Shown here one piece after another: positions 1 through 64,000 of a DNA stretch of 64,000 bases. The stretch is from assembly GCA_964548405.1 (NCBI GenBank), contig CAZJPW010000001.1:4054-68053 (forward strand), given 5' to 3'. The DNA is from an uncultured Candidatus Saccharibacteria bacterium. Its GTDB lineage: Bacteria; Patescibacteriota; Minisyncoccia; Portnoybacterales; UBA2143. Numbering within the stretch: position 1 is the first letter of the stretch; each line of letters begins with the position of its first letter. The position numbers were made by a program, and so were the translations under genes. The notes under the pieces are model-generated. The model had not been told where the DNA came from. It saw only the letters and a list, made by a program, of their open reading frames with translations, and did not search any database.

Positions 1-1
1 C

Positions 2-313
2 TCAGCGGCTGTTAATGATGCTCGTTTCCAGCCAGTAACAGATAGTGAACTAGATGAGTTAGAATACGAAATTTCTGTCTTAAGTCCTTTGAGAAAAATA
101 GATAGTTGGCAAGAAATAGAATTGGGTAGACATGGCGTTCAGGTTAAACAGGGAATTAGGTCTGGCGTGTTTTTGCCCCAAGTAGCTACGGATAATAATT
201 GGGATATTGATAAATTTATGGGCGAGCTTTGTTCTCAAAAAGCTGGCTTGGATTGGGAGTGTTGGAAAGGTAATGATCTAGATTTATATGTATTTACAGC
301 TACTGTTTTATAG
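2..313 (+). CDS. AMMECR1-domain protein, 5' partial (gene starts upstream of the window)
   Basis: Open frame runs from the window edge in the same frame as ORF 89..313. The GVFLPQV motif and C-terminal pattern are typical of the AMMECR1 family. Confidence 0.55.
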   Translation, partial: SAAVNDARFQPVTDSELDELEYEISVLSPLRKIDSWQEIELGRHGVQVKQGIRSGVFLPQVATDNNWDIDKFMGELCSQKAGLDWECWKGNDLDLYVFTATVL

Positions 314-345
314 TTTAGTATTTCAAGAAGAAAGGAGATTAAAAA

Positions 346-1452
346 ATGAAAAAGAATAATAAGGATATTAGAAGGAGGGCTCATAAAATAGGCTGGCCAG
401 AGTTTTCTGCTATGGAAGAAAAAGACAAGGTCTTTTTTTTAAATAATTCTAAGACAGGAAACCCTTTTCACGTTTTATTTTCCCAGCAGTTTAACAGGAA
501 GAGTTTAGATCTTCTTTGTAAGGTGGCTGACAAGGCGAGATTAATTCATAAGGATAGGAATAGGGGTAGGAAATTCTTGAAAAGTCTGCTTTTCGGAACC
601 TATGCTTTGAATTTTTTTAGTCAGCCCAGTAGCCGTACTTTTCTTTCTTTTGAAACAGCTCAGGAAGTTTTAGGAATGGGCATCAGAGATATTCGAGATC
701 CGAGTACTTCTTCAGAAGCTAAAGGAGAATCAATGGAAGATTCTATTAGAACTTTTAGTAGCTATGTTGATTTAGTAATCATGAGGCATCCAGAAGGTAA
801 AGCCGTAGAAAGGGGAGTTTGGGTTTTAAATAAGTCTGATAGAAGAATTCCAATTATTAATGGTGGGTCTGGCCCTGATCAGCACCCAACCCAGGCCTTA
901 CTCGATATCTATACTATTTATAAGTCTTTTGATGGGAAGGTGGATAATAAGACTATTGTGGCGGTTGGTGATATGTTAAGGGGCAGAACTGTACGATCTC
1001 TGGCATACTTCATGAAGCATTATAAGAATATGAAATTGATTTTTGTAACGCCAGCTCATTTGAAAATGAAAAAAGATATTAAAGATTTTCTTAAGCGTCA
1101 TAATATTCCCTATCAGGAAGAAAGTAATCTTAAAAAGGTAATTCCTTTGGCTGATGTCATATATATGACTCGTATTCAAGATGAGTGGGATAAAGGCAAG
1201 AAGAAACAAAAAGGCCATAAGCCTGTTGGTGATAAATTTAGATTCAAGGCAGAATATCTTAATTTAATGAAGAAGAAATCTATTTTAATGCATCCTTTAC
1301 CTAAAAGAGATGAGATTGACATAGAGTTGGATTATTGCGGTGATCCAAGAATAATTTACTGGCGCCAGGAACGCAACGGCATGTGGGCCAGGGTTGCCTT
1401 GATTGCTGCTATTTTTCAGAAAGAAAAAGATATTTTGAAGTATCGTATCTAA
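346..1452 (+). CDS. pyrB: Aspartate carbamoyltransferase catalytic chain-like protein
   Basis: Carbamoyl-phosphate motif SSRTFLSFE (STRTR-like), HPTQALLD, VGDMLRGRTVRS, and ATCase-specific HPLPKRDEI near the C-terminus. It has about 60 extra N-terminal residues, and no pyrI is adjacent. Confidence 0.7.
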   Translation: MKKNNKDIRRRAHKIGWPEFSAMEEKDKVFFLNNSKTGNPFHVLFSQQFNRKSLDLLCKVADKARLIHKDRNRGRKFLKSLLFGTYALNFFSQPSSRTFLSFETAQEVLGMGIRDIRDPSTSSEAKGESMEDSIRTFSSYVDLVIMRHPEGKAVERGVWVLNKSDRRIPIINGGSGPDQHPTQALLDIYTIYKSFDGKVDNKTIVAVGDMLRGRTVRSLAYFMKHYKNMKLIFVTPAHLKMKKDIKDFLKRHNIPYQEESNLKKVIPLADVIYMTRIQDEWDKGKKKQKGHKPVGDKFRFKAEYLNLMKKKSILMHPLPKRDEIDIELDYCGDPRIIYWRQERNGMWARVALIAAIFQKEKDILKYRI

Positions 1453-1455
1453 GAA

Positions 1456-1668
1456 ATGAGATATATTATTCTATTTTTAATTAAAATATATCAAAAAACC
1501 ATATCACCTGATCATGGCTATATTCCAGTTCTTAGATTGCTGGGCCAATGCCGCCATTACCCAACTTGTTCTCAGTATACTTATCAGACTGTGGAAAAAC
1601 ACGGGGCTTTTAAGGGTCTTTGGCTAGGTTTAAAGAGGATTTCCACCTGTCATCCTTGGGGAAAATGA
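1456..1668 (+). CDS. yidD: Membrane protein insertion efficiency factor YidD
   Basis: A 70-aa protein with CRHYPTCSQY...RISTCHPWG, matching the YidD/DUF37 signature. Confidence 0.8.
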   Translation: MRYIILFLIKIYQKTISPDHGYIPVLRLLGQCRHYPTCSQYTYQTVEKHGAFKGLWLGLKRISTCHPWGK

Positions 1669-1690
1669 TTAATTTTGTTATGATGAAGAT

Positions 1691-2302
1691 ATGAAAATGA
1701 ATAAGATAATTAAGGTTTTAATTCTTTCAGATATAGCTTTAGTAAGTGGTTTTGGTTTTGTTTCTCCGATTTTCGCTATTTTCCTGACTGATCGAATTCA
1801 AGGGGGTAATATTGAAGTTGTTGGTTATGCAGCCGCTATTTACTGGATGGTTAAATCAATAACTGTTATCCCTTTTGGTCGCTATTTGGATAAAAATCAT
1901 GGAGAAAAAGATGATCTCTGGTTTATTGTTATTGGTAATCTTTTAGCTACTTTAGTAGTTATTGGCTATATATTCTCAAGTCTGCCTTGGCATATTTATA
2001 CTTTGCAGGCGATTTATGCCATAAGCATGGCTATGAACATGCCTGCTTATGCTGCTATGTTTACGAGACATATTGATAAGGGAAATGAGGCTTCTGACTG
2101 GGGCATTAGAAGTTGTTTTGTTGGTTTTGGAGCGGGTATTGCTGGCGCCTTGGGTGGAATAATTGCTAATCGTTTTGGTTTTAATACACTCTTTGTTGGA
2201 GTTGGTATTTTTATTCTTTTAAGCGCTTTTTTCCCTCTGTTGATTATAAGAAACATATCGCCGAAAGATAAAAAAATACCAAGAATTCCAATAGATAAAT
2301 GA
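1691..2302 (+). CDS. Integral membrane protein (about 6 TM, half-size MFS-like)
   Basis: Hydrophobic segments throughout. Its last codons overlap the start of the next gene. Confidence 0.45.
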   Translation: MKMNKIIKVLILSDIALVSGFGFVSPIFAIFLTDRIQGGNIEVVGYAAAIYWMVKSITVIPFGRYLDKNHGEKDDLWFIVIGNLLATLVVIGYIFSSLPWHIYTLQAIYAISMAMNMPAYAAMFTRHIDKGNEASDWGIRSCFVGFGAGIAGALGGIIANRFGFNTLFVGVGIFILLSAFFPLLIIRNISPKDKKIPRIPIDK

Positions 2303-4008
2303 AAAATTTAGAGCTTGCTCAAATATTCTATCAAATAGCTGAATATATTGAGATGGATGAGGCATCTTTTCGTTCCCGGGCATATAATAAGGCGGCTCGG
2401 GTTTTAGAATCCTTGGAATTGGATCTTGAAGGCATTTATCTAAAAGATGGTATTAAGGGCTTGAAGAGTCTTCCTGGAATAGGCCAGGCCATTTCTGAGA
2501 AAATAGAGGAATATCTTAAGACCGGCCAGATTAAAACTTTTAATAAGCTCCAAAAGCAATGCCCGGTTGATTTAGAAAAATTAATTAGCGTTGAAGGATT
2601 AGGTGCTAGAAAGATTAAAGTTTTATACAAAGAATTAAATATTAGAAATCTAAAAGATTTAGAAAAGGCAGCTAAGAAAGGTAAGATAGGTAAATTAGAT
2701 GGTTTTGGTGTAAAAAGCGAACAGAATATTCTTCAAGCAATTGAATTTGTCAAAGCCGGTCAAGATAGATTCTTGTTGGGCATGGCCCTACCCATAGTTA
2801 GAGAAATAGTCACTAAGTTGGGAAAACTGTCAGAGGTTAAAAAAATTAGTCCAGCTGGTTCAATTAGGCGTATGAAAGAAACGATTGGCGATCTTGATAT
2901 TTTGGTTGTATCTTCAAAACCAGAGAAAGTGATGGATTTTTTCGTAAATGGACCCAATGTGGTTAAAGTTTGGGCCCAAGGCTTGACTAAATCTTCAGTT
3001 AGGTTGAGAAATAATCTGGATTGTGATTTAAGGATAGTTAAAAGAGAAAGTTTTGGAGCCGCTCTTCAGTATTTTACGGGCAGCAAGGATCATAATATTG
3101 TAGTTCGAAAATTAGCTAAGAAAAAAGGATTGAAATTAAATGAATACGGAGTTTTTAAAGGCAAAAAACAAATAGCCGGTAAAAACGAGAAGGAAGTTTA
3201 TCAAAAAGTTGGACTTTCTTACATTGAACCAGAATTAAGGACTAATACAGGCGAGATTGAAGCTGGTTTGAAAAATAGGTTACCTAAGTTAGTTGAATTA
3301 AAAGACATCAAAGGCGATTGTCATTGTCATAGTAACTGGAGTGATGGAAGTGAAAAGATTGAAGATTTAGCCAAGGCAGCTAAAAAACTTGGATACAAGT
3401 ATATAGCTATTACAGATCATGCTGGATTTTTAAGGATAGCTCATGCCCTAGATGAGAAACAGCTCTTGAAACAAATGGAAGAAATTGATAGGATTAACAG
3501 TCGGCTTTCTGGGATAAAAATCATTAAAGGATCAGAAGTTGATATTGGGGCTGATGGGACGATGGCTATTAAAGATGAGGTTTTGGCCAAGTTAGATTAT
3601 GTTTTAGGTGGAGTTCATTCTAATTTTAAGATGAGTAGGCAAAATATGACTGAGAGATTAATTAGGGCTATGGAGAATTCTCATGTTAATGTAATCGCTC
3701 ATCCGACTGGTCGGGTACTTCAGCACAGGGAAGAGTATCAGTTGGATTTTGATAAGATTTTTAGGATAGCTAAGAAAACAAAAACGGCTTTGGAGATTAA
3801 TGCTAATGCTGGTCGTTTAGATCTGAAGGATGTATATATTCGTCAGGCTAAAGAAGCCGGTGTTAAAATGGTAATCGGTACAGATGCTCATTCTTTAGTA
3901 CATATGACGATGATGGAATTAGGTCTAGCTCAGGCGCGCCGAGGCTGGGCTGAACCAAAAGATATTTTAAATACGAAATCTTTGAGAGATTTTTTAAAAA
4001 GTTTCTAG
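2299..4008 (+). CDS. polX: DNA polymerase family X with C-terminal PHP phosphoesterase domain
   Basis: HhH motifs (GIG, LPGIG), a pol-beta nucleotidyltransferase core (GSIRR...DLDIL), and a PHP domain with CHCHSNWSDG and HP/H motifs. Confidence 0.8.
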   Translation: MKNLELAQIFYQIAEYIEMDEASFRSRAYNKAARVLESLELDLEGIYLKDGIKGLKSLPGIGQAISEKIEEYLKTGQIKTFNKLQKQCPVDLEKLISVEGLGARKIKVLYKELNIRNLKDLEKAAKKGKIGKLDGFGVKSEQNILQAIEFVKAGQDRFLLGMALPIVREIVTKLGKLSEVKKISPAGSIRRMKETIGDLDILVVSSKPEKVMDFFVNGPNVVKVWAQGLTKSSVRLRNNLDCDLRIVKRESFGAALQYFTGSKDHNIVVRKLAKKKGLKLNEYGVFKGKKQIAGKNEKEVYQKVGLSYIEPELRTNTGEIEAGLKNRLPKLVELKDIKGDCHCHSNWSDGSEKIEDLAKAAKKLGYKYIAITDHAGFLRIAHALDEKQLLKQMEEIDRINSRLSGIKIIKGSEVDIGADGTMAIKDEVLAKLDYVLGGVHSNFKMSRQNMTERLIRAMENSHVNVIAHPTGRVLQHREEYQLDFDKIFRIAKKTKTALEINANAGRLDLKDVYIRQAKEAGVKMVIGTDAHSLVHMTMMELGLAQARRGWAEPKDILNTKSLRDFLKSF

Positions 4009-4027
4009 GTGGTTAGATCTTTAATTT

Positions 4028-4055
4028 TTTAGCTTTAACAATTTAGCTTTAACAA
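4028..4055. repeat. Perfect tandem duplication of the 14-mer TTTAGCTTTAACAA immediately upstream of the purF RBS
   Basis: tttagctttaacaa occurs twice back to back, 4028-4041 and 4042-4055. It is followed by the SD AAGGAGGG and the ATG at 4070. Confidence 0.8.
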
Positions 4056-4069
4056 AAGGAGGGTAAGTT

Positions 4070-5383
4070 ATGAGGGACAATTGTGGAGTTTTTGGCATTC
4101 ATTCTTCTAAGGGGTGTGCTGAAAGTATTGAACGCGGCATTTTCCACTTACAGCATCGTGGCCAGGTGTATGCTGGCTTATCCGTTTTTAATGGACAGGA
4201 AATTATTTCCGAGGTAGGGAACGGATTGGTCAAGGAAGTTTTTCCGGCAAGGGATCTGGGAAACTGGGAGGGGAATTCTGGAATAGGGCATGTTAGCTTA
4301 ATGGATCCTCAGCCCCATTTAGTGGATTCCAAGATAGGCAAATTCGTTCTGGCTTTCAGCGGTAATTTGATTAACGGTCCAGAACTGCGGGAGAAATTAA
4401 AGAGCCAAAGAGAATCTTTTTCTACGTCTTATGATGTGGAGGTAATAGCCAGATTAATAGGTAAAGGAAAAGATTATATAAGCGGCATACAAGGAATGTT
4501 TCAAGAATGTAGAGGTGGCTATTCGCTGGTTTTACTAACCGATAACGGAGAAGTTTATGCAGCTAGGGATCCTTATGGGTTTAGACCGTTAATTCTGGCT
4601 AAGAATATTGACGGGTGTGCCGTAGCCTCTGAATCTCCTGCCCTAGAAGAAATAGGCATGGAAGTAGTTAGAGATGTCCGTCCAGGGGAGATTGTCCGAA
4701 TAGAAAAGAATGGTTTTTCCGTGGTTAGAGAATCACAACCGGAAAGAGCAGCCTATTGTGCTTTTGAATGGGCCTATATCGCCCGATTAGATTCTGTGAT
4801 CGAAGGTATTCCGGTCAAAAGAGCCAGGAATAATTTGGGCGGTGAGTTGGCTCAGGGAGATGAAGTGGAGGCGGACATCGTTGCTCCTATTCCTATGTCG
4901 GGCATCGGACACGCCCAGGGATATCATAGGGTGTCTGGCGTTCCTTATGATGATGTCTTTTTGTATAACAGATATTCGGATAGAAGTTATACGCCTCTTG
5001 ACCAGACAGTTAGAGATATCATAGCAAACGAAAAGCTCTCCGTTATCAAGGAATCTATTAAGGGGAAAAAGATCATTATTATCGATGATTCTATCGTCCG
5101 GGGGACCCAGATGAGAAAGCAGGTTTTCAGATTAAAGAAAGCAGGGGCTAATGAAATTCATGTCAGAGTAGCTTCACCTCCCTTAAAAGCTCCCTGCTTA
5201 TACGGGATTTCTACAACTTCCTATGAAGAGCTGGCTGCCGTCAATCATAGTACGGAGGAAATAAGGAAGATGATCGGAGCAGACACATTAAGGTTTAATA
5301 CCTTAGAAGGTTTCATCAGAGCCATCGGTCTGCCATCCGAAAGATTATGTTCATCTTGCTGGACTGGGGAGTATCCAGTTTGA
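4070..5383 (+). CDS. purF: Amidophosphoribosyltransferase (glutamine-PRPP amidotransferase)
   Basis: N-terminal nucleophile CGVFGI directly after the initiator region, PRTase motif IIIDDSIVRGTQ, and a C-terminal CxxC...GEYP cluster. Confidence 0.85.
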   Translation: MRDNCGVFGIHSSKGCAESIERGIFHLQHRGQVYAGLSVFNGQEIISEVGNGLVKEVFPARDLGNWEGNSGIGHVSLMDPQPHLVDSKIGKFVLAFSGNLINGPELREKLKSQRESFSTSYDVEVIARLIGKGKDYISGIQGMFQECRGGYSLVLLTDNGEVYAARDPYGFRPLILAKNIDGCAVASESPALEEIGMEVVRDVRPGEIVRIEKNGFSVVRESQPERAAYCAFEWAYIARLDSVIEGIPVKRARNNLGGELAQGDEVEADIVAPIPMSGIGHAQGYHRVSGVPYDDVFLYNRYSDRSYTPLDQTVRDIIANEKLSVIKESIKGKKIIIIDDSIVRGTQMRKQVFRLKKAGANEIHVRVASPPLKAPCLYGISTTSYEELAAVNHSTEEIRKMIGADTLRFNTLEGFIRAIGLPSERLCSSCWTGEYPV

Positions 5384-5405
5384 CTTATAATCGTTTTTAA
5401 TTGGG

Positions 5406-5435
5406 GGCCTTAGTATGCTAAAATGCACTAAGGCC
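5406..5435. terminator. Perfect 9-bp stem hairpin (GGCCTTAGT / ACTAAGGCC, 12-nt loop) between purF and the next gene; possible terminator or RNA element, with no clear U-tract
   Basis: Inverted repeat read directly from the sequence. Confidence 0.35.
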
Positions 5436-5444
5436 TCTTAAATT

Positions 5445-5816
5445 ATGGATCTTAAAACAAAAAACTGGATATTTGTTTTTGCTTGGGCTGGTTTTATCTT
5501 TTTTCTTTCTCACCAGCCTTTTCTTGAATCTGGTTTGCCTGGCCAGTGGGATTTTGTTTTGCGCAAGCTGGCCCATATTACTGAATACGCTATTTTAACT
5601 TGGCTTTTAATTAGGGCTCTGAAAGAATATCAATTAACAACTAGACAGATCATAATTTCATCTATAACTATAGTTGTGCTTTATGCTGTTTCTGATGAAT
5701 ATCATCAGACTTTTATTCTTGGACGCCAAGGCGCATTCCGTGATGTTTTAATAGATAGCATAGGTATTTTTCTAATAACTTGGTTTAATGGGAAAAAGAT
5801 GATAAAATTAAAATAG
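5445..5816 (+). CDS. VanZ-like membrane protein
   Basis: About 4 TM segments and a DEYHQTFILGRQGAFRDVLIDSIG motif resembling the VanZ family. Confidence 0.55.
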   Translation: MDLKTKNWIFVFAWAGFIFFLSHQPFLESGLPGQWDFVLRKLAHITEYAILTWLLIRALKEYQLTTRQIIISSITIVVLYAVSDEYHQTFILGRQGAFRDVLIDSIGIFLITWFNGKKMIKLK

Positions 5817-5818
5817 TT

Positions 5819-6892
5819 ATGATTGATTTTTCGCAAAAGCCAGCTTTTGGTTTAGATTTAAGCGACCTTTCCTTAAAGATTGTTGAAGTTAATAAAGGGA
5901 AGGGTAGTTTGTTTTTATCTAGTTTTCTTAAACAGGATATTCCTCAAGGTTTGATTGAAGGCGGAGTCATTAAAAAAGAAAAAGAATTAGTTGATATTTT
6001 AAAAAAGGCTTTAGATAAGATAAATGTAGGCAAGCGAGTGGTTTGTAACCTGCCAGAGGAAAAAGTTTTTATTAGAATTATTCAATTACCTAAGATGAAA
6101 GAGAGTGAATTAGAGAAAGCGGTTCATTGGGAAGCCGAAGCTCATATTCCTTTGGGCATTGATGAAGTATATCTTGGCTGGCAGCTTGTTGAACCAATTT
6201 TTGAACATATTGATCATTTGGACGTACTAATTGCAGCCACTCCTAAAACTTTAGTGGATAATTATTTAAGCTTTTTAAGAAAAAGCGGCCTGGAACCAGT
6301 AGCTTTAGAGCCAGAATCAGTTGCTGTAATCAGGAGTCTCATGACTGAGGATGATTTAACTCCTAGTATTATTGTTGATCTGGGAGCAGTAGGAACTAAT
6401 TTTGTCATTTTTTCTGCCCTAGCTATTCGTTTTACTTCGCATATTAATATTTCCGGCCAGCTTTTTAATCAAGCCATTGCCAAGAAATTGAAAGTCACTG
6501 AAAAGGAAGCCAATAAATTAAAGATAGAAGTTGGTCTAGATGAAAAAAAAGAAAATGGTAAAGTTTACAAGGCTTTAGAGCCGATTATTGATAATTTAAC
6601 TAAGCAAATCAAGGATTACGTCACTTTTTATCATGAGCATGCTACTCATGTTCATGGGCCGGACGGGGCTATTGGCCAGGTAATTCTTTGCGGAGGCGAT
6701 TCCTTATTAATCAATTTACCCAAAATATTAAATGAAAAATTAAATATGCCGGTCAAGATGGGTAACCCTTTGATTAATATTTCATCTACTCGCCTCGCTA
6801 CCAAGCGGGTTGATAAGAAAAAAGGCATTACTAAAAAAGAAACTTTTTCATATACCACTGCTTTAGGTTTAGCCTTAAAAAATTTCTTTTAA
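5819..6892 (+). CDS. pilM: Type IV pilus assembly ATPase-like protein PilM
   Basis: Actin-like fold at the N-terminus (FGLDLSDLSLKIVEV), PilM-like length, and pilN/pilO-like genes downstream. Confidence 0.75.
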   Translation: MIDFSQKPAFGLDLSDLSLKIVEVNKGKGSLFLSSFLKQDIPQGLIEGGVIKKEKELVDILKKALDKINVGKRVVCNLPEEKVFIRIIQLPKMKESELEKAVHWEAEAHIPLGIDEVYLGWQLVEPIFEHIDHLDVLIAATPKTLVDNYLSFLRKSGLEPVALEPESVAVIRSLMTEDDLTPSIIVDLGAVGTNFVIFSALAIRFTSHINISGQLFNQAIAKKLKVTEKEANKLKIEVGLDEKKENGKVYKALEPIIDNLTKQIKDYVTFYHEHATHVHGPDGAIGQVILCGGDSLLINLPKILNEKLNMPVKMGNPLINISSTRLATKRVDKKKGITKKETFSYTTALGLALKNFF

Positions 6893-6893
6893 T

Positions 6894-7454
6894 ATGTTTA
6901 AACTTAACCTTTTACCACCCCAAGAGAAAAAAAGACTAGAATTAACAGAGTTTGCTTTTTTGTTGATTTCTTTTGGATGTCGTTTGGCTATTATTTTAAT
7001 CATTTTTGTTGTTATTTTGATAACCACATATTTTTCTCTTTTCATTCTTGTTAAAGCTCAGGATAATTTAATAGAGGTTAGGCAGAATGATGAAAAAACT
7101 CAGCATCAAATGGAGATTGAAGGGAAAATAGAAAAAGTAAATCAGGAAGCTAGAAGGATTTTTATCAAACAGAGTGAGTTAATCATTTGGACGCCCATTT
7201 TGGAGAGGCTAAGCAAGATTACCCCAAGCGGAGTATATTTAATCAACTTTTCCTATAGAGCTTCTAGCGAAGAGATTAATATTACTGGTTGGGCTAATAA
7301 TAGGGATAAGTTGTTGGTCTTTGAAAATTTATTAAAAGAAAGTCCATATTTTGAAGATCTTAATGCGCCTTTGAGTAATTTAATTAAGCAGACTGATATT
7401 AATTTTAGCTTTACGGCTAAGCCAGTTAAGCTTTTGGAGGAGGATAAGGAATGA
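6894..7454 (+). CDS. pilN: PilN-like pilus assembly protein (N-terminal TM anchor)
   Basis: Single N-terminal TM followed by a coiled-coil region; position directly after pilM. Confidence 0.55.
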   Translation: MFKLNLLPPQEKKRLELTEFAFLLISFGCRLAIILIIFVVILITTYFSLFILVKAQDNLIEVRQNDEKTQHQMEIEGKIEKVNQEARRIFIKQSELIIWTPILERLSKITPSGVYLINFSYRASSEEINITGWANNRDKLLVFENLLKESPYFEDLNAPLSNLIKQTDINFSFTAKPVKLLEEDKE

Positions 7455-8002
7455 TGAATTCTATTTCAAAAAAATTAATCAGTTCCTTATTAATCGTCCT
7501 AATTGTTTTAGCTCTTTTTATTTGGCTGGCTATTTTACCGTTAGTAGGCAAAATTAAGCAGCTGTCTCAGGAATATTTGGGCAAGCAGGAGATCTTAGCC
7601 CAGTTAGATCAAAGAGAGTTTTTGTTTAGGGATCTGGAAAAGAGTTATCGGGAAAAAAAAGATCAGTTGACTAATATTGAAGGAACTCTTTTGACTGAAG
7701 AGGAAACAGTTGGCTTTATTTCCACTTTAGAAAATATTGCTGATCGGACTGGAAATGATTTTGAAATTAGGGCAGCCAAATCGTTTTCCGAAGAAGGCGA
7801 AGAGAAGTTTCTCAGCTTAACTATTTCTCTTTGGGGAGATTTTGAAAGACTACTTGTCTTTTTGGCTAATTTAGAAGACAGTCCTTATCCGCCTTATCGT
7901 CTATTGGAAGTGGATAGTTTGTCGATTCATAGGATGGAAGGGGATAATGTTAGGGATGGTACTTTAGAAACAATCTTAGGAATTAAAATATATACAAAAT
8001 GA
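7451..8002 (+). CDS. pilO: PilO-like pilus assembly protein (N-terminal TM anchor)
   Basis: Single TM plus periplasmic domain; translationally coupled to the pilN-like gene. Confidence 0.5.
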   Translation: MMNSISKKLISSLLIVLIVLALFIWLAILPLVGKIKQLSQEYLGKQEILAQLDQREFLFRDLEKSYREKKDQLTNIEGTLLTEEETVGFISTLENIADRTGNDFEIRAAKSFSEEGEEKFLSLTISLWGDFERLLVFLANLEDSPYPPYRLLEVDSLSIHRMEGDNVRDGTLETILGIKIYTK

Positions 8003-8280
8003 AGATAAAATTCAGTTTATCATTAGAAAAAGTATCTAATTTTTTAAAAAAGTATTACTTTTGGATTTTAGGATTAATTCTTTTAGTATTACTTTGTCTT
8101 AATGCCTTTGTCTATTATCAATATGTTTATTTAACTATGAATGCTAGGGTGGTGCCGGCTGATGGAAAAATAGTTATTGATCAAGAGATTATTGAGAAAG
8201 TTATGGATGTTATAGAGGAGAGGGAGGAGAATTTAACTAGAGTAAAAACAAAAGACTATTTCAACCCCTTTAATGATTGA
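7999..8280 (+). CDS. Small membrane-anchored protein, possible PilP-like or accessory pilus protein
   Basis: 93 aa with an N-terminal TM, coupled to the pilO-like gene. No recognisable motif. Confidence 0.35.
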   Translation: MKIKFSLSLEKVSNFLKKYYFWILGLILLVLLCLNAFVYYQYVYLTMNARVVPADGKIVIDQEIIEKVMDVIEEREENLTRVKTKDYFNPFND

Positions 8281-8304
8281 CTTTTAGGAAAGATTGGGTA
8301 TAAT
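8277..8304 (+). promoter_or_regulatory. Sigma70-like promoter for the tRNA-Arg/tRNA-His pair
   Basis: -35 TTGACT at 8277-8282, a 16-nt spacer, -10 TATAAT at 8299-8304. The predicted start site (about 8311-8312) is 1-2 nt before the mature tRNA 5' end at 8313. Confidence 0.6.
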
Positions 8305-8312
8305 TTTGGTAT

Positions 8313-8386
8313 GCGCCTGTAGCTCAGCCGGACAGAGCGCCACCCTTCTAAGGTGGATGTCGTAGGTTCGAATCCTACCAGGCGTA
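8313..8386 (+). tRNA. tRNA-Arg (anticodon TCT)
   Basis: Manual cloverleaf: acceptor GCGCCTG/CAGGCGT, D-arm GCTC..GAGC, anticodon stem CCACC/GGTGG with loop CTTCTAA, T-arm GTAGG TTCGAAT CCTAC, discriminator A. Confidence 0.85.
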
Positions 8387-8393
8387 CTTGTAT

Positions 8394-8470
8394 GGTGCTC
8401 GTAGCTCAATTGACAGAGCCCCAGTTTGTGGTACTGGTTGTTGCCGGTTTGAGTCCGGTCGGGCACCCCA
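8394..8470 (+). tRNA. tRNA-His (anticodon GTG) with encoded G-1 and 3' CCA
   Basis: G-1 pairs with C73. Anticodon loop TTGTGGT, T-loop TTTGAGT, and the 3' end ...CGGGCAC-C-CCA is encoded. The spurious ORFs 8284..8466(-) and 8353..8550(+) overlap these two tRNAs. Confidence 0.8.
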
Positions 8471-8476
8471 GATATT

Positions 8477-8501
8477 TAAAAAGCCCTTTGTGGGGCTTTT
8501 T
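8477..8501 (+). terminator. Rho-independent terminator after the tRNA pair
   Basis: AAAAAGCCC-tttgtg-GGGCTTTTT: a GC stem flanked by an A-tract and a T-tract. Confidence 0.6.
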
Positions 8502-8504
8502 GAG

Positions 8505-8561
8505 TTGTCAACAATTAAGTTATGTCAAGGGGTTGACAAGGTGTCAATAAAAGAATAAAAT
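8505..8561 (+). promoter_or_regulatory. Promoter of the lexA-like gene with overlapping TGTCAA/TTGACA inverted-repeat half-sites (candidate operator)
   Basis: -35 TTGACA at 8533-8538, a 17-nt spacer, -10 TAAAAT at 8556-8561. Half-sites: TTGTCAA at 8505-8511, TGTCAA at 8523-8528, and the palindrome TTGACAaggTGTCAA at 8533-8547. Confidence 0.55.
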
Positions 8562-8588
8562 GTAAGTAGTTATAAATATTTTGAAACT

Positions 8589-9335
8589 ATGCATAAAATC
8601 CAAGGAAAAATTTTAAATCTGTCTAAAAGCCATAATTTGGCTGGTTTGACTTTGCGTAAAATAGGGGAGCTTATAGGCGAGAAAGGAAGTCCTCAGAAAA
8701 TTAAGCATCACCTAAATAAATTGATAGAAAAAGGGTTATTAATAGTAAGTGCTGATGGTGAAAATATTAGTGGTTTATCTGTGGGTCTGGATAAAAAAAA
8801 TAATTTAATCTCTTTGCCTATTTTTGGATCTGCTAATTGTGGTCAGGCTTTAGAATTAGCTGAAAATAATATAGAAGATTATTTGAGAATATCAAAAAAG
8901 ATATTAGGTAATAGTTTAACTAAGAAAATTAAAGATTTATTCGTACTTAAAGCAGTTGGTCAATCTATGGATAGGGCTAATCTTAACGGAGAAAATATTG
9001 AAGACGGTGATTATTTAATTATAGACAAAGAATACAAAGTCCCACAGAATGGAGACTATGTAGTTTCTGTTATTGATGGGGCTGCTAATATTAAGAAATT
9101 TTATTCAGATGATAAAAATGAAAGAGTTGTTTTGGTTTCAGAATCAACTCAAGATATGCCGCCGATTTATGTACATAAAAAAGATTTAGTTGATTATTTA
9201 ATATGTGGTAAAGTCGTTAGTATTGTTAAAAAGATTAATGAATTAGCCTTAATGATAGATGTTTCTGCTAAAGATATTTTAAAGGATTTAGGTCCGATTT
9301 CAGGAAAAGAGGTTAAATATTACGAAAATTTATGA
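8589..9335 (+). CDS. LexA-like transcriptional repressor (wHTH plus S24 self-cleaving peptidase domain)
   Basis: C-terminal GQSM...DGDYLIID...NGDYVVSVIDGAANIKKFY...PPIYV matches the LexA/S24 Ser-Lys dyad region. The N-terminal domain is winged-helix-like. Confidence 0.75.
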   Translation: MHKIQGKILNLSKSHNLAGLTLRKIGELIGEKGSPQKIKHHLNKLIEKGLLIVSADGENISGLSVGLDKKNNLISLPIFGSANCGQALELAENNIEDYLRISKKILGNSLTKKIKDLFVLKAVGQSMDRANLNGENIEDGDYLIIDKEYKVPQNGDYVVSVIDGAANIKKFYSDDKNERVVLVSESTQDMPPIYVHKKDLVDYLICGKVVSIVKKINELALMIDVSAKDILKDLGPISGKEVKYYENL

Positions 9336-9685
9336 ACAATAAGAAAGATATTAAGTTTGGGGAGATATACCTAGTAAATTTTAATCCAAGTGTCGGTCAT
9401 GAATATCAGGGAAAGAGACCAGCGATAGTTATCGAATCTAATAATCAAATTAAGAGAACGAATCTGGTTACCGTTCTGCCATTAACTTCGAATTTGAGCG
9501 GTAAGATGTTAGATGATATATTAGTCAAAGTTAATAAAAGTAACAATCTTTATAACGATTCAATGATTAAAGTATATAGTATTATTTCATTTGATTATTC
9601 TCGTTTCATAAAAAGGATCGGTATTGTAGATAAACAAATAATGGTCAGGATTAAAAATTATTTAAAGAAGCATTTTGATCTATAA
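9332..9685 (+). CDS. MazF/PemK/Kid-family endoribonuclease toxin
   Basis: GEIYLVNFNPSVGHEYQGKRPAIVI...VTVLPLTSN closely parallels the MazF/PemK signature. Its start overlaps the lexA-like stop codon (ATGA). Confidence 0.75.
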   Translation: MNNKKDIKFGEIYLVNFNPSVGHEYQGKRPAIVIESNNQIKRTNLVTVLPLTSNLSGKMLDDILVKVNKSNNLYNDSMIKVYSIISFDYSRFIKRIGIVDKQIMVRIKNYLKKHFDL

Positions 9686-9735
9686 ATATCTATGGAATTT
9701 TTAAAGTCTTCGTCTCAGTGGAGGCTTTTTGAGTT

Positions 9736-9755
9736 TAGTAAAGTCAACTTTACTA
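9736..9755. promoter_or_regulatory. 20-nt palindrome TAGTAAAGT-ca-ACTTTACTA upstream of the HTH-Nudix gene (candidate operator)
   Basis: Perfect 9-bp inverted repeat with a 2-nt spacer, about 35 nt upstream of the ATG at 9791. Confidence 0.5.
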
Positions 9756-9790
9756 GACACGATTATTTGTGTCATATATCATAATAGCGT

Positions 9791-10498
9791 ATGAAGGAAA
9801 CAAAAAAATTACATTCTATTCAAATGGATATTCTGCGGGTTTTAATGTTTCGTCCTGAAGCCCGTTTTGCTGACTTGAATGTTCCGGAGATTTCCAATGA
9901 TCATTTTACTTTTCATGTTAAGAGATTACTTAAGCTTGGTTTAGTAGAAAAGAATGAGAAAGGAAAGTATCAATTAACTGATGCGGGTAAAGAATTTGCT
10001 AATCGTTTTGATACTGATAGTCAAGAAATAGTTTTAGAGAAACAGGCAAAGATTGGAGTTGCTATATGTTGTATTAAAAAAATAAAGGGAATCAAGAAAT
10101 ATTTAATTCAGCAGCGTTTAAAACAGCCATATTATGGATTTTATGGATTTATGACTGGTAAGGTTAGGTGGGGTGAAACAGTTGAAGAAACTGCCAAAAG
10201 GGAATTAAAGGAAGAGACTGGATTAATGGCCCAATTATCATTAGCAGGAATCAAACATAAGATGGATTATAGTAATAAAAAGAAATTATTGGAGGACAAA
10301 TATTTTTTTATCTTTAGGGGTGATAATCCCAAGGGTAAATTAATAGAATCATTTGAAGGCGGTAAGAATTTTTGGCTAACAGAGCAAGAAATTAAAAAAC
10401 TGCCTGATCTGTTTGATGGAGTAGATGAGGTAGTTAAGATGATTGGCCGTAATAAATTAGTATTTAAGGAGATAAAATATATTGTTTCTGGGTATTAA
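9791..10498 (+). CDS. Nudix hydrolase with an N-terminal winged-helix domain
   Basis: Nudix box GKVRWGETVEETAKRELKEETGL (GX5EX7REUXEEXGU). The N-terminal roughly 90 aa are wHTH-like. Confidence 0.7.
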   Translation: MKETKKLHSIQMDILRVLMFRPEARFADLNVPEISNDHFTFHVKRLLKLGLVEKNEKGKYQLTDAGKEFANRFDTDSQEIVLEKQAKIGVAICCIKKIKGIKKYLIQQRLKQPYYGFYGFMTGKVRWGETVEETAKRELKEETGLMAQLSLAGIKHKMDYSNKKKLLEDKYFFIFRGDNPKGKLIESFEGGKNFWLTEQEIKKLPDLFDGVDEVVKMIGRNKLVFKEIKYIVSGY

Positions 10499-11847
10499 TA
10501 ATAACTATTTGGATTGACGTGCCAGATTTGTTCTACGGCTTTGGTAATGTTAGGGTTGTCAAAATAGGCTGAAAGCTGTTGAGTCCAATTAGAAGCAGAA
10601 GTAGAAATAACAGGTTCAACACCATTGCCTTCAATGGGTTGATTGTCATCTCTAAGAGTTAAAGTATGAACCAAAAAGATAGAATGCTTTTCTGTTTCTG
10701 AAATTCTGTTTTCTAATTGAAAAACTCTTTCTATCGTACCCCAGCCTCGAGTGGTTTGGCCTACAACTACGCCAACATTATATCTTTTCAAAGCAGCGAC
10801 CATTAATTCAGCTGTTGATTGGCTTTGGTTGTTAATTAAGATAATTACTTTTTTATAGGGAACCAAGCTATTGAGCCAGCCCACTTTGGTTTTAAAGGGA
10901 GTTCGTTCTCCTTGATGAAGAAATTCGTAAGCATATTGGTCATAGCCGATAAAAGGACCTATAAAATAGGGTAAGATATCAATGGAGCCTCCAATATTAT
11001 TTCTTAAATCCAGAACTAAAGTATCCAGATTTTGATCAACAACCCTATTAGTCTCAGTTTGGAATTCATCAAAAGTTACAGGAGAGAATACTTTTAAATG
11101 AATATGAAAAATATTTGGTTCAATTATTTTAGTATAAATAGTTGGTTCTGCTCCGGTCTGGTCGTATCTTTGTTTTTTAGCTTCGTCTGATAAAACTTGG
11201 TGGGCTGATTCAACTTTTTTTAATTCTTGTTTAGCTTCTTCTTTTTCGGGTTCTGGAGTGCTGGGGGCTTCAATCTTTTCTTCTAATTGAACTGTTTTTT
11301 CTTGGTAAACTTCTTCAACTTTTTCTGGAGTGGCGTTTTTAGCTACGCCTAAATCCTGGTAAAGATCTTTATCTGGATTAATATTCTGAACTCTGTTTTT
11401 TAAAGCTTGTTCATCCTGGGTTGTATAAAGGCCGCTGCGGCCCATTGGTTGGAGGTTTTGCAAGACAATCGTAGCTAATTTAGTTGTAAATTCTTGTTTT
11501 TGTTCATCATTTAAATCGGTTAATGTTTTTTCTATCATTGTTTCCAATCCTTGTTTGTCATTTGGTTCAATAGGATGAGAACCACCAATTAGTTTTTCTG
11601 TGCCTAATTGAAAAAGATTGTTTAATTCTGCTTGAGATAAAGTGTCCCAATAATTTTCTTGGATTTTATCATAGATTTCTAAAAGAAAAGCAGTGTATAT
11701 GTTTTTTTCTTCGTTTTCGGTTATTGGCTGAGTTATTATATTTTTCAAAGAATAAAAGTATCCACCCGCAGCGCCAATAACCAAAATTACTATTATAGCT
11801 ATGAGGCCAGCTGAATAAAGTAGATATTTTTTGTACTTCTTTTTCAT
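10495..11847 (-). CDS. S41-family (C-terminal processing/tail-specific) peptidase with an N-terminal TM and an internal degenerate J-domain-like segment
   Basis: S41 catalytic region NQSQSTAELMVAALK...GQTTRGWG. The segment DLYQDLGVAKNATPEKVEEVY...AHQVLSDEAKKQRYDQTG parallels a DnaJ J-domain but the HPD tripeptide is replaced. Confidence 0.65.
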   Translation of the reverse strand: MKKKYKKYLLYSAGLIAIIVILVIGAAGGYFYSLKNIITQPITENEEKNIYTAFLLEIYDKIQENYWDTLSQAELNNLFQLGTEKLIGGSHPIEPNDKQGLETMIEKTLTDLNDEQKQEFTTKLATIVLQNLQPMGRSGLYTTQDEQALKNRVQNINPDKDLYQDLGVAKNATPEKVEEVYQEKTVQLEEKIEAPSTPEPEKEEAKQELKKVESAHQVLSDEAKKQRYDQTGAEPTIYTKIIEPNIFHIHLKVFSPVTFDEFQTETNRVVDQNLDTLVLDLRNNIGGSIDILPYFIGPFIGYDQYAYEFLHQGERTPFKTKVGWLNSLVPYKKVIILINNQSQSTAELMVAALKRYNVGVVVGQTTRGWGTIERVFQLENRISETEKHSIFLVHTLTLRDDNQPIEGNGVEPVISTSASNWTQQLSAYFDNPNITKAVEQIWHVNPNSYY

Positions 11848-11915
11848 ATCCTATATATCTTATCCCAACCTTAAGCTCTTGGCAAGATGGTTTTTTTAAT
11901 ATATGATATGGACAT

Positions 11916-12773
11916 ATGTCAACAACAATCCAAAACTTTGTTTCCAACTTAATTCCTTGGTTAATGTCTCATGGAGTTAAGATTTTAGTCATTATTATCG
12001 GCGCTTATGTTATCCGTCGGTTTGGCAGTGGTTTGATCGATAAGATTATTCGTAAGGCGGTCGTAGCTAAAGGATTTCTTTCGCCTGAAGCGGAAAAGAA
12101 AAGAGAAGATACTTTAATTATTGTTTTTGGAGGAATTCTAAAAGTAGTTGTTTGGGTTGGCGCTCTTTTAATGATTTTGACTGAACTAGGCGTTAATATC
12201 GGTCCCTTATTAGCCGGAGCGGGCGTAGTTGGTTTGGCTGTTGGCTTTGGCGCTCAATATATTATTCGTGATTTCTTCACTGGCCTCTTTATAATCCTAG
12301 AGAATCAATATAGGGTTGGCGACTATGTCTGTATTGGTACGACTTGCGGTACGGTTGAAGATATTAATTTAAGGATGACTGTTCTTAGGGATGCTGATGG
12401 AGCTGTTCATCATATTCCTAATGGAGAGATTAAAATTGCCACTAATAAGACTAAAGGTTTTGCCCGAATTAATTTAGTTATTGGCGTGGCTTATGATACG
12501 GATATTGAAAAGGTTAAAGCTGTGGTTAATCAAGTTGGCCAAGATATGGCCAAGGATTCAGAATGGAAAGATAAGATTCTTAAAGCCCCAGAGTTTATTA
12601 GAGTGAATAATTTTGGACCTTCTTCAGTTGATATTAAAATATCAGGCGAAGTCCAGCCCCAAGAACAATGGGCTGTTTTAGGTGAATTAAGACAAAGAAT
12701 TAAAAATGCTTTTGACATGGAAGGAATTGAAATACCTTTCCCTCAAAGTGTCATTCATCAAGCAAAGAAATAA
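11916..12773 (+). CDS. mscS: Small-conductance mechanosensitive channel (MscS family)
   Basis: Three N-terminal TM segments, the pore-lining GLAVGFGAQ motif, and a beta-domain. Confidence 0.8.
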   Translation: MSTTIQNFVSNLIPWLMSHGVKILVIIIGAYVIRRFGSGLIDKIIRKAVVAKGFLSPEAEKKREDTLIIVFGGILKVVVWVGALLMILTELGVNIGPLLAGAGVVGLAVGFGAQYIIRDFFTGLFIILENQYRVGDYVCIGTTCGTVEDINLRMTVLRDADGAVHHIPNGEIKIATNKTKGFARINLVIGVAYDTDIEKVKAVVNQVGQDMAKDSEWKDKILKAPEFIRVNNFGPSSVDIKISGEVQPQEQWAVLGELRQRIKNAFDMEGIEIPFPQSVIHQAKK

Positions 12774-12790
12774 TTTTATTGATTACAAGA

Positions 12791-12819
12791 TTGACATTGT
12801 AATAGCAATCTGTTATTTT
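12791..12819 (+). promoter_or_regulatory. Promoter of the str operon
   Basis: -35 TTGACA at 12791-12796, a 17-nt spacer, -10 TATTTT at 12814-12819. The rpsL ATG at 12827 lies only about 8 nt downstream, so the mRNA may be leaderless or have a very short leader. Confidence 0.5.
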
Positions 12820-12826
12820 TTAATTT

Positions 12827-13348
12827 ATGCCGACAATACAACAGCTAGTTAAAAAACCGAGAAAGATTTTAAGAAAAAAGCCAAAGGCACCAGCCCTTTG
12901 GCGAAGTTTTAATTTATTGAAAAATAAGCCTAAGAAAACATCTTCACCTTTTAAAAGAGGAGTTTGTACTAAGGTATATACAGTTACACCTAAGAAGCCT
13001 AATTCAGCCTTGCGTAAAGTGGCCCGTATTCGTTTGACTAACGGTATGGAAGTGACTGCCTATATCCCAGGCGAAGGCCATAATTTACAAGAACACTCAG
13101 TAGTTCTGATTAGAGGCGGTCGGGTTAAAGATTTACCAGGAGTTCGTTATCATGTTATTAGAGGAGTTTTGGATACCCAGGGCGTGGAAGGACGCAAACA
13201 AAAAAGGAGCCGTTATGGAGCTAAAAAGCAAAAGGCAGGTGGCGCTCCAGCGGCCAGTGGCGGCGAGAGTGAAGCCTCGCCGGCAGAGGAAGCAGCTGAG
13301 CCAGTTGAAGACTCGCCTGACGGCGAAGCAGGAAAACCAAGCGAATAA
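12827..13348 (+). CDS. rpsL: 30S ribosomal protein S12 with an acidic C-terminal extension of about 36 aa
   Basis: Canonical S12 core ([11 protein letters not shown]...[14 protein letters not shown]) followed by [36 protein letters not shown], encoded by a local GC-rich stretch. Confidence 0.9.
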
Positions 13349-13350
13349 TT

Positions 13351-13821
13351 ATGCGTAGAAAAAGAAACGTTAAAAGAGATATCGCGCCAGATTATAAGTA
13401 TAACAATACTTTAGTGGCCAAGTTCATCAACTATCTTATGAAAGATGGTAAGAAATCTGTGGCTCAAAAAGTATTTTACGGCGCTTTTGAATATATTGAG
13501 AAAAATAACAAGGGTAAAGATGCTCTTGAGGTTTTTGATTTAGCTATTAAAAACGCTTCTCCTGTAGTAGAGGTTCGTTCCCGAAGGATTGGCGGAGCTC
13601 GCTATCAAGTTCCTAGGGAAGTAAGAGGGGAACGTAAGATCTCTTTGGCTTTCCGTTGGATTATTCAGGCGGCCCAGAGTGGTAAAGGTAAACCTATGTA
13701 TCAACGATTAGCTCAAGAATTTTTGGACGCTGCCAACAACGAAGGGGTAGCCGTCAAAAAGAAGGAAGAGACTCATAAGATTGCCGATGCTAACAAGGCC
13801 TTTGCTCATTTTGGTTGGTAA
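13351..13821 (+). CDS. rpsG: 30S ribosomal protein S7
   Basis: The S7 signature. Confidence 0.9.
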   Translation: MRRKRNVKRDIAPDYKYNNTLVAKFINYLMKDGKKSVAQKVFYGAFEYIEKNNKGKDALEVFDLAIKNASPVVEVRSRRIGGARYQVPREVRGERKISLAFRWIIQAAQSGKGKPMYQRLAQEFLDAANNEGVAVKKKEETHKIADANKAFAHFGW

Positions 13822-14309
13822 CTATGAATAAGATTCCTATTTCTCCTTTAGAAATAAGTATTATAAGAATAGAACTTGATAAGTGTCATCAAGAAAAATC
13901 AGATCTTGGCAAACAACTTGGCAAGATTATGTCGACCAGCGGGTCGTTTACCGCCAATACGCCCGGATATACAGAAACAGAGGATTCAATCAGAATTATT
14001 GAAGGGAAAATAGACCAGTATAACCAAATTTTGAAACAGACGACACCAATAAAAGATGTCGCTGAATTGCCCCAAGACCGCATCACCATATATTCCAAAG
14101 TAGTTGCCAAGGATGAGAAAGGAAAGCTAAAGAAGTATTACATTTGTCATTTACCTGATAAAAGTAGCATTAAAAACGTTGCTATAGTCACCCCTAAATC
14201 TCCAGTAGGCATAGCTTTAATAGGAAAGATGGATAATGATGTAGTTCAAATAGATTTACCCAAAGGTAAAATTGAGTTGAAGATGATAAGTCACGAGAAT
14301 ATCATATAA
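13815..14309 (+). CDS. GreA/GreB-family transcription elongation factor-like protein
   Basis: The C-terminal FKBP-like domain [37 protein letters not shown] matches GreA SPIARGLIGK..DVV....P.G. The N-terminal region is coiled-coil. Confidence 0.65.
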
Positions 14310-14314
14310 TTAAT

Positions 14315-16432
14315 ATGTCCAGAGAATATTCATTAGAAAAGACAAGAAATATTGGCATCATTGCTCATATTGATGCTGGGAAAACCACGGTCACCGAGGG
14401 TATTTTGTATTTAACAGGAAGAACTCATAAGATTGGGGCAGTTCATGAAGGTGATACCCAGATGGACTGGATGGAACAGGAAAGAGAACGTGGTATTACT
14501 ATTACTTCGGCTGCTACGGCTTGTTCTTGGAAAACTAAACATTACGATGCTGAAGGCGAATATCGAATTAACATTATTGATACGCCGGGACATATTGATT
14601 TTACAGCTGAAGTTCAGCGTTCCTTAAGAGTTTTAGACGGAGCCGTTGTTGTTCTAGATGGAAAAATGGGCGTAGAGCCGCAATCAGAAACAGTTTGGCG
14701 CCAGGCAGATGATTTTAATGTGCCTCGTATCTGTTTTGTTAATAAAATTAATCAGATTGGTGGAGATTTCTATAAAAGCTTGGATTCAATTAGGGAAAGA
14801 TTAAGTGTTAATGCTTTTCCAGTCCAATTACCAATCGGTTTTGAAAAAGATATTAATGGAGTGGTTGATTTGGTTAAAATGAAAGCCTATATCTATAAAG
14901 ATTTCCATGATAAAGAATTAATTGAAGAGGAAGTTCCCGAAGATATTAAGGAAAAAGCGGAAAAGTATAGGAATGAGTTATTAGAAAAAGCCATAGAAGT
15001 AGATGATTCTTTAACTGAAAAATATTTAGAAGGAAAAGAAATCAGCCAACAAGAATTAGTTGGGGCTATTAGGCAAAGCACTTTAAAGGGAGGTTTCTTC
15101 CCTGTTTTTGCTGGTGATGGCCGAGGAGTTATCGTTGAAACCTTACTGGATGCTGTTGTTAACTATCTTCCTTCACCGATTGATTTGTCGGATGTGGTCG
15201 GGATTGATCCCAAAACAGAAAAAGAATTAACCAGAGAAACTAAAGATGATGCTCCTTTGGCGGCTTTAGCTTTTAAGATTGCCACCGATCCTTATGTAGG
15301 TCAGCTCTGCTATTTTAGAACCTATTCTGGAACTTGCCAAAGTGGTTCATATGTCTTAAACGCCACGACTGGCAAAAAAGAAAGGGTTGGTCGGATTGTT
15401 CGGATGCATGCTAATAAGAGAGAAGAGGTTAAAGAGATTTATGCTGGAGATATTGCTGCCATTGTTGGATTAAAAGGAACCACTACAGGCGACACTCTGT
15501 CTGATGTTGATAACCCTGTTATTCTAGAAAAGATTGAGTTTCCGGAACCAGTCATTTCTATTGCCGTTGAGCCTAAAACCAAGGCCGACCAAGAAAAGAT
15601 GGGCTTGGCTTTGAGAAAATTAGCCGAGGAAGATCCGACTTTCCAGGTTAAAGGAGATGCTGAAACCGGTCAAACAATCATTTCAGGCATGGGTGAGCTC
15701 CATTTAGAGGTTTTAGTTGATCGGATGCTTAGAGAATTCAGTGTTGGGGCCAATATTGGCAAGCCTCAAGTGGCTTATCGGGAAACAGTCAAGATTAGTG
15801 CTAAAGCTGAAGGGAAATATATTAGGCAGACCGGCGGCCGCGGACAATATGGGCACGTATTAATAGAGATTGAGCCTCAGGAAAGAAGCGAGGGGTTTGA
15901 ATTTATTGATAAGATTAAAGGCGGAGTTATTCCTCAAGAATATATTCCAGCCGTAGAAAAGGGTATTAAAGAAGCTATGGATAAAGGTGTGGTTGCTGGA
16001 TATCCTTTGGTTGATATCAAGGTGACTCTTTATGATGGATCGTACCATGATGTTGACTCTTCTGAATCAGCTTTTAAGATTGCCGGTTCAATTGCTTTAC
16101 AGGATGCAGTTAAGCATGCTGATCCAGTTTTGCTTGAGCCAATTATGAAGTTACAAGTAGTTGTTCCAGAAAAATTTATGGGTGATGTTATTGGCGATCT
16201 TAATTCTAAGAGAGGTCGGGTGGAAAAGATGGAAGATAGAGGTCAAGGAGTTAATCTAATGAAAGTAATTGATGCTCAGGTTCCTTTAGCTAGTATGTTT
16301 GGTTATGCCACTCAATTACGTTCTATGAGTCAAGGTCGGGGCACTTCGACTATGGAGTTCAGTCATTATGCTGAAGTGCCTAAAAATGTAGCTGAGGATA
16401 TTATTGGAGGCGTTGGAGTTGAAGGAAAATAA
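14315..16432 (+). CDS. fusA: Elongation factor G
   Basis: G-domain [18 protein letters not shown](M), and overall EF-G length. Confidence 0.95.
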
Positions 16433-16437
16433 TTATT

Positions 16438-16698
16438 ATGTGGGAAAAAATTAAAAAAATATTGTCTAAGGGCGGGGGTAAATGTGTTATAATAGAAAAC
16501 GAAGAGAGTTATGTGATTGTTAAGTGGGAGAACTATGAAAAAATGATAGATACTTGTTTTGTAGAAACACAGGAAGCCAACCGTAATATTGATCACTGGA
16601 AGGCAGAGGAGAATGCTAAGAGCGAGCCGGCGGTCAGTCAAGTAGACAGAGATAATGGGGATAAGGCCGAGGTTAAGATAGAAGATTTACCGTTTTAG
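16438..16698 (+). CDS. Small hypothetical protein, weakly Phd/YefM-antitoxin-like
   Basis: KCVIIENEESYVIVKWENYEKMIDT resembles the Phd/YefM core (PVLITRNGEPVAVLMSLEEYESLEET). The match is weak. Confidence 0.35.
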   Translation: MWEKIKKILSKGGGKCVIIENEESYVIVKWENYEKMIDTCFVETQEANRNIDHWKAEENAKSEPAVSQVDRDNGDKAEVKIEDLPF

Positions 16699-16855
16699 GT
16701 AAATTCCTCCTGTATGTATTGACAAAGAGGGCTTTTTTTGTTAATTTTTAAATATAGATAGTAATAAACTAAATTTAATAAAGACAAAGAATTTTGGATA
16801 ATGACCAATTAATGTTTTTTTTGTTCATTATTTAAATCTGTTGTCTAATGCCATT

Positions 16856-18055
16856 ATGGCCGAAAAATTTGAAAGAAGTAAACCACATCTTAATATAGGG
16901 ACAATTGGTCATGTTGACCATGGTAAAACAACCTTAACGGCTGCAATTTTAAAATGTTTATCAGCCGCTGGATTTACTTCACAAGATAAAGGTGTTGACC
17001 AAATTGATAACGCACCTGAAGAAAAGGCGCGTGGTTTGACTATTGCCGTATCTCACGTTGAGTATGAGACTGAAAAGCGGCATTATGCTCACATTGATTG
17101 TCCTGGTCACGCTGACTACATTAAGAATATGATTACCGGGGCAGCCCAGATGGACGGTGGAATCCTAGTTGTTTCTGCTGCTGATGGAGCTATGCCTCAA
17201 ACACGCGAGCATATTCTTTTAGCCCGTCAAGTCGGTCTGCCTGCTTTGGTTATCTTTTTGAATAAAGTAGATCAGGTTGACGATTCAGAAATGGTTGATT
17301 TGGTTGAGCAGGAGATAAGGGAGCTTTTAACCAAGTATGAGTTTGATGGAGAAAAGATCCCTGTTATTCGCGGTTCAGCTTTACAAGCTTTAGAATGTGG
17401 CTGTGGCAAAGAAGATTGCGACAAATGTGGTCCTATCTTGCAATTAATGAAAGAGGTTGATCAGAATATTCCTGAGCCAAAAAGAGCAGTTGATGAACCT
17501 TTCTTGATGCCGGTTGAAGACGTTTTCTCTATTGAAGGACGAGGTACTGTAGCAACTGGTAGAATTGAAAGAGGACAGGTTAAAGTTGGTGAAGAAATTG
17601 AAATTATTGGTATCAAAGATACTCAAAAAACAACCATTACTGGTATTGAAATGTTTAATAAATCTCTTGATGTAGGACAGGCTGGCGATAATGCTGGTAT
17701 CCTTTTAAGAGGCACTAAGAGAGAAGACATTGAAAGAGGACAGGTATTAGTCAAGCCAGGCAGCGTTACTCCTCATACTGAGTTTGAAGGCGAGGTATAT
17801 ATTTTAAGCAAAGAGGAAGGCGGACGTCATACTCCTTTCTTTAGTGGATACAAGCCTCAATTCTATATCCGAACTACCGATGTGACTGGTGATGTTACTT
17901 TGCCCGAAGGTACAGAAATGGTTATGCCAGGTGATACAGTTAATGTTAAGGTTAAATTAGTAGCCCCAGTTGCCTTGGAGAATAAGCAGAGATTTGCTAT
18001 TCGAGAAGGTGGTAAGACAGTTGGCGCTGGAGTAGTTACTAAGATTTCTAAATAG
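16856..18055 (+). CDS. tuf: Elongation factor Tu (the track ORF starts at a TTG at 16841; the probable true start is the ATG at 16856, [11 protein letters not shown])
   Basis: [21 protein letters not shown]. Contains the unusual insert [14 protein letters not shown]. Confidence 0.95.
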
Positions 18056-18066
18056 TTGTTTATCTA

Positions 18067-18100
18067 AAGTCCTGCCTAGAGTTTTACTCGGGCAGGACTT
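18067..18100 (+). terminator. 10-bp stem hairpin after tuf (AAGTCCTGCC...GGCAGGACTT), possible terminator or attenuator
   Basis: Perfect inverted repeat 18067-18076 / 18091-18100 with a 14-nt loop. The U-tract after it is weak. Confidence 0.45.
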
Positions 18101-18117
18101 TGGTTAGAATAATAACG

Positions 18118-18450
18118 ATGGCACCTAAAAAAGACGAAGAAATAAAACAGAGAATTCGTATCAGAATTCAAGCTTACGATCACAAGTTAATTGATCAATC
18201 AGTTAAGCAAATCGTTGAGACGGTTGAGCGTTACGGCGTTAATATTCGTGGGCCGGTCCCTTTGCCAACCGCAATTCATAAATATACGGTTAACCGGGCT
18301 ACTTTTGTTCATAAGAAGTCGCGCGAGCAGTATGAAATGAGGATTCATAAGAGATTGATTGACATTCTTAACCCCGGTTCCAAGGTTATTGATGCCTTGA
18401 TGGAGTTAACATTACCAGCGGGTGTTGATATCGAGATAAAGATGATTTAA
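18118..18450 (+). CDS. rpsJ: 30S ribosomal protein S10 (the track ORF start at 18100 is a TTG; the probable true start is the ATG at 18118, MAPKK)
   Basis: S10 signature [16 protein letters not shown]... Confidence 0.9.
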
Positions 18451-18476
18451 GATGAAAAATCTTTATTAACATGTGG

Positions 18477-18497
18477 CCGGGGCTATCCCCGGTTTTT
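18477..18497 (+). terminator. Hairpin plus T5 (CCGGGG-ctat-CCCCGG-TTTTT) between rpsJ and rplC; terminator or attenuator
   Basis: Read directly from the sequence. Followed by the direct repeat CTTTAGAAAAA x2 before rplC. Confidence 0.5.
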
Positions 18498-18536
18498 CTT
18501 TAGAAAAACTGTATAACAAAAACTCTTTAGAAAAAT

Positions 18537-19283
18537 ATGAAATTTATATTAGGTAAAAAATTAGGTATGAGCCAAATATTTGGCGATCAAGACAAAGTTA
18601 TTCCAGTAACTTTAGTTGAGGCTGGTCCATGTCAGGTAACTCAAGTAAGAACTGAAGAAAAAGACGGTTACTCAGCTGTTCAAATTGGTTTTGGATTGAA
18701 GAAAGATAAGCAGACTAACAAGGCTCAGCAAGGTCATTTTAAAAAAGCAGGTGCTAAAGGAAACTTCCGCTATTCAAGAGAATTTAAAGCAGAAGGTTTT
18801 AAAATAGGTGATAAGATAGATGCTGGTATTTTTAATCCTGGTGAGATAGTCAGGGTAAGTGGTATTTCTAAAGGTAAAGGATTTCAGGGTGTGGTCAAAA
18901 GACACGGTTTTTCCGGAGCTAATGCTACTCATGGAACCAAGCATAATGAAAGGGCGCCTGGTTCGATTGGTTCCGCTTGGCCTCAAAGAGTTTTCAAGGG
19001 TAAAAGAATGGCCGGCCGCATGGGCAGTGATCGAACAACTATTAAAGGATTGGAAATAGCAGAGGTTAATAAGGATCAAAATATTTTAGCTATTAAAGGA
19101 GCTTTACCAGGTAAGATAGGAACTTTATTAGAAATAGTAGCTACTAAAGAGATTGAGTCAGTTAAGGAAGACGAAGAAAAAAAAGTAGAGGAAATTACTA
19201 AAAAGAGGAAAGACGAGGCTGAAGCCCCAATTAAAAAAGATAAAGACGAAAGCGAAGATTCAACTAAGAAAGATAAAGAATAA
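18537..19283 (+). CDS. rplC: 50S ribosomal protein L3 with a KE-rich C-terminal extension of about 40 aa
   Basis: L3 core, then the tail ...KEDEEKKVEEITKKRKDEAEAPIKKDKDESEDSTKKDKE. Confidence 0.9.
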   Translation: MKFILGKKLGMSQIFGDQDKVIPVTLVEAGPCQVTQVRTEEKDGYSAVQIGFGLKKDKQTNKAQQGHFKKAGAKGNFRYSREFKAEGFKIGDKIDAGIFNPGEIVRVSGISKGKGFQGVVKRHGFSGANATHGTKHNERAPGSIGSAWPQRVFKGKRMAGRMGSDRTTIKGLEIAEVNKDQNILAIKGALPGKIGTLLEIVATKEIESVKEDEEKKVEEITKKRKDEAEAPIKKDKDESEDSTKKDKE

Positions 19284-19927
19284 TGAAGATACCAGTATAC
19301 AATCAGAAAGGAGAGGAAGTAGTCAAGGCTGATCTACCAGCTGAGATTTTTGAAGTGGAATTAAATTCTGATTTAGTTCATCAAGTGGTAGTTGCTCAAA
19401 TGGCTAACTCCAGGAAAGTTATTGCTCATACTAAGGATAGAAGCGAGAAAAGAGGAGGCGGACGTAAACCTTGGCGTCAAAAAGGAACGGGCCGGGCCAG
19501 ACATGGATCAATTCGTTCACCGATTTGGAAGGGGGGCGGAGTTACTTTTGGACCAACTAAAGATAGGAATTTTAGCAAAAGTATTAACAAAAAAATGAAA
19601 AGAAGAGCTCTGTTAATGACTTTAACATCAAAAGTTAAAGATAAAGAGCTAGTTTTACTAGATAAGTTGGAATTAGCCGAAAGTAAGACTAAACTAATGG
19701 TTAAAATATTCAATAATTTGAAAAACAAGTTTAAGAAAGATTTAGATAAGGGTACTTTAGTTGTTTTACCTCAGACTGATTTGAAGATTAGTCGGGCTGT
19801 CAAGAATATTCCCAAAATCAAGACTATCAGAGCAGACAGCTTAAATGTTTTAGATATTTTGAACCATCGGTATTTGTTAATTCTTCAAGATTCAATTGAA
19901 GTAATTAAGAAGACTTATATAAAATAA
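19283..19927 (+). CDS. rplD: 50S ribosomal protein L4
   Basis: The L4 signature. Confidence 0.9.
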   Translation: MKIPVYNQKGEEVVKADLPAEIFEVELNSDLVHQVVVAQMANSRKVIAHTKDRSEKRGGGRKPWRQKGTGRARHGSIRSPIWKGGGVTFGPTKDRNFSKSINKKMKRRALLMTLTSKVKDKELVLLDKLELAESKTKLMVKIFNNLKNKFKKDLDKGTLVVLPQTDLKISRAVKNIPKIKTIRADSLNVLDILNHRYLLILQDSIEVIKKTYIK

Positions 19928-19928
19928 T

Positions 19929-20330
19929 ATGGCATTTTTAGATAAATTTAAGAAAAAGGAAAAAAAGCCTGAAAAAAAGGTTGAAAAAAAGAAGACGACT
20001 GAAAAGCCCAAAAAGGTAGCTGGTCAGAAGAAGAATATCGAAATCTATCAGGTTATTAAAGAACCGCATATTACGGAAAAGGCAGGTATTTTAGCCGATC
20101 AGAATAAATATGTTTTTAAAGTATATCCTAAGGCCAATAAAGTGGAAGTCAAGAAGGCAGTTGAAGCCCTTTATGGAGTTAAGGTAGAAAAAGTCCATAT
20201 CGCTCATTCAGCTCCTAAGAAAAGGCGGCTAGGTAAACACCAAGGTTGGCGTCATGGATTAAAAAAAGGATTCAAAAAGGCAATTGTCAGCTTAAAACAA
20301 GGAGAAAAGATAGAATTATTGCCAAGGTAA
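19929..20330 (+). CDS. rplW: 50S ribosomal protein L23 with a lysine-rich N-terminal extension
   Basis: L23 core after a KK-rich leader of about 35 aa. Confidence 0.85.
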   Translation: MAFLDKFKKKEKKPEKKVEKKKTTEKPKKVAGQKKNIEIYQVIKEPHITEKAGILADQNKYVFKVYPKANKVEVKKAVEALYGVKVEKVHIAHSAPKKRRLGKHQGWRHGLKKGFKKAIVSLKQGEKIELLPR

Positions 20331-20334
20331 AAAT

Positions 20335-21174
20335 ATGAAGAGATATAAGCCAGTTACACCAGGAAGAAGAGGAATGACCTCGGTAGATTATTCCTCAATA
20401 ACAGAGAAGAAACCAGCTAAGAAGCTGACTAAAAAGCTGCTTCAAAAAGCGGGGCGTGGTTTTCGCGGCCGGATTACAGTTAGGCATAAGGGTGGCGGTC
20501 ATAAAAGAAAATATCGAATTATCGATTTTAAGAGACATGACAAGATGGACATTCCAGCTAAAGTAGCTTCGATTGAATACGATCCTAATAGGACTTGCTT
20601 TATTGCTTTACTTAACTATACTGATGGGGAGAAAAGATATGTCTTAGCGGCTGATGGTTTAAAAGTTGGCCAGGAAATTATTTGCAAAGAAAAAGCTCCT
20701 TTGAAGATTGGAAATCGAATGGAATTGAAGAATATTTTAATTGGTACTCAAGTATACAATATTGAGCTTCAGCCTAAGAAAGGTGGCCAAATGATTCGTT
20801 CAGCTGGAAGTTGGGCTCAAGTTATGGCCCATGAAGGCGGACATACCCATTTAAAGCTTGCTTCTAGTGAAGTAAGAATGGTCCAAGATAATTGTTTAGC
20901 TAGTATCGGACAATTAAGCAATACAGAGCATAATACAGTAGTAATCGGTAAAGCGGGAAGAAGCCGCTGGATGGGTAAGCGTCCGACAGTCAGGGGTTCA
21001 GCTATGAATGCTTGTGATCATCCGCACGGCGGAGGAGAAAACAGGCAGTCAATCGGTTTAAGAAGAGGTCCAAAAACACCATGGGGTAAGTTAGCTTACG
21101 GAGTTAAAACCAGGAAGAAAAAAGCAAGTAATAGGCTAATTTTAAAACGAAGAATTAAAAAGAAAAGGAAGTAA
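20335..21174 (+). CDS. rplB: 50S ribosomal protein L2
   Basis: The L2 signature. Confidence 0.95.
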
Positions 21175-21176
21175 TT

Positions 21177-21470
21177 ATGAGTAGAAGTTTAAAAAAAGGT
21201 CCATATGTAGATGCTAAGTTACTGAAAAAGGTAGGGCAGTTAAAGGCGGGCGATAAGACAGTAATTAAGACTTGGGCTCGGGCCAGTAGTATTTCTCCAG
21301 AGATGGTTGGCTTTACTTTTGGCATCCATAATGGCAAAGAACATATTCCAGTCTATATTACTGAGGATATGGTTGGTCATAAGTTGGGTGAATTTGCTTC
21401 AACCAGAAAATTCATTAGGCACGGCGGTAAAATGCAGAAAGAACAAGAGGCAGCTGCCAGGCAGAAATAA
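21177..21470 (+). CDS. rpsS: 30S ribosomal protein S19
   Basis: The S19 signature. Confidence 0.9.
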
Positions 21471-21481
21471 GATATATTATC

Positions 21482-22054
21482 ATGATAACAGCTAAGTTAA
21501 GACATTTAAGAATATCTCCTCGTAAAGTTAGATTAGCAGTCGACCTAATCAGGGGTTTGGACGTGACCGAAGCGGAAAACCAGTTGAAATTTTTACCTAA
21601 AAGAGCAGCTCAACCAGTTTTAAAGCTTTTAAAATCAGCGATAGCTAATGCTTTGAATGATTTTGAAGCTGTTAAGGAAAATCTTTTTGTGGCTAAGATT
21701 ACGGTTGATCCAGGGCCAACTTTAAAGAGATGGATGCCTAGGGCTATGGGTCGAGCTACACCAAAACTTAAAAGGACTAGTCATGTAACGATAGTTTTGG
21801 AATTCAAAGATGGCAAGGTTCCAGTTAAGAAAAAGATTGAAAAGAAAGCAAAAGAGGTAGTTGAGAAGCCTAAGAAAGACACTAGTCTATTAGAGGAGAT
21901 AAGTGAGCCAGTAAAAGAAGATAAGTCAGATCTTGAGCCGAAAAAGATCGCTCCAGAAAAGCCCTATCAAACAACTTCCAAGTCAAAAAAGAAGTTTTTC
22001 AGTCGTCAAACCTTAGGTAACGTTAAAAAGACTTTTAGAAGGAAAAGTATTTAA
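21482..22054 (+). CDS. rplV: 50S ribosomal protein L22 with a KE-rich C-terminal extension of about 80 aa
   Basis: L22 core followed by a long low-complexity tail. Confidence 0.85.
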   Translation: MITAKLRHLRISPRKVRLAVDLIRGLDVTEAENQLKFLPKRAAQPVLKLLKSAIANALNDFEAVKENLFVAKITVDPGPTLKRWMPRAMGRATPKLKRTSHVTIVLEFKDGKVPVKKKIEKKAKEVVEKPKKDTSLLEEISEPVKEDKSDLEPKKIAPEKPYQTTSKSKKKFFSRQTLGNVKKTFRRKSI

Positions 22055-22058
22055 AAAT

Positions 22059-22727
22059 ATGGGAAGAAAAGTACATCCATTCATTTTTCGAATAGGCACA
22101 GTTAATAAGTGGAAATCACGCTGGTTTAATCGAAAGAAATATAAGGAGCTATTAGAGCAAGATGTCCAATTGCGTGATTTTATCATGAAAAAATTAAGCA
22201 AGGCTAGCGTTAATTCCGTAGAAATAGAGCGTTCGACCAACTTAGTAAATATTATTGTTGAAACAGCCCGTCCTGGACTGGTAATCGGTCGGGGAGGAAG
22301 TGGTATTGAAGAATTAAAGCAGGAATTAAAGAAAATTATCCGTAAGGGCGATCCGGAATTAGCTAAGACTGAGGTACGTTTGGAAATAGAGGAAATCAGA
22401 CAGCCTAACAGCTATGCTGCTATTGTAGGCCAAGATATAGCTAGTCAGATTGAGAGAAGGATGCCTTATCGAAGGGTGATCAAGCAAACTTTAGACAAGG
22501 TTATGCAGAGTAATGATGTCCAAGGAGTTAAGATTATGGTTAAAGGAAGATTAAACGGAGCTGAGATTGCTAGGAAAGAATGGTTGAAAAAAGGAAGAAT
22601 TTCCCTTCAGACTTTAAGGGCTAATATTGATTATGCTTCAGTTACTGCTTACACCACTTATGGAACAATCGGTGTAAAAGTTTGGATTAGCAAGGGAGAG
22701 GTTTTTAATAAAGATAAGAAGGAATAA
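22059..22727 (+). CDS. rpsC: 30S ribosomal protein S3
   Basis: The S3 signature. Confidence 0.9.
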
Positions 22728-22728
22728 G

Positions 22729-23142
22729 ATGTTAACACCAAAGAAAGTAAAACATAGAAAATGGCAAAAAGGCAGAAGAAGAGGCAAGGGTAAGGCAACT
22801 CGAGGCAACGAGATATCTTTTGGTTCCTACGCTTTAAAAGCTATGGAAGAATGTTGGTTGACTTCGCGTCAAATTGAAGCGGCCCGAAGAGCAATGACTC
22901 GGCATATTCAAAGAGGTGGTAAAATATGGATTAGGGTTTTTCCTGATAAGCCGATAACCAGAAAAGGTATTGAAGTGCCTATGGGCGGAGGCAAGGGAAG
23001 CGTTGATCATTATGTTATGCCTATAAAACCAGGCCGAGTCATATTTGAAATGGATGGTGTAGATGAAACTTTAGCTAAAGAAGCAATGACCAAAGCCGGT
23101 CACAAATTACCAGTTAAAACTAAATTTATTACTCGTAACTAA
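22729..23142 (+). CDS. rplP: 50S ribosomal protein L16
   Basis: The L16 signature. Confidence 0.9.
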
Positions 23143-23143
23143 T

Positions 23144-23359
23144 ATGAAAATCAAAGAATTACGACAAAAAACAGCCAAAGAATTAGCAGATTTATTGAAT
23201 CAAGATCGCCAGAAATTGGGACGGCTTAAGTTTGATTTAGCTTCTAAAAAACTAAAGGATGTTAATGAGCTTAAAGAATTACGCAAGGATATTGCTAGGA
23301 TTTTAACTATCTTAAATACTGCATTAAATAATAAAAATGATCTTAAAAAAGAAAACTAA
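23144..23359 (+). CDS. rpmC: 50S ribosomal protein L29
   Basis: The L29 signature. Confidence 0.85.
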
Positions 23360-23603
23360 ACAATCTAAAAATAAAGGACGCTTTCTTAAGGGTCTCGTAG
23401 TTAGTGATAAGATGGATAAAACCATTGTTATTTCAGTTGATAGATATAAGGAACATCCTAAATACAAAAAGAGATATAAGATTAGTAAGAAATATAAGGC
23501 TCATGATCAAAAAAATGAATACAAAACAGGTGATAAAGTAATTATTCATGAAAGTAAGCCTTTAAGTAAAGATAAAAAATGGAAAGTTGTTAAAAAAATA
23601 TGA
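23337..23603 (+). CDS. rpsQ: 30S ribosomal protein S17 (the 5' end overlaps L29; the exact start is uncertain)
   Basis: The S17 signature, including [16 protein letters not shown]. Confidence 0.85.
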
Positions 23604-23965
23604 TTCAGCCAGGATCAAAATTAAAGATAGCTGACAATACTGGAGCAAAAATTATCCAGTGTTTTAAGGTTTTGGGCGGTAGCCGCAGGCGTTATGCCCA
23701 GATTGGTGATGTAATTGTTGCTTCGGTTAAAAGCGCGGAACCGCGCAAACTGGTTAAGAAAAAAGATGTTATTCGAGCAGTGATTGTTAGACAAAAAAGG
23801 GCTTTCAGGCGTAAAGATGGATCATATATTCGTTTTGATGAAAATGCGGCTGTGATTGTTGATGGGTATAATCCAAGAGGCGGACGTATTTTTGGTCCAG
23901 TACCCAGAGAATTAAAAGAAAAGGGTTTTGACAAGATAGTCTCATTAGCCCCTGAAGTATTATGA
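23600..23965 (+). CDS. rplN: 50S ribosomal protein L14
   Basis: The L14 signature. Confidence 0.9.
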
Positions 23966-24267
23966 AGATTAAAAAGAACGATACAGTATTAATAATCAGC
24001 GGGAAAGACAAAGGCAAGAAGGCTAAAGTCTTGGAATCTTTTCCCAAAAACAACAAAGTTATAGTTGAGGGAGTTAATATTGTCAAAAAACACCGTCGGG
24101 CCAGAAGCGAAAAGGAAAAGGGACAAGTAATTGAATTACCTAAGCCAATCAGTGTTTCTAATCTTAAGCTGATTTGTCCCAAGTGCAGTAAGGCAGTTAG
24201 AGTGGGCTATCGTTTAACTGAAAAAGACAAATATCGCATCTGTAAAAAATGTGAGCAAGAGATATAA
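23962..24267 (+). CDS. rplX: 50S ribosomal protein L24 carrying a C-terminal CxxC...CxxC zinc-ribbon
   Basis: KOW core, then [31 protein letters not shown]. Confidence 0.85.
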
Positions 24268-24268
24268 T

Positions 24269-24829
24269 ATGAAATTATTAAAAGAAAAATATATAAAGGA
24301 AGTTTTACCTGCTTTGAAGGAAAAGTTTGGATATAAGAGTGATTTGGCTGTGCCTAAGATTATTAAAGTTGTAGTCAATGTCGGTTTTAATCCAGTAACG
24401 GGTGGAGAAAAGATTCAGGAAGATTTAACTAAAGATTTAGTTGTCATTACTGGTCAAAAGCCAAAACCTTGTCAGGTTAAGAAACCAGAGGCCGGTTTTA
24501 AAACAAGAAAGGGTATGATTAATGGACTTAAAGTTACTCTAAGAGGACCACGGATGTACGATTTTTTAAATAGATTGATTCATTTATCCTTGCCTCGGGG
24601 CCGCGACTTTCGCGGTTTACCAGAATCAAACATTGATCAGTCAGGAAACTTGAATATTGGGATAAAAGAGCATATAATCTTTTCAGAGATTTCAACTGAG
24701 CATGTCAGAAAGATATTTGGATTCCAGGTTACGGTAGTAACGACTAGTAGTAGTCAAAAGCAAGGCAAAGAGCTATTTAAGCTGTTAGGATTCCCTATTA
24801 AATTTAAGGAACATAAAAATCATGGCTAA
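24269..24829 (+). CDS. rplE: 50S ribosomal protein L5 (the track ORF begins at a GTG at 24251; the probable true start is the ATG at 24269)
   Basis: The L5 signature. Confidence 0.9.
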
Positions 24830-25007
24830 GAAATCAGTTATTGCCAGATCAAAAAAACAGCCTAAGTTTTCAAGTCGGATAATTCGGCGCTGTTTTCGCT
24901 GTGGTCGTAAGAGAGCCTATTTAAGAAAATTTAACCTGTGTCGAATTTGCTTTAGAGAATTGGCTAATAAGGGTGAGATCCCTGGAATTAAAAAATCATC
25001 ATGGTAA
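24822..25007 (+). CDS. rpsZ: 30S ribosomal protein S14 type Z (zinc-binding)
   Basis: A 61-aa protein with [23 protein letters not shown] (CxxC...CxxC). Confidence 0.9.
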
Positions 25008-25393
25008 ACGATCCAATTTCAGATATGTTAACTAGAATAAGGAATGCTCAAGCCGTTGATCATCAAACGGTGGCTATTCCTTTTTCCAAACTTAAAATGA
25101 ACCTGGCTGAAATCTTGGAAAAAGAAGGATTAGTAGAAAAAGCAGCCACTCAAGGTAGAAAAACCAAAAAAGTTATTGAAATTAAATTAAAGTATTCCAA
25201 AGGCGAACCCTTTATTAACAATATTAGGAGAGTCAGTAAACCAGGTCGACGCATCTACATTAAAAGTAGTCAAATAAGACCAATTAGGCAAGGTTTTGGC
25301 CTGGCTGTTATTTCAACTTCCCAAGGTCTAATGACTAATAAAGAAGCTAGAAAAAAAGATTTAGGCGGGGAAGTGCTTTGTGAAATCTATTAA
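25001..25393 (+). CDS. rpsH: 30S ribosomal protein S8
   Basis: The S8 signature. Confidence 0.9.
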
Positions 25394-25397
25394 TACT

Positions 25398-25958
25398 ATG
25401 TCAAGAATAGGTAAACAACCAATTAATATTCCAGATGGGGTTGAAGTAAAGATTAAAGACAGCCTGATTAAAATCAAAGGCCCTAAAGGAGAATTAACCC
25501 AGGAAATTTTACCCGGAATCAAGGTAGAAGTTAAAGATTCTGATACCGAAGGTATCAGAAAAATAATAGTTAGTCTTGAGAAAAAGACAAAAGATTCCGC
25601 AGCTTTTTGGGGTTTGTTAAGGACTTTGATTTCTAATATGATCGAAGGAGTCATTGAAGGATATCAAAAGCAGCTGGAAGTTGAAGGAGTTGGTTATCGA
25701 GTAGTCTTAGAAGGGAATAAGCTGGTCTTGAGTCTTGGTTTTTCTCATTCGGTAGAGGTAACAGCGCCTCAAGGAATCGAGTTCAAGGTTGAAAAGAATT
25801 TAATTACAGTTTCTGGGATTGACAAACAGTTAGTTGGTCAGGTGGCAGCTAATATTAGAGCTAAGAAAAAGCCAGAGCCTTATAAAGGCAAAGGCATCCA
25901 TTATTTAGGAGAAGTAATTAGAAGAAAAGCCGGCAAAAAAGCGGCTGGAACTGAATAA
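25398..25958 (+). CDS. rplF: 50S ribosomal protein L6 (probable start MSRIGKQP at 25398; the track ORF starts at 25380)
   Basis: The L6 signature. Confidence 0.9.
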
Positions 25959-25963
25959 AAATC

Positions 25964-26308
25964 ATGTTAGAGAAACAGCAACAAAAACATAGGCGTCATC
26001 GTCGGATAAGAGCTAAGGTAATCGGAACAAAAGAGCGTCCGCGGCTTTCTGTTTTTCGAAGCAATCAACATACATATGTTCAATTAATTGATGATCAAGA
26101 AAGCAAAACCTTGGTCAGTGTCAATGATTTAAAGATAAAGGGCAAGGGAAGCAAGATAGAAATATCTAAGCAAATTGGTAAATTGGTTGCTGAGAAAGCA
26201 TTAGCCAAGAAAATTAAAGAGGTTGTTTTCGACCGAGGTGGATATAAGTATCATGGCCGAATAAAAGCCATAGCCGAAGCAGCCCGTCAAGGAGGATTAA
26301 AATTTTAA
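25964..26308 (+). CDS. rplR: 50S ribosomal protein L18
   Basis: The L18 signature. Confidence 0.9.
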
Positions 26309-26309
26309 T

Positions 26310-26792
26310 ATGTTTAATAAAAACCAAAGACAAAATAATAGGAAAAGACCGGAGCAAGATAGGGAATATGATCAAAAATTACTTGATGTTGCTAGGGTAG
26401 TTCGAGTTGTGGCTGGCGGTCGCCGATTTAGGTTTAGAGTAACAGTAGTCATTGGCAATAAAAAGGGCAAAGTCGGCGTTGGTGTGGCCAAGGGTCAAGA
26501 TGTTAGTTTGGCGGTTGAAAAAGCGGTAGGCGATGCTAAAAAACATTTGATTAATGTTAAGATAGTTGACGGAACCATTCCTCATGAGACCCAAGCTAAG
26601 TTCAGTACAGCCAAAGTTCTACTAAAGCCAGGTGTTAAAGGAAGAGGTATTGTGGCTGGTGGAGCAGTTCGGGTAGTTTGTGATTTGGCTGGTATTGAAA
26701 ACCTTTCCGGAAAGATTTTGGGCAAGACTAAGAATAAGTTGAATAATGCACGCGCTACGATAAAAGCGTTAGAGCAGTTAAAGAGAGGATAA
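26310..26792 (+). CDS. rpsE: 30S ribosomal protein S5
   Basis: The S5 signature. Confidence 0.9.
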   Translation: MFNKNQRQNNRKRPEQDREYDQKLLDVARVVRVVAGGRRFRFRVTVVIGNKKGKVGVGVAKGQDVSLAVEKAVGDAKKHLINVKIVDGTIPHETQAKFSTAKVLLKPGVKGRGIVAGGAVRVVCDLAGIENLSGKILGKTKNKLNNARATIKALEQLKRG

Positions 26793-26807
26793 AACTTACT
26801 TTCTATT

Positions 26808-27311
26808 ATGCAGTTACATCAATTAAAACCAAATTTAAAGAAGAAATCTCGTAAACGGGTTGGTCGAGGTGGAAAAAAGGGAACCTATTCTGGTAAAGGA
26901 ATGAAAGGACAGAAATCTCGGGCTGGTAAAAAGCCACGGGTTGATTTTGCTGGTGGTGATACGCCTATGTCTAAGCGGATTCCTAAACAAAGAGGTCAAT
27001 CAGGTAAGTTGAAGAAGATAAGAAGAGGAGTAAAAACAGCTAGATTTATGGCTAAGCCAATAACCTTAGATTTGAAAAATATTGAAAAGAAGTTTAAAAA
27101 AGGAGAGATAGTTTCTCCTAAAAGCTTGTTTAACAAAGGTTTAGTTAGTAAAATAAGGAGGAGTATTCCCAGTGTTAAAATATTGGGCCAATCAAAAAAG
27201 AATTTAGAGTTTAAAGGAGTTAGCTTAACTAAGAAACTACAAGAAAAAGTTAAGCCCAAGAAACAGAGTAAAGTTGCTAAAACTAAAGTTAAATCTAAAA
27301 AAGTTAAGTAA
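26808..27311 (+). CDS. rplO: 50S ribosomal protein L15 (directly follows S5; there is no L30 gene between them)
   Basis: L15 signature GRGGKKGTYSGKGMKGQKSRAG. Confidence 0.9.
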   Translation: MQLHQLKPNLKKKSRKRVGRGGKKGTYSGKGMKGQKSRAGKKPRVDFAGGDTPMSKRIPKQRGQSGKLKKIRRGVKTARFMAKPITLDLKNIEKKFKKGEIVSPKSLFNKGLVSKIRRSIPSVKILGQSKKNLEFKGVSLTKKLQEKVKPKKQSKVAKTKVKSKKVK

Positions 27312-27317
27312 TAGTTT

Positions 27318-28601
27318 ATGAAGTGGTTAGAAAAAGTTATCCAAGTTTTTAAAATAAAGGATTTACGCAAAAAGATACTTTTTGTTTTGATGATTTTGGT
27401 AATTTTTCGAATTGCTGCTAATGTTCCTGTGCCTGGGATTGACGCTGAACGCTTGCGTCAATTTTTTGGCGATAACCAATTATTTGGTCTTTTGAATATC
27501 TTTACTGGTGGAGCCATGAGTAATATGTCGATAATTATGCTTGGCTTGGGTCCATACATTACTGGAACCATTATTATGCAGCTTTTAACTATGATTTTTC
27601 CTCAATTGGAAGCCATGTATAAGGAAGAAGGAGAAAAAGGAAAGCAGAAATTTAATCAGTATGGTCGAATGCTGACAGTTCCTTTGGCTATTATGCAATC
27701 TTATGCCATGTTAAATCTTTTAAGCCGTCAGGGAGTCCTTGATCCATTGTCAGGATTCCAGTTATTTGTTTCTATTTCAGTAATTACAGCTGGTTCTCTA
27801 TTTTTGATGTGGTTAGGCGAATTGATTTCTGAAAAAGGAATTGGCAATGGTGTTTCTTTGTTAATTTTTGCCGGAATCGTTTCTCGGGTACCTCTTTCTA
27901 TTAGAGAATTAGTGGTTACATATACTCCAGCTAAGATACCGTCATACCTAGCTTTTATCGCTTTGGCTTTGGTTATTACAGCTAGTGTAGTAGTGATTAC
28001 AGAAGGCCGGAGAAATATTCCAGTTTCTTATGCTAAGCGGGTGCGCGGTAACCGGGTCTACGGAGGCGTTTCAACCTATTTGCCGCTTAATGTTAATCCA
28101 GCTGGTGTAATCCCGATTATTTTTGCCTTATCGATTATGCTTTTTCCAGGTATGGTAGCCAGCTTTTTGGGCGGTTCTAGTACTGGGTGGATAGCTAGTA
28201 TAGCTCAAGGCGTCGGCCGGTTATTTGGGAATGCTTGGTTTTACGGTGCGGCATATTTTTTGTTAGTTGTTCTCTTTACATATTTTTATACGGCTGTTAC
28301 TTTTGATCCTAAGAATGTGGCTAGTAATTTACAGAAGAGCGGCGGTTTTATTCCTGGAATCAGGCCTGGTACTCCAACTTCTGACTTTTTATACTTTATT
28401 CTTAATCGTGTTTTACTGTTTGGGGCTATCTTTTTAGGTACCATTGCGGTTTTGCCTTCAGTTGTTCAGGGGGCAACCGGAATTACTGCTTTTGGATTTG
28501 CCATTGGGGGTACGGCTCTCTTAATTGTTGTTTCTGTAGTTTTAGAAACTATGCGACAAATTAACTCTCAATTAACTATGAGGGATTACGAAGGGTTCTA
28601 A
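27318..28601 (+). CDS. secY: Preprotein translocase subunit SecY
   Basis: 10-TM SecY signature; position after rplO. Confidence 0.95.
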   Translation: MKWLEKVIQVFKIKDLRKKILFVLMILVIFRIAANVPVPGIDAERLRQFFGDNQLFGLLNIFTGGAMSNMSIIMLGLGPYITGTIIMQLLTMIFPQLEAMYKEEGEKGKQKFNQYGRMLTVPLAIMQSYAMLNLLSRQGVLDPLSGFQLFVSISVITAGSLFLMWLGELISEKGIGNGVSLLIFAGIVSRVPLSIRELVVTYTPAKIPSYLAFIALALVITASVVVITEGRRNIPVSYAKRVRGNRVYGGVSTYLPLNVNPAGVIPIIFALSIMLFPGMVASFLGGSSTGWIASIAQGVGRLFGNAWFYGAAYFLLVVLFTYFYTAVTFDPKNVASNLQKSGGFIPGIRPGTPTSDFLYFILNRVLLFGAIFLGTIAVLPSVVQGATGITAFGFAIGGTALLIVVSVVLETMRQINSQLTMRDYEGF

Positions 28602-28602
28602 T

Positions 28603-29265
28603 ATGTCTCAACAATCTAAAATTATTATCCTTTTCGGCCGATCTGGCTGTGGCAAAGGGACTCAGGCTAAGCTTTTAATTAAAGAGTTTGGTTTTGAGTA
28701 TTTAGGCAGCGGTAAGTTTTTAAGACAAAGGGTCGGGAAGAGTGATTTTACTGGTAAAAAGTTAAAAAAAGTCATAGAAAGCGGAGTTTTAGTTCCAACA
28801 CCAATTATGTTTAGAATTTGGGCGGAAGAAATGGAAAAGATGAAGGAAAAAGTAGATCAGAAGGGGATTATTATCGATGGTAGTCCTAGATGTCTTTTAG
28901 AAGCAGAATTAATGGATCACGTTTTTAAATGGTATGGGTGGGATAATATCAAGGTGATTTTGCTTGATATTTCAGAACAAGAAGCTTTTGATCGTTTGAC
29001 TAAGCGAAGAATCTGTAAGGAATGTGGTAAATTAATTCCCTGGGTGGGAGATTATAGGAATATCAAAGTGTGTGATGATTGTAGTGGAGAATTGATTACT
29101 CGGTCTGATGATAAGCCAGAAGCGATCAGGGCTCGTTTGGAATATTTTAAGAAGGATGTTCAGCCAGCTGTAGAGTATTACAAAAAACAAGGAAGATTAA
29201 TTAAAGTTGACGGCGATAAGTCAATTGAAGACGTATATCATGATGTTAAAAAAGCAATCAATTGA
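28603..29265 (+). CDS. adk: Adenylate kinase (zinc-binding lid)
   Basis: P-loop GRSGCGKGTQ and a lid with CKECGK...CDDC. Confidence 0.9.
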   Translation: MSQQSKIIILFGRSGCGKGTQAKLLIKEFGFEYLGSGKFLRQRVGKSDFTGKKLKKVIESGVLVPTPIMFRIWAEEMEKMKEKVDQKGIIIDGSPRCLLEAELMDHVFKWYGWDNIKVILLDISEQEAFDRLTKRRICKECGKLIPWVGDYRNIKVCDDCSGELITRSDDKPEAIRARLEYFKKDVQPAVEYYKKQGRLIKVDGDKSIEDVYHDVKKAIN

Positions 29266-29977
29266 AATAATGGCTCAAGGCGGTCAGATACTGGCTAAAG
29301 TTATTAGAGAGTTGAAAGACAAAGTTGAGCCAAGTATGACTACTAAAGAGTTAGATAAGCTTGCCCACAAGCTTATTTTAAATTATGGCGCTCAACCTGC
29401 TTTTAAGAATTACCGGGGCTTTCCTAATGCTTTGTGTACTTCAATTAATGAGCAGATAGTTCATGCGGTGCCTTCTGAAAGGGTTTTAAAGGAAGGCGAT
29501 ATTTTGAGTTTAGATCTAGGTGTTGTTTATCAGGGATTTAATACTGATATGGCTGTGACTCTGCCTATTGGTTCAGTTGACCCGGAAATCAACAGATTGA
29601 TTAGGGTAACAAAAAAATCCCTTAAAAGGGCTATTGCTAGGACTAAGCCTGGTAAAACAATTGGTGATATTGGCCATGCTATTCAGAAACATATTGAAGA
29701 TCAGGGTTTTCAGGTAGTCAGAGGGTTATGCGGACACGGTATTGGCAAGAAACTTCATCAAAAGCCGGATATTCCAAATTTTGGACAGCGTCACAAGGGT
29801 GAATTGTTAAAGCCAGGTATGGTTTTGGCTATTGAACCAATGGCTGTTATCGGTAATCCGGGAATAAAAAAAGGCCCTGATGGCTTTTGTTATCAAACAG
29901 CTGATAATAGTTGGTCAGCCCATTTTGAGCATACTGTTGCCGTAACTGAAAAAGGCCCTTGGGTGTTAACGGAATAG
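29240..29977 (+). CDS. map: Methionine aminopeptidase type I (the track ORF begins at 29207 inside adk; the start is more likely ATG 29240/29243, or 29270)
   Basis: MAP metal ligands D..D..H..E..E and the EHTVAVTE motif. Confidence 0.85.
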   Translation: MMLKKQSIEIMAQGGQILAKVIRELKDKVEPSMTTKELDKLAHKLILNYGAQPAFKNYRGFPNALCTSINEQIVHAVPSERVLKEGDILSLDLGVVYQGFNTDMAVTLPIGSVDPEINRLIRVTKKSLKRAIARTKPGKTIGDIGHAIQKHIEDQGFQVVRGLCGHGIGKKLHQKPDIPNFGQRHKGELLKPGMVLAIEPMAVIGNPGIKKGPDGFCYQTADNSWSAHFEHTVAVTEKGPWVLTE

Positions 29978-31720
29978 CTATTTCTTCTCTTTAATCTCTT
30001 TTTTAATCTGTTCGATGAATTTATTAATTTTAATAGGGCCAAGATCGCCCTTTTTTCTGTCTCGAACAGCAACTGTTTTTGCCTTTTGTTCTTTTTGACC
30101 AACGATTAAAAGATAAGGGATCTTTTGAAGTTCACCTTCACGGATTCTCTTACCTAGAGTTTCGCTTTCATTCTTTATTTCAGCTCTAATTCCCTGTTCT
30201 TGAAGCTGTTTTTTAATATCTTTCCCGTATTTATTAAACTTATTACCCACAGGAATAATCTGGGCTTGAACTGGAGCTAGCCAAACAGGAAAAGCCCCAG
30301 CATAATGTTCTATAAGGATACCTATAAATCTCTCAAACGATCCCATTACAGTTCTGTGTATCATAATAGGAGTTTTTTCTTTACCGTCTTTATCAGTATA
30401 TTTACAATTGAATTTTAATGGCATTTGAAAGTCTAGTTGGATAGTAGCGCATTGCCAAGTTCTGCCTATAGCATCTTCTAATTGATAGTCAATTTTTGGT
30501 CCATAAAAAGCACCGTCTTTGTCTTTTATTCCATAATTCTTGCCATAAGCTTTTTTAATAATACTTTCCAGTTGTTTTTCTGCTTTATTCCAGAATTTAA
30601 TATCACCCATATAGTCATCTGGTCGGGTTGATAAGTATGCTTTGTATTTTAGTTTGAAAGGTTTATAAATATTATCAACTAACTTGATAACTTTGTTAAT
30701 CTCTTCTTCAATTTGATCTTCTCTTAGAAAGATATGGGCATCATCTTGTTTAAATTGTTGAACTCTGAATAGTCCTCCTAATTCGCCTGATTGTTCTTTT
30801 CTGGTAATTAATCCAGGTTCAGCATATCTTAATGGTAAATCGCGATATGATTTAGGTGAATCGTTATAAATAATGATGGCTCCAGGACAATCCATTGGTC
30901 TTAGGGCGAATTTTTGTTCCTCGCCTCGGCCGCCTACAAAATACATGTCATCTTTAAAATGATCCCAATGACCTGATTTTTTCCAAGTAGATGCATCTAG
31001 CATCGAAGGAGCCAGAACAAAATCATATTCAAATTCTTTTTGGGCATCTTCCCAGAATTTTTCTAGTTCTTTGTAAATGATTGTGCCTTTAGGGTGAAAA
31101 AATGGTATTCCTTGGGCTTCTTTATGCATGGAAAACAGATCTAATGTTTTTCCTAATTTGCGATGGTCTCTTTTTTCGGCTTCTTTAACCATATCTAAAT
31201 ACTTGTCTAATTCCTTCTTGTTATTAAAAGCCACTCCATAGATTCTTTGGAGCATTTTATTTTTTTCGTCACCTTTCCAATAGGCGCCAGCTACCTTAGT
31301 CAGTTTAAAGGCATTGGGATCAATTTCTTTGGTTGATTTAACATGGGGGCCTTTGCATAAGTTTTCAAACCAGTCAGATTTGTAAAAGCTTACTTTCTTT
31401 TCGCCTGCTTTTTTTAAATCTCTTATCATTTCTGTTTTATAAGGATCTTTCTTATACAATTTCAAAGCTTTATCAAAACTTAGATCATGTTGTTCAAACT
31501 TAATGTTCTGCTGAATCAGTTTTTTGATTTGTTTTTCTATTTTAGGTAATTGTTCTAATGAAATAGATTCAGGTAGGTCATAATCTTGGTAAAAACCATT
31601 TTCTATGGATGGTCCAACGCCTAAACCAGCATCAGGATACATTTTGACAATAACCATGCTCATTAGATGCGACAAAGAGTGACGTATTTTCTCTAGTTGT
31701 AATTCTTCTTTTTTAGACAT
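29978..31720 (-). CDS. thrS: Threonine--tRNA ligase (lacks the long N-terminal TGS extension)
   Basis: Class II core motifs and a C-terminal anticodon-binding domain. Its stop codon directly abuts the map stop. Confidence 0.9.
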   Translation of the reverse strand: MSKKEELQLEKIRHSLSHLMSMVIVKMYPDAGLGVGPSIENGFYQDYDLPESISLEQLPKIEKQIKKLIQQNIKFEQHDLSFDKALKLYKKDPYKTEMIRDLKKAGEKKVSFYKSDWFENLCKGPHVKSTKEIDPNAFKLTKVAGAYWKGDEKNKMLQRIYGVAFNNKKELDKYLDMVKEAEKRDHRKLGKTLDLFSMHKEAQGIPFFHPKGTIIYKELEKFWEDAQKEFEYDFVLAPSMLDASTWKKSGHWDHFKDDMYFVGGRGEEQKFALRPMDCPGAIIIYNDSPKSYRDLPLRYAEPGLITRKEQSGELGGLFRVQQFKQDDAHIFLREDQIEEEINKVIKLVDNIYKPFKLKYKAYLSTRPDDYMGDIKFWNKAEKQLESIIKKAYGKNYGIKDKDGAFYGPKIDYQLEDAIGRTWQCATIQLDFQMPLKFNCKYTDKDGKEKTPIMIHRTVMGSFERFIGILIEHYAGAFPVWLAPVQAQIIPVGNKFNKYGKDIKKQLQEQGIRAEIKNESETLGKRIREGELQKIPYLLIVGQKEQKAKTVAVRDRKKGDLGPIKINKFIEQIKKEIKEKK

Positions 31721-31722
31721 AT

Positions 31723-34700
31723 TTATTCTAATACCTTAACATTATCACACAGGATTTTCAAGTTTCCATCGCGATCGCTTAGTCGTCCGCTGACCAGGAC
31801 AATTTTTTCTTCCTGCCAGGCAAAGGCAGTTTGCTCCAGGGTAGCGGGGAAGACTAAAGCTTCTATCCGGCCAGTCATGTCTTCTAGTTCAACAAAAAGC
31901 ATCGGTTGTCCAGTCTTGGTATTAACTTTTTGAATCTTATTAATCACCCCTCCGATCTTTATGCGATGTCCTACTTCTTTTTTAGAAAGCGCTTTGCAAG
32001 GATAGGCAGTTCGAGCTAGTTGGTCTTGGTAGTTTTTTAGGGGATGCTCGGAGATATATAGGCCGAGCAGTTCTTTTTCCCAACTAAGTCGCTCTTTTTT
32101 ATCGGCTGGTTCGACCTCGGGTAGTTTTAAAGAGGGAATAGCTACGTTTGTTTGGCCTCCGAATAAGCTGGCTTGACCATTTTGTTTGGCTTTTTGTATT
32201 TCCCTGGCCAGGTTAAGCATCTGATCCATGCCGATTAAGAGTTGATTTCTTTCTCCAAAGTCATCCAAAGCGCCACACTTAGCCAGACTTTCTAAAGATT
32301 TTTTATTGAGGTCTTTAGATTCGACTCGCTCAATGAAATCAGCAATTGATTTGTACTGGCCATTACTTTTCCTTTCATCAACGATCGCTTCAACCACGTT
32401 ATGACCCACATTTTTGATAGCCTTAAGTCCAAAATGAATAGTTTTCTCTCCTGCTTTACTGAAGTTTTTGTCGCTTTCATTGACATTAGGTGGCAGGACT
32501 TCAAGATTCATAGTTTTACATTCATCGACCAGGAGAGCAATTCGTTCAATGTCGTTTTGTTCAGAGGTCATTAAAGCAGCCATAAATTCAGTCGGGTAAT
32601 GTGCCTTGAGGTAGGCAGTCTGGTAGCCAATTAAGGCATAGGAAGCGGCATGGGCTCGATTAAATCCGTAAAGAGCAAATGGTTCAATTGTTTTCCATAT
32701 TTTTTTAGCGACTTTTTTCTCAATTCCGTTATTAACCATGCCGTCAATCACTTTTTCTTGTTGCTCGTCAAGTAATTTTTTAATCTTTTTACCAACTGCT
32801 TTACGTAAGACGTCTGCCTCAGAAAGCGTGAACTTGGCTAAATCGCGAGCGATTCTCATAAGTTGTTCTTGGTAAACCATTATGCCATAAGTATTTTCTA
32901 AAATTGGCTTTAAGTCAGGATGAAGATATTTAACTTCTTTTAAACCGTGCTTACGGGCAATGAATTCCGGGATGAATTCTATTGGTCCGGGCCGATAAAG
33001 GGAGACCATAGCGATTAAGTCTTCAAACTCGGTTGGCTTAAGCTGTTTAAGGTATCTTTTAAATCCTTGAGATTCAAACTGGAAGACACCGGTGGTGTTT
33101 CCTTGTTGGAATAGCTCAAAGCTTTTTTTGTCTGTTAAAGGTAGATTAGGTAAATCAATTTCTTTATTAGATAACTCCTTGATAGTGTTGATCGTGTTTT
33201 GGATGACGGTCAGAGTTTTTAATCCTAAGAAATCCATTTTTAATAGTCCCAGGGCTTCGATTGAACGCATTTCGTATTGGGTGACGATTGTTTCATCGCT
33301 CTGGCTTGGATATTGGGTAGGGACAGTCAAATCAAGCGGTTCTTTGGTAATAACTACACCACAAGCATGAGTTGAGACATGGCGAGCTACTCCTTCTAAT
33401 TTCATAGCCATATCGATTAATCTTTTAGTATTATCATCTGATTCGTATGACTGCTTCAGTTCCGGTGATTCATTAATGGCTTTTTCTAGGTTAGAGCCAA
33501 AAGGAACCATTTTAGCTATTTGGTCGCAGAAATTGTATGCATAATCTAGAGCCCTACCTACGTCGCGGATGGCTCCCCGGGCAGCCATAGTTCCAAAGGT
33601 AATGATTTGGGCAACATGGTCATGGCCGTATTTTTTGGAGACATATTCAATTACTTCATCTCTTCGGTCATCAGCAAAGTCTAAGTCAATGTCCGGCATT
33701 GAGATACGTTCTTTATTAATAAAGCGTTCAAAGAGTAAGTCATATTTCAAAGGGTCAATATCTGTTACATTTAAAAGATAAGCAACTATTGATCCGGCAG
33801 CTGATCCGCGGCCTGGACCAACAACAATCCCTTCATTTTTGGCCCAGTTGACAAAATCCTGGACGATCAGGAAATATGAGGCAAAACCAGTTTCTTTAAT
33901 TGCTCCCAGTTCGTGATCAAGTCTTTGTAATACTTCATTCAAAGGTTTTTCGAATTGGCGGTTTTTTAATCCTTGTTGGCAGAGTTCTTTTAAGTATTCA
34001 TCTAGAGTCTTGTTATCAGGCACTTCAAAATGAGGTAAATGGTATGTTTCTAAGTCAAATTGGAAATCGCACTGTTCGGTGATCTTCTGGGTATTAGTGA
34101 TTGCCTCCGGTATCTGTTCGAAATCTTTAATCATTTGTTCAGTTGACCTCAGGGAAAAGTCATCTGCTTTCATGGTTAGTCTTTCTTGGTCTTCAACTCT
34201 TTTATCTGTTTGGATGCTCATTAAGACGTCTTGGGCTTCGTTATCCTCTGATTTGACATAGTGGGCATCATTAGTGGCCACTAAAGGAATATTGTGTTTT
34301 TTGGCAATTTCAATAATTTCCTTATTAGCCTGATCTTGTCCGGTTAAGTTGGGATGATGTTGAATTTCTAGATAAAAGTTGCCCGGACCGAAGATTTTCT
34401 GATATTCCAAGGCCAGTTTTTCTGCTTGGTCGGGTTTTCCCTTAAGAATAGCTTGGGGAATTTCGCCCGCCAAACAAGCAGATAGGCCAATTAGGCCAGC
34501 GCTGTGTTTTTTAAGTAGTTTTTTGTCAATTCGGGGTTTGTAATAGAATCCTTCTAAATAGGCTTTAGTGGTTAATTTTATTAAATTCTTGTAACCCTCT
34601 TCATTTTTAACTAAAAGCACTAAGTGAAAACGCTTATTATCAATATTGGGCCTTTTTTGATGCATACTATTTGGTGTAACGTATGCTTCAGAGCCTAAAA

Positions 34701-34884
34701 TTGGCTTCATACCTCTTTTTTTAGCTTCTCGATAGAATTCAACCAGGCCGTACATGGAGCCGTGATCAGTTAAAGCGATTGAAGGCATTTTCAATTCTTG
34801 GCAAGCATCCAAAATCTGGCCAATTTTAGCCAGACCGTCTAAGAGGGAATAATGAGAGTGAACATGTAAGTGAGTAAACTTCAT
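31723..34884 (-). CDS. dnaE: DNA polymerase III alpha subunit
   Basis: N-terminal PHP (HLHVHSHYSLLDG), palm and fingers motifs, and an OB fold. Confidence 0.95.
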   Translation of the reverse strand: MKFTHLHVHSHYSLLDGLAKIGQILDACQELKMPSIALTDHGSMYGLVEFYREAKKRGMKPILGSEAYVTPNSMHQKRPNIDNKRFHLVLLVKNEEGYKNLIKLTTKAYLEGFYYKPRIDKKLLKKHSAGLIGLSACLAGEIPQAILKGKPDQAEKLALEYQKIFGPGNFYLEIQHHPNLTGQDQANKEIIEIAKKHNIPLVATNDAHYVKSEDNEAQDVLMSIQTDKRVEDQERLTMKADDFSLRSTEQMIKDFEQIPEAITNTQKITEQCDFQFDLETYHLPHFEVPDNKTLDEYLKELCQQGLKNRQFEKPLNEVLQRLDHELGAIKETGFASYFLIVQDFVNWAKNEGIVVGPGRGSAAGSIVAYLLNVTDIDPLKYDLLFERFINKERISMPDIDLDFADDRRDEVIEYVSKKYGHDHVAQIITFGTMAARGAIRDVGRALDYAYNFCDQIAKMVPFGSNLEKAINESPELKQSYESDDNTKRLIDMAMKLEGVARHVSTHACGVVITKEPLDLTVPTQYPSQSDETIVTQYEMRSIEALGLLKMDFLGLKTLTVIQNTINTIKELSNKEIDLPNLPLTDKKSFELFQQGNTTGVFQFESQGFKRYLKQLKPTEFEDLIAMVSLYRPGPIEFIPEFIARKHGLKEVKYLHPDLKPILENTYGIMVYQEQLMRIARDLAKFTLSEADVLRKAVGKKIKKLLDEQQEKVIDGMVNNGIEKKVAKKIWKTIEPFALYGFNRAHAASYALIGYQTAYLKAHYPTEFMAALMTSEQNDIERIALLVDECKTMNLEVLPPNVNESDKNFSKAGEKTIHFGLKAIKNVGHNVVEAIVDERKSNGQYKSIADFIERVESKDLNKKSLESLAKCGALDDFGERNQLLIGMDQMLNLAREIQKAKQNGQASLFGGQTNVAIPSLKLPEVEPADKKERLSWEKELLGLYISEHPLKNYQDQLARTAYPCKALSKKEVGHRIKIGGVINKIQKVNTKTGQPMLFVELEDMTGRIEALVFPATLEQTAFAWQEEKIVLVSGRLSDRDGNLKILCDNVKVLE

Positions 34885-34920
34885 GAGCGTATTATATCAC
34901 TTTATAAAATGGAGTAAACC

Positions 34921-34977
34921 TTGACAGAATGTGTGGGTATGGTATTAATATTCTATCTATGTCGTATGAGACATAGA
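34921..34977 (+). promoter_or_regulatory. Promoter plus an 8-bp inverted repeat at the predicted start site of the 143-aa gene
   Basis: -35 TTGACA at 34921-34926, a 16-nt spacer, -10 TATTAA at 34943-34948, then TCTATGTC-gtatga-GACATAGA at 34956-34977. Confidence 0.5.
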
Positions 34978-35011
34978 AATAAAAGAGGCTAAGCCTCAAG
35001 AGGAGGGAAAC

Positions 35012-35443
35012 ATGTATAAGCCGAAGATAAGTATCGATTTATTTTCTAGTACTGGAGTTATGGGTCGGAGCGGTGAGCCTACTTTAATCCAAATAGGTCA
35101 AGTGTTCCAAGGTTGTCTTTTAGCCTTTGAACAGCTCGGTCAAGTGGTGAGAATATTGGAGGTGATTAGGGTGACGTTCAAGTATCCCTCACGAGATTCC
35201 AATCTACATGCTTATTTAAAGGTGGTTTTAGCTGAACCGGGTAATCGAGATAGAAAGTTTGAAATGTCTCCTTTAGATGAAATATCGGTTGGTGATTACC
35301 CTGATGCTTTTTTTGTTCCTAAACAAATCGCTCATAATCTCATATTTTGGATAAAGAAAACGATTGGATACAAAATTACGAGCAAACAAAATAATTTGGA
35401 GGAAATGAAAAAGATACTATCATCTGTTTCTATTAAAGAATAA
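35012..35443 (+). CDS. Hypothetical protein (143 aa) with no recognisable motif
   Basis: Strong RBS AGGAGGGAAAC before the ATG. GC content somewhat above the local background. Confidence 0.5.
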   Translation: MYKPKISIDLFSSTGVMGRSGEPTLIQIGQVFQGCLLAFEQLGQVVRILEVIRVTFKYPSRDSNLHAYLKVVLAEPGNRDRKFEMSPLDEISVGDYPDAFFVPKQIAHNLIFWIKKTIGYKITSKQNNLEEMKKILSSVSIKE

Positions 35444-35454
35444 CGAATCAACAG

Positions 35455-35489
35455 GATGCCGGGGCGGCAATATCGTCTCGGTATCTTTT
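35455..35489 (+). terminator. Hairpin plus T4 after the 143-aa gene
   Basis: GATGCCG...CGGTATC (7 bp with one G-U pair) followed by TTTT. Confidence 0.4.
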
Positions 35490-35526
35490 AATTTTACCTT
35501 GAAAAATATTCTTTTGCTGTTATACT
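35489..35526 (+). promoter_or_regulatory. Promoter copy 1 of a duplicated element (TTTTAATTTTAcCTTGAAAA ... TATACT)
   Basis: -35 TTGAAA at 35499-35504, 16 nt, -10 TATACT at 35521-35526. The same roughly 20-nt upstream motif recurs at 36309-36348. Confidence 0.5.
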
Positions 35527-35585
35527 AGCGATTAGGTTATATCATAGAACATTAAATTATTAATACATATATATGGAGGTGATTC

Positions 35586-35858
35586 GTGGAAAATATAATA
35601 AAGGAGTTAGTTGATGGATCGGAATTGAGCCACAACGAAATTGTTTTTCTGGCTGGAGCCGCTTCTCATACTTATCTTATGAGCTTGATTAGAGGAAAAA
35701 TTAATACTCCTAGAAGACAAAAGCTTATAAACTTGGGTATGGCTTTGAATCTAAGTATGGAGGAACTTGAAAAATTGTTATTAAGGTATAACTATCGGGA
35801 CATAACAGGAAATCAACGTGATGTCGATGCTTTGATAACTTGGGCTGGGCTAAGATAA
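35586..35858 (+). CDS. XRE-like helix-turn-helix protein (GTG start, RBS GGAGGT)
   Basis: The helix-turn-helix pattern SHNEIVFLAGAASHTYLMSLIRGKINTPRRQKLINLGMALNLSMEELEKLL. Confidence 0.5.
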   Translation: MENIIKELVDGSELSHNEIVFLAGAASHTYLMSLIRGKINTPRRQKLINLGMALNLSMEELEKLLLRYNYRDITGNQRDVDALITWAGLR

Positions 35859-35876
35859 ATCAGCGGATTCCAGGCT

Positions 35877-36266
35877 ATGAAAGAGGGATTGAATTGTGAA
35901 CTTTCAATGATGTCTTTTGATATGGTTCCGGGAAATTGGGTCTTAGTTGGTGATTTGTCAGATATGTATACGCCGATTATTCAAGTTGATCCTTCTAATC
36001 TAGTAGACTCTCTTATTCAAAGCATCCGTAAAGAGAGATTGAAAGTTGTTGAACGGATGTTGAAAGAATATTCGATGACAGAATTACCCAATGATAGTTT
36101 AGTTTTTGGAATCAAGTTTAGCAGGAGAAATAAATTTCTTTTCTTTGTTGGTCGGTCAATTCATAGTTCATCACATGGCGCCTTAAAAGGATTTATAACC
36201 GATAAAGGGAAAATTATTGATCATTTTTTGGCAGAGGCAGAAAGAATTAAGTCTTTAATTTCTTGA
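35877..36266 (+). CDS. Hypothetical protein (129 aa) downstream of the HTH gene
   Basis: No recognisable motif. Co-directional with the HTH gene, 18 nt after it. Confidence 0.45.
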   Translation: MKEGLNCELSMMSFDMVPGNWVLVGDLSDMYTPIIQVDPSNLVDSLIQSIRKERLKVVERMLKEYSMTELPNDSLVFGIKFSRRNKFLFFVGRSIHSSSHGALKGFITDKGKIIDHFLAEAERIKSLIS

Positions 36267-36278
36267 TAAATCTTTCGG

Positions 36279-36310
36279 ACTGCGGGTAACAATGTTGCTC
36301 GCAGTTTTTT
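36279..36310 (+). terminator. Rho-independent terminator (ACTGCG...CGCAGT plus T6)
   Basis: Read directly from the sequence. Confidence 0.6.
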
Positions 36311-36348
36311 AATTTTAGCTTGAAAATGACTAATTTAACCGCTATACT
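36309..36348 (+). promoter_or_regulatory. Promoter copy 2 of the duplicated element, driving ligA, probably leaderless
   Basis: -35 TTGAAA at 36320-36325, 17 nt, -10 TATACT at 36343-36348. The ligA ATG at 36357 is about 8 nt after the -10 and has no SD. Confidence 0.5.
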
Positions 36349-36356
36349 ACATATAT

Positions 36357-38333
36357 ATGGATAAATCAGCTGCCAAGAAACGAATAGCTAAATTAAGTGA
36401 TGTAATTAGATCTCATAATTACAAGTATCATGTTTTGGATAAGCCGGAAATCAATGATGCTGCTTTTGATTCTTTAAAACATGAGCTTTCTAAATTGGAA
36501 GAAGAGTATCCTGATTTGGTTACTTTAGATTCGCCGACTCAAAGAGTTAATGGACAAGCCTTAGATAAGTTTGAAAAAGTAAAGCATAAGAAAAGGATGC
36601 TTTCTTTAGAGGATGTCTTCTATTTCAAAGAACTAGAGTCGTGGCAGGAAAGAATTCAGAAATTGGTTCCTTCAACTAAGCTGGAATATTTTGCAGAATT
36701 AAAAATAGATGGTTTTGCTGTATCTTTAATTTACAAGGATGGAATTTTTGTTAGGGGAGCAACTCGAGGTGATGGAATAATTGGTGAAGATGTCACTCAG
36801 AATTTAAAAACAATTAACTCTATTCCTTTGAAATTAGAAACAAGTAAAAAAGAAGTAGAAATTCGGGGCGAGGTATATATGACTAAATCTACTTTTGAAG
36901 CGATTAATCAGGAGAGAAAAGAGCAGAAGTTATCTCTTTATGCTAATCCTAGAAATACAGCGGCCGGCAGCATTCGTCAGCTTGATCCTAAGATTGCCGC
37001 CTCTCGTAAGCTAGAGTTTTTAGCCTATGATATTGTTACTGATTTAGGGCAAAAAACCCACCAACAAGAGCATCAGATTTTGCGTGATTTAAAATTTAGA
37101 ACCAGCAAGGAACAAGACTGTAGTAATATTAAACAAGTGGCTGAATTCAGAGAAAAGATTAAAAGAATTAGGAAAAGATTGGCCTATCAGATTGATGGTT
37201 TGGTGATTAAGGTTGATAATAATAGGGTTTTTGAAAAGCTAGGCGTGGTTGGTAAAGCGCCTCGGGGTGCTATTGCTTATAAATTCCCGGCTAAAGAATC
37301 AGCTTCAGTAGTTAAAAATATTGTAATTCAGGTGGGCCGGACGGGCGCTTTAACTCCAGTAGCTGTTTTAAAGCCAGTAAACATAGGCGGCACTCTGGTT
37401 ACTCGAGCTACTTTACATAATGCAGATGAAATCAAAAGATTAGATGTCAGAATTGGTGATACAGTTATTATCCAGCGGGCCGGCGATGTTATTCCTGATG
37501 TGGTTAAAGTTGTTAAAGAATTAAGAACAGGCCATGAAAAGAAGTTCATTATGCCCAAGAAATGTCCGGCTTGTGGGGGCGGAGTTATTAGACCCAAAGG
37601 AGAAGTAGTCTATCGTTGCGCTAACAAAGAATGTGGCTTAATCAGGGAAAAGGGAATTATCCATTTTGTTTCTAAAAAAGGCTTTAATATTGATGGATTG
37701 GGTCCTCGAATTATTAATCAATTAATGGATCAAGGATTAATTTCCAACGTGGCTGACCTATTTTCTTTGGATCAGGGTGATTTAGTTCCTTTAGAGCGTT
37801 TTGCAGAAAAATCAGCTCTTAATTTAGTTGAAGCAGTTGAACAAAGCAAAAAGATTTCTTTAGATAGATTTATTTATGCTTTGGGTATCCGTCATGTGGG
37901 CGAGGAAACAGCTATTGCTTTAGCTCAGCATTTCGGCAGCTTAAAAAAGTTAACCAGGGCAAGTCAAGACAGGTTGGCTGGAATTGAAGATGTCGGCCAA
38001 ATAGTTGCCCAAAGCATCATTAAATGGTTTAATAGTAAAAGAAACACGGCTTTGATTGATAGTTTAATTAAAAATGGGGTTGTCATTAAAAAAGTTAAGG
38101 CTTTTGAAAGAAAATTAACTGGTCAGAGTTTTGTTTTGACTGGTGAGTTGGATTCATATACTAGAGAAGAGGCCAAAACCAAGATTAGACAATTGGGCGG
38201 AGAAGTTCCTAATTCAGTTTCTAAACAGACAGACTATCTCATTACTGGAAAGAATCCCGGTTCTAAATATGCCAAAGCTAAAAAATTGGGTCTTAAGATT
38301 ATTAGCGAAAAAGAATTTTTAGAAATCTTATGA
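36357..38333 (+). CDS. ligA: NAD-dependent DNA ligase
   Basis: Adenylation motif ELKIDGFAVSL (KxDG), OB fold, Zn-finger CPACGG..C..C, HhH motifs and a BRCT domain. Confidence 0.95.
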   Translation: MDKSAAKKRIAKLSDVIRSHNYKYHVLDKPEINDAAFDSLKHELSKLEEEYPDLVTLDSPTQRVNGQALDKFEKVKHKKRMLSLEDVFYFKELESWQERIQKLVPSTKLEYFAELKIDGFAVSLIYKDGIFVRGATRGDGIIGEDVTQNLKTINSIPLKLETSKKEVEIRGEVYMTKSTFEAINQERKEQKLSLYANPRNTAAGSIRQLDPKIAASRKLEFLAYDIVTDLGQKTHQQEHQILRDLKFRTSKEQDCSNIKQVAEFREKIKRIRKRLAYQIDGLVIKVDNNRVFEKLGVVGKAPRGAIAYKFPAKESASVVKNIVIQVGRTGALTPVAVLKPVNIGGTLVTRATLHNADEIKRLDVRIGDTVIIQRAGDVIPDVVKVVKELRTGHEKKFIMPKKCPACGGGVIRPKGEVVYRCANKECGLIREKGIIHFVSKKGFNIDGLGPRIINQLMDQGLISNVADLFSLDQGDLVPLERFAEKSALNLVEAVEQSKKISLDRFIYALGIRHVGEETAIALAQHFGSLKKLTRASQDRLAGIEDVGQIVAQSIIKWFNSKRNTALIDSLIKNGVVIKKVKAFERKLTGQSFVLTGELDSYTREEAKTKIRQLGGEVPNSVSKQTDYLITGKNPGSKYAKAKKLGLKIISEKEFLEIL

Positions 38334-38617
38334 TATCAAAAAAAGAAGTTGAATATGTGGCTAAGTTAGCCCGTTTAGGATTAACCGAGAAAGAGAAGGT
38401 AAAATTTACCAAAGATCTCTCGGCTATTTTGGATTTTGTTAAAAAATTAGACGAGGTTAAAACAGACAAGGTTGAACCAACTGCCCAGGTAACCGGTTTG
38501 GAGAATGTAACTAGAAAAGATAAAGGAAGGAAAAAGACTAAGAAAGAAACAGATAGGCTATTAGATCTAGCTCCGGATGTCGAAGACAGGCATCTTAAAG
38601 TAAAGGCGGTTTTGTAA
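38330..38617 (+). CDS. gatC: Glu/Asp-tRNA amidotransferase subunit C
   Basis: GatC-like length and N-terminal motif. Confidence 0.8.
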   Translation: MISKKEVEYVAKLARLGLTEKEKVKFTKDLSAILDFVKKLDEVKTDKVEPTAQVTGLENVTRKDKGRKKTKKETDRLLDLAPDVEDRHLKVKAVL

Positions 38618-38620
38618 TAT

Positions 38621-40039
38621 ATGAAATTGAATCAATTAGACATTAAAAAAGCCCATCAGGGTTTAAAAAACAAGGAGTTTTCTTCAGTTGAATTAACTGA
38701 AGTTGTTTTAGACAGGATTAAGAACCGCAATCAGGAAATTAATTCCTTTTTAACTGTTATTGAAGAATCAGCTTTAAGTCAGGCTAAGAGGGTTGATAAT
38801 AGGATAGCTAATAGAGAAGAAATTGGTCTTTTAGAAGGTATTCCTGTAGCAGTTAAAGATGCTATTCTAATTGAAGGGGTTAGATGTACAGCTGGCTCCA
38901 AAATCCTTGAAAACTACATTGCTCCTTATGACGCTACAGCTATTAAAAAATTAAGAAAAGCGGGGGCTGTTTTTGTCGGTAAAACTAATCTAGATGAATT
39001 TACGATGGGTGGTTCTGGGGAAAACTCTGCTTTTGGTCCGACTAAGAATCCCTATAATTTAGAAAGGGTGCCGGGTGGCAGTTCCAGTGGCTCAGCAGCT
39101 GCCGTATCTGACGATCAGTGTATTTATGCTTTAGGTTCAGATACAGGCGGCTCTATTCGCCAGCCAGCCTCTATGTGTGGGATTGTTGGTTTAAAAACAA
39201 CTTATGGAAGAGTTTCTCGTTATGGGTTAATGGCTCATGCTTCATCCTTGGATCAAATTGGTCCAATAACTAAAACATCTGAAGATGCTAGGATAGTTTT
39301 TAATCTGATTAAAGGCAAAGATGAAAAAGATGCCACTAGTATGGATTCAAAAAATGGAGAGTCTCAGATGAATATCAAGGATTTAAAGATTGGGGTGCCT
39401 AAGGAATATTTTGTTGAAGGGATTGATCCTCAAGTGGAAAAAATAGTCAGAAAGGCTATTGATAAATATGAGGAAATGGGCGCCAAGGTTACAGAAGTTA
39501 GTTTACCTCATACGGAATATGCCGTACCATGTTACTATATCATTGTGCCAGCTGAGATTTCAGCTAATCTAGCCCGTTACGACGGAATCAAGTATGGCTT
39601 ATCTGAAAAAGGCCAGGACCTTTTACAAGGATATTTAAAAACTAAGCAAAAAGGATTTGGCGACGAAGTGACTAGAAGAATTATGACTGGGACATATGTT
39701 TTATCAGCTGGCTACTACGATGCATATTATCTTAAAGCTCAGAAAGTCAGAACTTTGATTAAGCGGGATTTTGATAAAGCCTTTGAAAAAGTTGATGTTT
39801 TAATGACACCGACTTCTCCTGTACCTGCTTTTAAAATAGGGGAGAAAGCAGATGATCCGGTTTCAATGTATTTAGCTGATGTTTATACGGTTTCTGCTAA
39901 TTTAGCTGGTATTTGCGGTGTTTCTATTCCGGTGGGTAAAATGGGCAAGCTGCCAGTTGGTCTTCAAATCTTAGGTAATCAATTTGATGATCATAAAATA
40001 CTTCAAGTAGCTAAAATATATGAGGACAGCAATAATTGA
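38621..40039 (+). CDS. gatA: Glu/Asp-tRNA amidotransferase subunit A (amidase signature)
   Basis: Amidase signature GGSSSGSAAAV and overall GatA-like sequence. Confidence 0.9.
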   Translation: MKLNQLDIKKAHQGLKNKEFSSVELTEVVLDRIKNRNQEINSFLTVIEESALSQAKRVDNRIANREEIGLLEGIPVAVKDAILIEGVRCTAGSKILENYIAPYDATAIKKLRKAGAVFVGKTNLDEFTMGGSGENSAFGPTKNPYNLERVPGGSSSGSAAAVSDDQCIYALGSDTGGSIRQPASMCGIVGLKTTYGRVSRYGLMAHASSLDQIGPITKTSEDARIVFNLIKGKDEKDATSMDSKNGESQMNIKDLKIGVPKEYFVEGIDPQVEKIVRKAIDKYEEMGAKVTEVSLPHTEYAVPCYYIIVPAEISANLARYDGIKYGLSEKGQDLLQGYLKTKQKGFGDEVTRRIMTGTYVLSAGYYDAYYLKAQKVRTLIKRDFDKAFEKVDVLMTPTSPVPAFKIGEKADDPVSMYLADVYTVSANLAGICGVSIPVGKMGKLPVGLQILGNQFDDHKILQVAKIYEDSNN

Positions 40040-40553
40040 ATTTTTTGAAAATCTTTCGCAAGGTTTCGCAGCCACTGACTGGGCAAGTGTTTTTTTGCCT
40101 GTTAAAATCATTTCAGCTAGTCTTTCAGTTGGTTTTATTGTAATTATTATCTATCTAATCTTTTTAATTAGAGAAGATATTGAAAAGTTTTTAGCCACTT
40201 TATTAGACAAGACTGATCTTCCAGAAGGACCTCAGAGAATTTCTCTTGAAGGCTGGCAATCAGTCTTGGATAAACTAAATAGCGGGGACGAAGCTAACTT
40301 TAAATTGGCCGTCATTGAAGCAGATAAGCTTTTTGATGATTTACTTAAGAGAAGCGGTTATCAAGGCGATGATATGGGTGAACGGCTCAGACAGATTACC
40401 CCAGAGCAATTGTCTAACATTGACGAAGTTTGGCAGGCTCATAAGATGAGGAATCGCTTAGTTCATGAGCCCGATTTCCAGTTAAGAGAACATGAGGCTA
40501 AAAGAATCATTGAGATTTACCAAAAAGCCTTCCAGAATTTAGAAGCGCTTTAA
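40020..40553 (+). CDS. Hypothetical membrane-anchored protein with a C-terminal R-x4-H (HEPN-like) motif
   Basis: N-terminal TM; the C-terminal segment reads AHKMRNRLVHEP. Confidence 0.35.
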   Translation: MRTAIIEFFENLSQGFAATDWASVFLPVKIISASLSVGFIVIIIYLIFLIREDIEKFLATLLDKTDLPEGPQRISLEGWQSVLDKLNSGDEANFKLAVIEADKLFDDLLKRSGYQGDDMGERLRQITPEQLSNIDEVWQAHKMRNRLVHEPDFQLREHEAKRIIEIYQKAFQNLEAL

Positions 40554-40596
40554 TATTTTTTAAAAATAAAAAGCCATGACTAGGGCTTTATAGAGG

Positions 40597-40620
40597 ACAG
40601 CCTGACCGGAGTCAGGCTGT
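40597..40620. terminator. Bidirectional terminator hairpin between convergent genes (ACAGCCTGAC-cgga-GTCAGGCTGT)
   Basis: Perfect 10-bp stem flanked by T-rich and A-rich sequence. Confidence 0.65.
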
Positions 40621-40626
40621 TTCCGT

Positions 40627-41055
40627 TTAATCTGCTTTTGCTTTTGCTTTTAGGAAGCTTACCAGTTTTGTTTTGTCGTGGGACAAGACGAATATTCCGG
40701 CGACTTCCAGGGTAACCCGGGTCATTTGAGGCAAGACGTTTACTTTGTCTGCGTGAAAGTGTCCCTTTGATAAGAAATTTATCAAATAGAGGACCGCAGT
40801 GGTGATAAACCAGACACAGACGAAGAATTGATCCGGTCTTTTTGTTTGACTGGAGTTCAATAGCGCCTTCCGGTGTACTGTGTATGTGGACAGTGCCCCG
40901 ATATATAGTGCCTCGATGCCGGTAAGTGGATACCCTCCTTTAGTGAAAAATCTTATCATCATCATTCCTAGTGTAGCGAATGTAATGAATAGACAGATGG
41001 AACGGAGAGATTTATCCATCATATCTCCATTGGTTCTCTTTTCTTTCGTATCCAT
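40627..41055 (-). CDS. Hypothetical integral membrane protein
   Basis: About 4 TM segments. Confidence 0.45.
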   Translation of the reverse strand: MDTKEKRTNGDMMDKSLRSICLFITFATLGMMMIRFFTKGGYPLTGIEALYIGALSTYTVHRKALLNSSQTKRPDQFFVCVWFITTAVLYLINFLSKGHFHADKVNVLPQMTRVTLEVAGIFVLSHDKTKLVSFLKAKAKAD

Positions 41056-41144
41056 CGTACTATCCTCCTTTTCGAGAGTTAAGAGCTAGTGGTATAATAA
41101 CATAAACTGTTGTTTTGTCAATATTTTAGGGAATATACAAGAAT

Positions 41145-41170
41145 AAAAATAGCCCGGATGGGCTATTTAA
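41145..41170 (-). terminator. Terminator of the minus-strand tRNA operon (AGCCC-ggat-GGGCT with A/T flanks)
   Basis: Read directly from the sequence, immediately 3' of tRNA-Asp on the minus strand. Confidence 0.55.
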
Positions 41171-41178
41171 AACATGTG

Positions 41179-41251
41179 CGGGGACGACCGGACTCGAACC
41201 GGCAACCTCATGCGTGACAAGCATGTGCTCGGCCAATTGAGCTACGCCCCC
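41179..41251 (-). tRNA. tRNA-Asp (anticodon GTC)
   Basis: The reverse complement folds as acceptor GGGGGCG/CGTCCCC, anticodon stem CATGC/GCATG with loop TTGTCAC, T-loop TTCGAGT. Confidence 0.8.
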
Positions 41252-41272
41252 GTGATATCTATTTAATTGTAG

Positions 41273-41346
41273 TAGCGAGGGTGAGACTCGAACTCACAAC
41301 CTCTGTCGTATGAAAACAGCGCTCTGACCAGTTGAGCTACCTCGCC
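41273..41346 (-). tRNA. tRNA with anticodon CAT (elongator Met or lysidine-Ile2 type)
   Basis: The reverse complement folds as acceptor GGCGAGG/CCTCGCT, anticodon loop TTCATAC, T-arm GTGAG TTCGAGT CTCAC. Confidence 0.75.
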
Positions 41347-41350
41347 ATAA

Positions 41351-42031
41351 TTATTTTACATAATTTCTCATCTTCTCGATCATCCCATCCATTTGATACT
41401 TAAAAGTCGAGCTTTTTAATAATCTTACTGATATCGTCCCGTAATGGTTATTGAAATTTTTGTAAACTTTTTTGTTCTTTGCTTTTATTAAGACTGTTTT
41501 GCCAAATTGACTTTTTGGTATTCCTGTTGTTTTTGACCAATAATTTTCAACTTTTTTTAATCTTTTTTTGTGGATTTGATTGATTCCTATATGTAACTTA
41601 ATCTGATTTTTTTTGAATCCCCAGATTTCTTCAAACCAGTTAATCATAAATTTAACCATTTGTGGATCAGAGTTTCCTAACCTTACCATATTGTCTTTTT
41701 TGTCTCCTTCACCCCAATAAAGCGCCACTCCCGCAATCAATAAATCTCTTTTGCTTAATTTATTGATCTGTTTAGCTCCTATTTTATTAAGTTCTTCTAC
41801 TTTTTTTAAATATTTTTCTCTTTGTACCCTGGCACCTTTTAAACGTCCTTTATAGCTACCTTTTATTTTTCTTTCATCAAGTTTAGCTATTTGTCTCTTT
41901 GTAAGTTGGATATCTCTGCACCAAATACTAACAGTACTTTTTGATACTTTTAGTTTTTTAGCGATTTCTTTTATGCTTTCACCGTTTCTTCTTAGTTCTT
42001 GGGCTTTAATTTTCTCTTTAAATTTCGCCAT
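41351..42031 (-). CDS. HTH-domain protein with a LAGLIDADG-like motif (possible free-standing homing endonuclease) embedded in the tRNA cluster. The track ORF extends to 42091; the probable start is the ATG at 42031 (MAKFKEK), which has a GAAGG RBS
   Basis: The N-terminal HTH ESIKEIAKKLKVSKSTVSIWCRDI and an internal segment DLLIAGVALYWGEGDK. The gene ends 5 nt before the tRNA-CAT 5' end. Confidence 0.45.
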   Translation of the reverse strand: MAKFKEKIKAQELRRNGESIKEIAKKLKVSKSTVSIWCRDIQLTKRQIAKLDERKIKGSYKGRLKGARVQREKYLKKVEELNKIGAKQINKLSKRDLLIAGVALYWGEGDKKDNMVRLGNSDPQMVKFMINWFEEIWGFKKNQIKLHIGINQIHKKRLKKVENYWSKTTGIPKSQFGKTVLIKAKNKKVYKNFNNHYGTISVRLLKSSTFKYQMDGMIEKMRNYVK

Positions 42032-42114
42032 ATACAAACCTTCTATCATTAGATATACTACTATTATACAGGAGGTTCGGAAATATATCAATTATTCAAT
42101 TGTGGAAAACCTTG

Positions 42115-42185
42115 TTGCGCGGCCGGGAATCGCACCCGGGTCTTGAGGTTATGGGCCTCACGAGATACTGCTTCTCCACCGCGCA
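42115..42185 (-). tRNA. Second CAT-anticodon tRNA (Met or initiator-like; atypical)
   Basis: The reverse complement folds as acceptor TGCGCGG/CCGCGCA, D-stem GAGA/TCTC (A11:U24), anticodon stem TGAGG/CCTCA with loop CCCATAA (C33), T-arm CCGGG TGCGATT CCCGG. The boundaries are plus or minus 1 nt. Confidence 0.55.
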
Positions 42186-42190
42186 GAGCT

Positions 42191-42219
42191 AGTATACCTC
42201 ATAATTTTCCATATTGCAA
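42191..42219 (-). promoter_or_regulatory. Minus-strand promoter of the tRNA-ORF-tRNA-tRNA unit
   Basis: On the minus strand: -35 TTGCAA, a 17-nt spacer, -10 TATACT (plus coordinates 42191-42196). The predicted start site (about 42184) coincides with the tRNA 5' end. Confidence 0.55.
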
Positions 42220-42278
42220 GAGGATAAAAGGGTTGCTTCGAAGGGGTAAGTGTAGTAAAATGGAGATAAGATAAAGAT

Positions 42279-42665
42279 ATGAATTTACCGGTACGTTTAG
42301 CGGGATTAGTTTTTGCTATATTGTTAGCTGGAGGGTGTCTGGCGGCTATTTTACTTTACCTTGATCCCAATTCTTCCAATTTATTAGTCTTTATTCTATT
42401 ATACCTAAGCTTATTAATCAGTTCCGCTGGGATTTTTACCCTAATAGGTTTCTTTATTCGACGTATTTCTCGAAGGAAAAAAGCCCATTTGCCAACTAAA
42501 TTAGCTATTAATAATTTGGAAGTTTCTTTTCGTCAGGGTGTGCTCTTATCATTAATTCTGGTAATTGCTTTGATCTTACAGAGTCAGCGCGTTCTGGCCT
42601 GGTGGTATATATTAATTTTGGTAGCCTTAATCGGTTTAACAGAATGGTGGCTATCAAGAAGATAA
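42279..42665 (+). CDS. Small integral membrane protein (4 TM)
   Basis: Hydrophobic profile. Confidence 0.4.
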   Translation: MNLPVRLAGLVFAILLAGGCLAAILLYLDPNSSNLLVFILLYLSLLISSAGIFTLIGFFIRRISRRKKAHLPTKLAINNLEVSFRQGVLLSLILVIALILQSQRVLAWWYILILVALIGLTEWWLSRR

Positions 42666-42676
42666 TTTAAATATTT

Positions 42677-43644
42677 ATGCCTAATCAAATTAAACAAAAA
42701 GCTATTGAAGAGATAAATCAAGCTAATGATTTGAAAAAGCTTGAAGAGGTTTTTCGTATTTATCTTGGTCGCAAAGGCAAGTTGACTGAAGTTTTGCGTT
42801 CTTTGAAAGATATTTCAGAAAAAGAAAGAAAAGCTAAAGGCAAACTAGCTAATCAAATTAAACAAGAGCTTAGTCAGTTGATTGAGGAAAAAAGGAAGAA
42901 ACTGGCTGGGAGTAAGGTTATTAGTAAAGAATGGATTGATGTGACTGCGCCAGGCATTAAGGTACCTCAAGGTCATCTTCATCCAATTACTCTGGTTCAA
43001 AGAGAAATAGAAGAGATTTTTCAATCAATGGGTTTTTCAGTGCTTGATGGTCCTGAAGTAGAGACCGAATATTATAATTTCGACGCTTTGAATATTCCTA
43101 AAAACCATCCTGCTAGAGATTTATGGGATACTTTTTGGTTAAAGGATTTGGATTTACTTTTAAGGACCCATACTTCGCCTATGCAGGCACGCTATATGGA
43201 AAAGAATAATCCGCCTTTACGGATTGTTGTTCCAGGGCGATGTTTTCGTCACGAAGCCACAGATGCTACTCACGAAGCTCAGTTTTATCAGACAGAAGGA
43301 TTAATGGTTGGTAAAGATATTTCAGTTGCTAATTTCAAGGGCGTAATTGAAGGATTTTTAACTAGGTTTTTTGGCAAAGAAACGGAAATAAGGTTGAGGC
43401 CGAGTTATTATCCTTTTGTTGAGCCGGGTTTTGATATTGATGCAAGATTAAAAGGAGGAAAATGGCTGGAAATGATGGGAGCAGGCATGGTTCATCCTAA
43501 TGTTTTCAAAGAGGCAGGTTACACTAAAAAATGGCAGGGATTTGCCTTTGGAACTGGTATAGAAAGATTAGCCATGATTAAATATCAGATCGACAACATT
43601 AGACTATTTTATAAAAGTGATTTAAGGTTTTTAAAACAATTCTA

Positions 43645-43645
<1 letters not shown>
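42677..43645 (+). CDS. pheS: Phenylalanine--tRNA ligase alpha subunit
   Basis: Class II motifs including FRHEATDATHEAQFYQTEG. Confidence 0.9.
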
Positions 43646-48773
<5,128 letters not shown>

Positions 48774-48774
48774 C

Positions 48775-48835
48775 TTGACAGTAGCATATAATTAGAATAA
48801 GATAGGGTAAATTGCCCTTGGGGGCTTTTTAAAAT
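48775..48835 (+). promoter_or_regulatory. Promoter (TTGACA, 17 nt, TAAGAT) followed by a short GC hairpin plus T5, upstream of secE
   Basis: -35 at 48775-48780, -10 at 48798-48803, then GCCC-ttgg-GGGC-TTTTT at 48814-48830. Confidence 0.4.
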
Positions 48836-48838
48836 ACG

Positions 48839-49039
48839 ATGAAAATATTAAATTTACCAGGAAAATTAATGATCTTTCTTAGGGAAGTCCGCATTGAATT
48901 AAAGCGGGTGACTTGGCCTACGCGTAAAGAAGCAACTAAGCATACTTTAATGGTTATTGGTTTTACTTTAGCTGTAGCAGCCTTTTTAGGCGGCCTAGAC
49001 TTCCTATTTTCATTTTTACTTAATAAGTTTGTAATATAA
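48839..49039 (+). CDS. secE: Preprotein translocase subunit SecE
   Basis: A 66-aa protein with a single C-terminal TM; position before nusG. Confidence 0.8.
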   Translation: MKILNLPGKLMIFLREVRIELKRVTWPTRKEATKHTLMVIGFTLAVAAFLGGLDFLFSFLLNKFVI

Positions 49040-49040
49040 T

Positions 49041-49583
49041 ATGCCTAAGCAAATAAAACAGGGGAGAAATTGGTACGTTCTCCATACATATTCCGGATAT
49101 GAAGAAGCAGTGGCTCGAAACTTGAAGCAAAGAATTGAGTCAATGAATATGGAGGATAAGATTTTTAATGTTTTAGTCCCCACAGAAAAGAAAATTAAAA
49201 TAAAGAAGAGTAAGCGAGTGGTTGAAGAGGAAAAAATCTATCCTGGTTATGTTTTAGTTGAAATGGTTGTTACAGATGATTCTTGGTACGTAGTTAGGAA
49301 TACTCCTCGGGTAACTGGCTTTATTGGCGCTGGGACAGTACCAACCCCGATTGCCCCAGAAGAGATTAAATCTTTGCAAAAAAGAATGGGCGTCGAAGAG
49401 CCTGAGTATAAGATTGATTTAGTAGTTGGTGATCCAGTTAAGATCGTTGATGGACCCTTTAAAGATTTTGACGGTAAGGTTTCAGAAGTTGATGAGAAAA
49501 GGGGTAAGATTAAAGTATTAGTTTCTATGTTTGGTAGGGAAACTCCAGTAGAATTAGATTTTCTCCAGATTAAGAAATTGTAA
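49041..49583 (+). CDS. nusG: Transcription termination/antitermination factor NusG
   Basis: NGN domain (WYVLHTYSGYE) and a KOW motif. Confidence 0.9.
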   Translation: MPKQIKQGRNWYVLHTYSGYEEAVARNLKQRIESMNMEDKIFNVLVPTEKKIKIKKSKRVVEEEKIYPGYVLVEMVVTDDSWYVVRNTPRVTGFIGAGTVPTPIAPEEIKSLQKRMGVEEPEYKIDLVVGDPVKIVDGPFKDFDGKVSEVDEKRGKIKVLVSMFGRETPVELDFLQIKKL

Positions 49584-49586
49584 AAT

Positions 49587-50009
49587 ATGGCTAAACAAGT
49601 TAAAACAATCATTAAATTGCAGATTAAGGCCGGACAAGCTAATCCGTCTCCGCCTGTTGGTCCAGCTTTAGGTCAGCATGGTTTGAATATTCAAGATTTC
49701 TGCACTAAGTTTAATGACAAGACCAAAGAAATGAGTGGAGATATTATTCCTGTGGAAATCACGGTTTACGAAGACCGAACTTTTAATTTTAAGTTAAAGA
49801 CTCCGCCTGCCTCTGATTTATTAAAAAAGGCAGCCAGTATTGAAAAAGGTTCAGGTATTCCGCATAAGAAGAAAATGGGCAAGGTAACTAAAGATCAAAT
49901 TAAACAAATCGCTGAAAAGAAAATGCCTGATCTTAATGCCTATAACATTAAACAGGCCGAAAAGATAATTGAAGGCACTGCTCGAAGTATGGGTGTTGAG
50001 GTTAAGTAA
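49587..50009 (+). CDS. rplK: 50S ribosomal protein L11
   Basis: The L11 signature. Confidence 0.9.
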
Positions 50010-50033
50010 TAGAGATTGTTTTTTGATAATATA

Positions 50034-50075
50034 AAGACCCGTCCGATTTAGATTATCGAGCGGGTCTTTATTTTT
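50034..50075 (+). terminator. Rho-independent terminator after rplK (AAAGACCCG...CGGGTCTTT plus a T-run)
   Basis: Read directly from the sequence. Confidence 0.65.
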
Positions 50076-50088
50076 ATGCTTTAATCTT

Positions 50089-50640
50089 TTAATTCAGTAG
50101 GCCCTTAAGATGAGCTCTACAGAATGCGGCGATTGTCGCTGTATCTGTAATTTGGTCGTCACTGATGAGAGCCGAGAGATAATTAGTGGAATATTGATGA
50201 ATTTCAAACATGTTTTCATCCAGAGGATCTGTTCTAGGATTAGGGATTTTTTTCACGTTTTTAGCCAAATAAATTCTTCCTTTGGCTTTAACACTAACTC
50301 CAATTTCTTTAATGAAGCCCAAGTCGGTCCATTCGTCTGACTTCAGATGAATTTCTTCTTCTAATTCTCGCTTAGCGGCCTCAAGTGGGGTTTCGTTCAG
50401 ATCGACTACGCCACCAGGAAATTCGATGGTGAATTTTCCGATTGGGTAGCGATGGCTTCCTACCGTCCAGATTTTTCCATCTGAATCAATAGGGATAATC
50501 ATAACAAAGGGGCGTCTCATCTTAATCCATGTATAGAGGCGTTTTTCACCTCCGGGTGACAGTACTGTGTCCTCTATTACTTGGAAGAATGGAAAATCAT
50601 GAATTTTCTTTGTTTCAACTTTCGTCCAAGGCTTTATCAT
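50089..50640 (-). CDS. Nudix hydrolase (ADP-ribose pyrophosphatase-like)
   Basis: Nudix box GGVVDLNETPLEAAKRELEEEIHL. Confidence 0.75.
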   Translation of the reverse strand: MIKPWTKVETKKIHDFPFFQVIEDTVLSPGGEKRLYTWIKMRRPFVMIIPIDSDGKIWTVGSHRYPIGKFTIEFPGGVVDLNETPLEAAKRELEEEIHLKSDEWTDLGFIKEIGVSVKAKGRIYLAKNVKKIPNPRTDPLDENMFEIHQYSTNYLSALISDDQITDTATIAAFCRAHLKGLLN

Positions 50641-50772
50641 TTTGGTCCTCCTTCTGGTTTGGGGTTAAAGAGCTTCAGATAATTAATGAAATACTAACCT
50701 CTATTTACAAATTTGTCAAAAAACTTTACTTTTATAACGTTTTGTTATAGAATAACTAAAATATCTAAAAAT

Positions 50773-51303
50773 ATGAGGAAGATTGCTAATCAAAAGAAGA
50801 TTATTGACTATAAAGAATTAAGTAAAATAGTCGAAGCCTATAGAATTTTAGGGAAAAGAGTTGTCTGTACTATAGGTTCTTGGGATATGTTGCATATTGG
50901 TCATTTACGCTATTTAAATAGAGCTAAGAGTTTAGGTGACGTTTTAATAGTCGGAGTTGATAGCGATAGGGCAATTAGGATTTACAAAAATAGTTCAATA
51001 AGACCGATAATTCCAGAAAATGAAAGGATGGAAATGTTAGGCTATCAGGAGTTTATAGACTATGTTACTTTAGTGGATGATGTTGATGATAAAGGTAATT
51101 GGAAATTAGGACTTGTTAAGAAGGTTAATCCTGATATTTTTGTTGCGGTGGCAGACGAGAGCTATTCAGATCAACAAAAGAAAGATATAGCTAAGCTTTG
51201 CGGTAAATTACATATTTTACCCCGGCAGGCTAGAAAGACTTCAAACACTAATATAGTGGAGGAAGTTTTCAAGAAGAAGATAGAACATCTTTTAAATAAA
51301 TGA
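50773..51303 (+). CDS. Cytidylyl/adenylyltransferase-family protein (HIGH-type nucleotidyltransferase, RfaE domain II/TagD-like). The track ORF starts at 50713
   Basis: GSWDMLHIGHLRYL (HxGH) and LIVGVDSD. Confidence 0.65.
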   Translation: MRKIANQKKIIDYKELSKIVEAYRILGKRVVCTIGSWDMLHIGHLRYLNRAKSLGDVLIVGVDSDRAIRIYKNSSIRPIIPENERMEMLGYQEFIDYVTLVDDVDDKGNWKLGLVKKVNPDIFVAVADESYSDQQKKDIAKLCGKLHILPRQARKTSNTNIVEEVFKKKIEHLLNK

Positions 51304-51743
51304 CGAAAAAGGTAGTCAATTTAAAATATGCTAAAACAAAAGACTATGGCAATGTTTTAAAGACTATAGATGGTATAAATAAGTGTCCCTTTTGTAAAGA
51401 AAATTTTAAATATCATAGGAAACCAGTAATTAGAAAAGAAAAAAGTTGGTTTTTAACAGAAAATACCTGGCCTTATAAGAATTCTCAATATCATTTCATA
51501 ATTATTTCAGAAAAGCACAAAGAAGAATTTAATCAATTAACTCAAACCGATTTTAGGACTGTTTCTAAATTGGTAAACTGGGCCATCAAAAAATATAGAA
51601 TTAAGGGTGGTGGATTAACAATGAGATTTGGCAATTCTAATTATACTGGGGCTACAGTTCATCATATTCATTTTCATCTAATTGTTCCAAAATTTAATAA
51701 GAAAAAGAAAGAGGTAGATCCAGTATATTTTCCCATTGGTTAA
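51300..51743 (+). CDS. HIT-family (histidine triad) nucleotide hydrolase/transferase
   Basis: C-terminal triad VHHIHFHLIV. Confidence 0.7.
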   Translation: MTKKVVNLKYAKTKDYGNVLKTIDGINKCPFCKENFKYHRKPVIRKEKSWFLTENTWPYKNSQYHFIIISEKHKEEFNQLTQTDFRTVSKLVNWAIKKYRIKGGGLTMRFGNSNYTGATVHHIHFHLIVPKFNKKKKEVDPVYFPIG

Positions 51744-52626
51744 AATGAAAAATCTAGATAATAAAAATATTTTAGTCATTGCTGAGTTACCAGTTATTCA
51801 CAAAGGATATCTAGAGGCTTTTTTAAAAATAAAGAAAGATAATCCCAAAACCCATTTCTATATGGGTTTTTTAGGTAATAGAATCATTAAAGAATTAACT
51901 AAGTTGGAATCTGATATTAGGAAAATTTCTTTTGAGGATTCTAAAAAAATATTAGACTGTTATTTACCAATTAAGAAATGTTTTTTGGTAACTAGAGATA
52001 GTTTTTCCAAGATTAATAAAAGTGTAAAATTTAACAAAATTATAGTTTTTCGAGGAGAAAAAAGTGAACAATTCGCTAAGAAAATATTAAAAGAGAATAA
52101 ATATAAAAAGTTGACTAAGTTTTATGATATAAGGTTGAGGTGGGAGGATGATAAAGTGGCTGAATTCAGAAAAAATAAGAGTAAAATTTTAAAACCAGAA
52201 TTGGAAATTCATAAAAAGTTTATCAAAAAAGCTTTTAGAGAGATAGAAAAATCTAAATGTTGGTGGCGTCAAGTAGGAGCAATTTTAGTTAAAAACAAAA
52301 AAGTTATTTTTACCGCTTTTAATGAAATGATGCCAACTGATGACGAGTGCTATAAGATTGGATGTATTAGAGATCATATCAAGCCTGGAGAAAAGTCAGA
52401 AGTGTGTAGTGTTTCTCATGCTGAGGCATCTATTGTAGCTAGAGCGGCTAACCAAGGCATTTCTTTGAAAAGAACTACTCTTTACGTAACTCATTTTCCT
52501 TGTCCGGCTTGCGCTAAGTTAATCGCCTTATCAGGTATAAAAACAGTTGTTTATACCCGGGGTTCATCTGTTTTTGATGGGGCCCGAGTGATGAAAGATA
52601 ACGGTATTAAATTGATAAAAATTTAA
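51736..52626 (+). CDS. dCMP/cytidine deaminase domain protein with an N-terminal domain of unknown function (about 150 aa)
   Basis: C-terminal CDA zinc motifs HAEASI...PCPACAK. The N-terminal half has no recognisable motif. Confidence 0.7.
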   Translation: MVKMKNLDNKNILVIAELPVIHKGYLEAFLKIKKDNPKTHFYMGFLGNRIIKELTKLESDIRKISFEDSKKILDCYLPIKKCFLVTRDSFSKINKSVKFNKIIVFRGEKSEQFAKKILKENKYKKLTKFYDIRLRWEDDKVAEFRKNKSKILKPELEIHKKFIKKAFREIEKSKCWWRQVGAILVKNKKVIFTAFNEMMPTDDECYKIGCIRDHIKPGEKSEVCSVSHAEASIVARAANQGISLKRTTLYVTHFPCPACAKLIALSGIKTVVYTRGSSVFDGARVMKDNGIKLIKI

Positions 52627-52631
52627 ATAAT

Positions 52632-54089
52632 ATGAGTAGAAAGAATTGGCCAATCTATTTTAAAGACAATTTAGTTTTAGGAAATCCCAAAAGCGAAATT
52701 GGTATAGTTACTCTTTGGACGCCAACTAAAAAAATTACCGATAAGATTGATAAGAATCTTTTTTGTGTTGCTGGTCAACTTTATTCCAAAGAAGGAATAA
52801 ACTATATCATTCGAAATATCCTAGCTAATCCTTTAATTAGATATTTATTAATTTGTGGTAACGATCTTTCTGGAAGTGGTCAGGCTTTAATTGATTTCTT
52901 TAAAAAAGGTATTGATCAAGATCATAATATTGTAAATATTCCTTATGCTCCCATTGATAAGGAGATTCCTTTAAGAAGTGTGAATATTTTCAGAAAAGGG
53001 GTAAAAATCAATAATTCTATTGGTCTTAGTGATTGTCAGGAAATAACTAAGAAAATTAGGAGATATAGGTCGATTGGTCAAGCATTTGCTAAAGCTAGAG
53101 TTTTTGATTTAACCAAAACAGAAGAGGAAAACTATCTTCCAAGCGACCAATCAGTTTTTAAAATTACTAATCAGCATATTGGTCAGGTTTGGTTGGATAT
53201 TTTAAAAATAATTTGGCGTTTTGGCAGAATTAGAGAGTCTTTTTATGGAAATCCAGTTAGAGAAGTTTTTAATATCGCTGCTGTAATTACCAAAGAAGAT
53301 TCTTTTAAGCCTAAGATTTATCCATATTTTTCTATTACTAAGAAAGAAATTGAGAAATATTGCCAGGCTATCATGACTGATAAAAAGGGTAATGAAATAT
53401 ATACTTACGGAGAACGGTTATGGGGGTATAAGGGTATTAATCAAATAAAAGAAGTAATAATTCCTTTTTTAAAGCAGTATCCGACTGACCGGGCAGCTGT
53501 AGCGGTGACCTTTGATTTAGCTAATGATCATAAAGCGGAAAGGTCTCCTTGTATGTGTTTGGTTCAGGCTACCAATTTGGATAACAAACTTAATTTTACA
53601 GCATACTTTAGAAGTCATGATATATTTTCTGGCTGGATTCTTAATGCTTTTGGACTAAGGCGCGTTCAGGATTATGTTGCCAAGAAGTTAAAGTTAGAAA
53701 TGGGTACTTTGACGATTTTTTCTAACTGTGCCCATGTTTATGATAATCAATGGAAATCAATTAAAGCTATCGTTAAGAAGTATAAAGATATGCCAAATTG
53801 TGCCTTGGATCCTCGAGGCTATTTTATAATCAATATTAAAAATAAGGAAATAATAGCTAAATTATACTCTCCAGAGGGTTTGTTTTTAGAGGAATTTCGT
53901 CAAGATGGAACTAGAAGTAAATCAGCAATGGTTTTGTATCAAAAGTTAGTTAATTCTAATGCAGTATCTCTTGTTGCTCATGCTTTTGATCTAGGAGCAG
54001 AGTTGCAAAAAGCTGAGACGGCTATTAAGTTAAATATTCCTTATCAACAAGATAAGCCTTTGAAATTTTCCAAAACTGATATAAGATAA
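52632..54089 (+). CDS. Fusion protein: N-terminal MtrA-like domain, thymidylate synthase (ThyA)-like domain, and a C-terminal extension
   Basis: Residues about 20-100: IGIVTLW...ANPLIRYLLICGNDLSGSGQALIDFF resembles MtrA (VAVCTLGS...NPNIRFLILCG.EV.GH..GQ). Residues about 170-390: ThyA motifs YGERLWGY, SPCMCLVQ (catalytic Cys), YFRSHDIFSGWILNAFGL (the substrate-specificity Asn is kept), SNCAHVYDNQ. Confidence 0.65.
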   Translation: MSRKNWPIYFKDNLVLGNPKSEIGIVTLWTPTKKITDKIDKNLFCVAGQLYSKEGINYIIRNILANPLIRYLLICGNDLSGSGQALIDFFKKGIDQDHNIVNIPYAPIDKEIPLRSVNIFRKGVKINNSIGLSDCQEITKKIRRYRSIGQAFAKARVFDLTKTEEENYLPSDQSVFKITNQHIGQVWLDILKIIWRFGRIRESFYGNPVREVFNIAAVITKEDSFKPKIYPYFSITKKEIEKYCQAIMTDKKGNEIYTYGERLWGYKGINQIKEVIIPFLKQYPTDRAAVAVTFDLANDHKAERSPCMCLVQATNLDNKLNFTAYFRSHDIFSGWILNAFGLRRVQDYVAKKLKLEMGTLTIFSNCAHVYDNQWKSIKAIVKKYKDMPNCALDPRGYFIINIKNKEIIAKLYSPEGLFLEEFRQDGTRSKSAMVLYQKLVNSNAVSLVAHAFDLGAELQKAETAIKLNIPYQQDKPLKFSKTDIR

Positions 54090-54093
54090 ATAT

Positions 54094-55368
54094 ATGAATA
54101 AGGATAAAAATTGGAAGCTATTAGAGAAAAATGATAAGCAGATATTTAAGGCGATTGTCGGTGAAGAAAAGCGCCAGGCCAAAGGAATTGAATTAATTCC
54201 TTCTGAAAACTATACCTATCCAGAAGTTTTAGCAGCTAATGGCTCTATTTTAACCAATAAGTATTCTGAAGGCTATCCTAAGAAAAGATATTACGGGGGC
54301 CAGGAATACACAGATATTGTCGAACAATTGGCTATTGATCGAGCTAAAAAGGTTTTTAAATGTGAGCATGCTAATGTTCAGCCTTTGTCCGGTTCTCCTA
54401 TGAACCAGGCAGTTTATTTAGCTTTTCTTAAACCGGGTGATACTGTTTTAGGCATGGATTTGTCGCATGGAGGCCACCTTACTCATGGAGCGCCTGTTTC
54501 CCATATGGGCAAGATTTTTAATTTTATCAGGTACAAGACAGATCCGGAAAATAAAGGTAAGATTGATTTTAAAGAATTGATGCGATTGACTAAAAAGCAT
54601 AAGCCTAAGATTGTTCTTTGCGGATATACTTCTTATCCAAGAGAAAATAATTATGCTGATTTCAAGAAAGTAGCTCGAGCAGTAGGAGCTATAACTATGG
54701 CTGATGTGGCCCATATCGGCGGATTAATTGCCGGTGGGGTTTTAAAAAATCCTTTTGATTATGGATTTGATATTGTTACCACTACAGTCCATAAAAGCTT
54801 AAGAGGACCTAGGGCTGGTTTAATTCTTTGCAAGAAAGAGTATGCTGATCAAATTGATAAGTCAGTTTTTCCAGGTTTACAGGGTGGACCACATATGCAA
54901 ACTATTGCCGCTATTGCCATAACCCTTAAAAAAGCCATGGAGCCAGAATTTAAAAGATATGCCAAGCAGATATTAAAGAATGCAAAAGTGTTATCAGAAA
55001 CATTAATGGATAGCGAAGCTAAAGTTAAATTAATAACCAATGGCACAGATAATCATATGATGGTTATGGATACAGTTAAGAGTTTTAATATCAATGGTAA
55101 GATAGCCGAAGAAACATTAGATAAAATCTCTATTACAGTTAACAAACAAATAATCCCTGATGATATTAATCCACCCTTAAAGCCAAGTGGCATTCGTTTG
55201 GGTACGCCGGCAGCCACTACTAGAGGTATGAAAGAAAAGGAGATTAAGAAGATTGGTTTATGGATGATTGATGCTTTGAATAATTATCAGGATGATAAAT
55301 ATTTGAAGAAATTAAAAAAAGACGTAGAAACTATGTGTTTAAAATTTAAAGTTCCAGGAGTAGTATAA
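54094..55368 (+). CDS. glyA: Serine hydroxymethyltransferase
   Basis: The PLP-binding region around TTTVHKSLRGPR and overall SHMT-like sequence. Confidence 0.95.
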   Translation: MNKDKNWKLLEKNDKQIFKAIVGEEKRQAKGIELIPSENYTYPEVLAANGSILTNKYSEGYPKKRYYGGQEYTDIVEQLAIDRAKKVFKCEHANVQPLSGSPMNQAVYLAFLKPGDTVLGMDLSHGGHLTHGAPVSHMGKIFNFIRYKTDPENKGKIDFKELMRLTKKHKPKIVLCGYTSYPRENNYADFKKVARAVGAITMADVAHIGGLIAGGVLKNPFDYGFDIVTTTVHKSLRGPRAGLILCKKEYADQIDKSVFPGLQGGPHMQTIAAIAITLKKAMEPEFKRYAKQILKNAKVLSETLMDSEAKVKLITNGTDNHMMVMDTVKSFNINGKIAEETLDKISITVNKQIIPDDINPPLKPSGIRLGTPAATTRGMKEKEIKKIGLWMIDALNNYQDDKYLKKLKKDVETMCLKFKVPGVV

Positions 55369-56141
55369 TGAACATTATTGATGGTAAAAAAATAGCAGAT
55401 AAGATTATTAGTGATTTAGAAAGAGAAGTGAAAGACAGAAGTATTAAACCGTGTTTGGGTGTAGTTTTGGTGGGTAATGACACAGCTTCTCATATATATA
55501 TTAAGAAAAAAGAGCAGGCCGCTGAAAAAATCGGCATTAAAGTCAAAAAACATGTTTTATCTGAAGATGTTTCAGAAAAAGAAGTATTAGAAATTGTTAA
55601 TAATTTGAATTCAGATAATGAAGTTAACGGCATTTTAGTTCAGATGCCTCTGCCTAGTTATATTTTTCCTGACAAAGTCACAGGAGCAATTAGTCTAGAA
55701 AAGGACGTCGATGGCTTTTTACCGAAGAGCGGGTTTAGTCCACCTTTTGTTTTGGCTATTGAGCGAGCCCTTGAAGAAACAGGCGATTTAAAAGACAAGA
55801 AAGTAATTGCCCTAGTTAATTCAGACGCCTTTGGTAAAGTCTTAGAATCAAGACTTAATATTAAGTATCGGGTCTGGGTTGTTAATTCTTTAGATGATTT
55901 AACTGAATTTGATGTAATAATCACTGCTTTGGGTCAACCACATATTATTAAAGATTCAATGATTAAACAAAATGTTGTTTTAATAGATGGTGGAATAAGT
56001 AGGAAAGATGGTAAAATATTAGGCGACGTTGATCAAAAAAGTGTTAAAAATAAGGCTAACTGGCTTTCACCGGTACCAGGAGGTTTAGGCCCCATGACCG
56101 TAGCCTTCTTATTAAAAAACGTAGTCTTAGGTGTGAAATAA
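55368..56141 (+). CDS. folD: Bifunctional methylene-THF dehydrogenase/methenyl-THF cyclohydrolase (short form)
   Basis: FolD N-terminal IIDGKKIA, and a YxxK-like region followed by a PGGVGP motif (PVPGGLGPMT). Confidence 0.85.
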   Translation: MNIIDGKKIADKIISDLEREVKDRSIKPCLGVVLVGNDTASHIYIKKKEQAAEKIGIKVKKHVLSEDVSEKEVLEIVNNLNSDNEVNGILVQMPLPSYIFPDKVTGAISLEKDVDGFLPKSGFSPPFVLAIERALEETGDLKDKKVIALVNSDAFGKVLESRLNIKYRVWVVNSLDDLTEFDVIITALGQPHIIKDSMIKQNVVLIDGGISRKDGKILGDVDQKSVKNKANWLSPVPGGLGPMTVAFLLKNVVLGVK

Positions 56142-56142
56142 T

Positions 56143-57600
56143 ATGAAGTATAAAGTGGTTATTGGAATAGAAATTCATAGCGAGTTAAAAACGCAGAGCA
56201 AGATGTTCTGTGATTGTTTGAATGATCCGGAAGTCGAAGAAGCTAATCTTAATGTCTGTCCCATTTGTATGGGTCATCCAGGAAGTCTGCCTGTAATTAA
56301 TCAGAAGGCAGTTGAATTTGTAATTAAAACAGGTCTAGCTTTGAATGGAAGTATTCCTGATGCAGCTAAGTTTGACCGCAAGAATTACTTTTATCCTGAT
56401 TTACCTAAGGGGTATCAAATTTCTCAGTATGATTTACCTTTGGTTAATAAGGGACATCTGGAAATTAATGGTAAGAAAATCAATATTACCCGTATTCATT
56501 TAGAAGAAGATACGGGCAAGTTAGTCCATCCGCCAAAAGTTCAGTATTCTTTAGTTGATTTTAATCGAGCGGGCGTACCTTTGATGGAATTGGTTACTGA
56601 ACCAGATATTACCAATGGACAACAAGCCAGGAAATTCTGTGAAGAGTTACAGCTGATTCTTCGCTATTTAGACGTTTCTGAAGCCAATATGGAAAAAGGT
56701 CAGATGCGCTGCGAAGTGAATATTTCTCTTAAGTCAGATAAGGGAAAGATGGGTACTAAAGTAGAAATTAAAAATCTTAATTCTTTTAGGGTTGTTGAGC
56801 GTTCTATTGATTATGAAATTAAAAGACAGGCTCAATTACTAGATTCGGGCGAAAAAGTCATTCAGGAGACCAGGGGATGGGACGAGAATAAGCAGAGGAC
56901 TTTTTCTCAGAGGGTCAAAGAAGAATCCAAAGATTATCGGTACTTTCCAGAGCCTGATTTACCTCCTTTGAGTAAATTAACTGGGCTTAGCTCTAAATTG
57001 TCTGGCAAAGTGCCAGAATTACCCCAGCCCAAGAGAGTCAGGTTTGAACAGGAGTATAAGGTACCGATGGATGATATTAATACTTTGGTTAATAACAAGG
57101 GACTAGCTGATTATTTCGAACAAGTTATTTCCGAGTTAAATACATGGTTAAAAATCAAATCAATCAGTGATAAACAACCTTTAATTAAATTAACGGCCAA
57201 TTATCTTTTGACCGAATTACAGAAATTATTGTCATCTAATAAGATAAAAGTAAAAGATTGTAAAATTAGTCCGGAGAACTTTGCCGAATTTATTACTTTA
57301 ATTCAACAAAAGGAGATTTCTAGTTCAGCTGCTCAGACTGTGCTTAAGGAAATGTTTGCCACAGGCGCTGATCCGTCTAATATTATTGAAGAAAAAAGCC
57401 TTAAACAGGTAAGCGATCAAGGAGAATTGGATAAAATAGTTAAACAAGTGATCAGAGAAAACTCAAAACCGGTTGAAGATCTTAAATCGGGTAAAGAAAA
57501 TGCCCTCCAGTTTTTGGTAGGCAAGGTCATGACCGCTAGTAAAGGTCAGGCCAATCCAGAAGTTGTCAGAGATATCTTAAATAAGGAAATCTTGGATTAG
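56143..57600 (+). CDS. gatB: Glu/Asp-tRNA amidotransferase subunit B
   Basis: GatB N-terminal GIEIHSEL and overall GatB-like sequence. Confidence 0.9.
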   Translation: MKYKVVIGIEIHSELKTQSKMFCDCLNDPEVEEANLNVCPICMGHPGSLPVINQKAVEFVIKTGLALNGSIPDAAKFDRKNYFYPDLPKGYQISQYDLPLVNKGHLEINGKKINITRIHLEEDTGKLVHPPKVQYSLVDFNRAGVPLMELVTEPDITNGQQARKFCEELQLILRYLDVSEANMEKGQMRCEVNISLKSDKGKMGTKVEIKNLNSFRVVERSIDYEIKRQAQLLDSGEKVIQETRGWDENKQRTFSQRVKEESKDYRYFPEPDLPPLSKLTGLSSKLSGKVPELPQPKRVRFEQEYKVPMDDINTLVNNKGLADYFEQVISELNTWLKIKSISDKQPLIKLTANYLLTELQKLLSSNKIKVKDCKISPENFAEFITLIQQKEISSSAAQTVLKEMFATGADPSNIIEEKSLKQVSDQGELDKIVKQVIRENSKPVEDLKSGKENALQFLVGKVMTASKGQANPEVVRDILNKEILD

Positions 57601-58491
57601 TTTTTCTGCTTTGTTATAATCTTTAATCCATTTAATGTTTTTGTCTCTTTTAAACCAAGACATTTGGCGTTTAAAATACTGTCTAGTATGGATTTTGATT
57701 AATTTTTTGGCCTCTTCCAAAGATATCTTATTATCTAAATAAGAAATTATTTCTTGGTAGCCAATACCACTCATGGAATACGGCTTTAGGCCGTATTTTT
57801 TAATTAAGTTTTTAACTTCTTTAAGTAGTCTTGCCTTAATCATTTGTTCAGCCCGAGAATTAATTCTTTGTTTCAGAACTTCATCATCAGGTTTTAATCC
57901 TATTTGTAGAATATTAAATAATTGTGGCCCTTTTGTTTTTTGTTTTGAGAATTTTTTGCCAGTAGTCAAATAGACTTCCAAAGCTCTAATCATTCTTCTC
58001 TTATTATTAAGATTAATCACTTTTAAGGCATCCGGATCTATTTTTTTAAGCTGATTATACAGTTCTTGGTTAGTTTTGTTTTCTAATTCGTTTCTTAATT
58101 TTTTATCTGGCTTAACTTCAGGAATTTGCAGGTTATCAACTATTGATTGAATGTAAAGCATAGTACCGCCAACTAAAAAGGGAAGCTTATTTCTTTTCTG
58201 AATGTTTTTAATGGCTTTAGTCGCTTTTTGCTTGAATTGGGCCAAGGTGAATTCCTGGTCAGGGTTAATTACATTTAATAAGTAATGAGGAATGCCTTGC
58301 ATTTCTTGTTTAGTTACTTTAGCGGTGCCAATGTTCATTTCTTTATAAATTTGCCTTGAATCAGCTGAAACTATCTCACCTCCAAACTTTTTAGCCAATT
58401 TAATAGCTAAATCAGACTTGCCTGAAGCAGTTGGGCCAAGAATGACTATTAATTTGTTATGTGGATAACTTTTCATTGCTTTATTTTTCAT
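57577..58491 (-). CDS. miaA: tRNA dimethylallyltransferase. The track ORF extends to 58584; the start is more likely Met32 at 58491
   Basis: P-loop GPTASGKS and the ADSRQIYKEMNIGTAK motif. Confidence 0.85.
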   Translation of the reverse strand: MKNKAMKSYPHNKLIVILGPTASGKSDLAIKLAKKFGGEIVSADSRQIYKEMNIGTAKVTKQEMQGIPHYLLNVINPDQEFTLAQFKQKATKAIKNIQKRNKLPFLVGGTMLYIQSIVDNLQIPEVKPDKKLRNELENKTNQELYNQLKKIDPDALKVINLNNKRRMIRALEVYLTTGKKFSKQKTKGPQLFNILQIGLKPDDEVLKQRINSRAEQMIKARLLKEVKNLIKKYGLKPYSMSGIGYQEIISYLDNKISLEEAKKLIKIHTRQYFKRQMSWFKRDKNIKWIKDYNKAEKLIQDFLI

Positions 58492-58584
58492 AATTGGTAA
58501 TATATAAATAAGTACCATAGTTCTCTTCATCGTTTTTATCCGACCGTTTCTGTTAACCGATTTAGCGATAAGGAGGTACACCAT

Positions 58585-58843
58585 GAATTGTTTCCGGGTA
58601 GACTTTTTTTGCGGCAGGGTAATCCAAACGGGTCAAAGCGTCGACGGCATCGATATGGTAGCCGGGCATAAGGGAATCCGAGGCGGATTAAAAAAGCAGG
58701 TGGCGGAAAACGATTTCGGTAACGGCGTGGCTTTTCATCGTGACTAAAGGGACAGCTACCTTTTGTGGTGATTAAGTTATAGCCGGTTCAATTTTGCGAC
58801 ACAAATCGCACCAAAGGCATCTCCAACGGGGGTGCCTTCTCAT
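58585..58843. other. GC-rich intergenic island with no long ORF (candidate structured ncRNA or foreign remnant). It contains a 54-codon ORF on the plus strand (58583..58747) preceded by a perfect SD AAGGAGGT
   Basis: Base composition by eye is much more GC-rich than the flanking sequence (runs such as GGTAGCCGGGCATAAGGGAATCCGAGGCGG and GGTAACGGCGTGGC). No ORF over 60 aa was found on either strand. Confidence 0.4.
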
Positions 58844-59842
58844 TTATATATATTGTTTTGGGAATAACTTTAAAAGAATTTTTTTTCTTCTCTTTTTTTC
58901 ATCTAAAGGCACGTTGTCTTTGAGTTTGGCAGCTGTTGTGCCGGGTCGAGGCGAATATGATGAGATATAGGCTTGGTTGAATTTGATTTCTTTAACCAGT
59001 TTAATTGTGTTTTGGAACTGTTTGGCTGTTTCTCCTGGGAAGCCGATAATAATGTCTGTTGATAGTTCTAGATCAGGAATTTTTTTCCTGATTTTTTTAA
59101 TTAATTTCTTGTAATAGCCTATTGTATAGTGGCGGTTCATCTTTTTAAGAATCTGGTTGTCGCCTGATTGAAAAGGCAGATGTATTTTTTTTGATATTTT
59201 TTCTCCGTTGGCAATTACTTCAATTAATTCGTCTGACATATCTTTAGGATGGGAAGTCAGAAAATTTATTTTAAACTTTCCTTTAAGATCATTAATCGTT
59301 TTTAAAAGTTTAGGGAAATCATAGTTTTTTGATTTGTATGAATTAACATTTTGACCCAGCAAGGTAATTTCTTTGTAATTGTTTTTAATTAATCTTTTGA
59401 TTTCTTTGATAATTTCTGTGGCGGAGAGAGATTTTTCTCTACCTCTAGTGTAAGGAACGGCGCAATATGAGCAAAAATTATCACAACCTGTCATTATTGG
59501 AACAAAGGCGTGTTTTAAGGACTGGCATTTTGATTTTATCTTAAAGTCGGCAATAGGCCAGATCTGGTTGACTTGATTTTTAAATTGCTGCTTATCTTTT
59601 TCTAAGATACAGCCAGTTAAAGTAATTTTTGTCCTAGGCTGACTTTTTTTAATCTCTTTTATCTTGCTTTTAACTCGGTCAATGGCTGATTGTCGCACGG
59701 AACAGATATTAATCACTATTAAATTTGCCTGTTTAATGCTTTTAGCAATTTTTTGGCCCTTGGTCTCTAATTTAGCTGCGATTCTTTCAGAATCAGACTT
59801 GTTCATTTGGCAGCCATAGGTGATAATGTGGTATTTAGTCAT
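58844..59842 (-). CDS. Radical-SAM methylthiotransferase, MiaB/RimO family (short, no TRAM domain)
   Basis: MTTase N-domain cysteines (YGCQMN...C...C) and the radical-SAM CSYCAVP (CxxxCxxC). Confidence 0.75.
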   Translation of the reverse strand: MTKYHIITYGCQMNKSDSERIAAKLETKGQKIAKSIKQANLIVINICSVRQSAIDRVKSKIKEIKKSQPRTKITLTGCILEKDKQQFKNQVNQIWPIADFKIKSKCQSLKHAFVPIMTGCDNFCSYCAVPYTRGREKSLSATEIIKEIKRLIKNNYKEITLLGQNVNSYKSKNYDFPKLLKTINDLKGKFKINFLTSHPKDMSDELIEVIANGEKISKKIHLPFQSGDNQILKKMNRHYTIGYYKKLIKKIRKKIPDLELSTDIIIGFPGETAKQFQNTIKLVKEIKFNQAYISSYSPRPGTTAAKLKDNVPLDEKKRRKKILLKLFPKQYI

Positions 59843-59883
59843 TTGTTTTGTATCTTATCTAAAAATATTGTATAATACAAGGT

Positions 59884-60624
59884 ATGGAAAAAGTTTTTCT
59901 ATCAGTTATTATTCCAGGATATAATGAAAGCAAGCGTATCACTAATACGCTTTTGGATATTGATCATTATTTAAGTAAGCAAGAATATACCTATGAAATC
60001 GTGGTGGTTAACGATGGTTCTAAGGATAATACAGTCCAAGTTGTTGAAAAAGTTGGAAATTTAGTAAAGAATCTTAGAATAATTGATAATCAAGTTAACC
60101 ATGGCAAAGGTTGGGTAGTCCGACAAGGTATGCTTGAATCTTTGGGCCAGATTAGGCTTTTTATGGATGCTGATAACGCTACGACCATTAATCATTTTGA
60201 AAAGATGATTCCTTTGTTTGAGCAGGGCCATTCAGTGGTTATTGGTTCGCGTGATAGTAAAGATGCGGCTGGAGCCAGACAGGCTGTGTCTCAGGTTTGG
60301 TATAAGAGAATAGTGGGAAATATGGGGAATCTTTTAATTCAGTTATTGGCTGTACCTGGTATTTGGGATACTCAATGCGGTTTTAAAGCGTTTAAGGCCA
60401 AGGTAGCTCAGGATATTTTTAGCCGCTGTCAGATTGACCGTTGGGGGTTTGATATTGAAGTATTGGCCGTAGCTAAAAAGCTTGATTACAAGATAGGGAT
60501 TATTCCGGTTAATTGGATAAACGATCCTGATAGCAGAGTTAACTGGAAAGGCTATTTGAACACTTTTAGAGAATTGTTTAAAGTAAGATGGAATTTAATT
60601 ATTGGAAAATATGATAAAAAATAG
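59884..60624 (+). CDS. Family 2 glycosyltransferase (dolichyl/polyprenyl-phosphate sugar synthase-like)
   Basis: N-terminal VIIPGYNE and the DxD-type DAD motif. Confidence 0.75.
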   Translation: MEKVFLSVIIPGYNESKRITNTLLDIDHYLSKQEYTYEIVVVNDGSKDNTVQVVEKVGNLVKNLRIIDNQVNHGKGWVVRQGMLESLGQIRLFMDADNATTINHFEKMIPLFEQGHSVVIGSRDSKDAAGARQAVSQVWYKRIVGNMGNLLIQLLAVPGIWDTQCGFKAFKAKVAQDIFSRCQIDRWGFDIEVLAVAKKLDYKIGIIPVNWINDPDSRVNWKGYLNTFRELFKVRWNLIIGKYDKK

Positions 60625-61627
60625 AAAAGGGATTCTAAGGAATCCTCCCTCAGAGTTAAGAATGGACTTAGTTTCCAGCGATTGGGTAGTTATTGCTACT
60701 GGTCGGGCTCGCCGGCCCGAAACCTTTGCTAAGCATCAACGGATCAAGGATTCTGTTTCGTCGGACAAGTGTTTTTTTTGTCAGCCTAAGATTCTGGAAA
60801 GGTCAGTTGATAAAGTTAACGGCCAAGACGGTTCTTGGTTTGTCGTATCTTATCCCAATGATTATCCAGCTTTTGCTCCGGGTCAGGATCTTAACAGGCG
60901 CAAAGAGGGGCCTAATCGGGTGATGGACGGAGTGGGTCATCATGAAGTTATTATTACAGCCGATCATCAAAAGCAAATAGCTCTATTTAATACGGCTCAA
61001 GTGAAAATGATAATTGATCTTTATCAAAAGAGATATTTGGAATTAATGAAAAAGAAATTCATTAAGTATATTTCAATTTTTCACAATCATGGCAAGGAAG
61101 CAGGTGCCTCTATATCTCATCCTCATTCTCAATTATTGGCTATTCCAGTAATTGATCCAGATTTAAGAGCCAGCATTGATGGAGCAGAGAACTTTTACAG
61201 AAGCCAGGGTAAATGTGTCTATTGCACCATGATTGAGTGGGAGCTTAAGGATAAGAGGCGTATTGTTTACGAAAATGACAAATTTTTGGTAGTTTGTCCC
61301 TTTGCTGCCCAAGTTTCTTTTGAAGTTAGGGTTTATCCTAAAGATCACCAATCCCATTTTGAAAGTATGACTGAATCAGAAAAAGAATTGTTTGCCGATG
61401 CCATGCAGATTGCTTTGAATAGGATTTACAAGGGTCTTAAGGATCCGGCTTATAATTTCTATTTCCACACCGCCCCTTGCGATGGAGGAAACTATGATCA
61501 ATATCATTGGCATTTGAATATTCTGCCTAAAACCAATGTTTGGGCAGGTTTTGAATTGGGAGCAGGTATAGAAATTAGCACTATTGAGCCGGAAAAGGCG
61601 GCTGAATTTCTAAATAAAACAAAATGA
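60602..61627 (+). CDS. galT: Galactose-1-phosphate uridylyltransferase
   Basis: The active-site HPHSQL (His-Pro-His) and a Cys/His zinc site. Confidence 0.8.
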   Translation: MENMIKNRKGILRNPPSELRMDLVSSDWVVIATGRARRPETFAKHQRIKDSVSSDKCFFCQPKILERSVDKVNGQDGSWFVVSYPNDYPAFAPGQDLNRRKEGPNRVMDGVGHHEVIITADHQKQIALFNTAQVKMIIDLYQKRYLELMKKKFIKYISIFHNHGKEAGASISHPHSQLLAIPVIDPDLRASIDGAENFYRSQGKCVYCTMIEWELKDKRRIVYENDKFLVVCPFAAQVSFEVRVYPKDHQSHFESMTESEKELFADAMQIALNRIYKGLKDPAYNFYFHTAPCDGGNYDQYHWHLNILPKTNVWAGFELGAGIEISTIEPEKAAEFLNKTK

Positions 61628-62220
61628 TTGAAAGTATTTTTGTCTGGTTAGCCTCTGGGGTGACCGGTATAATTGGCAAGATAGGATATTTTGGAGTAAT
61701 GGGCTTAATGGCTATTGAAAGTTCCTTTATTCCTTTTCCTTCAGAGATTATTGTTCCGCCCGCTGCTTATCTTGCTTCCCAGGGTCAGTTCAATATTTAT
61801 CTTGTAATTATTGCGGGGATAGTTGGGAGTCTGATAGGCGCTTTGATAAACTATTATTTAGCTTTAACTTTGGGCCGTAAAGTAATCTATTCTTTTATCA
61901 ATAATGCCAAACTTGATAAAGCAGAAAAATATTTCCTTAAATACGGCAATGTTTCCACTCTTATCGGTCGTCTGATCCCTTGGGTTAGACAGTTGATTTC
62001 CATTCCAGCAGGTTTTTCTAAGATGAATTTGGCCAGCTTTACTCTCTATACTTCCCTAGGTTCCGGTATTTGGGTAATTATCTTGGCTGTTCTGGGATAT
62101 AGTTTTGGATCTAATCAAGAAATGTTTGAGAAATATTATTCTGAAATTTCCTTGTTTTTCGTAGTTTTAGCCCTAGGCTTTATAACTCTAATTATCATTA
62201 AGAATAAAATAAAAAAATAA
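61624..62220 (+). CDS. DedA/SNARE-associated family membrane protein
   Basis: The DedA-type motif and hydrophobicity pattern. Confidence 0.6.
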   Translation: MIESIFVWLASGVTGIIGKIGYFGVMGLMAIESSFIPFPSEIIVPPAAYLASQGQFNIYLVIIAGIVGSLIGALINYYLALTLGRKVIYSFINNAKLDKAEKYFLKYGNVSTLIGRLIPWVRQLISIPAGFSKMNLASFTLYTSLGSGIWVIILAVLGYSFGSNQEMFEKYYSEISLFFVVLALGFITLIIIKNKIKK

Positions 62221-62221
62221 T

Positions 62222-62995
62222 ATGGATAAATTAATTGTTGGCAATTGGAAATGTAATCCGGTTACCTTGAATGAAGCTAAGAGTCTTTTTAGTATGATTC
62301 ATGGTCGGATTAAAAAGAGTGAACATATAGAGGTAGTTATTTGTCCGCCTTTTGTCTATCTTACTTCTTTAATGAATATATCTCAAGATAAAGTGGTCTT
62401 TGGAGCTCAAGATTGTTTTTGGGAGCAAAATGGGGCTTTTACGGGTGAAATATCTCCTTTAGAACTTAAAAATCTGGGTTGTCAATATGTGATTGTCGGT
62501 CATTCAGAAAGAAGAAAATATCTTAAAGAAACTGATCAGATGATTAATAAGGAAATTAAGGCTGTTTTGAAATCAAGGTTGAAGCCGATTCTTTGTCTGG
62601 GTGAGGAGACCAGAGATACTTTTAATTCTGATGGTAAACCCCTTAATGAAATGAGTCTGGTGGTGGCCGAGCAGTTGGAAAAGGATTTAATTGATGTTCC
62701 GGCTGCCCGGATAAGAGAAATATCAATTGCTTATGAACCTATCTGGGCCATTGGTACAGGCAATGCTTGTTCCTCTGATGATGCCATGAAAGCAAGTTTG
62801 TTTATTCGTAAAACTTTGGCTAAGATGTATAACCGCAGCATTGCGGAAAAGGCTAGGATTATCTATGGAGGCAGCGTTAATAGTAAAAATGTTAATCAAT
62901 ACGTTAAAGAAGCTAGAATGGATGGAGTTTTAGTAGGTGGAGCTTCTTTAAATGCCAGTGAATTTGTTAAAATTATAGAACAAGTCAAATCATGA
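62222..62995 (+). CDS. tpiA: Triosephosphate isomerase
   Basis: The NWKCN motif, catalytic His/Glu, and AYEPIWAIGTG. Confidence 0.9.
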   Translation: MDKLIVGNWKCNPVTLNEAKSLFSMIHGRIKKSEHIEVVICPPFVYLTSLMNISQDKVVFGAQDCFWEQNGAFTGEISPLELKNLGCQYVIVGHSERRKYLKETDQMINKEIKAVLKSRLKPILCLGEETRDTFNSDGKPLNEMSLVVAEQLEKDLIDVPAARIREISIAYEPIWAIGTGNACSSDDAMKASLFIRKTLAKMYNRSIAEKARIIYGGSVNSKNVNQYVKEARMDGVLVGGASLNASEFVKIIEQVKS

Positions 62996-64000
62996 AGTTT
63001 CTTAGGGATTTTAATTTCAAAGATAAGAAAGTTTTAATAAGGGTTGATTTTAATGTTCCGGTAGGTAAGGATAGGAAGGTTGATAGTAAGGAAGATTGGC
63101 GTATTGAAGCCACTCTGCCTAGTATTAATTATTTATTAGATCAAGGGGCTAAATTGATTCTTTTAGCTCATTTGGGTAGGCCGGACGGAGAAGTAATTCA
63201 AGATTTGCGTATGGATCCGGTTGCTAAACGATTAGAAGAGCTTTTAAATAAAAAGGTTGTTAAATTAGATGACTGTTGTGGTCAAGAGGTTGATGAGAGA
63301 ATTGCCAAAATTAAACCAGGCGATGTTATTCTTTTGGAAAATCTCCGCTTCCATTCAGAAGAAAAGGCCAATGACGATGATTTTGCTAAGAAACTGGCTA
63401 GTTATGGAGAAATTTATGTTAATGATGCTTTTGGCGTAGATCATCGGGCCCATGCTTCTTTGGTGGGGATTCCTAAATATATCCCTCATTGTGCTGGATT
63501 ACTTTTGGAAAAAGAGGTTAAAATACTTTCTAAGGTTTTGAGTAAGCCAAAACGTCCCTTGGCCGTAATCATCGGTGGAGTAAAGATTTCTACGAAAATT
63601 AAGTTCATAAAGAAGTTTTTAGCTAAGGCTGATAATTTACTTTTGGGTGGAGCTCTGGCTAATACTGTGATTGCCGCTAAAGGATTTGCTATTGGTCGAT
63701 CAATCAGCGAACAAGAAATGATAGACGAAGTCAAGAAAATGGAACTGACAGATATTAAGCTTCATCTACCAGTTGATACAATTGCTTCAACTGAGCCCTC
63801 GGGTAGGGTGGCTTCCAGGATTGCACCTGTTGGCAATACTAAGGAGCGAGAAATGATCTTGGATATCGGACCAGATACAATTGATCTTTTTAAAGAAATC
63901 ATTCTTCAGGCTGAAACAATTATTTGGAATGGTCCAATGGGTTTGATTGAAGTGGATGAGTTTGTTCAAGGAAGTAAGCAAATAGCTAAAGTTATTGCTC
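62992..64000 (+). CDS. pgk: Phosphoglycerate kinase, 3' partial (runs off the window end; its ATG overlaps the tpiA stop)
   Basis: N-terminal RVDFNVP and LAHLGRP motifs. The frame stays open to position 64000. Confidence 0.85.
   Translation, partial: MKFLRDFNFKDKKVLIRVDFNVPVGKDRKVDSKEDWRIEATLPSINYLLDQGAKLILLAHLGRPDGEVIQDLRMDPVAKRLEELLNKKVVKLDDCCGQEVDERIAKIKPGDVILLENLRFHSEEKANDDDFAKKLASYGEIYVNDAFGVDHRAHASLVGIPKYIPHCAGLLLEKEVKILSKVLSKPKRPLAVIIGGVKISTKIKFIKKFLAKADNLLLGGALANTVIAAKGFAIGRSISEQEMIDEVKKMELTDIKLHLPVDTIASTEPSGRVASRIAPVGNTKEREMILDIGPDTIDLFKEIILQAETIIWNGPMGLIEVDEFVQGSKQIAKVIA

Follow-up and report, generated by a model that had tools for sequence, protein, structure and literature searches.

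How is a MazF/PemK-family toxin kept harmless when the gene in front of it encodes not a MazE but a LexA-like repressor? The question is posed by two forward-strand genes in the stretch of DNA analysed here (64,000 nucleotides, hereafter the window), one for a LexA-type repressor of 248 aa with a C-terminal tail (8589–9335; Pfam S24 and TIGR00498) and the other for a MazF/PemK-family protein of 117 aa (9332–9685; Pfam PemK). Comparative sequence analysis points to an answer that we consider likely: the two genes would form a type II toxin-antitoxin (TA) operon, the antitoxin of which is a chimera of a LexA-type repressor and a MazF-neutralising tail. As the original prediction had noted, the stop codon of the repressor gene overlaps the start codon of the MazF gene in an ATGA (9332–9335); the same overlap is present at 27 of 36 related loci, in addition to the window's own locus. 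A terminator-like hairpin followed by a T run (9703–9728, forward strand) closes the two-gene operon. The module is located in a core chromosomal region, with pilus genes on one side and a ribosomal-protein cluster on the other.

HMM searches agree with the initial assignment of the upstream protein to the LexA/S24 proteins with an N-terminal winged helix-turn-helix (wHTH). Pfam Peptidase_S24 matches residues 77–210 (5.9e-17) and NCBIfam lexA TIGR00498 matches residues 21–216 (2.5e-22), the latter with 79.5 bits, which misses the equivalog cut-off of 110.95; relatives go by different names in the databases, 'S24 family peptidase' in NCBI records and LexA at JGI. The GQSM (Ser126), DGDYLIID and PPIYV motifs are all found. 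The best Foldseek matches of the AF2 model (mean pLDDT 76) are full-length LexA structures (1jhh, 3jso and 3k2z), with alignments spanning about 225 columns. In the model, the wHTH domain (approximately residues 1–70; 8589–8798, forward strand) consists of helices at residues 3–14, 22–29 and 35–47, followed by beta strands. Its segment SPQKIKHH (S34–H41) is invariant among relatives and aligns with the recognition helix of Escherichia coli LexA. Conservation in relatives places the predicted autocleavage site at Cys84-Gly85 (TGT GGT; 8838–8843, forward strand): all 80 relatives have Gly85, preceded by Cys in 71 of them and by Ala in nine. UmuD likewise has a Cys-Gly cleavage site. The Ser/Lys dyad of the S24 domain, Ser126 (TCT; 8964–8966) and Lys169 (AAG; 9093–9095), both on the forward strand, is equally conserved (80/80). 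The invariance of G85, S126 and K169 in the 80 relatives, all tail-bearing ones included, suggests that self-cleavage is under selection. By these signatures, the protein is a complete LexA-type repressor, with a winged HTH, an S24 autoprotease, a predicted cleavage site and a catalytic dyad. A Pfam search found no Panacea domain in it, and PADLOC yielded no match for either this protein or the MazF.

The downstream protein matches the Pfam PemK_toxin model (PF02452) from end to end (8e-23; 81.2 bits, with a cut-off of 23.1), in support of the MazF/PemK call, and keeps the catalytic residues Arg29 (9416–9418) and Thr52 (9485–9487; both on the forward strand), which are conserved in all intact homologues and align with R29/T52 of E. 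coli MazF and R25/T48 of the Bacillus subtilis protein. The nearest solved chains by sequence are Mycobacterium tuberculosis MazF9 and PemK/EndoA. The best NCBIfam MazF/ChpB equivalog, NF007386, scores 32.6 bits, below its cut-off of 120; on profile scores, the window's MazF is a distinct subfamily outside the named MazF/ChpB equivalogs.

The promoter/operator region (8505–8561, forward strand) contains the near-consensus promoter that had been predicted (−35 TTGACA at 8533–8538 and −10 TAAAAT at 8556–8561, spaced by 17 nt; score 11/12), along with TGTCAA hexamers at 8506–8511, 8523–8528 and 8542–8547 and the TTGACA at 8533. The half-sites are thus present as described, but they number four rather than three; interlaced with the promoter, they give it the autoregulated appearance proposed at the outset. 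With just 34 TTGACA/TGTCAA hexamers in the entire 64-kb window, four within 42 bp are far above chance. A comparison of 81 related loci shows a 39-fold enrichment of TGTCAA, read in the direction of the gene, within the 120 nt preceding the LexA-like genes; the hexamers often form direct repeats 9 bp apart, an arrangement commoner than the palindrome. The perfect palindrome TTGACAaggTGTCAA (TTGACA-N3-TGTCAA; 8533–8547, forward strand) does lie across the −35 element, as had been pointed out, but it is the TGTCAA hexamer and not the palindrome that is conserved; the palindrome is ruled out as the operator because the TTGACA-Nn-TGTCAA spacer varies (N2 at four loci, N3 at two) and most loci lack it altogether. 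Clusters of TGTCAA occur almost only at the own or divergent promoters of LexA-like genes, both in 4-kb flanks and in the 64-kb window. The window contains no recA gene, and the canonical Gram-positive-type SOS box, GAAC-N4-GTTC, is absent from it. Sanchez-Osuna, Barbe and Erill reportedly described the SOS network of Patescibacteria and its LexA motif in 2017.

The absence of a MazE/PemI-like gene, claimed in the original prediction, is confirmed. The ORF list of the window includes no MazE-like ORF of at least 25 aa on either side of the pair, and clustering of the small flanking ORFs over 33 related loci produced no family common to more than three loci; a separate MazE is ruled out on both counts. 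The domain search found no AbrB or RHH domain in the upstream LexA-like protein. A search of positions 8200–9900 against Rfam at a permissive E-value returned two tRNAs and no other family, which rules out an RNA antitoxin or riboregulator among Rfam families. A tRNA-linked island was also rejected, as tRNA genes lie near few of the related loci and so do not characterise the module.

The most probable site of toxin neutralisation is a segment that the original prediction had missed. The LexA alignments end at residue 215/216, leaving 33 additional residues (216–248, INELALMIDVSAKDILKDLGPISGKEVKYYENL; 9234–9332, forward strand), the consensus of which is D-ILKDLGPISKEE--YYENL. This tail, the proposed MazF-neutralising element, is predicted to form a helix-turn-helix (model helices at 218–234 and 239–247, pLDDT 65–69), matches no Pfam family or solved structure, and is acidic (pI 4.6), as opposed to the basic MazF (pI 9.8). 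Four to six different codons are in use for each of the conserved tail residues Leu, Gly, Ser and Pro. This diversity shows that the tail is under selection at the protein level and rules out conservation of its nucleotide sequence for the sake of MazF translation signals. Stand-alone ORFs of 45–60 aa that are almost pure tail also exist without an adjacent MazF, following PanA+RelE-like pairs or beside radical-SAM genes, so that the tail could have a role beyond MazF binding. Wider surveys were less productive: tail alignment A3, used in a word-index search, retrieved just five short proteins, and an exhaustive representative search with the 37-aa tail of the window gave three matches, the query being too insensitive.

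The tail is tightly associated with the toxin. Among 78 evaluable LexA-like genome loci, a MazF gene follows at 35 of the 36 with a tail versus none of the 42 without one (Fisher p=2e-21, with loci treated without correction for phylogeny); this set was selected by LexA similarity and comprises the window's locus and loci from species-representative genomes. The arrangement, which had been thought uncommon, is thus widespread in Patescibacteria, and the full length is covered in at least 120 clusters of proteins (90% identity). Complete Patescibacteria genomes with the pair include OZ246399.1 and JBAZIU010000001.1. When loci were instead selected from metagenomes by MazF similarity alone, the upstream ORF ended in the tail at 76 of 76 evaluable loci. 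Of these ORFs, 29 are LexA-like/S24 proteins, 41 combine an Xre-HTH with Panacea, five are small ORFs (≤100 aa) and one is truncated. Two of the three small ORFs scanned have sub-threshold Pfam matches to Phd/YefM. In the first example, locus L081, the upstream protein ends in ...MWQDAAGADTVKALGKMSEKEFEYYEKL. An HMM trained on LexA-borne tails alone produced 128 matches. Of these, 120 lie immediately in front of a MazF gene, and the model finds nothing next to distant viral MazFs. In the sets compared, the window's MazF clade always has the tail directly in front of it, and the tail is found almost nowhere else. Furthermore, the scaffolds are intermixed across the MazF tree, and tail distance correlates with MazF distance over all pairs (r=0.66) and over cross-scaffold pairs (r=0.37; Mantel, p=0.0005 each). 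As judged by these distances, the tail subtype tracks the MazF subclade across scaffolds, and the tail moves with MazF between three unrelated scaffolds. The association can also be broken. In a clade nested within the tail+MazF group, MazF has been lost and the distal half of the tail has diverged; MazF is decayed or replaced at L003, L013, L032 and L034, and at L003 the tail is intact and a Bro-N gene has taken the place of MazF. In IMG/VR, the window's MazF clade and the tail are both absent, and the matches are confined to distant MazFs and three LexA-like relatives without a tail; on this evidence, a phage origin of the module is rejected.

Given this co-occurrence, the three scaffolds and the tracking of subtypes, the tail is most likely a MazF-neutralising element grafted onto a LexA-type repressor, and the LexA-like repressor is very probably the MazF antitoxin. 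The first alternative of the original prediction, that the LexA-like protein neutralises the toxin, thereby gains strong comparative support and is narrowed to a tail of about 33 residues. The proposed mechanism would operate as follows. A dimer of the LexA-like protein would bind the TGTCAA hexamers interlacing its own promoter and repress the operon, and its two tails would fill the RNA-binding grooves of MazF dimers in a MazF2-antitoxin2-MazF2-type complex, as in MazEF. RecA-ssDNA filaments would stimulate self-cleavage at Cys84-Gly85, detaching the DNA-binding domain and exposing degrons; degradation of the S24-tail fragment would then free MazF, resulting in RNA cleavage and growth arrest. 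DNA damage, or the replication of phage or other mobile DNA, would thereby be coupled to RNA cleavage. Autocleavage may thus release the toxin, which is compatible with neutralisation by the tail. Cleavage at residue 84 alone would leave the tail on MazF, and release would need degradation of the C-terminal fragment, for which there is precedent: autocleavage of LexA-like proteins exposes degrons, one example being the N-degron that HdiR carries on its C-terminal fragment (PMC5742171).

A different reading is that the LexA-like part merely provides DNA binding and dimerisation, and that a tail-mediated TA system operates without a DNA-damage trigger, through some other route of turnover or activation. 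The tail+MazF unit also occurs on scaffolds that have no protease domain, so that autocleavage is not intrinsically required, and the tail would remain on the S24 domain after cleavage at residue 84. We regard this reading as unlikely, given the strict conservation of the cleavage machinery described above, with residue 84 being either Cys or Ala in all relatives, and the documented exposure of degrons on both fragments of LexA-like proteins by cleavage (PMC5742171).

It is quite improbable that control is purely transcriptional, with the LexA-like protein repressing a solitary MazF effector in the SOS manner, repression alone keeping MazF harmless, and the tail serving for oligomerisation, as a degron or for binding another partner. 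The promoter is indeed crowded with the TGTCAA hexamers of the family, and tail-less LexA-like relatives precede varied single 'effector' genes (Bro-N, KilA-N, RhuM and methyltransferases); the stand-alone tail ORFs away from MazF also fit such a scheme. However, it does not account for the presence of the tail at every evaluable MazF-selected locus, on three scaffolds that are unrelated and include a small one of the classic Phd/YefM antitoxin type, or for the way in which its subtype follows the MazF subclade. In addition, the ATGA overlap implies that MazF is translated along with the autoregulated repressor, in which case neutralisation at the protein level would be needed. That there is no TA pair at all, the MazF clade being a benign or housekeeping RNase recruited by the tail as a co-repressor or RNA-processing partner, seems very improbable: the low score against the NCBIfam equivalog sets this MazF apart as a distinct subfamily, and the module sits in a core part of the chromosome, but the PemK fold and the catalytic Arg29 and Thr52 are conserved, the partners belong to the recognised antitoxin families Panacea and Phd/YefM, and the occasional decay or replacement of MazF is typical of TA loci.

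Read as a TA operon with a chimeric antitoxin, the module resembles MazE-MazF/PemI-PemK systems (Kis-Kid, EndoAI-EndoA) in its toxin, which has the PemK fold and the Arg/Thr pair, in the position of the antitoxin gene, upstream of and overlapping the toxin gene, in the apparently autoregulated promoter, and in an antitoxin that joins a DNA-binding dimer to an acidic segment at the C-terminus, the proposed toxin-binding part, which on comparative genomic grounds appears to be dedicated to its cognate toxin. Unlike those systems, it has no small AbrB- or RHH-type MazE. DNA binding and dimerisation fall instead to a complete LexA-type repressor whose S24 autoprotease is intact, and the tail resembles no Pfam family or solved structure. 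Panacea antitoxins offer a second parallel. They carry exchangeable terminal neutralising elements, for example Panacea+Phd-C against Doc, in what has been called 'linear neutralisation', and large antitoxin domains, Panacea among them, were proposed by the NetFlax authors to sense cues that are as yet unknown (PMC10440598); PanA-PemK pairs have been described as well (PMC8832971). Here too, a short exchangeable terminal element would neutralise the toxin and a large domain is the proposed sensor, and the pattern expected of linear neutralisation is recovered in the comparisons, with one tail on three scaffolds tracking its toxin. The same tail+MazF unit occurs on Xre+Panacea scaffolds in sister cassettes. 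The window's scaffold differs in lacking Panacea and in being of the self-cleaving LexA type, a family with a known activating signal, RecA-ssDNA. Neither PMC10440598 nor PMC8832971 mentions LexA or S24.

With respect to regulation, the module is comparable to the LexA-repressed toxins of E. coli (yafNO, tisB-istR and symE) and Caulobacter (higBA), in which a toxin is under an SOS-type repressor, making DNA damage the expected inducing signal. In those systems, however, LexA acts only in transcription and a separate protein or RNA antitoxin is present, whereas in the window the predicted holder of the toxin is the LexA-type protein. LexA-like repressors also gate lethal genes in the AlpR-alpBCDE system of Pseudomonas aeruginosa and in phages with CI-type repressors. 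In these and in the protease-coupled repressor pairs ImmA/IrrE-Xre, damage-triggered proteolysis of a repressor unleashes an arrest or lethal function, as proposed here, but they act by de-repression only: no neutralising peptide is fused to the repressor, which does not restrain the killer after translation. We found no published description of a LexA-like/MazF pair in the literature compared. What is new is that the repressor bears a tail beyond the LexA fold and that this tail accompanies one MazF clade; the pair is common in Patescibacteria.

The activation of type II TA systems is a long-standing open question. In this module, the tail and the toxin are associated with a LexA scaffold of textbook chemistry, RecA-ssDNA-stimulated Ser/Lys self-cleavage, and since both signal and chemistry are known, the idea of sensor-domain antitoxins becomes directly testable. 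More tentatively, it is possible that LexA-type repressors hold MazF by means of a plug-in tail in much of the Patescibacteria, with RecA-stimulated self-cleavage as the built-in trigger, that tail+MazF is a portable cassette for any sensor scaffold (LexA/S24, Panacea or Phd/YefM), and that free-standing tails are anti-toxin decoys. If the proposed mechanism is correct, antitoxin lability would be a matter of signal-gated autoproteolysis rather than of constitutive turnover by Lon/Clp, and a small transferable peptide inhibiting a MazF clade would become available as a possible tool. A protein-level sensor of SOS (or of phage DNA) would be wired straight to a toxin, and the genome-reduced Patescibacteria would thereby gain an effector for a DNA-damage or infection checkpoint.

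The gene for the LexA-like protein (positions 8589-9335, forward strand; 248 aa) and the mazF gene (9332-9685, forward strand; 117 aa) overlap by the four nucleotides ATGA, and this overlap is retained in 27 of 36 related loci in addition to the window. The products match Pfam Peptidase_S24 (5.9e-17, residues 77-210) and PemK_toxin (8e-23, full model covered), respectively; thus, the HMM check bears out the identities put forward in the original prediction, as the sequence does the gene overlap. The absence of a separate MazE-like gene also holds, given that none of the flanking ORFs of at least 25 aa is MazE-like. With a promoter-like site upstream (8533-8561, TTGACA-17-TAAAAT, score 11/12) and a terminator-like hairpin 3' of mazF (9703-9728), the pair constitutes a self-contained bicistronic operon, located between tRNA-Arg/tRNA-His genes and a winged helix-turn-helix (wHTH)-NUDIX gene with its own promoter. 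No Rfam families besides tRNAs were found in the operon region.

Several features of the surroundings are worth recording. A hairpin directly 3' of tRNA-His (8480-8499, AAAGCCC-TTTGTG-GGGCTTT) resembles an intrinsic terminator and looks like an insulator of the operon promoter; as part of the T run falls inside the stem, it was missed by the consensus scan. The wHTH-NUDIX fusion directly downstream, outside the operon (9791-10498, forward strand, 235 aa; promoter-like site at 9754-9782), has weak PADLOC matches to PDC-S07 and AbiEi-type winged helices. Two genes downstream, on the reverse strand (10495-11847), lies a gene for a 450-aa peptidase of the S41 (tail-specific protease) family with a weak DnaJ-like match at the N-terminus, the synteny of which is kept in the closest contigs (L084-L087).

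The AlphaFold2 model of the LexA-like protein (mean pLDDT 76) consists of three N-terminal helices and beta strands followed by a beta-rich domain; Foldseek ranks full-length LexA structures from E. coli (1jhh, 3jso) and T. maritima (3k2z) highest, with ~225 columns aligned. The match to the NCBIfam lexA model TIGR00498 (2.5e-22, residues 21-216) is under the equivalog cut-off, placing the protein outside the LexA family as defined there. The N-terminal SPQKIKHH segment, invariant among relatives, aligns with what we take, from the E. coli sequence, to be the LexA recognition helix. Across 80 relatives, Gly85, Ser126 and Lys169 are invariant and residue 84 is either Cys (71) or Ala (9), indicating that the predicted self-cleavage apparatus is intact. 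It is possible that the LexA part is a mere scaffold and cleavage plays no role, but the invariance of the dyad and cleavage site speaks against this alternative.

Sequence alignments of the protein to LexA models and structures all stop at residue 215/216, leaving a C-terminal tail of 33 residues, INELALMIDVSAKDILKDLGPISGKEVKYYENL, which is conserved in a large patescibacterial family with the consensus D-ILKDLGPISKEE--YYENL. The tail is modelled, with modest confidence, as two helices (218-234 and 239-247) connected by a turn, a picture compatible with folding only in contact with a partner; it is acidic (pI 4.6), whereas MazF is basic (pI 9.8). Conserved tail residues are encoded by multiple synonymous codons (six for Leu, four for Gly, five for Ser and four for Pro), implying selection on the peptide rather than on an RNA signal.

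Scanning a single genome of each species yielded 80 loci encoding relatives of the LexA-like protein, which fall into two groups, namely, proteins of ~245-253 aa with a YYxNL-type tail and proteins of 205-229 aa without it. Among the 78 evaluable loci, window included, mazF lies downstream in 35 of the 36 with a tail and in none of the 42 lacking one (Fisher p = 2e-21, uncorrected for shared phylogeny). The sole exception, L003 (4757-5563), carries an intact tail and a Bro-N (DinD-like) gene in the place of mazF. A four-member clade without mazF (L023, L027, L029 and L031) is nested within the group carrying both; here, only the proximal tail half persists and a lysine-rich end takes the place of the distal EE--YYxNL half, a pattern that decay following loss of the toxin would produce. 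The LexA-like genes of this clade end at about 4391-4750, and the genes downstream of them encode KilA-N, MscS-like (by eye), RhuM or Bro-N proteins; together with L003, this suggests cassettes of a LexA-like repressor and one variable effector. The tail-less relatives (L042-L080 and IMG/VR loci L182-L184; 205-229 aa) share the SPQK(I/V)KHH helix and the TGTCAA repeats and occur in MAGs labelled Pyrinomonadaceae, Chitinophagaceae, Nitrospirales and Patescibacteria as well as in three viral contigs; a subgroup centred, by record title, on Yanofskybacteria carries a short basic extension of another kind, ...KPKTxWSKFKKFVY.

The tail is not confined to LexA-like proteins. In a larger genome, the gene upstream of that for P0228, a MazF of the same clade (54% identity), encodes an Xre-HTH+Panacea protein of 280 aa with the same tail at its end, ...MWQDAAGADTVKALGKMSEKEFEYYEKL. 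When metagenome contigs were scanned with MazF alone, 80 loci were obtained, and the upstream ORF ends in the tail in all 76 that could be evaluated: 41 Xre+Panacea proteins, 29 LexA-like/S24 proteins, five small ORFs (85-95 codons) with N-termini resembling Phd/YefM and one ORF truncated by the contig end, counts that are biased to Panacea partners because the loci were ranked against P0228. Two of three small proteins scanned matched Pfam PhdYeFM, both below threshold (5.6e-5 and 2.3e-3). A tail HMM trained solely on LexA-borne tails matched 128 ORFs in ~1.1 Mb of collected sequence, 120 of which end directly upstream of mazF; the five MazF matches lacking such a neighbour lie at contig ends, are fragments or have a divergent tail, and no tail was found beside the distant MazFs of viral contigs. 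MazFs associated with the three scaffolds are interspersed in the MazF tree, and tail subtypes (e.g., MWQDAAG, FIQTGA-DVH) track the MazF subclade irrespective of scaffold (Mantel r=0.66 for all pairs and r=0.37 for cross-scaffold pairs only; p=0.0005 each). Thus, the tail and MazF behave as a single unit repeatedly grafted onto different DNA-binding or sensor proteins. Control by transcription only, with the tail doing an unrelated job, is unlikely given the presence of the tail on three scaffolds.

MazF itself scores far under the cut-offs of the named MazF/ChpB equivalogs of NCBIfam and hence represents a distinct subfamily. Arg29 and Thr52, the loss of which would have weakened the toxin assignment, align with catalytic R29 and T52 of the E. 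coli toxin and are retained by every intact homologue; in L013, L032 and L034, the gene shows visible decay. A benign MazF is unlikely, considering these conserved catalytic residues and the affiliation of its partners with antitoxin families.

The operon promoter is rich in TTGACA/TGTCAA hexamers, with a perfect 6-3-6 palindrome (8533-8547, the only copy in the window) across the -35 element, as originally described; the hexamers number four rather than three, clustered within 42 bp (8506, 8523, 8533 and 8542) versus 34 in the entire 64-kb window. Across 81 loci, the 120-nt regions preceding LexA-like genes, tail-bearing and tail-less alike, show a 39-fold enrichment of TGTCAA in gene orientation and a 23-fold enrichment of the -35-like TTGACA. 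Direct repeats at 9-bp spacing are the most frequent layout (19 cases), and only six loci, including the window, have an inverted TTGACA-N2/3-TGTCAA over the -35. Within the available flanks, hexamer clusters are found almost exclusively at own or divergent promoters of LexA-like genes. The invariant recognition helix together with the conserved hexamer argues that TGTCAA is the putative recognition element of the family and that these genes are autoregulated. Neither recA nor a GAAC-N4-GTTC box was found in the 64-kb window.

A DnaA-box-like motif, TTATCCAC(A), looks like a second conserved cis-element: it is present in 25 of the 81 upstream regions (120 nt before the start; L001, L008, L009, L013, L015, L027, L029, L031, L037, L046, L056, L059, L066, L073, L078, L080 and others), often between the -10 and the start codon, versus a total of 64 in the full 580 kb of locus sequence; in the window, a degenerate copy near 8570-8580 is all that is present. 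In L046, L056, L059 and L066, a conserved ~90-aa gene on the minus strand, MDKQV(I/V)I(K/R)GF..., diverges from the LexA-like promoter across a region with four TGTCAA/TTGACA hexamers and may be a co-regulated partner. A YegP/DUF1508-like ORF of ~60 aa (by eye) lies divergently upstream, on the minus strand, in L009, L022 and L037; no other flanking small-ORF family is common to more than two loci.

LexA-repressed toxin modules are known. In the window operon, a dimer of the LexA-like protein would repress its own operon through the TGTCAA sites, with its tails neutralizing MazF in the manner of MazE tails; self-cleavage at Cys84-Gly85 would split off the DNA-binding domain and bare degrons, and destruction of the S24-tail fragment would then free MazF. 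That the tail binds and neutralizes MazF appears highly probable from the comparative data, whereas autocleavage as the physiological trigger is a more tentative proposal by analogy: LexA-like proteins are destabilized only after autocleavage, with degrons adjoining the cleavage site, and in HdiR an N-degron is located on the C-terminal fragment (PMC5742171). Panacea antitoxins similarly act by 'linear neutralisation' through exchangeable terminal elements, e.g., Phd-C versus Doc (PMC10440598), and PanA-PemK pairs are already known (PMC8832971). The window operon would work like MazEF and the modular PanA antitoxins, yet its upstream protein belongs to neither the MazE nor the PanA family. S24-containing 'antitoxins' next to HipA have been predicted in TADB-based work (PMC7826846). 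In the full-text literature searched, neither a LexA-type autoprotease with a toxin-neutralizing tail nor the present MazF-tail cassette is described, although a paper on the Patescibacteria SOS network, outside this coverage, may mention either.

The main fact left unexplained is the existence of free-standing ORFs of 45-60 aa that consist of almost nothing but the tail and have no adjacent mazF (P0241-P0245; L088:360-515, L089:1947-2129, L090:240-389, L091:936-1085 and L094:780-917). Located after pairs of PanA (Xre-Panacea) and RelE-like genes or beside radical-SAM genes, they could represent remnants or peptides acting against MazF in trans, or else point to a broader function. The LexA-like/MazF pair, for its part, had been regarded as an uncommon arrangement; among Patescibacteria, it is in fact a common one.

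Follow-up and report, generated by a model that had tools for sequence, protein, structure and literature searches.

The interval between dnaE and ligA in the 64,000-nt stretch of DNA analyzed here (the window), which comes from an uncultured bacterium of the Patescibacteria (CPR), holds an ordinary accessory insertion at an integration hotspot, with a history that can still be read, and not a demonstrated toxin-antitoxin or defence system. In our view it is probably an accessory insert peculiar to this lineage, about 1.4 kb long, which occupies a variable slot and is composed of two moron-like units captured stepwise. The insert carries three open reading frames, ORF143 (143 aa, 35012–35443), ORF90 (90 aa with a GTG start, 35586–35858) and ORF129 (129 aa, 35877–36266), all on the plus strand and at the coordinates given in a preliminary description of this DNA that was made from the letters alone. 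Features below lie on the plus strand unless the minus strand is named.

Synteny of the dnaE-ligA Interval in Related Genomes

The slot is flanked by dnaE (31723–34884, minus strand) and ligA (36357–38333), within wider surroundings of ribosomal-protein, thrS, dnaE, ligA and gatCA genes. A comparison of nine genomes showed that dnaE and ligA are divergent neighbours in related Patescibacteria. In L011, the closest relative found (88% amino acid identity in dnaE and 80% in ligA), only 75 nt separate the two genes, and the gaps in L016, L091 and L095 are 80, 77 and 86 nt, respectively; the three ORFs are absent from this interval in all four. This compact gap (75–86 nt, four to five relatives) consists of back-to-back promoters that serve two leaderless mRNAs. 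Large gaps are seen in L014 (1056 nt), L092 (1153 nt), L093 (1492 nt) and the window itself (1472 nt), and the cargo of these insert-bearing genomes, four of the nine with the window included, is mutually unrelated, none of it being shared. When every ORF from 160 related loci was searched with the three proteins by sensitive phmmer, nothing came up below E = 0.3. In a dnaE tree of the nine genomes, every insert-bearing genome was paired with a sister having either a different insert or none, which shows that at least four independent insertion events occurred in the slot. The same interval carries varying cargo or no cargo in relatives, as an integration hotspot does. The preliminary description had called the three genes an accessory module and had proposed synteny as the check; with dnaE and ligA adjacent in L011, L016, L091 and L095, and with unrelated cargo at the same site elsewhere, synteny in relatives settles the question in favor of an accessory module.

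The module was also present in 14 public contigs, and the DNA was 100% identical in all of them except for one N40K variant in ORF90; since the contigs are identical bar this single SNP, dN/dS cannot be calculated, and purifying selection finds no support in them, be it from populations or from comparison. As a separate observation, the gap in L096 is 197 nt long and filled with repeats, so that in this genome the slot has grown by non-coding repeats.

Duplication of the ligA Promoter

The ligA promoter is kept in all nine genomes as CTTGAA[A/G]A, a spacer of 17 nt, TATACT, ACATAT and the ATG. The promoter adjoining ligA in the window, P3 (36307–36356), agrees with this conserved form, part of the spacer included, and has a leaderless start; P3 is the orthologue of the ancestral ligA promoter. 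It contains one copy (36307–36326) of a 20-nt element, TTTTAATTTTA[C/G]CTTGAAAA, followed by TATACT at 36343–36348. The other copy (35486–35505) forms the -35 element of P2 (35486–35526), which precedes ORF90 and ORF129 and has its TATACT at 35521–35526. Exactly two copies of the element exist in the 64 kb, where 0.24 would be expected and where two were reached in 1 of 100 shuffles, and TATACT stands 16 or 17 nt beyond each of them. P2 and P3 are identical at 19 of the 20 nt of the -35 element (z = 6.1), and P2 is a paralogous copy of the ligA promoter. Both the two occurrences of the element with TATACT, before the HTH/129-aa pair and before ligA, and the duplicated promoter cassette had been pointed out in the preliminary description; the present comparison identifies the duplicated unit as the ancestral ligA promoter.

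On the left side of the slot, a promoter scan placed the dnaE promoter at 34891–34918 on the minus strand, with TTTACT as the -35 and TGATATAAT as an extended -10. Only 6 nt lie between its end and the dnaE ATG, an arrangement that implies a leaderless transcript of dnaE. As the left edge of the slot this promoter is conserved, its TATATCA(C/T)TT and GTAAA(T/C)C motifs being kept in the intergenic regions of relatives. Next to it lies P1 (34921–34948), the predicted promoter of ORF143, which was found as first described, with TTGACA at 34921–34926, a 16-nt spacer and TATTAA at 34943–34948. A TGg resembling that of an extended -10 precedes the -10 of P1; the -10 lacks the conserved last T, and the scan tool consequently did not list this promoter. 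By positional alignment the -35 of P1 occupies the place of the ancestral ligA -35, abutting the -35 of dnaE, and the left promoter of L014 is a homologue of P1 (z = 8.6). Compared directly, neither P2 nor P3 resembles P1 to a significant degree, and the link of P1 to the ligA promoter therefore draws on position and on the relatives.

Further traces of ligA flank ORF90. A 14-nt exact copy of the -10/start region of ligA, TACATATATATGGA, lies at 35564–35577 (P about 0.002 for an exact match of at least 13 nt), and an 11-nt exact copy of ligA codons 2–5, GATAAATCAGC, lies at 35854–35864 (P only about 0.03) and supplies the stop codon of ORF90. The two form the left and right halves of a split relic of the ligA start. 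This repeat footprint suggests an insertion of ORF90 by itself into the leader of ORF129, and not a joint arrival of the two genes as a pair. In L092 the same terminator and TTTTTATTTTATCCTTGAAGA junction is found before ligA, though the cargo there differs.

Terminators and the Inverted Repeat

Each unit was said in the preliminary description to have a promoter and a terminator of its own, and this was borne out by three sigma-70-like promoters and two strong terminators. Terminator T1 (35453–35496) has a 15-bp stem and a T-tract that overlaps into the 20-nt element, and T2 (36277–36316), between the insert and ligA, has a 14-bp stem and a T-tract; as intrinsic terminators they scored strongly at 35453–35487 (z = -4.6) and 36277–36307 (z = -5.5). 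There is no terminator between ORF90 and ORF129, and ORF129 is predicted to be co-transcribed with ORF90.

At the predicted start site of P1 lies a perfect inverted repeat whose 8-bp arms enclose a 6-nt spacer, TCTATGTC-GTATGA-GACATAGA (34956–34977), as already noticed in the first reading of the letters, and it occurs only once in the window. This repeat would act either as a 5′-terminal mRNA hairpin or as a candidate operator. The 5′ UTR of ORF143 folds as RNA with -18.1 kcal/mol (z = -4.6) and contains a second, small hairpin, GAGGCTAAGCCTC (34985–34997); an Rfam search gave sub-threshold noise only. As for an operator, the window contained no further copy of the palindrome even when 3 mismatches were allowed.

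Remote Homology of the Three Proteins

ORF143 follows a strong Shine-Dalgarno sequence, GAGGAGGG (35000–35007). Its residues 1–52 match phrog_5615, a family of 64-aa proteins of Bacillus Wphvirus phages, with an hmmscan E-value of 0.0046 for full-length ORF143 and of 7.3e-4 for the N-terminal fragment. The alignment runs from the initiator Met1 of ORF143 with 38% identity and 12 invariant columns, including QG and LEV motifs. With hhalign the pair reached a probability of 88% (P = 2.8e-6) and a score of 36.1, as against 10.8 ± 2.1 for shuffles (best of 200, 20.1), and when phrog_5615 was searched against 17.5k background ORFs, ORF143 was the sole match (E = 0.0015). These values suggest that the N-terminus of ORF143 is a borderline, remote relative of phrog_5615 and not a close member. 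In contrast to family members such as W.Ph. gp232 (Bacillus Wphvirus, Herelleviridae), ORF143 has an extra C-terminal part of about 90 residues, for which no relatives were found, and its host is a Patescibacterium and not a Bacillus phage. The family has neither a Pfam model nor a solved structure, and searches of phage, plasmid and IMG/VR sequences yielded nothing beyond the W.Ph. gp232 lead for ORF143. A word-indexed search of 5.8 billion clusters returned only the query itself for each of the three proteins; for ORF143 and ORF90 the negative result for full-length relatives rests on that search. Where the preliminary description could assign a motif to none of the three, the phrog_5615 match calls for an amendment as regards the N-terminus of ORF143.

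ORF90 is also preceded by a strong Shine-Dalgarno sequence, GGAGGTGA (35575–35582). Its residues 5–63 align with the entire HTH domain, beyond which there is a 27-aa C-terminal tail. Pfam gave no match to ORF90 even at E ≤ 10, and a small XRE profile scored it at 7.5 bits, compared with 29–58 bits for true XRE proteins of related genomes. Comparison by hhalign with a 12-sequence XRE profile placed ORF90 in the expected register with a probability of 51% (P = 1.5e-4) and a score of 25.3 against 10.4 ± 2.0 for shuffles (z about 7). Together, these data lend moderate support to ORF90 being a divergent XRE-like HTH protein; the XRE-type HTH proposed for it before is thus weakly confirmed, with Pfam silent. 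A match of ORF90 to Dpo4 in a PDB sequence search was rejected (E about 0.6).

ORF129 begins 18 nt after ORF90, in frame with it, and, as is the case for most genes of this genome, has no Shine-Dalgarno sequence. A full HMMER pass through 1.84 billion representative proteins found no credible homologue of ORF129. Two candidates were set aside: P0004, an FG-GAP/VCBS-like repeat protein, owes its score to inflation by five repeats that each match residues ~14–40 of ORF129 weakly, and a 'Bagel' match in the PDB is a sum of weak matches to designed repeats. AlphaFold2 single-sequence models, with pLDDT values of 34 and 38, gave no usable fold.

Comparison With Toxin-Antitoxin and Defence Systems

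From the gene layout only, the preliminary description had read an antitoxin-toxin or small defence system into ORF90 and ORF129. XRE-type antitoxins are common in type II systems, HipB being an example, and HipB was among the top matches of the XRE profile used here. ORF90 and ORF129 do resemble operons such as HipBA, HigBA and Xre-RES in that a putative HTH gene and a small partner lie 18 nt apart in a co-directional two-gene operon with a single promoter (P2) and terminator (T2), and in their accessory distribution, here within a variable slot. The tail following the HTH-like domain of ORF90 could bind a partner. Unlike these operons, the pair has no recognizable toxin family: ORF129 had no counterpart among the toxin and defence families of Pfam, NCBIfam, PADLOC, PHROGs and PDB, and nothing significant came up in these collections for ORF90 either. 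In PADLOC-DB 2.0 the sole match was that of ORF90 to PDC-M57A (E = 0.015, 13.7 bits), which does not qualify the module as a defence system, and neither ORF143 nor ORF129 matched any entry. Toxin-antitoxin families are normally widespread and mobile, which counts against a system whose partner protein has no credible relative among the 1.84 billion representatives. An operator for autoregulation at the pair's own promoter is likewise lacking, the region 35480–35600 around P2 containing no inverted repeat of at least 7 nt except an A/T palindrome that overlaps the -35. Moreover, the repeat footprint described above suggests separate arrival of the two genes, and what the other genomes carry here is equally devoid of defence matches. 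We therefore consider it unlikely that ORF90 and ORF129 form a toxin-antitoxin module of type II, or a small one for abortive infection, with a novel 129-aa toxin and with ORF143 as an unrelated neighbour.

A bolder proposal would have the dnaE-ligA promoter region serve as an integrase-free gene-capture site, where the events that survive are those that duplicate the ligA promoter, and where ORF90 and ORF129 found an unseen regulator-effector family of toxin-antitoxin or defence type. A gene captured there would be expressed at once, its promoter being a duplicate of one that serves an essential gene, and would be insulated by a terminator. We hold this combination to be quite improbable.

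Coding Character of the ORFs

An equally improbable reading takes the ORFs as young proto-genes or fast-evolving sequence, transcribed constitutively in the slot from duplicated strong promoters and, the N-terminus of ORF143 excepted, having little or no function. It would suit the orphan status of ORF129 and of the C-terminal part of ORF143, promoters that are local duplicates and not imports, and the expansion of the slot by non-coding repeats in L096. It would also suit the host-like composition of the module. The GC content of the three ORFs is 0.34–0.36 against 0.363 for the window, and the trinucleotide composition is ordinary (72nd percentile). ORF143, thought at first to be GC-enriched, is not (0.361), and the 0.41 reached in its first ~250 nt is within the range of dnaE itself. 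Such a host-like composition lends no support to a recent origin from foreign DNA. The codon bias of the ORFs is also the weaker one, with scores of 0.04–0.14 against 0.17–0.42 for core genes. On the other hand, the annotated frame of each ORF scored clearly best of the six, and frames of 129–143 codons would arise by chance at an estimated rate of ~3e-5 per start (36% GC, ~7% stops per triplet). The strong, properly spaced Shine-Dalgarno sites of ORF143 and ORF90 are unusual for this genome, in which a match of at least 6 nt at usable spacing is found for about 6 of 69 genes. The ORF bodies resemble neither ligA nor any other sequence of the window, and their derivation as diverged copies of the 5′ coding region of ligA was rejected because Smith-Waterman scores were no better than those of shuffles. 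Finally, remote homology is detectable for both ORF143 and ORF90.

A further reading joins ORF90 and ORF129 into a single XRE-family regulator of 226 aa, with an N-terminal HTH and a C-terminal domain, which an in-frame stop would have cut in two; it would then be a pseudogene or a read-through gene. The two share a frame (35586 and 35877 are both 0 mod 3), are separated by one TAA and six sense codons, and ORF129 has no Shine-Dalgarno sequence; but a shared frame has a prior probability of one in three and the missing Shine-Dalgarno sequence is the rule in this genome. The TAA falls within the 11-nt ligA relic, which suggests a junction of separately acquired pieces, the same stop recurs in every contig, although these come from several samples, and homologue searches found no fused homologue, which together make a split gene very unlikely. 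Least probable of all is that the ORFs are chance frames in a non-coding spacer: most of the sequence has no conservation or family match, but the lengths of the ORFs, codon scores that depend on the frame, Shine-Dalgarno sites and the remote homology of ORF143 and ORF90 all speak against it, as do promoters and terminators dedicated to the ORFs and set precisely around them.

Discussion

Under the preferred reading, a stepwise accessory insertion, the ancestral slot would have measured about 80 nt and contained nothing besides a back-to-back pair of promoters for two leaderless mRNAs. Unit 1 would run from P1 through a hairpin-containing 5′ UTR and ORF143 to T1, and unit 2 from P2 through ORF90 and ORF129 to T2, with P3 as a full copy of the ligA promoter coming next. 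Because the units use promoters copied or derived from that of ligA, their cargo was probably taken up in one event after another at or just past the ligA start, each event being preserved with a duplication of the promoter. ORF90 would apparently be the latest arrival; it lies within a duplicated copy of the ligA start, probably at the place of the former leader of ORF129. Since T2 would stop read-through and P3 would restore the native leaderless start, normal expression of the essential ligA-gatCA operon should be kept.

Of the gene products, ORF143 is tentatively seen as a small phage-related protein with a phrog_5615 N-terminal domain, and ORF90, with similar reserve, as a small, divergent XRE-like regulator that binds DNA and is produced alongside ORF129, the latter being a cytoplasmic orphan. 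As the only palindrome of the module lies at the ORF143 start site, repression of ORF143 by ORF90 would be the most economical circuit, in which ORF90 might conceivably bind the P1 palindrome. All three may perhaps be dispensable, niche-specific or phage-related accessory genes.

By the definition in PMC3594210, a moron is an independent transcription unit, with promoter, gene and terminator, placed between conserved genes. The two units of the window resemble phage morons in that each has its own promoter and terminator, in that they lie between two conserved neighbours that are undisturbed, are absent from close relatives and consist of accessory genes, and in that ORF143 carries a phage-family domain. 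They differ from phage morons in residing on a bacterial chromosome with no prophage context and no compositional deviation, and in having promoters that copy the neighbouring host ligA promoter and are not imported. A second comparison is with chromosomal integration hotspots, or regions of plasticity, whose flanks are core genes, as reportedly described by Oliveira, Touchon, Cury & Rocha (2017, Nat Commun). The dnaE-ligA slot is like these hotspots in that a single core-gene interval holds unrelated or no cargo in relatives, with turnover between sister lineages, and in that the site has no integrase or tRNA. It is unlike them in its very small size (1–1.5 kb, one to three genes), in its position inside back-to-back leaderless promoters and in the duplication of an essential-gene promoter that accompanies its inserts.

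On present evidence no new defence or toxin-antitoxin system is added by this module. It provides a small and clean example of gene gain in a CPR genome that is streamlined and for the most part operonic, with an essential neighbour left unharmed, the insert lying within a double-promoter region of ~80 nt and copies of the ligA promoter being kept on either side of each unit. The dnaE-ligA slot is a concrete place at which strain-specific genes of the clade can be harvested and compared, and one CPR orphan gene, ORF143, is now tied to a phage protein family.

Gene Layout of the dnaE-ligA Interval

The window, which is low in GC (36%), carries a ribosomal-protein cluster, secY, adk, map, thrS, dnaE, ligA, gatC, gatA, pheST and an intein-containing gyrB. 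The divergent genes dnaE (31723-34884, minus strand) and ligA (36357-38333, plus strand) have their starts 1472 nt apart, and three plus-strand ORFs lie between them exactly where the preliminary description had placed them: ORF143 (35012-35443, 143 aa), ORF90 (35586-35858, 90 aa, GTG start) and ORF129 (35877-36266, 129 aa). For each, its own frame was the best of six, with codon scores (0.04-0.14) under the range of the core genes (0.17-0.42). The trinucleotide profile of the module was unremarkable, and the GC enrichment previously ascribed to ORF143 was an error, since the three ORFs have GC fractions of 0.361, 0.363 and 0.338 against 0.363 for the window. The strongest trinucleotide-composition outliers of the window (~3500-4300 and ~50500-52000) bear no relation to the module. 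Analysis of the start regions of 69 ORFs in the window showed that this genome is largely without Shine-Dalgarno sites, a match of at least 6 nt at usable spacing being present in only about 6 of the 69 genes. ORF143 and ORF90 have strong, well-spaced sites; ORF129 has none, as is the case with most core genes of the window. Shine-Dalgarno-bearing genes include the accessory-looking ORF143, ORF90 and an ORF at 40627-41055 (minus strand), and also an opposite-strand NUDIX gene (50089-50640, minus strand); a strong site may mark monocistronic or acquired genes in this genome.

The Interval in Related Genomes

Loci of relatives were retrieved by ligA (GTDB genomes) and by the dnaE N-terminus (JGI metagenomes), and the best ligA and dnaE relatives were all Patescibacteria (CPR) metagenome-assembled genomes. 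The divergent dnaE/ligA arrangement was present in nine genomes, the window counted. The gap held promoters only in the closest relative, L011 (75 nt, 4648-4722; dnaE 88% and ligA 80% at the amino acid level), and in L091 (77 nt), L016 (80 nt, 140-219) and L095 (86 nt), so that the insert of the window is accessory, as had been proposed. In L096 the gap was 197 nt (5804-6000) of 21% GC with tandem and inverted TCTAAT(T) copies and no genes. The remaining gaps contained a 102-aa membrane ORF with its own promoter and terminator plus an 80-aa ORF on the other strand (L014, 1056 nt), a 193-aa ORF and a 54-aa zinc-ribbon-like ORF (L092, 1153 nt), an opposite-strand 396-aa ORF (L093, 1492 nt), and the three ORFs of the window. 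No cargo protein was common to two of the nine genomes, and slot cargo gave no significant Pfam or PADLOC match in any of them. In the dnaE tree the sister of each insert-bearing genome either lacked an insert or had a different one (pairs window-L011, L014-L095 and L092-L093), so that the compact gap is ancestral and the slot was filled independently at least four times. The site resembles an integration hotspot between core genes in miniature. In two further relatives, L013 and L015, the contig breaks off precisely at the ligA start codon, a pattern that would be compatible with heterogeneity among strains at the slot, and in L012 the gene upstream of ligA encodes an NYN-domain protein (139-675, Pfam E = 3e-16) instead of dnaE. 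Fourteen public contigs, originating from several samples, carry the module itself, with region DNA 100% identical save for N40K in ORF90 (L171 1022-1294, sample ERZ23499040); this only module variant across the public data lies in the loop following the putative recognition helix.

Origin of the Promoters

The ancestral intergenic region of ~80 nt consists of two promoters, back to back. The dnaE promoter (minus strand) comprises TTTACT, a 16-nt spacer and an extended -10, TGATATAAT, whose end lies 6 nt ahead of the ATG, an architecture that explains the conserved TATATCA(C/T)TT and GTAAA(T/C)C motifs. The ligA promoter (plus strand) reads CTTGAA[A/G]A, 17 nt, TATACT, ACATAT, ATG, and is kept in 9/9 genomes. 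With only 6-8 nt from the -10 to the ATG of either gene (34885-34918 and 36343-36359 in the window), the mRNAs predicted from these back-to-back promoters both appear to be leaderless.

In the window, ORF143 is preceded by P1 (34921-34948, plus strand; TTGACA, 16 nt, TATTAA, with TGg before the -10 and the usual final T missing), the ORF90-ORF129 pair by P2 (35499-35526, plus strand) and ligA by P3 (36320-36348, plus strand), the latter two each reading TTGAAA, 16 or 17 nt, TATACT. Consensus-like promoters are rare in the window; six fit a relaxed pattern, and P2 and P3 are two of them. Strong intrinsic terminators lie behind ORF143 (T1, z = -4.6) and ORF129 (T2, z = -5.5), and none was found between ORF90 and ORF129. 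Thus each unit has its own promoter and terminator, and the remaining elements of the preliminary description were likewise recovered, namely the P1 sequence, an inverted repeat at its predicted start and a twice-occurring element of about 20 nt followed by TATACT. The 64 kb contain exactly two copies of this element, TTTTAATTTTA[C/G]CTTGAAAA, where 0.24 would be expected.

The duplicated cassette can be traced to the ancestral ligA promoter. P3 is its orthologue, part of the spacer (TTTAAC..G) included, and P2 a paralogous copy: their -35 elements are identical at 19/20 nt (z = 6.1) with TATACT at equal spacing, and the 14-mer TACATATATATGGA of the ligA -10/start is repeated exactly ~40 nt downstream of P2 (35564-77 = 36348-61; P ~0.002 by Markov shuffles). 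The -35 of P1 (CTTGACA) abuts the dnaE -35 at the exact site of the ancestral ligA -35, and in L014 the first cargo gene, itself unrelated, is driven by a promoter homologous to P1 (z = 8.6). Despite different cargo, the junction before ligA is the same in L092, consisting of a terminator and TTTTTATTTTATCCTTGAAGA. Behind P2 and P1, relic leaderless ATGs start mini-ORFs of 13 codons (35573-35614) and 5 codons (34959-34976), the first of which, MEVIRGKYNKGVS, overlaps the start of ORF90 in another frame.

ligA codons 2-5 (11 nt, GATAAATCAGC) also have an exact second copy, at 35854-64 (P ~0.03). Since the 14-mer lies before and the 11-mer after ORF90, a copy of the ligA start is present in two halves, placed precisely on either side of ORF90, with GA common to both at the junction and the ORF90 stop codon provided by this relic. 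Cargo would thus have been captured stepwise, at the ligA start or immediately behind it, with only those events surviving that kept a working promoter before the essential ligA; ORF90 was probably the last entrant, into the ORF129 leader. On comparison, none of the ORF bodies proved to be a diverged copy of ligA or of other window sequence.

Homology of the Encoded Proteins

The whole ORF143 protein matched phrog_5615 (E = 0.0046), and tblastn independently matched it to a member of that family, gp232 of Bacillus phage W.Ph. (64 aa), aligned from Met1 at 38% identity over 52 residues. Alignment of the ORF143 N-terminus across six phage members gave 12 invariant columns. The hhalign comparison with phrog_5615 scored 36.1 (probability 88%, P = 2.8e-6) against 10.8 +/- 2.1 for shuffles (maximum 20.1), and ORF143 was the only match of the phage profile against 17.5k background ORFs (E = 0.0015). 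The family is confined to 54 Bacillus Wphvirus records, with no Pfam or PDB relative found, and the C-terminal ~90 residues of ORF143 had no match.

ORF90 was described earlier as an XRE-type HTH protein. Pfam gave nothing even at E <= 10, and plain hmmsearch only 7.5 bits against 29-58 for true XRE proteins. Six classical XRE domains (P22 C2, 434 Cro, 434 cI, SinR, HipB and an R-M controller protein; their identity confirmed by PDB search) aligned weakly by hhalign to residues 15-63 in the expected register (P = 0.006). When six bona fide XRE domains from related CPR loci were added to the profile, the score was 25.3 over residues 5-63 (P = 1.5e-4, probability 51%), against 10.4 +/- 2.0 for shuffles (maximum 14.9). 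ORF90 is a likely, but not proven, divergent XRE-like HTH.

ORF129 is an orphan, having no significant match in Pfam, NCBIfam, PADLOC or PHROGs, no match in phage, plasmid or IMG/VR sequences, and only itself among 5.8 billion clusters. The only low-E PDB match, to a designed repeat protein, was rejected as a sum of weak repeat matches, and the sole other match in full HMMER against 1.84 billion representatives, a repeat protein matched 5x over ~27 residues, was judged spurious. For ORF143 and ORF129, AlphaFold2 single-sequence modelling gave pLDDT values (34 and 38) too low for use.

Proposed Regulation and Comparison With Known Systems

In the module, two predicted insulated transcription units precede an intact ligA promoter; given this layout, T2 and P3 should prevent the insert from influencing ligA-gatCA expression. 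ORF90 would act as a small DNA-binding regulator expressed together with ORF129. A perfect 8-bp inverted repeat with a 6-nt spacer (34956-34977), occurring once in the window, lies at the predicted P1 start, and because this palindrome at the ORF143 transcription start is the only one in the module, with none at P2 or P3, the simplest circuit would be repression of ORF143 by ORF90. Alternatively, the repeat may merely form a stabilising 5' hairpin instead of an ORF90 site. It is also possible that ORF90-ORF129 is a toxin-antitoxin or defence module, as the preliminary description proposed from the gene layout, which is the only positive evidence for it; however, ORF129 matched no known toxin family, there is no operator at the pair's own promoter, P2, and the relic footprint suggests that ORF90 and ORF129 arrived separately, against a co-mobile pair.

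In architecture the units resemble phage morons (PMC3594210), in which a gene with its own promoter and terminator has been added as an independent unit between neighbours that are conserved. The module is not a new kind of system; somewhat unusual are its location within a leaderless back-to-back promoter pair and the repeated reuse of the promoter of an essential gene, ligA.

Other Features of the Window

The minus-strand ORF at 40627-41055 is a second orphan-like ORF (142 aa, no Pfam match) with its own consensus promoter (41121-41094; TTGACA, 16 nt, TATTAT), a strong Shine-Dalgarno site, an elevated GC of 0.42 and the poorest codon score among the small ORFs checked; it adjoins tRNA-Asp and tRNA-Met genes. 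Flanked by tRNA-Met genes (41272-41346 and 42114-42185), the minus-strand gene at 41351-42091 encodes a protein of 246 aa whose N-terminus has an HTH_23/HTH_38 domain, an HTH of transposase or resolvase-like type, and may be a mobile-element remnant. The gyrB gene (45516-48773, 1085 aa) contains an intein, as indicated by an Intein_splicing Pfam match on the identical gene of L001 and L002.
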